Assembly (NCBI GenBank): GCA_964431625.1
Contig: CAYSJT010000002.1
Span: 1 to 36,085, forward strand
Direction of reading: 5' to 3'
Length of the DNA stretch: 36,085 nucleotides
Source: an uncultured Gammaproteobacteria bacterium
GTDB taxonomy: Bacteria; Patescibacteriota; Patescibacteriia; Patescibacteriales; UBA12465
In this document: in pieces, positions 1-36,085 of the stretch
Numbering within the stretch: the stretch's first letter is position 1
Layout of the letters: each line of letters begins with the position of its first letter
Program-made: the position numbers and the translations under genes
Notes under the pieces: model-generated
What the model was told of the DNA's origin: nothing
Seen by the model: only the letters and a program-made list of their open reading frames with translations
Database searches by the model: none

Positions 1-58
<58 letters not shown>

Positions 59-300
59 AGTTTTGATTGGCTCAAAGGCGTTTCTGCCGAAGCAGATAGC
101 CCTTGATTATGTAGTTCCGTTTTTAAAAACGGATAAAATTTTTATGTTTCGAATTGATGCCGATTAGCATCAAAATTGAACATCACCATGATTGTTTGTT
201 ATTCGCTTGTTAACGTGCCCCCGAAATAGACAGAAAAAAACAGAGATAATCAATTATCTTGTTTTTCCTAGGATATTTCGTTTTGATTTTTAATAACCCC

Positions 301-329
301 ATTTTATACCAAAGCTACGGTGCTGTCAA
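301..329 (-). promoter_or_regulatory. Candidate rRNA operon promoter
   Basis: On the minus strand: TTGACA (329-324), 17 nt, TAAAAT (306-301). It lies about 235 nt upstream of the 16S 5' end. Confidence 0.45.
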
Positions 330-354
330 GGGCTGGAAAATGCCCATTTTTCGG

Positions 355-383
355 TTGACTTTTCCTGTTTTTCAGGCTATTAT
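355..383 (+). promoter_or_regulatory. Candidate sigma70 promoter for the 411 ORF / infC operon
   Basis: TTGACT (355-360), 17 nt, TATTAT (378-383). It is divergent from the rRNA promoter and about 28 nt upstream of ATG 411. Confidence 0.4.
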
Positions 384-410
384 TATCTCATATTAATTAA
401 TTACAAATCT

Positions 411-1184
411 ATGGGATTATTTGGCATGATGAAGTTTCATAATAATGATGAAGACTTCTTGGACAAGGCAAGTAAACACCCGGAAAGCGTTTCTGACAGG
501 CCGGGAGAAAGAGGTCCGGTTGACGATGAGACCACCTATAACGATCCCGGAATGGACGAGGCCTTGATCGGCGGCCAGGATAATCCGAAGGAATTTGAAA
601 ATCTCCGTAAGCCGGGTGGCGCCTATATTAATGTTGAAGACCTCCCAGCCGAGGACTATGAGGAAGCGCTAATAGCCAGGATAGACGCCAGCTTGCAAGA
701 GGAAATGAAGGATGCCGGTCCTGATCCTTATGGATACCGCGAGCTTGTTAGCAGCCTATTTGCCAGCTTTGACCGGAGCCCCAAGAAGCAGGAAGAGATT
801 AATAAGGAGATTAATGCTTTGTTGCCAAAAATAAACGGTTTTTTCAAGGAATATAAGGAGATATTATCTCAGGGCCTGGAAGATGATAAGGAAAAAGCAG
901 CTGTCCAGGCAGCCTTTGACCGCCATGTTGGCAAGATCGCTTATATCGATGCTGGCCGCCGCGAAGTTTTGCCGTCATTTGTCCAGGTCAGAAAGGCCCG
1001 CCCCGGACAGGACAGGGGTTTCAAGGTGACCGAAGAAAAAAGAAAGCCAACTCGTTTCTATCAATCAGGCCGGCCAGCTAGGGGAGATAAGGACGCGGCC
1101 AGGGAGGAACGGGACATAAAGGAAGACGCCGGTTTGCGGGTCTATAACCCGGCTACCGGCAGATACGAAAATTATAAAAAATAG
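411..1184 (+). CDS. Hypothetical protein, highly charged (D/E/K/R-rich), no domain recognised
   Basis: A 257-codon ORF with an ATG start. No competing long ORF covers most of its length, and it sits directly upstream of infC. Confidence 0.6.
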   Translation: MGLFGMMKFHNNDEDFLDKASKHPESVSDRPGERGPVDDETTYNDPGMDEALIGGQDNPKEFENLRKPGGAYINVEDLPAEDYEEALIARIDASLQEEMKDAGPDPYGYRELVSSLFASFDRSPKKQEEINKEINALLPKINGFFKEYKEILSQGLEDDKEKAAVQAAFDRHVGKIAYIDAGRREVLPSFVQVRKARPGQDRGFKVTEEKRKPTRFYQSGRPARGDKDAAREERDIKEDAGLRVYNPATGRYENYKK

Positions 1185-1193
1185 CTTAATACC

Positions 1194-1751
1194 ATGAGAA
1201 TCAAGTTCCACCGCGTAGAGAAGAAGGTTGAAGTCCCGATTTTCCGGGCTAATCATCAAATCAGAGTACCCGAAGTCTTTTTGATAGATGAAAATGGAGA
1301 AAGTGTCGGCCGTATAGATACGGAAAAAGCCATTCAAATGGCTAAGGAAGCTGATTTGGATTTGGTCGAGGTTAACCCTAAGGCTGATCCGCCAGTTGTG
1401 AAGATAGTAAATCTCGGTCAGCTGAAATATGAAAGGGAAAAGCAGGCGCACAAGCAGCGGATGCAGCAGAAGAAGGTGGAAACTAAGAGTATCCGCCTGA
1501 CTTTTAGAATCAGCGAACATGACGCATCTTTAAGATCGGCTCAGGCCGAGAAGTTTTTAGCTAAGGACAACAAAGTTAAGGTTGAGCTTATCCTTCGAGG
1601 CCGGGAAAGGCAGCATTTGCAGAAGGCTCGGGAATTGATTGAATCGTTTGTGACGAAAATTAAGGAAAATCCTGATTTGAAGCTGGAAGAGGAACAGCCC
1701 TTGACAAATCAAGGCGGAAGATTTACTATTATATTGGTCAATAGGAAATAA
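1194..1751 (+). CDS. infC: Translation initiation factor IF-3
   Basis: The product contains IRVPEVFLIDENGESVG...DLDLVEVNPKADPPVVKIVNLGQLKYE and a basic linker plus C-domain typical of IF-3. It sits in the conserved infC-rpmI-rplT order. The start codon choice is uncertain because IF-3 genes often use unusual starts. Confidence 0.93.
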   Translation: MRIKFHRVEKKVEVPIFRANHQIRVPEVFLIDENGESVGRIDTEKAIQMAKEADLDLVEVNPKADPPVVKIVNLGQLKYEREKQAHKQRMQQKKVETKSIRLTFRISEHDASLRSAQAEKFLAKDNKVKVELILRGRERQHLQKARELIESFVTKIKENPDLKLEEEQPLTNQGGRFTIILVNRK

Positions 1752-1794
1752 AAGGCCTTGTAATTCAGGTTTTTTGCCTGTTTTTTTAATCTTT

Positions 1795-1992
1795 ATGCCT
1801 AAAATTAAGACTCATCAAGCCACTGCCAAGCGTTTCAGAAAAACTCCTGGCAACAAGATAATTAAACGAAAGTCTGGACAGGATCATTTTAATTCCAGGG
1901 AATCAGGCAATACTACCAGGAAGAAGCGTCGGGATATCGCGGCTGATAATACTTTAGCCAAGACGATCAAGGCCCTGACCCCATATAAATAA
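1795..1992 (+). CDS. rpmI: 50S ribosomal protein L35
   Basis: MPKIKTHQATAKRFRKT... is the canonical L35 N-terminus. ATG 1795 gives 65 aa, and the TTG at 1774 in the ORF track is probably upstream of the real start. Confidence 0.93.
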   Translation: MPKIKTHQATAKRFRKTPGNKIIKRKSGQDHFNSRESGNTTRKKRRDIAADNTLAKTIKALTPYK

Positions 1993-2004
1993 AAATAAGC
2001 AAAT

Positions 2005-2352
2005 ATGCCTAGAGTAAAACGTGGCACCACTCATACTAAGAAAAGACGCACCCTGCTTAAATCGGTTAAAGGATATAAATGGGGTAGGAAGAAATTAGTT
2101 AAGCTGGCTAAGACTGCTCGGACCAAAGCCGGCGCTCATGCTTTTGTTGATCGCCGGAAGAAGAAGCGGACCATGCGTGGCCTCTGGCAGATTCGGATAG
2201 GCGCCTTTGTCAAGGAGCGGGGCTGGTCCTATTCTCGCTTCATGGCCGCCTTAAAAGCTGAAAAAATAGAAATTGATCGGAAGATACTGGCTGACTTAGC
2301 GGTTAATAATCCCGAATCATTGGAGGCGATTATCGCCAAGCTTAAGAAATAA
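2005..2352 (+). CDS. rplT: 50S ribosomal protein L20
   Basis: MPRVKRGTTHTKKRRTLLKSVKGYKWGR... is the canonical L20 sequence, and the gene follows rpmI. Confidence 0.95.
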   Translation: MPRVKRGTTHTKKRRTLLKSVKGYKWGRKKLVKLAKTARTKAGAHAFVDRRKKKRTMRGLWQIRIGAFVKERGWSYSRFMAALKAEKIEIDRKILADLAVNNPESLEAIIAKLKK

Positions 2353-2353
2353 T

Positions 2354-2575
2354 ATGATTTTTTGGATAAAAATCAGCCAGATAGTCGTAGCCATCTTATT
2401 GATGGTTGCCGTCCTGTTGCAAAGCCGCGGCTCCGGTTTGAGTGGCGCTTTTGGCGGCGGAGGCGGCGGCGTTTATCTTACTAAGCGCGGCCTGGAAAAG
2501 AAACTTTACATTGCTACTATAGTTTTAGCTATCATTTTCGTGCTTTTATCTCTAGCTGTTTTCGTGATAAAGTAA
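2354..2575 (+). CDS. secG: Preprotein translocase subunit SecG-like
   Basis: A 73-aa protein with two hydrophobic helices separated by a Gly-rich loop (LLQSRGSGLSGAFGGGGGG), which is the SecG pattern. Confidence 0.75.
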   Translation: MIFWIKISQIVVAILLMVAVLLQSRGSGLSGAFGGGGGGVYLTKRGLEKKLYIATIVLAIIFVLLSLAVFVIK

Positions 2576-2579
2576 AGCT

Positions 2580-4355
2580 GTGATCTTACTCAAGAAAAAA
2601 ATTACTGCTTGGCGGCTGAAATTAGCAAAGAGCCGGTTTTTTTCTATATTTAACCTCCATCTTCGTACCCAGGAAGAAATGGATAAGAGTTTAGTCTATT
2701 CCCTTTCTTCCAGAAAGATTCCCAACCGCGTTCAATTTAAATATTTGCGGCGCTTTTTAAATCCGCGCGAGCATTTAGTGATAAAAATTTGTCTTTTAAT
2801 TATATTAGTGAACGCCGTTTATCTTGGCATAGTTTTTTTCCGGAAGCACTTAGAGGCGACTCCTTTGCCCGGCGGCCAGTACATTGAAGGCGTTGTCGGT
2901 TATCCTAAGAACATCAATCCCCTATATGCTTCTAGCCGGGATATTGACGATGATTTAAGTCGGTTGATATATTCCCGCCTTTTCGCCTATGACACTTTCG
3001 GCCAGCTGGCGCCCGATATAGCCTCGAGCTATGAAATAAGCTCCGACGGCCGTGAATACATCATAAAAATAAGGGATGACGTGACTTGGCATAATGGCGG
3101 CCAGCTTAAAGCTGACGATGTTATTTTTACCTTTAATTTGATCAAGGATCCGGCCTATCGATCCTCTCTGGCGGCTAGTTTTTCCGGAGTAGACATTTCT
3201 AAAGTCGATGATTATACTTTGAAATTTTCATTAAGCGAGCCTTACGCCCCGTTTTTAGAGCTTCTCACTTTTGGGATAATGCCTGGGAATATTTGGAATA
3301 ACATAGATGCCAATAACGCTTCCCTGTCTGAATTGAATTTAAAGCCGGTCGGCTCCGGTCCGTATCGCTTCAAATCTTTAGTCAGAAACCGGGTGGGAGA
3401 TTTGAAGGAATACCGCCTAGCGGTTAATGACAATTATTATGGCCAGGCTCCCTATATCAAATCAATTACCTTCAAGTTCTATATTGACTACGCTCAAGCG
3501 ATAGAAGCTTTGAACGATGGCCAGGTTGACGGATTGAGCTATCTGCCGCTAGCTAACCGGGCCGAAGTCTTGGCCAAAAACTCCTTCTTCTTTTATGACT
3601 TGGTGCGCCCGCAAGTAATGGCGATTTTCTTTAATGGCGATAAGAATAAGCAGCTGGCCGATAAAGGCATCCGTTCTGCATTACGCTCCGCTTTGGATAA
3701 AGATAATTTGGTGAGCATTAGCTCCGAAGGGATATATCGGCGGGCAGACGGACCGATTTTGTCATTTAGCGCCGCTTATAACCCCGACATCATGCCAGTT
3801 CAATATGATCCGGAGGGCGCGGCTGTAGCCTTGGGCGGGAAGTCAATCGCCCTGACTATTACGGTGGTTGATTATGGAAATAATTTGTCGGTGGCCCAAG
3901 CCGTCAAGGATTATTGGGAAAAGGCGGGGGTAAAAGTAGATTTAAAGATAGTTTCCGCCGAGCAGGCTGCAGATTTGATTAAGAGTCGGGACTTTGAGAT
4001 CATACTTTATGGTCAGGCGATTGGGGGAGACCCCGATATTTATGCTTTTTGGCATTCTTCCCAATCGGGCGCTTCTGGCTTGAATTTAGCGGGTTATCGC
4101 AGCGAAGCAGCAGATAAGCTCCTATCCGAAGCCCGCACCTCCGTTGTTTTAGCTGATCGGATTGAAAAATATCGGCAGTTCCAAGAAATTTTGAATACAG
4201 ACGTTCCGGCGATATTTCTTTATTCGCCGACGTATACTTATATCCACCGCAAAAGCATCAAAGGCTTTTCCGGAGACGTGCTAATCAAGCCGGCTGACCG
4301 TTTTAGCGGCATAGCTGGTTGGTACGTTCGAACCAAGAAAAAATTAGCCTGGTAG
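2580..4355 (+). CDS. ABC-transporter family-5 (peptide/nickel, OppA/DppA-like) substrate-binding protein, N-terminally membrane anchored
   Basis: 591 aa with one N-terminal TM helix followed by an SBP_bac_5-like body (DVTWHNG..., PYRFK..., LYGQAIGGDPDIYAFWHS). GTG start at 2580; an internal ATG at 2679 is an alternative start. Confidence 0.8.
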   Translation: MILLKKKITAWRLKLAKSRFFSIFNLHLRTQEEMDKSLVYSLSSRKIPNRVQFKYLRRFLNPREHLVIKICLLIILVNAVYLGIVFFRKHLEATPLPGGQYIEGVVGYPKNINPLYASSRDIDDDLSRLIYSRLFAYDTFGQLAPDIASSYEISSDGREYIIKIRDDVTWHNGGQLKADDVIFTFNLIKDPAYRSSLAASFSGVDISKVDDYTLKFSLSEPYAPFLELLTFGIMPGNIWNNIDANNASLSELNLKPVGSGPYRFKSLVRNRVGDLKEYRLAVNDNYYGQAPYIKSITFKFYIDYAQAIEALNDGQVDGLSYLPLANRAEVLAKNSFFFYDLVRPQVMAIFFNGDKNKQLADKGIRSALRSALDKDNLVSISSEGIYRRADGPILSFSAAYNPDIMPVQYDPEGAAVALGGKSIALTITVVDYGNNLSVAQAVKDYWEKAGVKVDLKIVSAEQAADLIKSRDFEIILYGQAIGGDPDIYAFWHSSQSGASGLNLAGYRSEAADKLLSEARTSVVLADRIEKYRQFQEILNTDVPAIFLYSPTYTYIHRKSIKGFSGDVLIKPADRFSGIAGWYVRTKKKLAW

Positions 4356-4399
4356 GGCACCTACCCGGCTCTCTCATAAAACTTAATAAACCAAAACAC

Positions 4400-6196
4400 A
4401 TGTTGAACAGAACCAGCGTTTCCGCCGGCTCGCGCCCGCGTAAACAATTTATCAACCGGCATAAGAGGCCGGTTTCCGGCCAGGCCAAGGTCTTGAAGAA
4501 AGAATTCGGTCCGGCCGACAATCCTTTGAGGGTGATTGTCTTGGGCGGGCTTGAAGAAGTCGGCCGCAATATGACGGTCATTGAATACAAGAAAGAGATA
4601 ATCATCATCGACATGGGCCTGCAATTCCCAGAGGAAGACATGCCCGGCATCGATTACATTATCCCTAATACCGCTTATCTACACGACAAGAAGGATTGGA
4701 TCAAGGGCGTGATAATCACTCACGGCCACTATGATCACATCGGCGGCATCCCCCATATCATGGGCATGATTGGCAACCCCCCCATGTTTATGGGTAAAAT
4801 GACCGCCGGCCTGGTGCGCAAGCGCCACGTTGATTATCGCAATGCTCCTCAGCTGAAGATTAAGGAAATAGATGAAACGAGCTCAATTAAACTCGGTTCA
4901 GTTTTTCAGATTGAGTTTTTACGCGTCAATCATTCCATTCCGGATTGTTTTGCCGTTATCATTAAAACCGATCTGGGCACGGTCATCCATACCGGAGACT
5001 TCAAGATAGATTTTTCTCCGGTTAATGACAAGCCGGCCGACCTGAACCGCATTGCCCAGATAGGCGCCCAAGGGGTGCTGATGCTCATGATTGATTCGAC
5101 CGACGCCACTCATCCCGGTTATCAGATATCCGAGTCGGCTATCGGCGACGAGATGGGCAAACTCATTGACAAGATAGAGGGGCGGGTAATCATCGGTACT
5201 TTTGCCTCCCAGATAAGCCGTGTCCAGAAGATAATGGATTTGGCTGCCAGGTACGGCCGCCGCGTCAGCCTTCAGGGCCGGAGCATGAATAGTAACGTAG
5301 AAATCGCCCATCAGATTGGCTACCTTAAATTTAACCCCAAGATTTTGATTGATGACAAGGAGCTTAACCGTCTCCCGGACAATAAGGTCCTTATTATCGG
5401 TACCGGAGCCCAGGGGGAGAAGAATGCTTTTTTAAAGCGTGTCGTCAATGGCGAACATCGCGTTGTTCATCTAAAACCCGGCGACACCGTGCTCTTCTCT
5501 TCCTCGGTCATTCCTGGAAACGAGCGCAGTATTCAGAACCTAATGGACATGGTCGTGCGCCAAGGCGCTAAAATTATCCACTATAGAATGCTTGATATTC
5601 ACGCTGGCGGACACGCCAAACAGGAAGATTTGAAGCTGACCATGCGCCTTTTCAAGCCTGAATACTTAATGCCTATAGAAGCTAATCATTATATGCTTCA
5701 GGCTAACGCCGAGTTAGCCTTGGCCGTCGGCATTCCAGGGGAGAAGATATTCGTGGCCGACAACGGCCAAGTTGTCGAATTTCGGCGTGGCGGCGATGGC
5801 CGCCCAGTCGGAAAGTTAACGAAAGAGAAGGTTCCCGCTGACTACGTCATGGTGGACGGCTTGGGGGTCGGGGATGTTTCCGAAGTTGTCCTGCGCGACC
5901 GCCGCATGATGGCTGATGACGGCATGATTGTGGTGATAATGACGATTGATGCCAAGACCGGCGATATTATCGGTAATCCTGATTTAATTTCCCGTGGCTT
6001 TATCTATATGAAAGAGAGCCGTGATCTTATTGAACAAACCAGGGCGAGGGTGAAAAAGATAGTTAAAGACAAGAATCCTCTTACCCCGGCCGACGATGAT
6101 TATATTAAGAACAAGATTAGAAATGACATCGGCCAATTCCTTTTTAACTCCACTAAGCGGCGCCCCATGGTGCTTCCGGTAGTAATAAAAGTGTAA
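4400..6196 (+). CDS. rnj: Ribonuclease J (metallo-beta-lactamase / beta-CASP RNase)
   Basis: Contains the HGHYDHIGG zinc motif, LRVIVLGGLEEVGRNMTVIEY, and the beta-CASP and C-terminal domains. ATG 4400 is preferred over the upstream start at 4319, which overlaps the preceding gene. Confidence 0.9.
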   Translation: MLNRTSVSAGSRPRKQFINRHKRPVSGQAKVLKKEFGPADNPLRVIVLGGLEEVGRNMTVIEYKKEIIIIDMGLQFPEEDMPGIDYIIPNTAYLHDKKDWIKGVIITHGHYDHIGGIPHIMGMIGNPPMFMGKMTAGLVRKRHVDYRNAPQLKIKEIDETSSIKLGSVFQIEFLRVNHSIPDCFAVIIKTDLGTVIHTGDFKIDFSPVNDKPADLNRIAQIGAQGVLMLMIDSTDATHPGYQISESAIGDEMGKLIDKIEGRVIIGTFASQISRVQKIMDLAARYGRRVSLQGRSMNSNVEIAHQIGYLKFNPKILIDDKELNRLPDNKVLIIGTGAQGEKNAFLKRVVNGEHRVVHLKPGDTVLFSSSVIPGNERSIQNLMDMVVRQGAKIIHYRMLDIHAGGHAKQEDLKLTMRLFKPEYLMPIEANHYMLQANAELALAVGIPGEKIFVADNGQVVEFRRGGDGRPVGKLTKEKVPADYVMVDGLGVGDVSEVVLRDRRMMADDGMIVVIMTIDAKTGDIIGNPDLISRGFIYMKESRDLIEQTRARVKKIVKDKNPLTPADDDYIKNKIRNDIGQFLFNSTKRRPMVLPVVIKV

Positions 6197-6216
6197 TAAT
6201 TATACTTATATTTAAC

Positions 6217-6247
6217 AAAAAAGCCTGTTAATCAACAGGCTTTTTTG
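6217..6247 (+). terminator. Rho-independent terminator after rnj
   Basis: AGCCTGTT (6222-6229), loop AATC, AACAGGCT (6234-6241), then TTTTT. An A-tract lies upstream. Confidence 0.8.
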
Positions 6248-6287
6248 TTATTACTTTGTCCCTGTGTTTATTCTGTGGATAAAAGTA

Positions 6288-6316
6288 TTGACAAATGATT
6301 TCTACTATGATATATT
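6288..6316 (+). promoter_or_regulatory. Candidate sigma70 promoter with no protein gene downstream
   Basis: TTGACA (6288-6293), 17 nt, TATATT (6311-6316). Confidence 0.5.
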
Positions 6317-6322
6317 ACTAAG

Positions 6323-6474
6323 TTGCTTTTTGACAGCTTAAATAGCAAAAGACCGGTTTGAACGGGTCAGGCACGACAAGCATGGGGATTTTCTTGCTAG
6401 GGTTTTTCTGGCTTTTCAGCTCGAAAGTGCCTAGAAGAAATTTTCTTGCCTACCCGTTTAAGCCGGTCTTTTTT
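6323..6474 (+). ncRNA. Candidate small structured RNA (about 150 nt), class unknown
   Basis: A consensus promoter lies upstream. A 19-bp closing helix forms between 6349-6367 and 6452-6470. It contains two G-U pairs that would be A-C mismatches on the other strand. An inner AGGCAC/GTGCCT helix (6369-6374 / 6427-6432) is present, and the element ends in a U-tract at 6469-6475. Confidence 0.35.
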
Positions 6475-7211
6475 TATTCGAACATCCTGCCTTTGCCGAC
6501 AATGACATTAAGCTTATCTTTAATGACGCTGAAATTTACCGGCGTCTCCATTTCTATCACTCCGTCTATAAGCAGCTTTTCTTTGGGATTAGAGAGGCGG
6601 AACTTGGCGGCTCTAATGAAGCTCTCATCTCGCTTGCGGGCTCGGATCAGAATTTCTAGCTTCCCGTCATGAGGGTTGGAGGGGATTTTTTCTTTTAGGT
6701 CGTTAAGGAGATTAATTATTTTTACCTCCCCTTTCTCGGAGGATTCTAGACTATAGTCGCCTATTTCTATGATTGTCCCCTGACTAGGTATCGTTGCCTG
6801 GTTTAGGAAATAATGGTTGCCGGCCAATCCGAGATCGATTTTCTCTATCCGACGAGCTAAGATTATATTACACGCCTCTTCTTCATCGGTAATGCCGAAA
6901 GAAGTGGCGATGGAGTTATCATTGCCGATAGGGATGACGCCAATAACCGTCTTTTTTTGAAAATCGCCGTAGGCATCTGCTTCTATTACGGCCCCGATTA
7001 TTCGGTTAAGAGTCTGGTTATTGCCAACGGCGACTATGGTTTTAGCCCCTAATTTAACCTCATTTTGGATAGTATTTTTGATGTTCTTTAGGCCGCCCAG
7101 CCTAATAATTTTTCCATTGAGCCCCAAGTCAGTCAGGCGTATTTCTACGCGGTTTATCGCTCGGCTATACTTTCCTCGGCTGAGATAATCATCGTATATG
7201 TATACGTGCAT
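6474..7211 (-). CDS. Diacylglycerol/lipid kinase catalytic-domain (DAGK_cat / YegS-like) protein with a degenerate GGDGT motif
   Basis: 245 aa. IVAVGNNQTLNRIIGAV aligns to the xxGGDGTxNxxxxxL motif, and IGVIPIGNDNSIATSFGI aligns to the PxGTGNDFAR motif of this fold. Confidence 0.7.
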   Translation of the reverse strand: MHVYIYDDYLSRGKYSRAINRVEIRLTDLGLNGKIIRLGGLKNIKNTIQNEVKLGAKTIVAVGNNQTLNRIIGAVIEADAYGDFQKKTVIGVIPIGNDNSIATSFGITDEEEACNIILARRIEKIDLGLAGNHYFLNQATIPSQGTIIEIGDYSLESSEKGEVKIINLLNDLKEKIPSNPHDGKLEILIRARKRDESFIRAAKFRLSNPKEKLLIDGVIEMETPVNFSVIKDKLNVIVGKGRMFE

Positions 7212-7244
7212 AGGCTTTTTGGGTTTTGTTCAACCCGGTTATCC

Positions 7245-7643
7245 TTATTCAGCCTTTTCTTCTTCTTTCTTCGCCTCCTGTTTTTTGCCGTTTTCACCGA
7301 AAGCCAGCATTTGGCCGTTAATAATAGCGCCTCTTTCGACAGAGATTTCTCCGTATTGGATATCTCCAGTTATCCGCGCCGTTGATCCGAGGGCTAGATA
7401 TGATTTGCTTTTAACATTGCCGTTTAAAACCCCGTTGATTATCGCCTCCTTAGCCTCAATATTGGCCGTGACCCTGGCCTTGTCTCCGATGTAGATGTTA
7501 GCCTCGGTTTTTAGAGAGCCTTCCAGGCAGCCCTCAATAATGATGTTGCCTTGGCCTTGGAAATTTCCCTTGACCTTGATGGATGAGCCGATGATTGTTT
7601 CGGCATCTTTGAATCTTTCTGGCTTGTTTTCTTTGTTGAACAT
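7245..7643 (-). CDS. Bactofilin (polymer-forming cytoskeletal protein, DUF583)
   Basis: Repetitive beta-helix pattern IKVKGNFQGQGNIIIEGCLEGSLKTEANIYIGDKARVTANIEAKEAIINGVLNGNV...ITGDIQYGEISVERGAIINGQ, with an acidic/lysine-rich tail. Confidence 0.85.
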   Translation of the reverse strand: MFNKENKPERFKDAETIIGSSIKVKGNFQGQGNIIIEGCLEGSLKTEANIYIGDKARVTANIEAKEAIINGVLNGNVKSKSYLALGSTARITGDIQYGEISVERGAIINGQMLAFGENGKKQEAKKEEEKAE

Positions 7644-7723
7644 ATAGATGGAAAAACAAGGCTTGCTCTTTTTGCTGGCAAGCTGTATTATTTAATCAAA
7701 ATTAACTGTCTGATTACGCTTTT

Positions 7724-7752
7724 ATTTTAGGCTAATTACTAAGCCCTGTCAA
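7724..7752 (-). promoter_or_regulatory. Candidate promoter for the bactofilin / lipid-kinase-like operon
   Basis: On the minus strand: TTGACA (7752-7747), 17 nt, TAAAAT (7729-7724). Confidence 0.45.
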
Positions 7753-7761
7753 AGATGAGTT

Positions 7762-7790
7762 TTGAAAATACAAGCGATTCAGGATAATAT
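7762..7790 (+). promoter_or_regulatory. Candidate promoter for tRNA-Arg
   Basis: TTGAAA (7762-7767), 17 nt, TAATAT (7785-7790), about 30 nt upstream of the tRNA. Confidence 0.45.
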
Positions 7791-7819
7791 TAAAGAGCCG
7801 GGCCAATTAGAGGCTTTAA

Positions 7820-7891
7820 GTCCTCATAGTTCAATGGATAGAACGAGAATCTCCTAAGTTCTAGATCCAGGTTCGACTCCTGGTGAGGACA
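7820..7891 (+). tRNA. tRNA-Arg (anticodon CCU)
   Basis: A hand-folded cloverleaf: acceptor GTCCTCA/TGAGGAC, anticodon stem AGAAT/GTTCT, loop CTCCTAA, T-arm CCAGG-TTCGACT-CCTGG. 72 nt, with no encoded CCA. Confidence 0.9.
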
Positions 7892-7960
7892 CAGTTAGGG
7901 TTTATAATAAAATTAGATTTTTGTCAATAATATACTATTTTTTGTTTAATATTAGCTATA

Positions 7961-7988
7961 TTGACTTTATTTGTTAATAATGTATAAT
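7961..7988 (+). promoter_or_regulatory. Candidate promoter for tRNA-Ala
   Basis: TTGACT (7961-7966), 16 nt, TATAAT (7983-7988). Confidence 0.45.
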
Positions 7989-8045
7989 ATCTATAATTAA
8001 ACTATTTTTAGTATAAAAAGCATTTTGTTCTTCAAAGAACACTTT

Positions 8046-8119
8046 GGGCCATTAGCTCAGTTGGCTAGAGCGCTTCCATGGCATGGAAGAGGTCAAGGGT
8101 TCAAGTCCCTTATGGTCCA
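8046..8119 (+). tRNA. tRNA-Ala (anticodon GGC)
   Basis: Acceptor GGGCCAT/ATGGTCC includes the G3:U70 alanine identity pair. Anticodon stem CTTCC/GGAAG, loop ATGGCAT, T-arm AAGGG-TTCAAGT-CCCTT. 74 nt. Confidence 0.92.
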
Positions 8120-8125
8120 CATAGG

Positions 8126-8149
8126 AGCAGCCGCTACGTGGCTGTTTTT
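8126..8149 (+). terminator. Rho-independent terminator after tRNA-Ala
   Basis: CAGCC (8128-8132), 7-nt loop, GGCTG (8140-8144), then TTTTT. Confidence 0.6.
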
Positions 8150-8263
8150 ATAATTCAATAATTTAATAATCATCATTAGATCATTTATTCTTTTAAATAA
8201 AAAAACATTGAATCATGTTCTGCGCAGAACATTCTATTTAATGATATTCACAGGCACTATCTA

Positions 8264-8300
8264 ATAAGTCCACGTTTTCTTGGACTTATCTTTTTATTTT
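8264..8300 (+). terminator. Second terminator-like hairpin in the tRNA-Ala / trxB spacer
   Basis: ATAAGTCCA (8264-8272), 8-nt loop, TGGACTTAT (8281-8289), then CTTTTTATTTT. Confidence 0.5.
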
Positions 8301-8395
8301 AGCTAGTTTTAAATAAGTTATTATAATAGTAAAATTTGTGGAAAAACTGTTGTTATGTAGACATTTTAGCAAGATTATTAGGCAAATCTCGTTAT

Positions 8396-8424
8396 TTGAT
8401 TTTACTTAAAAAAGAAACTATAAT
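8396..8424 (+). promoter_or_regulatory. Candidate promoter for trxB
   Basis: TTGATT (8396-8401), 17 nt, TATAAT (8419-8424). Confidence 0.45.
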
Positions 8425-8477
8425 TAATATACGATTAATTAATTGTCGTCCTGTCGGGATGGCATTTTTATAAAAAT

Positions 8478-9401
8478 ATGTACGACACCATTATTATTGG
8501 CTCTGGGCCAGCCGGCATGACCGCGGGTATTTTTGCGGCCAGAAGGGAAATGAAGACTTTGATTATTGGTAAAGAGGCTGGCGGGCAGCTGGTTTGGGCA
8601 AGTGAAATAGAAAATTATCCCGGCTTTTCAAATATTACTAGCTTAGAGCTAATCCAGCGCATGAAAGAACAAACAGAAAAGTCAGGCGCAGAAATAAAAT
8701 ATGACGAAGTTAAGGCTATAAAACAGAATAATGACGGTAGTTTTACTCTAGCGACCGTAAGGGAAACTTATCAAACAAAAACAATTATTGTAGCTATGGG
8801 GCTGTCTCCAAGGCGTCTGGAAGTGCCAGGAGAAGTCGAATTTAACGGCAAAGGCGTTTCTTATTGCGCTAATTGCGACGGGCCTTTCTATAGGGGCAAG
8901 AAGGTGGCGGTAATTGGCGGAGGGAATTCCGCCCTGGATGCGGCCGAGGTAATGTCTAAAATAGCCAGCCAGGTTTATCTGATCCATCGTCGCGATTCTT
9001 TTAAGGCTTTTGAGGATTTAATCAAAGAAGTTGAAGCCAGGGACAATATCAATATTCGGTTTAACACCGAAACCAAGGGGATAGAGGGCAGTGGAAAAGT
9101 GGAAAAGATCAGGGTCTTTGATCATAGTTTACAAAAAGAAGAAGAAATTGAGGTAAATGGAGTTTTTGTGGAGGTCGGTCGCATTGCCAGCACAGATTTA
9201 GTGGCTGATTTTGTAGAAAGAGATGCTAGGAGTCAGATTATTATCAATGAAAGAGCTGAAACCAAGACTCCGGGTGTGTATGCCGCTGGAGATGTTACCA
9301 ATTGCGAGTTTAAACAGATTACGGTAGCCATGGGCCAAGCGACTGTGGCTGCTTTGAGCGCCTATCAGTATTTACAAACAAAGACTCAGCCGGAGGCTTA
9401 G
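8478..9401 (+). CDS. trxB: Thioredoxin-disulfide reductase
   Basis: FAD motif IIIGSGPAGMTAG, redox-active CANC in SYCANCDGPFY, NADPH motif VIGGGNSALDAAE, and C-terminal GVYAAGDV. Confidence 0.9.
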   Translation: MYDTIIIGSGPAGMTAGIFAARREMKTLIIGKEAGGQLVWASEIENYPGFSNITSLELIQRMKEQTEKSGAEIKYDEVKAIKQNNDGSFTLATVRETYQTKTIIVAMGLSPRRLEVPGEVEFNGKGVSYCANCDGPFYRGKKVAVIGGGNSALDAAEVMSKIASQVYLIHRRDSFKAFEDLIKEVEARDNINIRFNTETKGIEGSGKVEKIRVFDHSLQKEEEIEVNGVFVEVGRIASTDLVADFVERDARSQIIINERAETKTPGVYAAGDVTNCEFKQITVAMGQATVAALSAYQYLQTKTQPEA

Positions 9402-9461
9402 TTTTTTGTCTGTATAATATGTCCGTATTTTTTGCTATAATATAATAGCAGATATTTAAAT

Positions 9462-10751
9462 ATGGATAAAAAAATACATCTTGTAGCCGCTGACATGGGA
9501 TACGGCCATCAGCGCGCCGCCTTTCCTTTATTTGATTTGTCCGGCGGGGAGATAATCACGATTAATAACTATCCTGGAATTCCGGAAAAAGAGCGCGATT
9601 ATTGGCTTAAAAGCCTCAAATCATACGAAAAAATATCTCGCTTGAAAAAAGTGCCGCTTTTAGGCAAGGCGGTCTTTTCTTTAATGGATGCTTTTCAGAA
9701 GATAAAGCCTTTTTATCCTTTTCGCGATCTCTCAGCCCAGACTATCCAGCAAAAATTTTTTCGAGAGTCAATCGAGGACGGCCTAGGTCGTACTTTGATT
9801 GAAGAATTAAATAAAGATCCTCTACCTTTTGTGACCACTTTTTTCGTCGCTGCCTATATTGCCGAATACCATGGGTACAAAGGAGAAATATATTGCATTA
9901 TTTGCGATGCGGATGTTTCCCGGGCCTGGGCCCCGCTTTATCCTCAAAACAGCCGGACTAATTTTTTAGCGCCGAATGAAAGAGTAAAAGAAAGACTGGT
10001 CATGTATGGGGTCAAGCAAGAAAAAATATTTATTACCGGCTTTCCTTTGCCAGAAACAAACGTCGGCGAGGACAAAAGTATTATTAAGCAAGATCTGGCC
10101 AAGCGCCTTAGCCAGCTTGATCCATCTGGCAACTATCGGCAGCAGTATCAGGCTTTAATAGAAGATTTAGAAACAGACGATGATTCAAGATTAAGCCTGC
10201 GAGAAAAGAAGGGGGCTTTGAATATTACATTCGCTGTGGGCGGAGCAGGGGCTCAGAAAGAAATCGGCCGCGCTTTATTAGACCGCTTAGCTTCGGGGAT
10301 AAAGTCCGGGGCCTATCATCTTAATTTGGTAGCGGGCAGTCGGCCGGAGGTGAAGGATTATTTCATTGACGCGATCAGAGAATCCGGCCTCTCAGAGGGC
10401 AACGGGGTGGATATATTTTTTTCTCCTGATAAATTTGATTATTTCAGGCTGTTTAATAAGTTGATGAGGCAGACTGACATACTTTGGACTAAGCCATCAG
10501 AACTCTCTTTCTATGCTGGGCTTGGTTTGCCGATAATAATGGCTTCCCCAGTCGGCTCCCAGGAAGACTTTAACCGGGAATGGCTTTTATCAGTTGGCGC
10601 CGGAATTGATAATTTAGATCCGCGCTATGTTGATGAATGGTTGCCTGACATTTTGGAATCCGGCCGCTTAGCCAGGGCGGCTATGGACGGGTTTTTGAAT
10701 GCCGAATCTTTAGGAACTTATAATATTAAAAAATTAATTTTAAAAAATTAA
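9462..10751 (+). CDS. GT-B fold glycosyltransferase-like protein (MGDG-synthase / GT28-like N-terminus)
   Basis: 429 aa. The N-terminal ADMGYGHQRAA resembles the G-x-G-H-x-x-A motif of MGDG-synthase/UgtP-type enzymes. The two-lobe length is typical of GT-B. Family assignment is by eye only. Confidence 0.5.
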   Translation: MDKKIHLVAADMGYGHQRAAFPLFDLSGGEIITINNYPGIPEKERDYWLKSLKSYEKISRLKKVPLLGKAVFSLMDAFQKIKPFYPFRDLSAQTIQQKFFRESIEDGLGRTLIEELNKDPLPFVTTFFVAAYIAEYHGYKGEIYCIICDADVSRAWAPLYPQNSRTNFLAPNERVKERLVMYGVKQEKIFITGFPLPETNVGEDKSIIKQDLAKRLSQLDPSGNYRQQYQALIEDLETDDDSRLSLREKKGALNITFAVGGAGAQKEIGRALLDRLASGIKSGAYHLNLVAGSRPEVKDYFIDAIRESGLSEGNGVDIFFSPDKFDYFRLFNKLMRQTDILWTKPSELSFYAGLGLPIIMASPVGSQEDFNREWLLSVGAGIDNLDPRYVDEWLPDILESGRLARAAMDGFLNAESLGTYNIKKLILKN

Positions 10752-10754
10752 TTT

Positions 10755-11690
10755 ATGTCCTGGGTAGCAGTGGCCTTATCTGCCTATTTTTTGCTAGCTA
10801 TAGCCAATTTATTGGATAAGTTTTTGGTTGATAACGTGATCCGCAATAGCCGCGCCTATGCTTTTGTCGCTTGCTTGCTCAGCGCGTTAGTTTTCTTGGC
10901 CGCGCCCTGGTTTTTGCAATGGCCTGGCTTAGGCCTTTTTCTTTTTAATATCTTGATTGGCGCCATTTTTGCTGTTGCCCTCTGGATGCTATATGAGTCG
11001 TTACGTCGGGGCGAAGCCTCGCGAGTCCTGGTTTTTATCGGCGGTGCCACTCCGGTTTTTTCCGTTCTCTTTTCAACCTTGTTCTTCAAGGAAACATATT
11101 CTTATAGTCAATGGGCAGGCATTGTCACTTTATTGATTGGCATATTCGTCATCGCCTTCTTGCCAGTTGAAAGAAGTTTTCTAGCCAGGGTATCTTCAAA
11201 GCTCGGCTTAACGGGCAAGACGGGCGCCGGCGGGTTGATAGCCGCCCTGATTTCCGCTTTGGCTTATTCCCTTTATTTTGTTCTGAGCAAACAAGCTTAC
11301 CTCTCCCAGCCGTTTTTCAGTGCTTTTATTTGGACGCGCCTAGGCTCGCTTATTTTTGTCTTATTTTTTCTCTTTATAAGGGCCGATCGTTTGGCTATTC
11401 GAAATCTTTTTCAGCGTTCTGGTCCCAAGCGCGGAAAGTTATTGGTTATTTTAAATCAAGGCCTAGGATCCGCCGGTTTTATTTTGCAGAATTATGCAGT
11501 TTTTCTCGGATCAGTCGCCCTGGTCAATGCTCTTCAAGGAGCCCAATATGCATTTCTTTTGGTGATTAGCGCCGGCTTGGCGATCGTCAAACCGAAGCTG
11601 CTCAAAGAAAGCTTTTCTTGGCGCATAATTTTTCAGAAATTGGCTGCAGTCATGGTTATTGGTCTTGGTTTATATTTCATCACCCTATGA
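10755..11690 (+). CDS. EamA/DMT-superfamily-like 10-TM membrane protein
   Basis: 311 aa, about 10 hydrophobic helices arranged as two halves. The stop overlaps the next start (ATGA at 11687-11690). Confidence 0.6.
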   Translation: MSWVAVALSAYFLLAIANLLDKFLVDNVIRNSRAYAFVACLLSALVFLAAPWFLQWPGLGLFLFNILIGAIFAVALWMLYESLRRGEASRVLVFIGGATPVFSVLFSTLFFKETYSYSQWAGIVTLLIGIFVIAFLPVERSFLARVSSKLGLTGKTGAGGLIAALISALAYSLYFVLSKQAYLSQPFFSAFIWTRLGSLIFVLFFLFIRADRLAIRNLFQRSGPKRGKLLVILNQGLGSAGFILQNYAVFLGSVALVNALQGAQYAFLLVISAGLAIVKPKLLKESFSWRIIFQKLAAVMVIGLGLYFITL

Positions 11691-12733
11691 ACATGAAGAA
11701 AAAAGCCCAGAAAGACAAGCAAAGTAAGTTCGGGCGCCACGGCATTGTTTGGACCCTGGTTATATTAGCCCTTTTTTTCTTATTTGCTTGGGCCTTCAAG
11801 TTTGGGCGCCATTATCCATGGAAGATTGATATTGATAATCACAAGCCAGGCTATTTTGGCGTCACTTTTTCTACCAAATTTTGCCAGGAAATGGGGCTTG
11901 ATTGGCGCGAGGTTTTTCGAGCCGCCCTAGACGACCTGTCGGTTAAGCATGTCCGCTTGCCGATATATTGGGATGAGATAGAGAAAGAAGAGGGGAAGTT
12001 CGATTTTTCCACCTATGATTACATAATTGCCGAAGGGGCAAAACGGGACGTGAAGTTCATCGCCAATATTGGCTGGCGCCTGCCTCGCTGGCCGGAGTGC
12101 CATGCTCCAGAATGGGCCAGCCATAAAAGCTTGTCAGCCACTCAAGCCAGGGCGATAAATATGATTAGGGAGGTGGTTAATCATTATAAGGAAGAGCCCG
12201 GTATCGTCGCTTGGCAACTTGAAAATGAGCCTTTTTTTAACGCTTTCGGCGTCTGTCCGCCAAGCGACGACTGGTTTTTTGCTCAGGAACTGGAGGCTTT
12301 GAAAAAGCTTGATTCGCGTCCGGTAATTATTTCTGCTACCGGCGAGCTTAGCGCCTGGTTTAAGGAGGCTAGACTGGCCGATATTTTTGGCACCACCGTA
12401 TATCGGGTCGTTTGGGGGCCGATAGGTTATGTCCGTTATCCCATCCCGGCCTGGTTCTATCGCTTCAAGGCCTGGCTGGTTGGCATTCCTCAAGAAGACC
12501 GCTTGATTATTGAGCTGCAGGCTGAGCCCTGGGTGCCGGCTGGCAGCATCATCTACTTGCCAGAATCGGAAGCGACCAAGTCATTTAATGTCGAGCAGTT
12601 TAAAGCCAATCTTCAATATGCCATAAATGTTGATTTCCGTCAGGCATATCTCTGGGGCGTAGAGTGGTGGTATTGGCAGTATCAGAACGGTAACCCGGAG
12701 TATTGGCAGATAGCCAGGCGAATTTTTGATTAA
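11687..12733 (+). CDS. Membrane-anchored clan GH-A (TIM-barrel, GH5-like) glycoside hydrolase-like protein
   Basis: N-terminal basic segment plus one TM helix. WQLENEPF contains the N-E-P acid/base motif typical of clan GH-A. The start is taken at the ATG that overlaps the preceding stop. Confidence 0.55.
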   Translation: MNMKKKAQKDKQSKFGRHGIVWTLVILALFFLFAWAFKFGRHYPWKIDIDNHKPGYFGVTFSTKFCQEMGLDWREVFRAALDDLSVKHVRLPIYWDEIEKEEGKFDFSTYDYIIAEGAKRDVKFIANIGWRLPRWPECHAPEWASHKSLSATQARAINMIREVVNHYKEEPGIVAWQLENEPFFNAFGVCPPSDDWFFAQELEALKKLDSRPVIISATGELSAWFKEARLADIFGTTVYRVVWGPIGYVRYPIPAWFYRFKAWLVGIPQEDRLIIELQAEPWVPAGSIIYLPESEATKSFNVEQFKANLQYAINVDFRQAYLWGVEWWYWQYQNGNPEYWQIARRIFD

Positions 12734-12734
12734 T

Positions 12735-13439
12735 ATGTTGTCTATCGTCATCCCCACTTTAAATGAAGAAAAGTATTTACCCCAGCTTCTTCAGTCTATT
12801 CAAAGCCAGGAGTTTTCCGATTATGAAATAATAGTTTCCGATGGCGGCTCGCAAGATCGGACTGGCGAAATAGCTAAAAGTTCCGGCTGTCGCTTAGTAT
12901 CTGACTCAGCTCATCGCCACCCGGGCTGGCAAAGAAATATCGGGGCGGCTGCGGCTTTAGGAGACACCCTTCTTTTTTTAGATGCGGATTCTTATTTGCA
13001 GCCGGGATTCCTGGGCGATGTCGTGTCTGAATTCCAATCAAGAGATTTGGCGGTAGCGGGTTTTGCTATTAAGTTTTATCCTAACTCCCCCCTTTATTCT
13101 TTATTCGCCTTGTTTTTCAATGCCTTCCTGAGGTTTCGTCAATATTATTCTCCGAGTGCGGTTGGCGCCGGCCTTTTGGCTAAGAAATCAGCCCATGATC
13201 AAGCCGGCGGATTCGATACGAGCATCATTTTGGTTGAAGATTACGATTATTGTGTCCGTCTCTCCCGTTTTGGAAGATTCCGTATTTTAAAGAGCCGCCG
13301 CCTCCTTTATTCTTCCCGTCGTTTGAAACGTGATGGAGACTGGAATACCTTGGGCCGGTGGCTGAAGATGGGCCTGTATACCATATGCAAGCAGCGGATT
13401 AGGGAGAAAGTAATTAAATATGACTTCGGTAAGTTTTAA
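12735..13439 (+). CDS. Family 2 glycosyltransferase
   Basis: MLSIVIPTLNEEKYLPQLLQSIQSQEFSDYEIIVSDGGSQDRT... and LFLDADS (DxD). This is the classic GT2 N-terminal domain. Confidence 0.85.
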   Translation: MLSIVIPTLNEEKYLPQLLQSIQSQEFSDYEIIVSDGGSQDRTGEIAKSSGCRLVSDSAHRHPGWQRNIGAAAALGDTLLFLDADSYLQPGFLGDVVSEFQSRDLAVAGFAIKFYPNSPLYSLFALFFNAFLRFRQYYSPSAVGAGLLAKKSAHDQAGGFDTSIILVEDYDYCVRLSRFGRFRILKSRRLLYSSRRLKRDGDWNTLGRWLKMGLYTICKQRIREKVIKYDFGKF

Positions 13440-13830
13440 AAGCATTTTTTCCGGTTCAGACGCTTGGTTTAGGCTTCTTTTAGCTGCAGTTTTTCTGTCA
13501 GCTGGAATTTTTCGCATATTTAATCCAGCTGCGGCTAGCCTGGAAATGCAGCTTCTTGGCCTGCCCGTGGCCCTGTCTTGGTTGGTGATGGTGTTAGAAA
13601 TAATTACTGGTATAAGTTTACTGCTTAACTTTAAGACAAGGTTGATTAGTTTGGTTTTAGTTATTTTCGTTCTATTATCGCTTATCTGGGCTATTATTAA
13701 GGACGGTTCCGATATTTTGGCCGGGGCAGGCGAACTTTTTGTTTTTGACCTTAATCCGACAGATTTTTTTCTTCATTTAATTTTCTTGATTATTTTATTT
13801 TTTTTAGCCAATAAAAGTCAAGAAAATTGA
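13420..13830 (+). CDS. DoxX-like small integral membrane protein
   Basis: 136 aa with four hydrophobic helices. The N-terminal FRLLLAAVFLSAGIFRIFNP resembles DoxX family openings. It overlaps the GT2 gene by 20 nt. Confidence 0.5.
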   Translation: MTSVSFKSIFSGSDAWFRLLLAAVFLSAGIFRIFNPAAASLEMQLLGLPVALSWLVMVLEIITGISLLLNFKTRLISLVLVIFVLLSLIWAIIKDGSDILAGAGELFVFDLNPTDFFLHLIFLIILFFLANKSQEN

Positions 13831-13855
13831 TTTTATAAAAAATTTGAGCTATATT
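13827..13855 (+). promoter_or_regulatory. Candidate promoter for the 13884 ORF
   Basis: TTGATT (13827-13832), 17 nt, TATATT (13850-13855). Confidence 0.45.
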
Positions 13856-13883
13856 AGTATATAAGATATTAATTTATAAATTT

Positions 13884-14471
13884 ATGAAGTTCGAAACAAG
13901 CAGCCCTTCGGTTGACCAGAGGCCAGTTGAAGATAACTTGGCCCTAGAGACAGAGAATGAGGTCGATACCGCCGAATTGGCCAATAAACTTCTGCAAAAT
14001 GAACAGGAGGTAGTCAGGCTCACTTCCCTTAATAAAAAGCAGGACGAAGTTATTTATCAAGACACCCTTGATTCAATTAAGGCCGAGTCTGGCGCGCAGG
14101 AAAAGAACGAAGCTGAGGCAAGGAGGGCGCATCGGATAGATTTTACCAAGCGAGCCCTCCAAATGGTGATAGATAATTTACAGAATAAGATAGATAAGAA
14201 GGGTTTGGCCGGATTACTTACACCCAAAAAAGAGTTGGCTGGAGATATTAATGGATTAAAATTTCTGCAAGCTCAAGAGAGGGCGGGTTTCAATGTGGAA
14301 ATGCTTTTTGCCTATCCTTCGGTTGGCAAATTAGCTGATTCCGTTGTTAAGAAAGAGATTATTTCCATGATTAAGTCTGAATTTGACGAGCAGGATCAGC
14401 AAGTTTTTGAGGGTAATGAACAGGTTAGAAATCAGGTTGGTCGTCGGATGAGTAGCATTTCCGCTGGATAG
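13884..14471 (+). CDS. Hypothetical soluble protein, acidic, helical-looking, no domain recognised
   Basis: A 195-codon ORF flanked by its own promoter and terminator. Confidence 0.6.
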   Translation: MKFETSSPSVDQRPVEDNLALETENEVDTAELANKLLQNEQEVVRLTSLNKKQDEVIYQDTLDSIKAESGAQEKNEAEARRAHRIDFTKRALQMVIDNLQNKIDKKGLAGLLTPKKELAGDINGLKFLQAQERAGFNVEMLFAYPSVGKLADSVVKKEIISMIKSEFDEQDQQVFEGNEQVRNQVGRRMSSISAG

Positions 14472-14489
14472 ACATATTCAGCAGATGAT

Positions 14490-14518
14490 AAAAAATTGCC
14501 CCCACAGGGCAATTTTTT
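14490..14518. terminator. Bidirectional hairpin terminator
   Basis: AAAAAATTGCCC, loop CCAC-like, GGGCAATTTTTT. The A-tract and T-tract allow function on both strands. It lies between the 13884 ORF (+) and tRNA-Gly (-). Confidence 0.75.
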
Positions 14519-14523
14519 GTATG

Positions 14524-14596
14524 AGCGGGTAAGCGGAATCGAACCGCCATCTTCAGCTTGGAAGGCTGACATAATAAACCATTATACGATACCCGC
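14524..14596 (-). tRNA. tRNA-Gly (anticodon UCC)
   Basis: Reverse complement: acceptor GCGGGTA/TACCCGC, anticodon stem TCAGC/GCTGA, loop CTTCCAA, T-arm GGCGG-TTCGATT-CCGCT, discriminator U. 73 nt. Confidence 0.88.
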
Positions 14597-14640
14597 AACT
14601 CAGGTATTCTATAGCAAATAATTATTCTGGTCAATGGCTT

Positions 14641-15822
14641 TTAGCGCGTATCTCGGATTGATAGAACCGCGGCCAAGCCGAACAGGACAATGACCGAGAG
14701 GAAAAGAAATAGGAAGGGGAGAGGAAAGAAACTAAGGATTAATATGGCCAGAGCCGGACCGAGGATATAGCCGAGGGGAGCACTGGCTCTAAAAATATTA
14801 ATATGGCTGATGTCCTTGGCGTCTATTATTTTGAAGAAATATGATTCACGCATCGCTTCTATTAAGGCGGCGCCGACACGGCTGGAAAAAAGAACCAGGG
14901 CCCAGAGCCAAACAATCGGTTGTTTAATTAAAAAGAAAGAAAGCAAAGAGAGACTGAGGACAATGAAGCCGCCGGTCAATATTTCTTTCTCCCCAAAGTA
15001 TTTATCTGCCAGGATTCCGGCCGGGATTTCCAGAATAACGAAGGGGACCAGCATTAAGGAGAAGATCGGGCCGAGTTGGGCCCAACTCAATCCAAGGGTT
15101 TGGTGTAGATAAAAGGGGATGTAAACAACGGCTGAGCTGTAGAATATTTGTAGGAGCAGGGAAATAAAGAATATCCCCCGCAGATTGTTATTTTGCCAAG
15201 TTTCAATCAGAGCCGATTTAAGCGTTTTTTGGCTATATCTAGTTTGATCGCGCAGGCGCTTGTTTTGGAATAGGACAATCAGGTATATGGGCAGGACCAA
15301 GCAGGCGGCAATGAAAAATGGCAGGCAATAATCGCCAATAGAAATTAGGTAACTGGATAAGCTGGGGGCAATAATCCAGCCTAAATTAATAAAGGTAAAA
15401 TAGATAGTGCGGATGCGCCCGGTTGCGGCATTGTTAGAATAGTTCTCCAGCATCACATCCATATTTATCCAAATCAGGTTCGCGGCTATGGTGAAGAAAA
15501 CCATTGAGATGAAGGCGCTGATCGGTCCGTTCGCCATGGTGAGTCCGAGCAAGGCAGCAGCATAGACCAGAAGGACGGATTTGGCCACGAAGTAATTCCC
15601 CAGTCTTTTAATGGCTTTAGGGAAGGCCAGAATAAAGATGATAGAAGCCGAGTTGGCGACAATAAAGAAAAGACTAACCATCTTTAGGCTGACAAACTGG
15701 GATAGAAAATTTGATTGGATGTAAGCCGGCAGAGCCGCAGACACCGCCAGAAGTATGGCCAATAAATACAGGACGGCCAATCCAGACCGCCTGGCGCGGC
15801 TAAAGGGCAGGAGTTTTAGCAT
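14641..15822 (-). CDS. MFS transporter
   Basis: 393 aa with about 12 TM helices in a 6+6 arrangement and a central basic loop (NKRLRDQTRYSQK). Confidence 0.7.
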   Translation of the reverse strand: MLKLLPFSRARRSGLAVLYLLAILLAVSAALPAYIQSNFLSQFVSLKMVSLFFIVANSASIIFILAFPKAIKRLGNYFVAKSVLLVYAAALLGLTMANGPISAFISMVFFTIAANLIWINMDVMLENYSNNAATGRIRTIYFTFINLGWIIAPSLSSYLISIGDYCLPFFIAACLVLPIYLIVLFQNKRLRDQTRYSQKTLKSALIETWQNNNLRGIFFISLLLQIFYSSAVVYIPFYLHQTLGLSWAQLGPIFSLMLVPFVILEIPAGILADKYFGEKEILTGGFIVLSLSLLSFFLIKQPIVWLWALVLFSSRVGAALIEAMRESYFFKIIDAKDISHINIFRASAPLGYILGPALAILILSFFPLPFLFLFLSVIVLFGLAAVLSIRDTR

Positions 15823-16621
15823 GTTTTTGAGAAATAATTATTCCGGCTATACCGATTAGGCCTAAGATCAGGCTCATTATTTGGGGCCAGCGCAAACCAA
15901 GAAAATCAGGCGCCGGATCCAGGCGGATAAATTCCAAGCTAAAGCGGAGAAGCGAATATAATATTAGGTAAAGGCAGACAATGAATATGTCGCCGCGTCG
16001 CCCTGATTTTGTTTCATTTTTTTTCCAGCTAACTAGCCAGAGGACGAAGAAAATTATCAGACAGCCCAGGCTTTCATAAAGGAAGGTGGGGTGGAAATAT
16101 TGGGCCGACAGATATCCCAGCGGACGCTCGGTCAGGCTTATCGGTATGCCCCAAGGCAGGCTGGTGGGCCAGCCGAATATTTCCTGGTTGAAATAATTTC
16201 CCCAGCGTCCTATGGCCTGTCCTAAGGCTAAGCCGGGAGTAAATAGGGCGGCTAGCTTAAAAAAGCCAAAGCCCGATTTCTTCCCGGAGAACCAGAGGAC
16301 CAGCAGGCCCGCCAAGATGCCGCCATGTATGGCTAGACCGCCTTTCCAAATCATTAAGGCGCGCCAAGGATTATTGAGATAATATGGCAATTGGAGCAGG
16401 ATGTCATATATTCTGGCGCCTATCAATCCGGCGATTATCAGCCAGAAGGCAGTATCAAATACGATTTCAGGCCTAAGCCCTCTTAATCTCGCCATTTTCA
16501 AGGAAAATAGAAGGGCGGCGGCCATGCCAGATACGACAAAAATCCCGTACCAATAAAGATTGAGCGGGCCCAAAGATAAGGCGATGGCGTGAGGTTGGAA
16601 GGAATGCAGCCAGGCAATCAT
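15800..16621 (-). CDS. lgt: Prolipoprotein diacylglyceryl transferase
   Basis: LNLYWYGIFVVSG, GARIYDIL, WKGGLAIHGGILAG and GQAIGRWGNYFNQEIFG are hallmark Lgt motifs. Confidence 0.9.
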   Translation of the reverse strand: MIAWLHSFQPHAIALSLGPLNLYWYGIFVVSGMAAALLFSLKMARLRGLRPEIVFDTAFWLIIAGLIGARIYDILLQLPYYLNNPWRALMIWKGGLAIHGGILAGLLVLWFSGKKSGFGFFKLAALFTPGLALGQAIGRWGNYFNQEIFGWPTSLPWGIPISLTERPLGYLSAQYFHPTFLYESLGCLIIFFVLWLVSWKKNETKSGRRGDIFIVCLYLILYSLLRFSLEFIRLDPAPDFLGLRWPQIMSLILGLIGIAGIIISQKHAKTPAL

Positions 16622-16672
16622 ATAAATAGAGATTCTTTAATATGATAACATGAAAAACCTGGTCCGGGCAAT

Positions 16673-16700
16673 AAAAATTAGGGCTTTTTAAGCCCTATTT
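16673..16700 (-). terminator. Terminator after tRNA-Leu(UAG)
   Basis: On the minus strand: TAGGGCT, loop TAAAA, AGCCCTA, followed by ATTTTTATT. Confidence 0.55.
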
Positions 16701-16705
16701 ATAAG

Positions 16706-16787
16706 TGCGGACGGAGAGGCTCGAACTCTCATGGGTCGCCCCGCTTGGCCCTAAACCAAGTGCGTCTGCCAGTTTCGCCACGTCCGC
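16706..16787 (-). tRNA. tRNA-Leu (anticodon UAG)
   Basis: Reverse complement: acceptor GCGGACG/CGTCCGC, anticodon stem CTTGG/CCAAG, loop TTTAGGG, long variable arm, T-arm GAGAG-TTCGAGC-CTCTC. 82 nt. Confidence 0.9.
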
Positions 16788-16828
16788 GCAACTTTTATCT
16801 TAAATGATTATTTTTATAAAGTAAAGTA

Positions 16829-16837
16829 TGCTATAAT
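16829..16837 (+). promoter_or_regulatory. Extended -10 element upstream of ppsA
   Basis: TGcTATAAT at 16829-16837. No good -35 is present. Confidence 0.3.
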
Positions 16838-16877
16838 GGAAACATAATTTTTTTCATCATCAAAATTTTTTAAACCT

Positions 16878-19286
16878 ATGGCCGAAAAAATTTTCATCAA
16901 ATTTTTTTCCGAGCTGACCATCAAGGATGTACCGTCAGTCGGTGGCAAGAACGCCTCTCTGGGGGAGATGTATAGCCGCCTCAAAGCCGAAGGCATCCGA
17001 GTGCCTAACGGATTTGCCACTACCGCTGAAGCTTATCGCCGCTTTTTTGAAGCTACCGGCCTGGAAGCTAAAATCAAACAGGAGCTGTCCGGTCTCAATA
17101 CTAAGGATGTCCACGATCTCATGGCTCGGGGAGAAAAAGTGAGACGGCTGATATTAGCCGCTCGCTTGCCGGAAGATTTTTCCTTGGCTATTAAAGATGC
17201 CTATCAGCGGCTGTCTAAAGAATACAAGACTAAGGAACTGGATGTGGCCGTCCGTTCCAGCGCCACGGCCGAAGATCTGCCCGACGCCTCTTTCGCCGGC
17301 CAACAAGAGACATATTTGAATGTTAAAGGGGAAAAGCAGGTATTGGCGGCGGTTAAAAAATGTATCGCCTCCTTATTTACTGATCGGGCAATTTCCTATC
17401 GCGTTGACAAGAAATTCGATCATTTCTCAATCGCCCTATCCGTTGGCGTTCAGAGAATGGTCAGGGCCGACCTCGGCTCCTCAGGCGTGATGTTCACTAT
17501 TGACACTGAGTCTGGTTTTTCTAACGCCGTTCTTATTAATTCTATCTATGGCCTGGGCGAAAACATGGTTCAGGGCAAGGTCAACCCGGATGAATTTTAT
17601 GTCTTCAAACCTAGCGGCGCCATTATTTCCCGTAGTTTAGGAGATAAGGCATTTAAGATGATATATAATACTGGCGGCGCTAATCCGGTAAAGAATATTC
17701 CGGTTTCAGAGATCGACCGCCGCAAGCCTTCGATTTCCGACCGCCAAGTCAAGCAGCTGGCCAAGTGGGGGCAGATAATCGAGAAGCACTATAATCGCCC
17801 GATGGACATAGAGTGGGCTTTAGATGGCCGGACTAATGAGCTATATATCATCCAAGCCAGACCGGAGACTGTCCAAAGCGTCAAGGATTGGCGGATAATC
17901 GAGCGCTACCATTTGTCTAAGAAGAGCCGGGTGATAATCAGCGGCCAGAGCGTGGGGAATAAGATAGGCGCCGGCCGGGCCCGCCGCATCATGGGGGTCA
18001 AGGATATAGGCAGCTTCAAGCCCGGCGAAGTCTTAGTGACTGATATGACTGATCCGGATTGGGAGCCGATAATGAAGATAGCCTCAGCTATAGTCGCGGA
18101 TAAGGGCGGCCGGACTTGCCACGCGGCCATTGTTTCCCGAGAGCTTGGCATTCCCTGCGTTGTCGGCACGGGCAAGGCCTCTGGACGCATCAAAACCGGT
18201 CAGCCGGTGACAGTTAGCTGTGCCGAAGGGGAAGTCGGCTTCGTCTATGACGGCCAGCTGCCTTTCAAGGTAGAAAAATCAGACATCGGCAGTCTGAAGC
18301 GCCCCAAAACCAAGATTATGCTCAATATCGCTGAACCGGACTTAGCCTTTCTCTCGTCCTTTCTTCCTAACGAGGGCGTCGGCCTAGCCAGATTAGAGTT
18401 CATCATCAATAACTACATTAAGATACATCCGCTAGCCCTGATTAACTTCCGCCAGCTCAAGGACCAGAGAGCTAAGGCAAAGATAGCCCAGCTTACAGTG
18501 GGGCATAAGAACAAATCGCAGTACTTCGTGGATCGCCTGGCTCAAGGTATCGCTATGATCGCCGCCGCTTTCTATCCTAAAGATGTTATTCTTCGGCTCA
18601 GCGATTTCAAGACTAACGAATATGCTAATCTAATAGGCGGTCGGGAATATGAGCCGGAAGAGGCAAACCCCATGATCGGCTTCCGCGGCGCCAGCCGCTA
18701 CTACTCCCCCTTGTTCTTGCCGGCTTTCCGCCTGGAGTGCCAGGCAATACGCAAAGTCCGGGAAACTATGGGGCTCAAGAATTTGAAAGTGATGGTGCCT
18801 TTCTGCCGCACTGTGGAAGAGGGCAAAAAAGTCCAAGCGATAATGGCAGAAAACGGCTTGAAACGTGGCCAGGACGGTTTGGAAATATATGTTATGGCCG
18901 AGCTGCCAGCCAATATTGTCTTGGCCAATAGATTTGCTGATATTTTTGACGGCTTCTCGATCGGATCTAATGACCTCACTCAACTGGCCTTGGGGATAGA
19001 TAGGGATTCTGGCGCCACCTTGCAAATCGCCGGAGAAGCTAACGAAAAGAATGAAGCTATCAAAGAAATGATCAAGAGTCTGATTCGCGTGGCCAAGAAG
19101 CGCCGTCGCAAAGTCGGCATCTGCGGCCAGGCGCCCAGCGACTTTCCCGACTTTGCCGAGTTCCTGGTGGAACAGGGAATAGACAGCATTTCCCTTAACC
19201 CAGATTCGGTTATTCCCACCACTATCGCCATTAATCAGAAGGAAAAAGCTTTGCGTCGGCGCGGTTTCCTCAGCTTCCTGTTTTAG
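16878..19286 (+). CDS. ppsA: Phosphoenolpyruvate synthase (pyruvate, water dikinase)
   Basis: 802 aa. Contains N-terminal DVPSVGGKNASLGEM, the phosphohistidine motif GGRTCHAAIVSRELGIPCVVG and the C-terminal PEP-utilising TIM-barrel motif GFSIGSNDLTQL. Confidence 0.93.
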   Translation: MAEKIFIKFFSELTIKDVPSVGGKNASLGEMYSRLKAEGIRVPNGFATTAEAYRRFFEATGLEAKIKQELSGLNTKDVHDLMARGEKVRRLILAARLPEDFSLAIKDAYQRLSKEYKTKELDVAVRSSATAEDLPDASFAGQQETYLNVKGEKQVLAAVKKCIASLFTDRAISYRVDKKFDHFSIALSVGVQRMVRADLGSSGVMFTIDTESGFSNAVLINSIYGLGENMVQGKVNPDEFYVFKPSGAIISRSLGDKAFKMIYNTGGANPVKNIPVSEIDRRKPSISDRQVKQLAKWGQIIEKHYNRPMDIEWALDGRTNELYIIQARPETVQSVKDWRIIERYHLSKKSRVIISGQSVGNKIGAGRARRIMGVKDIGSFKPGEVLVTDMTDPDWEPIMKIASAIVADKGGRTCHAAIVSRELGIPCVVGTGKASGRIKTGQPVTVSCAEGEVGFVYDGQLPFKVEKSDIGSLKRPKTKIMLNIAEPDLAFLSSFLPNEGVGLARLEFIINNYIKIHPLALINFRQLKDQRAKAKIAQLTVGHKNKSQYFVDRLAQGIAMIAAAFYPKDVILRLSDFKTNEYANLIGGREYEPEEANPMIGFRGASRYYSPLFLPAFRLECQAIRKVRETMGLKNLKVMVPFCRTVEEGKKVQAIMAENGLKRGQDGLEIYVMAELPANIVLANRFADIFDGFSIGSNDLTQLALGIDRDSGATLQIAGEANEKNEAIKEMIKSLIRVAKKRRRKVGICGQAPSDFPDFAEFLVEQGIDSISLNPDSVIPTTIAINQKEKALRRRGFLSFLF

Positions 19287-19303
19287 AAGAGAATGTTTGA
19301 TAT

Positions 19304-19338
19304 AAAAACAGCCCCGGTTATAAGCCGGAGCTGTTTTT
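19304..19338. terminator. Bidirectional hairpin terminator between ppsA and the 3D-domain gene
   Basis: AAAAACAGC-CCGGT...GCCGG-GCTGTTTTT, a long interrupted stem flanked by A- and T-tracts. Confidence 0.75.
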
Positions 19339-19358
19339 ATATCAATCTGAAAATTATC

Positions 19359-19940
19359 TTAATTTATTTCCACCACTCTAATCTCGGCGACTTTGACGCC
19401 GAACTTGATGGCATCGCTCCTTTCTTTCATCCAGACATCCACCCGGTCGCTATGGCGCTTGTTCATCCTGTCCCGGACAACAAAGACGCGGTCGCCGAAC
19501 AGTTCTGGGATTTGCACCTTAGTGCCGAACTTGAGAAAGTTGGCGGCAATGGTATCCTCCTCGCCGTGGGCGCAGACATTGAAGCCGTTGGCAGTGATGC
19601 AGGGGGAATCGTCAGTTTGGGCCGCTTCGGAATTATAGGCGGTAATGACATGGCGGCTGGATCTGATAACTTTGATTTCCGGGCTTGAACTAGCCATATC
19701 CTCAGCCAACTTAGCCGCCTCCTGATCCATCGCCTCCTCCTTGCTTATTGTCTCCAGGCTGATGATTTCTTCATCCTGGCTGGGAGCAGCCGCCTGAGCC
19801 TGTTTAACCGCGTAATCGGCTAAAACCGGGCCGTAGAAGAGGGCGAATTGGAAGAGCATGACTATGAAGATGAGCAGGGACAAGCCCTGCCGCATACTAA
19901 GAGGCACTATTTCTTCGCCCAGTTTTTGGAGCATTTTCAT
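19359..19940 (-). CDS. Membrane-anchored 3D-domain protein (MltA/RlpA-like double-psi barrel; putative cell-wall binding or lytic protein)
   Basis: One N-terminal TM helix and an acidic linker. The C-terminal VITAYNSEAAQTDDSPCITANG...GTKVQIPELFGDRVFVVRDRMNKRHSDRVDVWM carries the three conserved Asp positions of the 3D domain. Confidence 0.75.
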   Translation of the reverse strand: MKMLQKLGEEIVPLSMRQGLSLLIFIVMLFQFALFYGPVLADYAVKQAQAAAPSQDEEIISLETISKEEAMDQEAAKLAEDMASSSPEIKVIRSSRHVITAYNSEAAQTDDSPCITANGFNVCAHGEEDTIAANFLKFGTKVQIPELFGDRVFVVRDRMNKRHSDRVDVWMKERSDAIKFGVKVAEIRVVEIN

Positions 19941-20071
19941 ATTTGCTTTATATTAGCCAAATTAAAAAACCCCTACTCTACCACATAGCGTGATAATAAA
20001 GCAGGGATTTTCTTGACTAAGTAGCTTAGCAGAAGGAAAGGCAAAAGTCAACCCTGGCCTGGGGATAACTA

Positions 20072-20100
20072 TTGACATATTTTATTTAATGTGCTATACT
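20072..20100 (+). promoter_or_regulatory. Candidate strong promoter for the 20188 ORF
   Basis: TTGACA (20072-20077), 17 nt, TATACT (20095-20100). Confidence 0.5.
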
Positions 20101-20187
20101 ATCCAGATAGTCGAAATATAGATTATCAAGCAAAAAAGGGATTTTTGCCCTTTAAAAACTGAATATTAACAAAAAATACAGATACCC

Positions 20188-21024
20188 ATGAAAAAGTTAG
20201 CACTAGTATTGTTCGCCACCTTAGTGGCAGTTTCCATGTTCGCCCAACCGACCCGCCAGCAGCGCAAGCAGCTGGATATGTTGGAGGAAGAAATAACCAG
20301 GGAAAAGATCGCCCTGGTAAAGCTGGAGGGCAGCCTCTACCCGGATTATTCCGAGAAGGTTGCTTCTCTCAAGGCCGAGAACGATTCTGTAAAACAGATC
20401 GTCCTCCCGACCGACTCCGCAGCCGCTGCTAAACGCGCCCTGGAAACCCGGCTCCTGGTTGAGAAGAACCAGAAGCAGATTGTCCACCTGACAGCCGCTT
20501 CGGCCGAGGCGTATAAAAACGCCGAGATCGAAGCTAAGATCACTGAGAAAAAAAACAAGATCCGCGTGCTCGAGGAGCAGCGGGATCGCATTTTTTTCTC
20601 GGCGGCCACTACCGATGAAATCCCCAGGGAGATGAACCACTGCACTACTCGCCGCCGCCACAACGCCAACCATATCAGGCGGGAGGAACTGGTTATTCAA
20701 AAAGTGGAGAACACCTTAAATGGCCAGAGTGGTCAAGCGATAACTCCAGTCGCTGATTCAGCAGGGTTCATGGTCATTTTGCACAATGATTATGCCCTGC
20801 CGATCCAGTTCTCCATCGCCGGAATTAACGGTGGCGACAAAAAAAGTTATGTACTGCGAAAGGGAGAAAAGACCAAAGCCTATCTCGTCCCCGGCCAATA
20901 CAGGGTCACCTTCCTGCGCGGAGGCAACACCATTGGCCACCCGGTCGTTCTGACCATAGACGGGTCGGTGCATAACTATATGGGCGAAGATTGTTTCGGC
21001 TTCGCCTATATGCCAAGATATTAG
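20188..21024 (+). CDS. Secreted hypothetical protein: signal peptide, coiled-coil-like middle, beta-rich C-terminal domain
   Basis: MKKLALVLFATLVAVSMFA|QP is a signal peptide. A heptad-like E/K/L/Q-rich segment follows, then a C-terminal 110 aa rich in beta-type residues. By eye the GC content is higher than in the neighbours. Confidence 0.65.
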   Translation: MKKLALVLFATLVAVSMFAQPTRQQRKQLDMLEEEITREKIALVKLEGSLYPDYSEKVASLKAENDSVKQIVLPTDSAAAAKRALETRLLVEKNQKQIVHLTAASAEAYKNAEIEAKITEKKNKIRVLEEQRDRIFFSAATTDEIPREMNHCTTRRRHNANHIRREELVIQKVENTLNGQSGQAITPVADSAGFMVILHNDYALPIQFSIAGINGGDKKSYVLRKGEKTKAYLVPGQYRVTFLRGGNTIGHPVVLTIDGSVHNYMGEDCFGFAYMPRY

Positions 21025-21042
21025 GCAAAATATTTCCGGAAC

Positions 21043-21076
21043 AAAAAAAGGAGCTATCGCTGATAGCTCCGTTTTT
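21043..21076. terminator. Bidirectional hairpin terminator
   Basis: A7, GGAGCTATC (21050-21058), 3-nt loop, GATAGCTCC (21062-21070), then GTTTTT. It is shared by the convergent 20188 ORF and the pilin-like array. Confidence 0.8.
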
Positions 21077-21095
21077 ATATCCAAATATTCCTGTC

Positions 21096-21506
21096 TTATA
21101 TCGGATCACTGCTACCTCCCTGAGGGGCGCCGCCGCTGAAGGGGAGATAGGTGAAGATGAAGTAGGTGATGGCATAGGCGGCCAGGACGATGACTAAACC
21201 GATGACCGCCGTTTTGATTATCCCCATAGCCTTCTTAGCCTGTTCTTCATTGCCGGCAGCCGTCATCCATTGGAATCCGGCCACAACCATTAAGACGACG
21301 AAGATGAGGGCGAGGAAGCCAAGGGCGATCTTGATTATGTTGGCGATAAGAATACTAAGCGGAATGTCCCCTAGCTGCGCGGTTGTGGCCATTTCATCAG
21401 TTAGGTCTTTTAACTTTTCAGGGCTATTTAATAATTGGGCCGAGGCAGGATCTATAGAAAAAAATATTACTGATATCAAACCAATAATAATGAAGATTTT
21501 TTTCAT
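21096..21506 (-). CDS. Pilin-like paralogue P1: signal peptide plus two-TM small protein (VirB2/TrbC-like topology)
   Basis: 136 aa. Signal peptide ends ASA|Q. Core is AGFQWMTAAGNEEQAKKAMGIIKTAVIGLVIVLAAYAITYF. Confidence 0.8.
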   Translation of the reverse strand: MKKIFIIIGLISVIFFSIDPASAQLLNSPEKLKDLTDEMATTAQLGDIPLSILIANIIKIALGFLALIFVVLMVVAGFQWMTAAGNEEQAKKAMGIIKTAVIGLVIVLAAYAITYFIFTYLPFSGGAPQGGSSDPI

Positions 21507-21513
21507 AAACGGT

Positions 21514-21909
21514 TTACAATATTAGTTTTTCAAAGACAAAGTTCCAGATAACCCAGGCTGAGAGAGAAACGACTAGTCCGATGATGGCTGTTTTAATGGT
21601 GGCCATTGCCTTTTTAGTTTTTTCCTCATTACCACTGGCCGTCATCCAGCTATAGCCGGCGATAACCATAAGTATTATAAAAACGATGCCGGTGAAGTTA
21701 ATAAAAGCACCGACAATAGTCCCGATAATGATCGGCGTGGAGGCAATGGTGGAATCAGTAACATACCCCCCTTTATCAGCTACATTCTGCAGTCTCTTTA
21801 TCAGCGGCGCGTCTCCGTTGGTCGCAGCATTTTGTGCTGAGGCTAGGAGTGGTAAGGCTAGGCAGACGGCCAAAATAGCTATAATTAAGGACTTTTTGAG
21901 TTTTAGCAT
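21514..21909 (-). CDS. Pilin-like paralogue P2
   Basis: 131 aa. Signal peptide ends ASA|Q. Core is AGYSWMTASGNEEKTKKAMATIKTAIIGLVVSLSAWVIW. Confidence 0.8.
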   Translation of the reverse strand: MLKLKKSLIIAILAVCLALPLLASAQNAATNGDAPLIKRLQNVADKGGYVTDSTIASTPIIIGTIVGAFINFTGIVFIILMVIAGYSWMTASGNEEKTKKAMATIKTAIIGLVVSLSAWVIWNFVFEKLIL

Positions 21910-21913
21910 ATAT

Positions 21914-22252
21914 TTAGCCTTTAATGAATTTTGCTAAGATGGTTGAGAAGCCGTAACTGAGAGCATAACCGAGCAGGACAATTACCAAGCCAATAATAAG
22001 TGATTGGATTCTGGCGCGTGCTTTTTTTATTTTTTCCTCATTTCCGGCCGCTTGCATCCAATCATTGCCGGCGACAAATATGAGGGTAATAAATATTATT
22101 CCAAGTATGGAGAGAGCCAGTCTTATTATTGCGCCTATCATCTCTTCCAGGTTAGCGCCAGCTGAGGGGTACATTCCAAGATTTTCAACATTCTCCTTGA
22201 ACCTGAATGCAGTAGGCCCGTTATCTTTGATTATGGAAGCTATTTGGCGCAT
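21914..22252 (-). CDS. Pilin-like paralogue P3 (no N-terminal signal peptide)
   Basis: 112 aa. Core is AGNDWMQAAGNEEKIKKARARIQSLIIGLVIVLLGYALSY. The N-terminus MRQIASIIKDNGPTAFRFKEN is hydrophilic. Confidence 0.7.
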   Translation of the reverse strand: MRQIASIIKDNGPTAFRFKENVENLGMYPSAGANLEEMIGAIIRLALSILGIIFITLIFVAGNDWMQAAGNEEKIKKARARIQSLIIGLVIVLLGYALSYGFSTILAKFIKG

Positions 22253-22253
22253 A

Positions 22254-22652
22254 TTATTCCCAGAAGTAATTTAAGAAGAAATAGCTGATAGCATAGGCTG
22301 CAATGGTGATAATAAGTCCGAGGAGCGCCCCCATGACTATCTTATTAGCCTTCTTCACCCTCTCTTCGTTGCCGTCGGCTGTCATCCAGGTAAAGCCGCC
22401 GTATAAGATTAGAGATAGGAAAATTACGCCAAGTAATCCAAGGACAGCATAAATTATTGTGCTAATAATGTCTTCCACAGTGCTGGCTGTTTGGTCAGTA
22501 ACAAATCCAGCTGTATCAGCTGCTTTATTAAGTCCGCTCTGAGAGCCGAAATCATAGCTTTGAGCGAAGAGGTGGTAGGATGGAGCAAATAGAATAAGGC
22601 AAGAAATAGTTAACGCAAGCAAGCGGCTCATATCATTTAAGGATAATTTCAT
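22254..22652 (-). CDS. Pilin-like paralogue P4
   Basis: Signal peptide ends LFA|Q. Core is GGFTWMTADGNEERVKKANKIVMGALLGLIITIAAYAISYF. The start is ambiguous: TTG 22658, ATG 22652 or ATG 22631. Confidence 0.78.
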   Translation of the reverse strand: MKLSLNDMSRLLALTISCLILFAPSYHLFAQSYDFGSQSGLNKAADTAGFVTDQTASTVEDIISTIIYAVLGLLGVIFLSLILYGGFTWMTADGNEERVKKANKIVMGALLGLIITIAAYAISYFFLNYFWE

Positions 22653-23022
22653 TACCAATGAACATGGTTAGGGCATAGGCAGCGAAAACAATGATGATAC
22701 CGATAACCGCGTTCATAAGCAGACTCTTGGCTTTTGTAATCTGGGCTTCGTTTCCAGCGGCGGTCATCCAGGAAATGCCGGCGTAGACCATAAGGATGAA
22801 GAAGAGGACGCCGATGAAACGTAGTAAAGCCCCAATTACCTGGCCGGTTTTTTCTGGGATAAAACCACTATAGTCCCCTGAAGTTTTGTTTTTAAAAGCA
22901 TCAACTTCTCCGGCTGTTTGGTTCAAGCCGTCCAGGGTATTAACAATTTGGGCTGAAACAGGATAAGCGACAGCGCTGAGTAAAGCAAAGGCGAAAATAA
23001 TAACCAAAGCTATTTTTTTCAT
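22633..23022 (-). CDS. Pilin-like paralogue P5
   Basis: The start is taken at MKKIALVIIFAFALLSAVAYPVSA|Q (ATG 23022). Core is AGISWMTAAGNEAQITKAKSLLMNAVIGIIIVFAAYALTMF. The longer ORF reaching 23103 lacks a signal-peptide-like beginning. Confidence 0.78.
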   Translation of the reverse strand: MKKIALVIIFAFALLSAVAYPVSAQIVNTLDGLNQTAGEVDAFKNKTSGDYSGFIPEKTGQVIGALLRFIGVLFFILMVYAGISWMTAAGNEAQITKAKSLLMNAVIGIIIVFAAYALTMFIGNEIILK

Positions 23023-23114
23023 AAGCGAAGATTTAATCACTGAACTAGGAGGAAGGCAGGCTTCCGCCCAGTTCAGTGGCCCCCATAATCCGATGGGAAC
23101 CACGTATTTTAATC

Positions 23115-23501
23115 CTAGTTTCCGCTAGTGGCGTTGTAGATGGAGTTGACGATGAAGGTCGCCAAGGCCCAAGCCGCCATAACGATGACCAGGCCGATGA
23201 CGCCAGCACCCAGGAGTTTCTTAGATTCAGAAACCTTGTCTTCGTTGCCGCCAGCCGTCATCCACTTGAAGCCGCCGATGATGATGATAATGACAGCGAT
23301 GACGCCCAGGAAGCCCAGGGCCATATTGATGATGCGGCCGACGATTTCTCTCGGATCCGAGTTGGATAAGGCGTTGTTAAGGCCGTTTTCCACCTCGTTA
23401 AAGCCAAATTGGTTTTGAGCCAGGGCCGGCATAGCGACCAAGGGTAGGACCAGTAAGGAAATGATGGCGAAAGAAATCAAGTGTTTGGAAATTTTTTTCA
23501 T
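23115..23501 (-). CDS. Pilin-like paralogue P6 (first gene of the array; the only strong SD in the window)
   Basis: 128 aa. Signal peptide ends ALA|Q. Core is GGFKWMTAGGNEDKVSESKKLLGAGVIGLVIVMAAWALATF. It is preceded by GAAGGGGGGTGAACT-ATG. Confidence 0.82.
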   Translation of the reverse strand: MKKISKHLISFAIISLLVLPLVAMPALAQNQFGFNEVENGLNNALSNSDPREIVGRIINMALGFLGVIAVIIIIIGGFKWMTAGGNEDKVSESKKLLGAGVIGLVIVMAAWALATFIVNSIYNATSGN

Positions 23502-23549
23502 AGTTCACCCCCCTTCTTTTCAACAAATTAGTTTTTGTTTTACTCTTTA

Positions 23550-23578
23550 ATTTTAGCATATTGCCTAAAACAAGACAA
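23550..23578 (-). promoter_or_regulatory. Candidate promoter of the pilin-like array
   Basis: On the minus strand: TTGTCT (23578-23573), 17 nt, TAAAAT (23555-23550), about 45 nt upstream of the P6 ATG. Confidence 0.45.
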
Positions 23579-23638
23579 ATAAAAAGGGCTATGTTAGAAT
23601 AAGGTTAGGTCTTGGCCAACTTTAAGCGATTCTTGTCT

Positions 23639-25231
23639 ATGTTGGATTTTTTCAAAAAGATAAAATTTATCTATTTTTTCTGGTTTTTTTTCTACCTTTT
23701 TATTCTTTTCCTGCTCTGGCGGGGGGCGGCCAGCTACCTTGATCCAGATTTCGGCTGGCATTTGTCCGTCGGCCAGGAGATAGCCGTCTCTGGCCAAGTT
23801 CCCGGGGCTAATCATTATAACTATACATATACCGGGAATTGGGTTGATCATGAATGGCTTAGTAATTTAATTATCGCTAACATTTACGAAGTTTTTGGCT
23901 ATCAGGGCCTTATTTTCCTTTTTTCCTTGCTGGTTGTTTTAGCGCTTATCTGGCTGAACTTATTATTCCGTTTCATTGCTGGAAGGAACAGCCCAGAAAT
24001 ACTAATCGCCGTCCTGCAGGTTTTCGGCTTAATGGCGGCTTGGCCCCATTTCGGCGTCAGAGTACAGCAAGTCGCCCTTCTTTTTCTTCTTGGCTTACTG
24101 ATTATTCTATATTTTTACGACCAAAGCCGCCGTTGGATCTGGCTTTTGCCCCTGCCTCTTCTGTTTTATTTTTGGGCCAATCTTCACGCCAGCTTTTTGA
24201 TGGGTTTGGCCGTCCTGCTTTTTTGGCTGGGAGTCAAGGGGGCTGTTTGGCTATTTGCTAAGACCAGGCTATCTTTCAGGTTGGCTGATCAGATTATTTC
24301 TCGGCGCCAAGTTTTGGCGGTCTCAGTTTTCTTCGCCTTATCTCTGGCCGCGACATTATTTACTCCATATCGCCTTGAGCTGTATGCCTTTTTAAGCGAT
24401 TATGGCAATACAGTTTACCAGTCCTATATCATGGAATGGCTTTCCCAGTTCAGCTACCCCTTCTATTATTGGCAGCTCCTTTATCTCGCCTTTGTCGGTA
24501 CGGCTATTTTCTTGTCTCTGTATTTTGCTTTCGGCCGGGAGAAAAAGCCGCTCAATTTTTGGCATCTGGCTTTAGCCGGGCTTTTCTTTTTGCTCAGCTT
24601 CCAATCCCGACGGCACTTTCCTTTACTTTTTGTGGCTTCTTTTCCTTTGTTCGCTTCGCTGGCGGCTAATTTTTCTTTATCGCATCGTCGGCATTTCAGT
24701 CACTGGCCGCTTTGGCTCAAGGGGTATTTAATTATTTGTCTAAGCGTTGCCAGCCTGCTTCAAATATATTTGATAGATTTTAGGCCGGATCCGCGCCGGG
24801 ATTTTTCTGACGACTATCCGGTAGCGGCTGCAGACTTTCTTTGCCGGGATAACTCCACTGCCGCAGGGAACTTGTTCAGCGAATACGTCTGGGGAGGCTA
24901 TCTTATCTGGACTTGCCCGCAAAGGCGGCTGTTTATAGATGGCCGATTGCCCCAAGTTCCTTATGCCGGCCATACTTTCCTGGAAGAATATCTGGAATTC
25001 CTTAAAAGCGATGCCGACTATCAGGCCAAGCTGGACCAATATGATATTTCTTTGGTGCTTATCAAATCGCCCCAGCCGGATTTAAAGGCGAAGCCTTGGG
25101 AAAAGCTTCTTTTTCAGGTGACTGACGCTGATTTGAGCCAGCGCAGCCATTTCAGGGAGTATTTGGAAATGTCTCCGGCTTGGAGCCGTTTATATTCTGA
25201 TGATACCGCCGTAATTTATTCCCGACAGTAG
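23639..25231 (+). CDS. Polytopic membrane protein with a C-terminal extracytoplasmic domain; GT-C-fold glycosyltransferase-like
   Basis: About 530 aa with 11 or more TM helices. An acidic motif lies in the first external loop (YLDPDFGWHL, then WVDHEW). The soluble C-terminal part is about 150 aa (YVWGGYLIW...RLFIDGR). It is immediately followed by a polyprenyl-phosphate-type GT2. Family call is by eye only. Confidence 0.5.
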   Translation: MLDFFKKIKFIYFFWFFFYLFILFLLWRGAASYLDPDFGWHLSVGQEIAVSGQVPGANHYNYTYTGNWVDHEWLSNLIIANIYEVFGYQGLIFLFSLLVVLALIWLNLLFRFIAGRNSPEILIAVLQVFGLMAAWPHFGVRVQQVALLFLLGLLIILYFYDQSRRWIWLLPLPLLFYFWANLHASFLMGLAVLLFWLGVKGAVWLFAKTRLSFRLADQIISRRQVLAVSVFFALSLAATLFTPYRLELYAFLSDYGNTVYQSYIMEWLSQFSYPFYYWQLLYLAFVGTAIFLSLYFAFGREKKPLNFWHLALAGLFFLLSFQSRRHFPLLFVASFPLFASLAANFSLSHRRHFSHWPLWLKGYLIICLSVASLLQIYLIDFRPDPRRDFSDDYPVAAADFLCRDNSTAAGNLFSEYVWGGYLIWTCPQRRLFIDGRLPQVPYAGHTFLEEYLEFLKSDADYQAKLDQYDISLVLIKSPQPDLKAKPWEKLLFQVTDADLSQRSHFREYLEMSPAWSRLYSDDTAVIYSRQ

Positions 25232-25233
25232 TT

Positions 25234-25968
25234 ATGCGCATAGATTTCTGTCTGCCAATTAAAGATGAAGAAATTATTTTAGCGGCTAATGTTTCTGAGC
25301 TGCGCTCTTTTCTGCGCGACAATTTTTCCGGCCTGGATTGGCGTTTGGTTTTGCTGGTTAACGGTTCTTCCGACCGATCCGGGGAAATAGCCAGAGAATT
25401 CGCCGCTCGTTATCCGGAGAAGATAATTAGCTCTGAATTGGCCGAGGGCGGCAAGGGAAGGGCTTTAAAAGCCTGGTTTTCCTCCAGCCCGGTCGACATT
25501 CTTGTCTTTATGGACGCCGATCTGGCCACTTCCTTAGATTGCCTGCCAAGTCTTTTAGCTCCGATTATTGCCGGCCGAGCTGACGTGGTTGTCGGCTCCC
25601 GCCTTTTGCCCGGCTCCCAGACCAACCGACGCTATTGGCGCAGCCTGGTATCTCATGCCTATAATTTAATTTCCCGCCTAGTTCTTGGCCATAGTTTTTC
25701 CGACCTACAATGCGGCTTCAAGGCCTTCAAGGCAGCCGCTTTTAATCGCATTGCCCCCTTCTGCCAGGATGACAAGTGGTTCTTTGATACTGAGTGGTTG
25801 ATGATCTTACGCGCTTCGGGGGCCAAGATAGAGGAGTTGGCGATAAGCTGGCGGGATGACCGCCAGCAAAATCGACCCAGCCAGGTTAAGGTGGCCAGAG
25901 ACACTTGGCGCTTCCTGGTTCAGCTTTTTCGCTTGCGCCGCCGCCTGAAACATTTAAGAATCAATTAG
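25234..25968 (+). CDS. GT2 polyprenyl-phosphate glycosyltransferase (GtrB / ArnC / DPM1-like)
   Basis: 244 aa. LVNGSSDRSGEIAREFAARYPEKI, GKGRALK, VFMDADLATS (DxD) and VVVGSRLLPGS resemble dolichyl/undecaprenyl-phosphate sugar synthases. Confidence 0.75.
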   Translation: MRIDFCLPIKDEEIILAANVSELRSFLRDNFSGLDWRLVLLVNGSSDRSGEIAREFAARYPEKIISSELAEGGKGRALKAWFSSSPVDILVFMDADLATSLDCLPSLLAPIIAGRADVVVGSRLLPGSQTNRRYWRSLVSHAYNLISRLVLGHSFSDLQCGFKAFKAAAFNRIAPFCQDDKWFFDTEWLMILRASGAKIEELAISWRDDRQQNRPSQVKVARDTWRFLVQLFRLRRRLKHLRIN

Positions 25969-25991
25969 GGATATCAAATAGGGATATCAAA
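25966..25991. repeat. Perfect tandem duplication of a 13-mer (TAGGGATATCAAA x2)
   Basis: 25966-25978 and 25979-25991 are identical. The first copy starts with the TAG stop of the GT2 gene, and each copy contains the palindrome GATATC. Confidence 0.9.
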
Positions 25992-26017
25992 AAAGCCCCC
26001 GACCGGGGGCTTTTGTT
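25989..26017. terminator. Bidirectional hairpin terminator
   Basis: A-tract, GCCCCC (25995-26000), loop GACC, GGGGGC (26005-26010), then TTTTGTT. Confidence 0.8.
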
Positions 26018-26402
26018 AAGGCAGATATTTGCGCTTTTCTTTTTCCGCTTCCAGCTCTTTTTTTTGAATCGGTATTTTACGCAGGCCTTTAAGGATGAAT
26101 CCGAGCCAGACAAGCAGGCCGATTACCCAGAGGCCAATCCAGAAGCGGGCGGACAGGAAGGGGACAGCCTCGTAATTGAGGCCGATGATTACCAGGCCGA
26201 TAATGAAGTTGCCCAAAGAGAAGCTATATAGACGATTTAGCAGGCCGCGGTATATGCCGGCTTTTTTCTTAACTATGGCCAAAGCGATGGTCAGCAAAAA
26301 GAGAAGGGCGAGCAAGCCCCAAAAGACATAAAAACCGAGGGAGCTTAGCGACTCCGGCTTGAGGGCGAACCAGTATTTCCAGGTGAGGAGATTTTGGAAC
26401 AT
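26016..26402 (-). CDS. Small polytopic membrane protein (3-4 TM), function unknown
   Basis: 128 aa, hydrophobic helices plus a basic C-terminal tail (KKELEAEKEKRKYLP). It is the last gene of a tightly packed minus-strand operon. Confidence 0.6.
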   Translation of the reverse strand: MFQNLLTWKYWFALKPESLSSLGFYVFWGLLALLFLLTIALAIVKKKAGIYRGLLNRLYSFSLGNFIIGLVIIGLNYEAVPFLSARFWIGLWVIGLLVWLGFILKGLRKIPIQKKELEAEKEKRKYLP

Positions 26403-26404
26403 AT

Positions 26405-26956
26405 TTATATTTTGCTTAATATCAAGCCGTAATGATAAGGGCCGGCTTCAAACTCTTCTTTTATTTGGAGGCCAACTTTGGGAGCGGCCGATTTCAGAGA
26501 ATCTAATTTGACGCGACGCTCCGGCTCTGGCCCTAGGGGCAGATCAGAGCCCTTCCAGTCTATAATAAGCAGTTTTCCTCCCCGTTTGAGCAGTCGTATG
26601 GACTCTCTGATTATTTCTAGGCGCTTATCTGATTGGTGCAAAACGTTTATCAAGAGAGCGTCATCCAGGCTATCTGTTTCTATTTGGGTAGCCTTGAAGA
26701 TTTCTAGATTGCTCCAGACCGTCGTTACCTGGGGCAGGTTTTCTTTGAGAGCCGTTCTTTTAATGTCTTCCAGGGTGGATTTAATAATGTCGACGGCATA
26801 GACCCGGCCTTGGCGGCCGACCAGCTTGGCCAGCGGGAAGACGAAGAAGCCAAAGTTGCCGCAGCCAAGCTCGGCTACCTGCTGCCTTTCCTCGATGCCC
26901 ATTTTACCTAGAATTACCGGAATGTCAAATAGGCGGCTTGTCTTTATTCCATTCAT
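26405..26956 (-). CDS. Class I SAM-dependent methyltransferase
   Basis: Motif I VAELGCGNFGFF, then RVYAVDI, and post-I/II motifs ending in LKRGGKLLIIDW. Confidence 0.75.
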   Translation of the reverse strand: MNGIKTSRLFDIPVILGKMGIEERQQVAELGCGNFGFFVFPLAKLVGRQGRVYAVDIIKSTLEDIKRTALKENLPQVTTVWSNLEIFKATQIETDSLDDALLINVLHQSDKRLEIIRESIRLLKRGGKLLIIDWKGSDLPLGPEPERRVKLDSLKSAAPKVGLQIKEEFEAGPYHYGLILSKI

Positions 26957-26960
26957 AGGC

Positions 26961-27620
26961 TTAATTGACTAATATTTGCCGGTTGATAATTTTTTCCCGA
27001 CTGTATTTCTTTTTTGACGTTATTGTAATTTCATTCATTCCCCGCTTGAGATTGACAATCTGGGTAAAGATGCCGTCGTGGTTATTGAGGACGAGTTCGC
27101 CGTTTATCCTGACTTCCGCCTCTTTGTCCGTCTGGCCCTCGATGATGAAAGTCAGAGAGCTGGTGGCCAGGTTTCCGGCCGGGCTGGAAATTTCCAATTC
27201 CGGCGGAGAAATAATTTTTTTGAAATAGAAAGACAGGTATAACAGGCAAAAGACAATGGCTAGGACGGCGATAAGATTGCGGAATATTTTAGGCAGGACC
27301 AGGAATTGCTTTTGACTAATAACTTTTTGGGAAAAAGGGTCGGTGTCTTTATTGGCTGAGAGCTTAGCCTCAATCGCACTTAGCATCTCCTTGTCTTTTA
27401 TCCCCAAAAAAGATGCATATTCCCTGAAAAAGTTTTTGCCGTATAAACCGGCCGGCAATTGCTCCAATCTTTCCTCTTCCAGGCAAACTAAGTATTCTTG
27501 CCGGATATGCAGGCGGCGGGAGGCCTCTTCCAGGCGAATATTCTTGGCTAACCTGGCTTGGCGGAGCTTTTCGCCCCAGCTTTCCTTGGGATATATTCGT
27601 TTGGGGACGAAAGCGCTCAT
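26961..27620 (-). CDS. RodZ-like protein: N-terminal HTH, single TM, C-terminal beta domain
   Basis: GEKLRQARLAKNIRLEEASRRLHIRQEYLVCLEEERLEQLP is an XRE/RodZ-type HTH. It is followed by the TM helix LIAVLAIVFCLLYLSFYF. Confidence 0.65.
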   Translation of the reverse strand: MSAFVPKRIYPKESWGEKLRQARLAKNIRLEEASRRLHIRQEYLVCLEEERLEQLPAGLYGKNFFREYASFLGIKDKEMLSAIEAKLSANKDTDPFSQKVISQKQFLVLPKIFRNLIAVLAIVFCLLYLSFYFKKIISPPELEISSPAGNLATSSLTFIIEGQTDKEAEVRINGELVLNNHDGIFTQIVNLKRGMNEITITSKKKYSREKIINRQILVN

Positions 27621-27625
27621 CCTTT

Positions 27626-28069
27626 CTAGACTGATTTAAGGGTCATCTCCTTTACCACCCTGGGGACGGCTATTTTACCATTCCAATCTAGGCCCATGGA
27701 GCGGAGGACAAAGCGGATTATCAGGTAGCTGGCAAAGACGATTATCAGGCCGATGATGGCGGCGACAATTATTTTCCTGGCTTGGGAAATCTTTTCGCTG
27801 CTGCCGGCGGAGAGCATGAAAGAAAGCCCGCCGTAGATGAACATGACTAGGGCCAGGGAGCCGACGACTCCGAGTATCCACTGAGAAACATTTACCGCCA
27901 GCTCGACGAAGTCATTGACTTCATAATTGCCGCAGTTGCCGCTGTACCCCTCCGGGCAGTATCCGGCGCTATTATTGCTTTCGGGGATAATCTGGCCTTG
28001 AGCCAGGACGGACGGGGAAGAGAGAAGAAGGCAGGCCAGGAAGCTAAAGACGATGATAACTTTTTTCAT
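27626..28069 (-). CDS. Pilin-like paralogue P7 (diverged, remote from the array)
   Basis: 147 aa. Signal peptide ends VLA|Q. The variable segment contains Cys (AGYCPEGYSGNCGNY). Core is GGLSFMLSAGSSEKISQARKIIVAAIIGLIIVFASYLI, with a longer C-terminal tail. Confidence 0.7.
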   Translation of the reverse strand: MKKVIIVFSFLACLLLSSPSVLAQGQIIPESNNSAGYCPEGYSGNCGNYEVNDFVELAVNVSQWILGVVGSLALVMFIYGGLSFMLSAGSSEKISQARKIIVAAIIGLIIVFASYLIIRFVLRSMGLDWNGKIAVPRVVKEMTLKSV

Positions 28070-28073
28070 AAGC

Positions 28074-29453
28074 TTAATTTATTGTCTGTTGGACTTTGGC
28101 GGCCGCATTATTAATAATTCCGCTTAACTTGTCACTGGTGGCGGTTATGGCCGCGTCAATCATTTCTTTTATGGCCATTTCAGCGGCGTTGGCATCTCGG
28201 CCTTTGTACCAGCTTTTGGCAGTGAGCACTTGATCGGCGAATACCCCCACTTTGTCGTCCTCTCTCTGGCTGGAGACCAGAGAGCGCAGGGCGGTCGGCC
28301 GATTGGTTTTTTCCAAGTAGCTTTTAGCCTGTTCTTCCTGGGTGATAAACTGGATGAAATCCCAAGCTTCGTTAGCATGCTGGCTTTTTTTAGAGACCAC
28401 CTCCACCCAGTAGTTGGCGAAGTTAATATTAGTCGGCGGCGTGCCTTCTATTTGAGGCAGCTTGGCAATTGAAAAGTTGAGTTTCGGCGCCAGAGATTCT
28501 ATGCTGGCGCGGTGATATGAGTAGCCGAAGAAGATGGCCAGGTTGCCGCTGGTGAACATTTCCAGGGAATTGGGCAAAGAGTTGTTCCAGGCATAGGCTT
28601 CTTTGCTCGGATTGGCAAAGTCGGCGTAGAAGCGCAAGGCTTCCAGGCCGGGGTTGTAGCCGCTGGATTTAGCGAATTCCGGCACTTGGTTGAAAACAAC
28701 CTGGCCGGCGTCATTTATCATCACGGCTCCGTTTTGCATCATGAGAATGGAGAGGATATCGCTGAAGCGCTCGATATTAGCGCTGCCTCCCAGCCCGGCC
28801 CCGGATTGAACCACGCCCTGTTTGGGGTCTTGCTTAGTCATTTTTTTGACTGCCTGAAGAAACTCTTTATTCCAATATCGGGGCGCCTGGGTGATACCGG
28901 CGTTATTAAAGAGATCCTTGTTATAGTATATAGCCAAGGTATCGACTGACAGAGGCAGCCCGTATATTTGCCCGTCGTCTAAGACAACATCATGGCTGAC
29001 CACATCAACAAACTTGTCCTTTAATTGGCTGACAGTCAAGCTTTTACTGGTTCTTAATTCAGTAGTCGCTTCTTTTTTAATCGTTCCCTTGATTACCGGA
29101 TAGGCCATGGTTGTGCTTTCCGGCAAGGGAGCTAACTTTGATTGGTATTTAACCAGCCAGGTATTATGGATGGAAAAAATATCCGGCCCCCGGTCTTCGG
29201 CCATGGCGTTGAGCAAGGCGCTTTCGTATTCTTCATAGCGCAACTTGCGGTATTCAATGGTGATGAAAGGATGGAGCGCCTTATAGCGGCTGAGGATTTC
29301 CTCGAAGGCGTCCGGCCCGTCAAAGACCCGCCAGTAGGTGAGAGTAATGGGCTGCATGGCTTCTTTAGTCTCCTTGTTGGTGAGCTTGCAGCCAAAGCCA
29401 GAAGTGAGCAGAAAGATGGAAATCAGGGCGAGGAAGGCGATTTTTTTGGACAT
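28074..29453 (-). CDS. ABC-transporter family-1 (sugar-type) substrate-binding lipoprotein
   Basis: 459 aa. Has a lipobox LTSGFG|C after the signal peptide, and an SBP_bac_1-like body (ITLTYWRVFDG..., LAIYYNKDLF...). Confidence 0.8.
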   Translation of the reverse strand: MSKKIAFLALISIFLLTSGFGCKLTNKETKEAMQPITLTYWRVFDGPDAFEEILSRYKALHPFITIEYRKLRYEEYESALLNAMAEDRGPDIFSIHNTWLVKYQSKLAPLPESTTMAYPVIKGTIKKEATTELRTSKSLTVSQLKDKFVDVVSHDVVLDDGQIYGLPLSVDTLAIYYNKDLFNNAGITQAPRYWNKEFLQAVKKMTKQDPKQGVVQSGAGLGGSANIERFSDILSILMMQNGAVMINDAGQVVFNQVPEFAKSSGYNPGLEALRFYADFANPSKEAYAWNNSLPNSLEMFTSGNLAIFFGYSYHRASIESLAPKLNFSIAKLPQIEGTPPTNINFANYWVEVVSKKSQHANEAWDFIQFITQEEQAKSYLEKTNRPTALRSLVSSQREDDKVGVFADQVLTAKSWYKGRDANAAEMAIKEMIDAAITATSDKLSGIINNAAAKVQQTIN

Positions 29454-29478
29454 AGTTTTTTATCTTAAGTCTGCCTTT

Positions 29479-29507
29479 ATTATACCAAAAACAGCTAGGA
29501 TTTTCCA
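29479..29507 (-). promoter_or_regulatory. Candidate promoter of the SBP / P7 / RodZ-like operon
   Basis: On the minus strand: TGGAAA (29507-29502), 17 nt, extended -10 TGgTATAAT (29487-29479). Confidence 0.45.
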
Positions 29508-29513
29508 TCGCCT

Positions 29514-29540
29514 ATATAAAAACTCCCCCGCAAGGGGGAG
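29514..29540 (-). terminator. Terminator after the SMC-like gene
   Basis: CTCCCCC (29523-29529), GCAA loop, GGGGGAG (29534-29540). On the minus strand it is followed by TTTTTATATA. Confidence 0.7.
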
Positions 29541-29549
29541 CAAGTTAAG

Positions 29550-32276
29550 TTATTTCTTCAAATCATCAAGCTTGACGCTGAGCAATTGGCTGACTCCGTC
29601 CGCCCCCATCGTGACGCCGTAGAGGATGCTGGCCTTGCGCATTGACGCCCGGTTATGGGTGATGACGATGAACTGGGTGCGGTCGGAAAGGTCGTCAAGA
29701 ATCTGGGCCAAGCGTTCTGAGTTGGATTCGTCTAGGGCGGCATCGACTTCGTCTAAAACCACGAAAGGCGAAGGATTGGCGCTGATGATGGCGCAGATTA
29801 GGGCAATGGCCGTGAGAGCTCTTTCGCCGCCTGAGAGCATGGTGACAGCCTGAATTTTTTTGCCGGGGGGCGTCGCTTGGATTTCTATCCCGGCTAGGCC
29901 GACGGCATTGTGTTTTTTTAGGAAGCGGATTTTTTTCAGCTTGTCGTCGACTTCTTTCTTCTGGGCTGCTTCCTGGGGGCTGAGCCCGGCGTTTTCTCCC
30001 GCTCCGGCTGAAATGTTTTTTTCCTCCTCCTCTTTCTCCAGGTCAGCAATCATCACCTTGCTGATTTTCGCCTGGCCGCCGTTGAAGAGAATCTGAAAAT
30101 ATTCGTTGAATTTTTCAGAAATGACTTTGAATTCCCGGTCAAAGCGGCTCTTGATGCTCAGGTCGAGCTCATATATCACCTCTTCCAGGGACTTAATAGC
30201 CCCGTTTAGATCATTGAGCTGATGGCTTAAGAAGTCGTATCTTTCCTTAGTTTCTTGGTATTCTTTTTCGGTTTCCGGGTCTATGCCGCCTATTTGGTCC
30301 AGCTGGTTCTTGCAATCTTGGATCTTTCTTTGGGCCCTTTCCGGGTCGAAATCCTCTTTTTGCGGGGAATAGGCGGTGACTTCATTGAGATCAAGCTGAT
30401 CATTCCTGATATTCTTTTCCAGGTCTTCCAATCTCGTTTCTTCCCGGGCGGAACGGATTTTAAGTTCGCTTAACTCCGTGTTAGTCGAATTAAGCTCTTC
30501 TTGCAAGGCTTGAAGCTGGCGCTGGCAGCTGAAAATTTGTTCTTTTTCTTTATCCTTAGCGTCGTCTAAGTCAGCTAATTCTTTTTCTAGGCTAAGCGCC
30601 TGTTTGTCTATCTGGGCGAGTTTGGCGTCCAGGGCTTCTTTAGTGTCCTTGGCTTTTGAACCGGCTTCAGGCAGGGATTGCTGTTTAATTTTAGCGCTAA
30701 TGCCTTCTAATTCCGCCTCTAATTTGGCTTTTTCCTGACGCTTAAGGTTGAGGCGCTCGCTTTGCGCCGAAGATTCCAGGCGATATTGGCTGAGCTGTTC
30801 GGCCAGAGATTGTTTTTTTTCACTGAGGCTGATTATTTCCGCTTGAATGTCCTTTATTTTTTCCAGTTTTTCCGCATCCTCAGCCGCCAGGAAGACCTTT
30901 ATCTTATCCTGGAATTCTTGTCTGGCCCTGGATAGCTCCGTTTTTATTTCGCCCACGTCTTCCAGCTGGGCAATGCTTTCCAGCCGGTTTAGAAAATCTT
31001 CTACGACTGACTTCATTTCCAGGCGCGCATTGTCCTGGCGGGAACTGACTGATATTTCTTGGCTGGCCCTTTCCAGTTCTTGCCTGAGCTTGGCCAGGGA
31101 TTGGTCTAAGGCCGCCATATCTTTGGCTAAGGCTTCGGCTTGGGGAGACGCAGACAGCTTTTCAGCGGCGGCCAATTCCTTGACCACCGTTTCCAGGGAT
31201 CGTTTGAGCTCAACCTCTTTGCCGCTTAACCAGGAAATATCAAATTGTCCCTTGGCCTCCCAGTCCAGCTCTAATTCAGCTTGGGTCTTGGCCAGCTCCT
31301 TGAGCAATTGGTTGCGGGAATTGTATAAGGCTTGGAGCTGGGGCTGGAGGCGGCTGATGGCCAAGCTGTTATCGGTGGTTTTGAGCTTGTCAAGTTCGCT
31401 TTCCAGCCGATCGTATTTTTTTTCTTTGTCTATCTTTGTTTTTTCCTGGCGAAGATAGCTTTCATTAGCTTCTTCCAGACGGCGATTTATTTCCTGCCAG
31501 CTGCGGCCATAGTATTCTAGTTGCCATGATTTTAGTTCAGATTCCAATTGGCTGCGGCGGTTAAGTCTTTCCACTTGGCGGGTGAGGCTGCGTAGGCGGG
31601 GCTTGATTTCCGTCAGAAGCATTTCCACCTGTTGGAGATTTTCGTAGCTGCCTTCCAGCTTGTTCAAGGCGGCATCGCGCTTTATTTGGAACTGTTTGAC
31701 CCCGGTCGCTTCGTCAAAGAAATCTTTCCTTTCAGCGGCTGAAGTGCTGAGAAAATTTTCTACCATGCCTTGGCCGATGACGCTATATGTCTTTTGGCCG
31801 AAGTTGGCCTTGGCTAGGAGCATTTGTATATCCGAGAGCCGCGCCCGGCTGTTATTGAGCAGATATTCGCTCTCGCCGCTGCGGTATATGCGGCGGGTGA
31901 TGACTATTTCTGAACAATCTTTAAGCAAACGGTCGAGGTCGCTTTCTGATTCCACGGCTGCGCCCTCATCTCCGCCTTTCTTGGCTCCTTTCCTTTCGTT
32001 ATTTAAATGAAGGGAGACTTCAGCTAGGCTGAGCTGGTGTTTCTGATCAGAGCCGGAGAAGATGACATCCTCGCTTTTCTTGCCGCGCAGAGTCTTGAGG
32101 CTCTGTTCGCCCAGCGCCCAGCGGATGGCATCGGCTACATTGGACTTGCCTGAGCCGTTTGGTCCGACGACCGCTGTCAGGCCGCGTTTGCCGCCCTCAA
32201 TCAAACCGGAAAAGACCAGTTTGTTCTTGTTGGCGAAAGATTTGAATCCTTGGATTTCTAGTTTCTCTAGATACAT
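29550..32276 (-). CDS. smc: SMC-family chromosome partition ATPase, short (908 aa), with no recognisable hinge domain
   Basis: N-terminal head MYLEKLEIQGFKSF...VVGPNGSGKSNVADAIRWALGE. C-terminal head LSGGERALTAIALICAI...VVLDEVDAALD...VITHN. Everything between is coiled-coil-like. The start is taken at ATG 32276. Confidence 0.85.
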   Translation of the reverse strand: MYLEKLEIQGFKSFANKNKLVFSGLIEGGKRGLTAVVGPNGSGKSNVADAIRWALGEQSLKTLRGKKSEDVIFSGSDQKHQLSLAEVSLHLNNERKGAKKGGDEGAAVESESDLDRLLKDCSEIVITRRIYRSGESEYLLNNSRARLSDIQMLLAKANFGQKTYSVIGQGMVENFLSTSAAERKDFFDEATGVKQFQIKRDAALNKLEGSYENLQQVEMLLTEIKPRLRSLTRQVERLNRRSQLESELKSWQLEYYGRSWQEINRRLEEANESYLRQEKTKIDKEKKYDRLESELDKLKTTDNSLAISRLQPQLQALYNSRNQLLKELAKTQAELELDWEAKGQFDISWLSGKEVELKRSLETVVKELAAAEKLSASPQAEALAKDMAALDQSLAKLRQELERASQEISVSSRQDNARLEMKSVVEDFLNRLESIAQLEDVGEIKTELSRARQEFQDKIKVFLAAEDAEKLEKIKDIQAEIISLSEKKQSLAEQLSQYRLESSAQSERLNLKRQEKAKLEAELEGISAKIKQQSLPEAGSKAKDTKEALDAKLAQIDKQALSLEKELADLDDAKDKEKEQIFSCQRQLQALQEELNSTNTELSELKIRSAREETRLEDLEKNIRNDQLDLNEVTAYSPQKEDFDPERAQRKIQDCKNQLDQIGGIDPETEKEYQETKERYDFLSHQLNDLNGAIKSLEEVIYELDLSIKSRFDREFKVISEKFNEYFQILFNGGQAKISKVMIADLEKEEEEKNISAGAGENAGLSPQEAAQKKEVDDKLKKIRFLKKHNAVGLAGIEIQATPPGKKIQAVTMLSGGERALTAIALICAIISANPSPFVVLDEVDAALDESNSERLAQILDDLSDRTQFIVITHNRASMRKASILYGVTMGADGVSQLLSVKLDDLKK

Positions 32277-32357
32277 AGTGATAAAGCAAAAAGGGCCGGG
32301 CCCAGTCGCTTCCATTATATGATAATTTATTGATTTTTAAAAGCCGGCTATGCTAAT

Positions 32358-32945
32358 ATGCCCTATATGATCATCTCCTTTAGCGGCGCCCCCGGCTCCG
32401 GCAAAAGCACCATCGCCCAGAGGCTGGCCGACAAGCTCGGCTATGCCCGCTATTACATGGGCGGCTTGCGCCGGGAAGCGGCTAGAAAAAGAGGTTTGAC
32501 TCTGGCGGAGTATAATAAGCTGGGGGAGGCTGATCCGGCCACTGACAAGGAGGTGGACGAATATCAGGCTGAATTGGGGCGGAAAGAGAAAGATTTTGTC
32601 ATTGAAGGCCGGACTTCCTGGTATTTTATCCCCCATTCCGTCAAGATATATCTGGATGTTTCTCCCGAGGAAGGAGCCAGGCGGGTATTTTTGAGCCTGC
32701 AGGGCAAGGCTAAGGAGGAAAGGAATGAGGATGACCAGCTAGACAGTCAGGAGGCGGTCCGCGAAAGCATGGAGAGCCGGGTAGCCAGCGATCGCGTCAG
32801 ATACCGCAAATATTACGGCATAGACGACGTCTACGACCATAGCCACTATGACCTTTGCTTAGATACAACTGGGTTTGACCAAGACCAGGTCTTTGCCAAG
32901 GTCTGGGATTTCGTTTCCGAGAGGCTTGACAAAGGGAAAAATTGA
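32358..32945 (+). CDS. cmk: Cytidylate kinase, archaeal/short type
   Basis: MIISFSGAPGSGKSTIAQRLADKLGY (P-loop), then LTLAEYNKLGEADPATDKEVDEYQ and VIEGRTSWYF, as in short-type CMP kinases. ATG 32367 is an alternative start. Confidence 0.7.
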   Translation: MPYMIISFSGAPGSGKSTIAQRLADKLGYARYYMGGLRREAARKRGLTLAEYNKLGEADPATDKEVDEYQAELGRKEKDFVIEGRTSWYFIPHSVKIYLDVSPEEGARRVFLSLQGKAKEERNEDDQLDSQEAVRESMESRVASDRVRYRKYYGIDDVYDHSHYDLCLDTTGFDQDQVFAKVWDFVSERLDKGKN

Positions 32946-32979
32946 TTATAATATTAGACAAGATTTAAATAAAGGCAGA

Positions 32980-33003
32980 AAACGAGATTCTCACATCTCG
33001 TTT
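32980..33003 (+). promoter_or_regulatory. 9-bp hairpin 14 nt upstream of the rplS start (cmk terminator or L19 leader element)
   Basis: AAACGAGAT (32980-32988), loop TCTCAC, ATCTCGTTT (32995-33003). Only a short T-run follows. Confidence 0.3.
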
Positions 33004-33017
33004 CTCATATCTATCAT

Positions 33018-33344
33018 ATGGTTGAAACCACATTAGAGCTGAAACCGGGCTTGACCGTCCGCGTTTATCAGAAAATCAAAGAACTCAATTCCAAGGGCGA
33101 AGAAAAGGAGCGCGTCCAGTATTTTGAAGGCCTGATTATCGCTCGGAAGCATAATAAGGAGAAAGGCGCGACCATCACCGTCCGCAAGGTTTCCGACGGC
33201 GTCGGCGTGGAGAAGATCTTCCCCCTCAACCTGCCGACTATTACCAAGATTGAAATCAAGAAACAGGCCCAGGTCCGCCAGGCTAAATTATATTACCTGC
33301 GTTCCGGCTATAAGAAGAAACTCAAGGAAAAAGTGGTCAAGTAA
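33018..33344 (+). CDS. rplS: 50S ribosomal protein L19
   Basis: [12 protein letters not shown]...[15 protein letters not shown]...[30 protein letters not shown]...RQAKLYYLR is canonical L19. Confidence 0.93.
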
Positions 33345-33357
33345 AACTTGGCCGAAA

Positions 33358-33441
33358 GGGCGAGTGGTGAAACTGGTAGACACACAAGCTTGAGGGGCTT
33401 GGGAGAGCAATCTCGTGGAGGTTCGAGTCCTCTCTCGCCCA
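33358..33441 (+). tRNA. tRNA-Leu (anticodon GAG)
   Basis: Acceptor GGGCGAG/CTCGCCC, anticodon stem CAAGC/GCTTG, loop TTGAGGG, long variable arm, T-arm GGAGG-TTCGAGT-CCTCT. 84 nt. Confidence 0.9.
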
Positions 33442-33452
33442 CCGCGGATGCG

Positions 33453-33526
33453 GGGCGCATAGCTCAGCTGGTTAGAGCACTTCGTTTACACCGAAGGGGT
33501 CCAGGGTTCGAGTCCTTGTGCGCCCA
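33453..33526 (+). tRNA. tRNA-Val (anticodon UAC)
   Basis: Acceptor GGGCGCA/TGCGCCC, D-arm GCTC-AGCTGGTTA-GAGC, anticodon stem CTTCG/CGAAG, loop TTTACAC, T-arm CAGGG-TTCGAGT-CCTTG. 74 nt. Confidence 0.9.
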
Positions 33527-33535
33527 CGGTATCAA

Positions 33536-33565
33536 GAAAGGGCCGGACAGGCCTCTTTTTTGTCC
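33536..33565 (+). terminator. Weak terminator-like hairpin after tRNA-Val
   Basis: GGCC-GGACA-GGCC followed by TCTTTTTT. An alternative GGACA/TGTCC pairing is possible. Confidence 0.35.
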
Positions 33566-33576
33566 GCTAAGATTCT

Positions 33577-34008
33577 ATGGAGAAATTAATTTGTCTAAGC
33601 GAAGCTAAGACCAAACAGGCGGCGGCCAAGCTGGCTAAACGACTTCAAGGCGGAGCCGTCTTGGCTTTATATGGTGAGCTGGGAGCCGGTAAGACCAGAT
33701 TTATTCAGGGGCTGGCCGAGGCTTTGGGAATCAAGTCCCGGGTTACCAGCCCGACCTTCAACATCTTACGCGTCTATTCTCTCAAGGGACGGAAAGACAA
33801 AGCTGATTCCTTTTATCATATAGACGCCTATCGTCTGGCTTCCGGCCGAGACCTGTTGGCGCTTGGAGCCGAAGAATTCTTGGGCGTCCCTAATTCCATC
33901 GCGGCCATAGAATGGGCCGAACGGGTGGAAGATATCCTGCCGCCCCAGACCACCAGACTGAGATTCCGGGTGCTGCCGGATGGGGGGAGGGAGATTATTA
34001 TTTCTTGA
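33577..34008 (+). CDS. tsaE: tRNA t6A37 biosynthesis ATPase TsaE (YjeE)
   Basis: LALYGELGAGKTRFIQGLAEALGI...VTSPTFNILRVY...YHIDAYRL are hallmark TsaE motifs. Confidence 0.88.
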   Translation: MEKLICLSEAKTKQAAAKLAKRLQGGAVLALYGELGAGKTRFIQGLAEALGIKSRVTSPTFNILRVYSLKGRKDKADSFYHIDAYRLASGRDLLALGAEEFLGVPNSIAAIEWAERVEDILPPQTTRLRFRVLPDGGREIIIS

Positions 34009-34026
34009 AAATTTATTTTGGATAAG

Positions 34027-34056
34027 AAAAAAGGAGCTTTTCAGGGCTCTCTTTTT
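34027..34056. terminator. Bidirectional terminator-like hairpin between tsaE and the convergent small ORF
   Basis: A-tract, GGAGC (34033-34037), 8-nt loop, GCTCT (34046-34050), then CTTTTT. Confidence 0.4.
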
Positions 34057-34068
34057 ATTTCCCCGGGT

Positions 34069-34284
34069 TTAGCCCAGGAGATTTTTTCCGACCAGGTAGA
34101 AGTCCCCGTCTTTTTCGATGAGCATCTCCCGGAAGGAATAAATGGTGGATTCGCCATCGGCCGGTTTGTCCAGGCAGACGGCAAAACTCTCATAAGGAGA
34201 GCCAAGTGCCACCCGCCGGTTTTCTTCACTCAATTTTTCCGCCGCCCAGCCGATGGCCGAACGGAATGTTTTGGAAATCTTCAT
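34069..34284 (-). CDS. Small hypothetical protein (71 aa)
   Basis: An ORF with balanced composition. Its ATG overlaps (ATGA) the TGA that closes the in-frame extension of the upstream kinase-like gene. Confidence 0.4.
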   Translation of the reverse strand: MKISKTFRSAIGWAAEKLSEENRRVALGSPYESFAVCLDKPADGESTIYSFREMLIEKDGDFYLVGKNLLG

Positions 34285-34376
34285 TGCGTTTGGGTTTTAT
34301 ATAGTTCAATGATCTGTTTTTTTGCGTCTTCAATATTCTTTTCGTCAGAGCTATAGATGATGGTTCCGGTCGGCCC

Positions 34377-35000
34377 CTATTCTTCATACGGATTCTCATC
34401 GCTAAGATATGACTCATAGGCATTGCCGAAATCTATAATTACAGGAAGGCCATTTTCTATCATGATGTTCCCGGCGTGAAGGTCGCGGTGATATATTCCC
34501 GCTTTGTGCAGCTTGGCCACGATATCGTCCAAGCCGGAGAAAAAAGCATCCCAGTCGAAATCTGATCCAGGAAGCTTGTATAAATCATCTTTTCTATCAA
34601 TAACATCTTTCAAGCTCGGCCCTTTGATGTTTTCCATGAATAGGAAGCCATATTTAGCGTCCTGTTTGGAAAAAAGAGGGGATGGGACTATCTTGCGGTC
34701 GATGCCGATGCTTTTTAGAAATTCTCTATCGGACAGCTTATCCAAGAATTCTATTTCATCATTGACGCCGTTTCTGAGACTTATCCGGTTCTCTTTAATT
34801 CTGGACTTGATGACCGTTTTTAAACAGATGGAGCTTTCCTGGTCCACCACGCAGACATCAGCGGTCTTGCCTTCGCCCAGCATGATCTTGCATCGTTCCA
34901 GGCGAGCCACAGCCTCCTCGATTAATCCGTTGAAAAAGGCGATCCTTTCTTCCTGGCCTTTTTCTATCCGGGCTCTCATTTCCGTTCTTTCAAGCAGCAT
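34377..35000 (-). CDS. Small protein-kinase-like fold protein (atypical kinase) that ends 15 aa after DFG
   Basis: Gly-loop-like LGEGKTADVCVV, Lys in ICLKTV, hinge FLFMENIKG, catalytic loop YHRDLHAGNIMI, and IIDFGNA. An alternative ATG at 34979 forms an ATGA overlap with the lspA stop. Confidence 0.65.
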   Translation of the reverse strand: MLLERTEMRARIEKGQEERIAFFNGLIEEAVARLERCKIMLGEGKTADVCVVDQESSICLKTVIKSRIKENRISLRNGVNDEIEFLDKLSDREFLKSIGIDRKIVPSPLFSKQDAKYGFLFMENIKGPSLKDVIDRKDDLYKLPGSDFDWDAFFSGLDDIVAKLHKAGIYHRDLHAGNIMIENGLPVIIDFGNAYESYLSDENPYEE

Positions 35001-35446
35001 AGTATTGTGCCTAGCGCCCCCAGGCTGATCATGGCGTCGGCTAGATTAAAGACGCTGAAGTAGCGCATTTCCAGGTAGTCGACGACATAGCCGTATTGGA
35101 TGCGGTCTATGATATTACTTATAGCACCAAAAAAAATAAATGTCAAGGGAGGGATTAGGAGTCTTTGGCTATTTTTGTTTGATATTAGGTAAATTATATA
35201 GAAGATTAGGACGATTATAACAACCCCCAAGACCAGGTTGAGCCACCAGCCGGATAAAGGCAGGGAAAAGGATATGTAGGGGTTTTTTGTAAAATCAAAG
35301 ATAAAAAAATCACCAATAAGATGAAGGCTGGGTTCATCAGCCTTGTCTATAGCTAGATGTTTCAGCCATCTATCGGCGATAAAAAACATAGCTGTGGCGG
35401 AAAGCCAAGCTATGCTTATTATCCTTGTTTTGGTTGGCTTAGTCAT
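34976..35446 (-). CDS. lspA: Lipoprotein signal peptidase (signal peptidase II)
   Basis: FIADRWLK, NPYISFSL, GAISNIIDRIQYGYVVDYL and VFNLADAMISLG are LspA motifs. The start is taken at MTKPTK (ATG 35446). Confidence 0.85.
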   Translation of the reverse strand: MTKPTKTRIISIAWLSATAMFFIADRWLKHLAIDKADEPSLHLIGDFFIFDFTKNPYISFSLPLSGWWLNLVLGVVIIVLIFYIIYLISNKNSQRLLIPPLTFIFFGAISNIIDRIQYGYVVDYLEMRYFSVFNLADAMISLGALGTILCCLKERK

Positions 35447-35822
35447 TCTCTTGCAGTTCCGTTTTACAGCGGATGCAGGCGCTGGCAATAGGTCTGGCCA
35501 AGAGGCGTTTTTCGTTTATCGGCTGGCCGCAGTATTTGCAGATGCCGTAGGAGCCTTTGGCTATGCGGTCCAAAGCTTTATCAATATCCGCCAAAGTCTT
35601 TTCTAAGACTTTTTCCGTGGCCATGTTGGTGGTGTAGTCGCTGATTTCCTGGGCATTCTCGTCAGGCTTGTCCCCATAATCAGGAAATTTTGCCCCTAAA
35701 TTGTCCGATTCGTGGCTATCCCGTTTGGAAATATCTTGCAGGTCGTCAATAATCCTTTTTTTTCTAATTAAAAGGTCTTTTTCTATCGACTTAATTGTTT
35801 CTTTGTCGATCATCTTGTCCAT
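35439..35822 (-). CDS. DksA/TraR-family C4 zinc-finger protein
   Basis: C-terminal CKYCGQPINEKRLLARPIASACIRCK (CxxC-N17-CxxC), preceded by a coiled-coil-like region. Confidence 0.8.
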   Translation of the reverse strand: MDKMIDKETIKSIEKDLLIRKKRIIDDLQDISKRDSHESDNLGAKFPDYGDKPDENAQEISDYTTNMATEKVLEKTLADIDKALDRIAKGSYGICKYCGQPINEKRLLARPIASACIRCKTELQEND

Positions 35823-35931
35823 ATAAAGGCGCTTAGAGTAAATAAAAAACCATCCTTTAAGATTAGTTCCTTGTACTTAAATTATAGCCTATTGCCTTAT
35901 TTTTTGCAAGATTTTCCAGGTTTCCCGGACT

Positions 35932-35960
35932 TTGACAAGAATAAAGCTTTTTGCTATGAT
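35932..35960 (+). promoter_or_regulatory. Candidate promoter for tRNA-Asp
   Basis: TTGACA (35932-35937), 17 nt, TATGAT (35955-35960), preceded by TGc. Confidence 0.5.
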
Positions 35961-36013
35961 TTTCCTGTGGTTGAGCTCTCGGGCCGCCATTTTTGAAAAA
36001 GAGGATGTCTAAT

Positions 36014-36085
36014 TGGAGCGGTAGTTCAGCTGGTTAGAACGCCTGCCTGTCACGCAGGAGGTCGCGGGTTCGAGTCCCGTCCGTT
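36014..36085 (+). tRNA. tRNA-Asp (anticodon GUC), truncated by the window end (last about 3 nt missing)
   Basis: Acceptor GGAGCGG, D-arm GTTC-AGCTGGTTA-GAAC, anticodon stem CCTGC/GCAGG, loop CTGTCAC, T-arm GCGGG-TTCGAGT-CCCGT. Confidence 0.88.

Follow-up and report, generated by a model that had tools for sequence, protein, structure and literature searches.

Results

Genes and Signals at the Locus

The window, i.e., the whole stretch of 36,085 nucleotides (36 kb) that was analyzed, carried on its minus strand, between positions 21096 and 23501, six tandem small pilin-like ORFs whose positions and gaps were re-derived and agreed with those of the preliminary description (where they are named P6 to P1). 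In this order they are gene 1 (P6, 23115–23501, 128 aa), gene 2 (P5, 22633–23022, 129 aa from MKKIALV), gene 3 (P4, 22254–22631 or 22658, 125–134 aa depending on the start chosen), gene 4 (P3, 21914–22252, 112 aa), gene 5 (P2, 21514–21909, 131 aa) and gene 6 (P1, 21096–21506, 136 aa), the last with a C-terminal LPFSGG motif and a Gly/Ser-rich tail. The gaps from gene 1 to gene 6 were 92, ~1, 1, 4, and 7 nt; for gene 3, the ATG at 22631 gives the 125-aa product and a 1-nt gap, and start variants were also present in the gene calls of other contigs. A seventh, solo paralog (27626–28069, minus strand, 147 aa) was located ~4 kb away from the array, with Cys in its exposed N-terminal segment and a longer C-terminal tail. 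The same array with an identical first protein was found on 10 independent metagenome contigs and is hence neither a chance arrangement nor an assembly product. [quoted passage not shown]

A common plan and the loop G-x-x-W-M-(T/Q)-A-x-G-N-E were seen in all six array proteins when these were aligned with MAFFT, as had been described by eye, and the pairwise identity to P1 (21096–21506) was 23–41%. A signal peptide ending in Ala followed by Gln, previously attributed to every copy, was present in five of the six proteins but not in the 112-aa product of gene 4, which in this species showed neither a signal peptide nor an upstream remnant of one. The ATG of gene 4 lies 1 nt past the stop of gene 3, and its ortholog at another locus (L011) has a signal peptide.

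The operon had also been placed behind one candidate promoter. A consensus scan did locate a promoter-like site ahead of gene 1 (TTGTCT-17-TAAAAT with an upstream TG, 23550–23578, minus strand), but such sites as a class were not enriched in the region (8 vs 5.1 ± 2.3 in shuffles) and therefore the single promoter is to be read as a candidate only. At the other end, the predicted bidirectional intrinsic terminator (21050–21070), shared with the convergent gene at 20188–21024, was found as GGAGCTATC-AGC-GATAGCTCC, a 9-bp stem (5 G-C pairs) with a 3-nt loop and T-runs on both strands.

Family Membership, Fold and Topology

The assignment to the VirB2/TrbC superfamily was upheld by profile searches. 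With the whole-protein HMM score, all seven copies were above the Pfam PF18895 T4SS_pilin gathering cutoff of 26.6 bits, ranging from 27.9 to 42.1 bits (40.3, 31.1, 31.1, 27.9, 36.6, and 38.6 bits for genes 1 to 6 and 42.1 bits for the solo copy). The PF04956 TrbC/VirB2 cutoff (27.9 bits) was exceeded only by gene 1, with 29.8 bits over profile positions 1–98 of 98; the five other array proteins remained below it, with at most 14 bits or no match. Among the orthologs of gene 1, T4SS_pilin was matched in 56/56 and TrbC in 21/56 (E ≤ 1e-3). The best NCBIfam match for gene 1, gene 6 and the solo copy was NF045849 (Mbov_0395), spanning the two-helix core, with scores (34.2, 36.1, and 23.8 bits) under the curated cutoff of 40 bits; on these profile scores the proteins are related to that family rather than members of it. 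As judged from their sequences, they are VirB2-superfamily pilin subunits (Pfam T4SS_pilin) of an ultrasmall, Falkowbacteria-like member of Patescibacteria, class ABY1.

The VirB2-type plan of a Sec signal peptide with predicted cleavage (gene 4 excepted), two hydrophobic helices and a short charged loop was reflected in the AlphaFold2 (AF2) model of gene 1, which gave a signal helix and a helical hairpin (pLDDT 78.9) with two long helices at residues 50–81 and 87–125 and a 5-residue loop between them. A Foldseek search of this model against the PDB found nothing significant; neither VirB2 nor TraA was among the 50 matches listed, and the best, non-significant ones were helical hairpins of a generic kind, ATP-synthase subunit c among them. 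Since a two-helix hairpin is too generic, this comparison was counted neither for nor against the assignment. A profile search of PDB sequences likewise gave nothing below E = 6, with no VirB2 or TraA. The topology proposed earlier, with both termini outside and the loop inside, was borne out by the density of K+R per residue, 2.2-fold higher in the loop (0.138) than in the tails (0.062 and 0.058), and by the Ig-like domains (Big_5/TIG/fn3) placed after helix 2 in relatives. The Cys-rich tails of the solo copies were counted in favor of this topology as well.

The word “pilin” invites confusion with type IV pilus (T4P) or competence pseudopilins, which are also small proteins, and Patescibacteria do use T4P. 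However, the class III prepilin motif G|F/M-x-x-x-E was absent from all seven sequences, no T4P Pfam family was matched, the signal peptides are of the Sec/signal peptidase I type, and two hydrophobic helices are predicted instead of one N-terminal helix followed by a globular head. The T4P reading is thus contradicted by the sequences and extremely improbable.

Conservation by Position

The same array was found at the same housekeeping locus in 79 GTDB loci (~80 GTDB species). Of the 74 complete arrays, 53 consist of exactly six genes. The best cross-species matches were grouped by position and not by species (334/347), as were the paralogs in a tree; gene 2 had positional orthologs in 49 of 52 species, and the solo paralog formed its own orthologous group, adjoining an SBP_bac_1 gene in other species. 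Within one genome, the paralogs are only ~39% identical. Gene 1 was the most conserved paralog in every region, its orthologs being 70–78% identical in the core, and the LPFSGG motif was position-specific (29 of 54 position-6 orthologs, 0 at other positions). Single polypeptides with 2–17 pilin units and just one signal peptide also occur.

Diversification of a surface-exposed part had been suggested by the preliminary description. That the exposed N-terminal segment is the most variable proved correct (18–40% identity vs 45–78% in the core), whereas the seven paralogs are old and their positions are kept across species. For Patescibacteria, it has been suggested (PMC12102498) that such arrays supply alternative major subunits and so allow antigenic or host-range variation. 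Such a reservoir would agree with this segment and with the low identity of paralogs within a genome. Nevertheless, the paralogs did not group by genome, the six genes are mostly retained, the strains of 10 samples hold the same set, and neither recent duplication nor gene conversion was evident in the pattern; the 1–7-nt gaps in one operon imply co-expression, and the fused multi-unit proteins favor co-assembly. Positional orthology led us to reject the antigenic-variation reading, which we regard as improbable. The grouping by position indicates an old, fixed set and not a fast-turnover array; on sequence comparison, the array is a gene set of fixed order that does not vary fast.

A Double-Hairpin RNA After Gene 1

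The 92-nt gap between gene 1 and gene 2 holds a conserved intercistronic RNA (23031–23105, minus strand) consisting of two abutting hairpins of ~10 bp and ~17 bp, with a minimum free energy of −41.3 kcal/mol (z = −5.7). Compensatory changes were found in 25 of the 27 pairs across 32 species, and 93.1% of the cells were paired, vs 77.9% in shuffled and 38–48% in slid alignments. A covariance model scored 66 bits at its own site and recovered the element at the corresponding position in 64 of 82 sources; the first hairpin is conserved in sequence. When the window was searched with the 4227 covariance models of Rfam, only tRNAs and a 16S end reached the gathering score, and at E up to 10 only chance-level matches were obtained for the intercistronic RNA.

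The hairpins were rejected as a classical terminator, the consensus past hairpin 2 being GUGAAUAA instead of a U-tract; a rough count of U-tracts was too noisy to decide the matter. The element may act by attenuation, by 3′ stabilization or by RNase processing.

Location of the Secretion Machinery

The window had been described as devoid of T4SS machinery, and no VirB4, VirB6, VirD4 or relaxase domain was found in its ORFs of at least 100 aa; contigs of this species end at ~38 kb. A neighborhood scan, in which the large ORFs of ~80 loci were searched with Pfam, those of the conserved flanking gene clusters excepted, detected no VirB4 in the 10 kb on either side of the array in ~80 species. The surroundings are housekeeping genes, the large-ORF neighbors being PBP1, FtsH, H+-PPase, a P-type ATPase, PolA, RelA and similar. 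The sole match of another kind in the ~80 loci was at L093, where a pilin is followed directly by a T4SS coupling-protein-like (T4CP-like) ATPase.

The suggestion that the machinery is encoded elsewhere fits related genomes. Six genomes with an orthologous array are listed as VirB4-positive, at another locus, in Tables S1 and S3 of PMC12102498. In one of the genomes there, GCA_000999715.1 (Falkowbacteria), VirB4 and TrsD are genes 572–573 and the sole VirB2 scored is gene 711. As this survey lists only one of the seven pilins of that genome, arrays of ABY1 may be under-counted. The array pilins may depend on such a distant T4SS.

The separation of array and machinery also agrees with another reading, namely that the proteins are membrane-resident two-helix hairpins whose different subunits together make up a ring, a channel or a scaffold of the envelope, never extruded and independent of a T4SS, and pilins by family name only. 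Fused polypeptides of up to 17 units (34 helices) and the c-ring subunits among the non-significant fold matches are in line with it, and a T4SS pilus in Patescibacteria is so far a possibility that has not yet been observed (PMC12857230). Against it, gene 1 matches the entire TrbC/VirB2 model above the cutoff, the pilin of L093 directly precedes a coupling-protein-like ATPase, and in Saccharimonadia the arrays lie inside a T4SS cluster, both being essential (PMC10633639). In the fused units both termini remain outside, so that they are compatible with a filament too. We consider a ring or scaffold rather unlikely.

The Ala-Gln Junction

The conserved Ala|Gln junction had been taken as a hint of head-to-tail cyclization. 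The junction was enriched in relatives, in which it occurred in 208 of 384 (~54%), vs 159 of 1164 control windows (14%); as a universal junction it was rejected, for it is not invariant. The C-terminal tails were the least conserved region (16–32% identity), and no TraF-like peptidase was found in the window. The junction is thus a weak hint, and cyclization appeared unsupported at the sequence level.

Glycosyltransferase Neighbors

Divergent from the array, a gene at 23612–25231 (plus strand) was called as a protein of 530 aa with no Pfam or NCBIfam match. Its AF2 model (pLDDT 92, pTM 0.91) retrieved exclusively GT-C enzymes among the top 20 Foldseek matches in the PDB (E 7e-7 to 5e-3, probability 1.0), led by DPY19 (E 7e-7) and followed by STT3/AglB/PglB, ArnT and AftA/AftD, and D35-x-D37 was invariant in 64 homologs. 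With its modeled polytopic fold and a D-x-D-type motif in the first outer loop, the product is predicted to be a membrane glycosyltransferase of the GT-C superfamily. The next gene (25234–25968, plus strand) encodes a GT2 glycosyltransferase (Glycos_transf_2, E 3e-20) that resembles polyprenyl-phosphate sugar synthases and in NCBIfam matched AglJ, dolichyl-phosphate hexose transferase and ArnC below threshold; it is the probable donor-making partner of the GT-C enzyme.

Both genes were found beside the array in 45 loci/species, and the putative link to the pilins is one of synteny. N-glycosylation of the pilins by this neighbor was rejected: the N-x-S/T sequons in the exposed segments numbered 179, vs 177.5 in shuffled sequences, and loci with and without the GT-C enzyme did not differ in their count.

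Discussion

The array and the solo copy are, in our opinion, reasonably likely to encode Sec-exported proteins that make up a single T4SS pilus-like structure of mixed composition, in which gene 1 provides the major subunit. Each pilin would be exported by Sec and cut by signal peptidase I, usually between Ala and Gln, and would then sit in the membrane as a two-helix hairpin with both ends outside and the W-M-T-A-x-G-N-E loop in the cytoplasm. A monoderm-type T4SS encoded elsewhere (VirB4/TrsD/VirB6) would take up these subunits and build a pilus-like surface structure. The seven paralogs would not be interchangeable and would assemble together as an old, fixed set, and the polypeptides with 2–17 units and one signal peptide argue for such co-assembly. 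The 1–7-nt gaps among genes 2–6 suggest coupled translation, and the double hairpin would probably raise the gene-1 message relative to that of genes 2–6. The strong conservation of gene 1 and the covarying RNA behind it were counted in favor of gene 1 as the most likely major subunit. The analysis showed the family membership, the logic of the topology, the conserved number, order and position of the genes, the RNA structure and the lack of machinery nearby; T4SS dependence, pilus formation, the major and minor roles, and the function of the hairpins are what we infer. Against a pilus stand the location of the array apart from T4SS genes in ~80 species, the lack of a signal peptide in gene 4, the five array proteins below the TrbC cutoff and the absence of a significant PDB match.

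Only tentatively can a wider picture be drawn, and we are inclined to doubt it as a whole. This would be a Falkowbacteria-type filament of seven fixed, non-interchangeable VirB2-like subunits (gene 1 as the major one, five minor ones from the operon and the solo, Cys-containing one), with ratios set by an undescribed double-hairpin RNA, perhaps modified by the GT-C enzyme or anchored through LPF(S/T)GG of subunit 6, encoded apart from the secretion machine and serving a host-dependent lifestyle. If true, it would be the first T4SS pilus known to combine several kinds of subunit, and also the first from a monoderm. In any case, a pilin set fixed in number and order in one large clade suggests that each paralog probably has its own role, with one gene standing out as the likely major subunit, and the GT-C glycosyltransferase and the LPXTG-like tail offer concrete hypotheses for modification or anchoring. 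The T4SS is essential in the sole species of Patescibacteria tested (PMC10633639), and the locus sharpens, without answering, the questions of what this system does in Patescibacteria and whether a monoderm T4SS builds a pilus.

Such small proteins had been thought never to have been characterized, which does not hold. In their survey, Quinonero-Coronel et al. (2025; PMC12102498) catalogued 441 “VirB2 arrays” in Patescibacteria, defined as 2–11 PF04956/PF18895 genes, in tandem or one gene apart, with low identity between copies, and reported them mainly in Microgenomatia and Saccharimonadia; ~40% of the pilin-bearing assemblies also had pilins away from virB4. The six tandem genes and their identity to P1 correspond to that definition. 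Hence, the array is of a published kind; what the present analysis adds is the fixed six-gene order at a conserved housekeeping locus, the grouping of paralogs by position, the strong conservation of gene 1 with the RNA structure after it, the glycosyltransferase neighbors and the placement of VirB4 away from the array. Positional orthology, the conserved locus, the RNA element and the GT-C neighbor were not found in the available part of the survey.

The closest relative in organization is the six-pilin array of Southlakia epibionticum ML1 (Saccharimonadia), essential by Tn-seq (Wang et al., 2023; PMC10633639) and located inside an essential T4SS cluster, SEML1_0006–0019 (PMC10633639; reviewed in PMC12857230), whose T4SS is without a recognizable relaxase. 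Both arrays comprise six tandem, structurally alike and sequence-divergent VirB2-like pilins of a monoderm Patescibacterium. Unlike that of Southlakia, the present array belongs to ABY1/Falkowbacteria, is surrounded by housekeeping genes, has no T4SS gene anywhere in the 36-kb window or, in ~80 related species, within ±10 kb, and is accompanied by a seventh, solo copy. Several tandem copies whose exposed parts differ most are also known from the virB2 paralogs of Bartonella and Anaplasma, diderm pathogens in which they have been proposed as variation devices (cited in PMC12102498), whereas the genes described here are ancient positional orthologs kept across an order-level clade.

With VirB2 (Agrobacterium), TrbC (RP4) and TraA (F), the proteins share the signal peptide, the two hydrophobic helices, the short charged loop and the N-out/C-out topology. 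They differ from them in their shorter signal peptides (~23–29 aa), the monoderm host, the 6–7 co-encoded paralogs instead of one and the lack of adjacent VirB machinery, and the solved pilin structures were unmatched by sequence or fold. Mbov_0395 of the Mycoplasma ICEs, a pilin-like conjugal transfer protein whose profile matches the two-helix core, also comes from a monoderm host, with an MPF-FATA-type system, but the pilins here score below the cutoff of its family. Finally, in the pap, fim and puf operons (fimbrial and photosynthesis), the subunit ratios are set by a stem-loop that follows the structural gene at the head of the operon. The element described here, known from sequence, has two abutting hairpins, the first with a conserved sequence, and the comparison is an analogy only. 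The likeness lies in a major structural gene placed first, a stable hairpin in the sole long intercistronic gap and tightly packed downstream genes, and the conserved RNA would provide a handle on subunit ratios.

Gene Content and Family Assignment of the Pilin Array

All six minus-strand open reading frames of the preliminary description were present at their positions, and the observation of a six-pilin array was confirmed. Numbered along transcription, these are gene 1 (23115-23501, 128 aa), gene 2 (22633-23022, 129 aa), gene 3 (22254-22631/22658, 125-134 aa as set by the choice of start), gene 4 (21914-22252, 112 aa), gene 5 (21514-21909, 131 aa) and gene 6 (21096-21506, 136 aa), with successive gaps of 92, ~1, 1, 4, and 7 nt. 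A seventh paralogue, the solo copy, is found on the same strand at 27626-28069. A MAFFT alignment gave the array proteins a common plan of signal peptide, variable segment, helix, G-x-x-W-M-(T/Q)-A-x-G-N-E loop and helix, with 23-41% identity to the gene 6 protein (21096-21506). The gene 1 protein was recovered, identical and with the same array, on ten independent metagenome contigs, so the locus is real and stable. Samples containing this species include JGI 3300010355 and 3300009780 and ENA ERZ27257428. A scan recovered the bidirectional terminator after the array at 21050-21070 and a promoter-like site at 23578-23550, but sites of the latter class did not exceed the shuffled expectation.

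All seven pilins passed the Pfam T4SS_pilin model (PF18895, gathering cutoff 26.6 bits) with 27.9-42.1 bits, and gene 1 also exceeded the cutoff of TrbC/VirB2 (PF04956, 27.9 bits) with 29.8 bits over the whole profile. T4SS_pilin was matched by 56/56 gene 1 orthologues and TrbC by 21 of them. The VirB2/TrbC-type assignment was therefore supported by these profiles, in a very large family of 78,568 clusters at 50% identity (E <= 1e-3). NCBIfam matches to the "Mbov_0395 pilin-like conjugal transfer protein" of Mycoplasma ICEs stayed below the threshold, a similarity that would still call into question the statement that MPF-FATA systems are without VirB2-like proteins. PDB comparison by fold and by sequence returned nothing informative for pilin identity.

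AF2 modelled the gene 1 protein (pLDDT 78.9) as a signal helix followed by two long helices with a five-residue loop between them. A cleaved signal peptide and two membrane helices put both termini outside and the conserved loop in the cytoplasm, as had been proposed. This topology was further backed by the density of K+R per residue (0.138 in the loop vs 0.062 in one tail and 0.058 in the other), by Ig-like domains beyond helix 2 in relatives and by Cys residues in the tails of solo copies. In one related locus (L055), proteins of 900 and 1955 aa (7184-9886 and 9926-15793) have a T4SS_pilin domain at the N terminus and, behind it, Big_5, TIG, and fn3 domains, and each is predicted to be a pilin module bearing a large adhesin-like outer part.

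The Ala-Gln junction, said to end every signal peptide, was found in five of the six array proteins but not in that of gene 4, which has no signal peptide. The ATG of gene 4 lies 1 nt past the gene 3 stop codon, and no signal-peptide remnant was found upstream of it; the 112-aa form is common to all strains of the window's species, whereas most gene 4 orthologues have a signal peptide. Its product may be inserted independently of Sec, or the gene may be on its way to loss. Among relatives the junction was enriched, not universal (208/384 vs 159/1164 control windows), and the C-tails were the least conserved pilin region; the junction is thus a weak hint of cyclisation, and nothing here points specifically to a head-to-tail linkage. 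It is consistent with ordinary cleavage by signal peptidase, after which pyroglutamate may form.

A Fixed Set of Paralogues

The array was compared with 79 orthologous GTDB loci, titled mostly Candidatus Falkowbacteria or Patescibacteria group, of which the closest had 75% identity. Among the GTDB MAG records of array-type Patescibacteria loci, many (L021, L023, L025, L029, and others) bear the title "uncultured Gammaproteobacteria bacterium" and one that of "Candidatus Nanoarchaeia archaeon", probably through mislabelling at submission. One locus (L071, 1323-4523) encodes an FtsH homologue of 1066 aa with an intein (Intein_splicing domain) inside its AAA module.

A pilin-derived HMM revealed one layout in most of the 79 loci: a solo copy and, ~4.5-5 kb further on, a run of pilin genes. 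Of the 74 complete arrays, 53 contained exactly six genes, nine contained seven and four contained eight. Every pilin in a four-species tree clustered with those of the same position and in no case with others from the same genome, and the best cross-species match was at the same position in 334/347 cases (52 loci). Since the grouping follows position and not genome, the seven paralogues predate this clade and have kept their order, which favours distinct roles over a reservoir of variation. Gene 1 was the most conserved in every region (core 70-78%, variable segment 40% identity vs 45-65% and 18-31% at the other positions).

Polypilins, single proteins of 2 to 17 pilin units joined by linkers of 35-40 residues behind only one signal peptide, were also found as predicted in gene calls (database proteins P0241 of 552 aa, P0245 of 1775 aa and P0001-P0013; locus L015, 10001-10702), and gene 6 was duplicated and fused in one species. 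A six-unit polypilin parallels the six-gene array. Fusion keeps the topology because each unit begins and ends outside, and, judged from these sequences, it would make sense only if neighbouring units act in one assembly. Such an assembly could also be membrane-resident and never form a filament; this is the main rival to a pilus, and we consider it rather improbable. The reading we favour, with somewhat better than even confidence, is that the VirB2-like subunits would co-assemble as one set and be handled by a T4SS encoded elsewhere in the genome, gene 1 providing the putative major subunit.

The T4SS Machinery and the Surroundings of the Array

No T4SS domain was found across the 36-kb window, in agreement with the preliminary description, and VirB4 was absent within ±10 kb of the array in the 79 loci (Pfam scan of large ORFs outside conserved flanking clusters). 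Only one fetched locus, the single-pilin L093, has a T4SS coupling-protein-like ATPase (8096-10666; TrwB_AAD_bind, T4SS-DNA_transf, and TraG-D_C domains) directly after its pilin gene (7638-8024). Six genomes with an orthologous array appear in Table S1 of a survey of Patescibacteria VirB2 arrays (Quinonero-Coronel et al., 2025; PMC12102498), assigned to class ABY1 and with the entry "Presence of VirB4: Yes", and the survey entry for GCA_000999715.1 gives VirB4 and TrsD as genes 572-573 and the single scored VirB2 as gene 711 of 794. Since array-bearing relatives are listed as VirB4-positive at another locus, machinery encoded elsewhere, one of the two options first offered, is the supported one, by inference from these relatives.

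Housekeeping genes make up the remainder of the window: the 16S rRNA gene 5' end (1-60, minus strand), IF3, L20, RNase J, solute-binding proteins, bactofilin, thioredoxin reductase, Lgt, a PEP synthase/PPDK-type enzyme, SMC, L19, TsaE, signal peptidase II and six tRNA genes (7820-8119, 14524-14596, 33358-33526, and 36015-36085, the window ending inside a tRNA). The solo pilin forms its own orthologous group; Cys residues occur in its exposed segment, and its C-tail is long (rich in Cys in the orthologous locus L011). Its flanks (26961-27620 and 28074-29453) always hold an SBP_bac_1 solute-binding gene on one side and, on the other, an HTH_25 and Glucodextran_B gene, which we take to be RodZ-like. 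Two genes near the array have no Pfam family: one on the plus strand (20188-21024) encoding 278 aa with a signal peptide, and one on the minus strand (19359-19940) whose 193-aa product has a faint match of the cell-wall-binding EntA type. In all four other species inspected for gene calls, these positions downstream of the array likewise hold unannotated genes.

A Double-Hairpin RNA Element After Gene 1

The 92-nt gap after gene 1, the only long one, contains two abutting hairpins (23031-23105, minus strand; -41.3 kcal/mol, z = -5.7), and the element has the same position in other loci (L011, L012, L015, L018-L096). Equivalent gaps of three other species gave z = -6.4 to -8.0. RNAalifold predicted 27 pairs, 25 of them with compensatory changes (32 species, sequence-only alignment). 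Paired cells reached 93.1% vs 77.9% after shuffling (0/500 shuffles reached the observed value) and 38-48% with slid partners, in seed sequences picked for having two hairpins, a choice that biases toward pairing; the covariation score of the hairpin alignment was 0.552 vs 0.249. A covariance model from this seed gave 65 gene-strand matches in 64/82 sources (1.36 Mb), including about 30 loci outside the seed. Every one lay in the gap directly after a pilin gene, the gene 1 orthologue in all but one, and one locus had an extra copy. The sole other matches were weaker, antisense and at the same palindromic site, and no Rfam family matched the element.

A classical terminator was ruled out because hairpin 2 is followed by GUGAAUAA and not by a U-tract. 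We infer that the element could raise the gene 1 message relative to that of genes 2-6, whether through processing, protection of the 3' end or partial termination. The sequence of hairpin 1 is also conserved (GUGAUUCUCAU...AUGGGAAUCAC), which hints at possible recognition by a protein or RNase.

Glycosyltransferase Neighbours and the Gene 6 Tail

Divergent from the array lie a gene for a 530-aa membrane protein (23612-25231, plus strand) and one for a GT2 enzyme similar to polyprenyl-phosphate sugar synthases (25234-25968, plus strand). The former matched no Pfam or NCBIfam family, and all 735 homologues, confined to Patescibacteria, are annotated as "hypothetical". Its AF2 model was confident (pLDDT 92, pTM 0.91), and the best 20 PDB fold matches were GT-C glycosyltransferases throughout, protein-modifying ones in the lead (DPY19 first, E 7e-7, then STT3, AglB, and PglB); D35-x-D37 is invariant. 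This GT-C/GT2 pair adjoins the array in 45 loci, and its place is held in some others by other GT-C-type genes (PMT_2, DUF2079). Such a neighbourhood suggests possible glycosylation of the pilins or the envelope. Shared descent, however, accounts for synteny across the whole region, and the exposed segments of the pilins showed no enrichment of N-x-S/T sequons (exactly at expectation); the link is a lead and not a result.

A C-terminal LPF(S/T)GG motif with a tail rich in Gly, Ser, Thr, and Pro behind it (21096-21140 in gene 6; orthologues in L011-L045) was found in 29/54 position-6 pilins and in none elsewhere. It looks like a candidate sortase-like (LPXTG-like) motif that lacks the sorting tail of hydrophobic and charged residues, and the window contains no gene for a sortase.

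Discussion

The preliminary description held that such proteins had never been characterised experimentally, which is out of date in view of the earlier literature on pilin arrays. The 2025 survey counted 441 VirB2 arrays, each with 2-11 genes, in 383 Patescibacteria assemblies, and pilins near virB4 in 1135/1948 assemblies (PMC12102498). For GCA_000999715.1 (L046/L011) its Table S3 has one VirB2 vs seven PF18895 genes at the locus in our analysis, so the number of pilin arrays in class ABY1 may be underestimated. The pilin array of Southlakia epibionticum, which is part of the T4SS cluster there, proved essential by Tn-seq (Wang et al., 2023; PMC10633639); its pilins were described as six by a 2025 review, in which a pilus is an "intriguing possibility" (PMC12857230). 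In TM7x, expression of a predicted virB2 was higher in stable symbiosis, and PF18895 has been described as the domain that dominates protein clusters specific to freshwater. The array thus belongs to a published class and is of an already known kind; new here are the fixed seven-paralogue set, the RNA element and testable leads for modification or anchoring.
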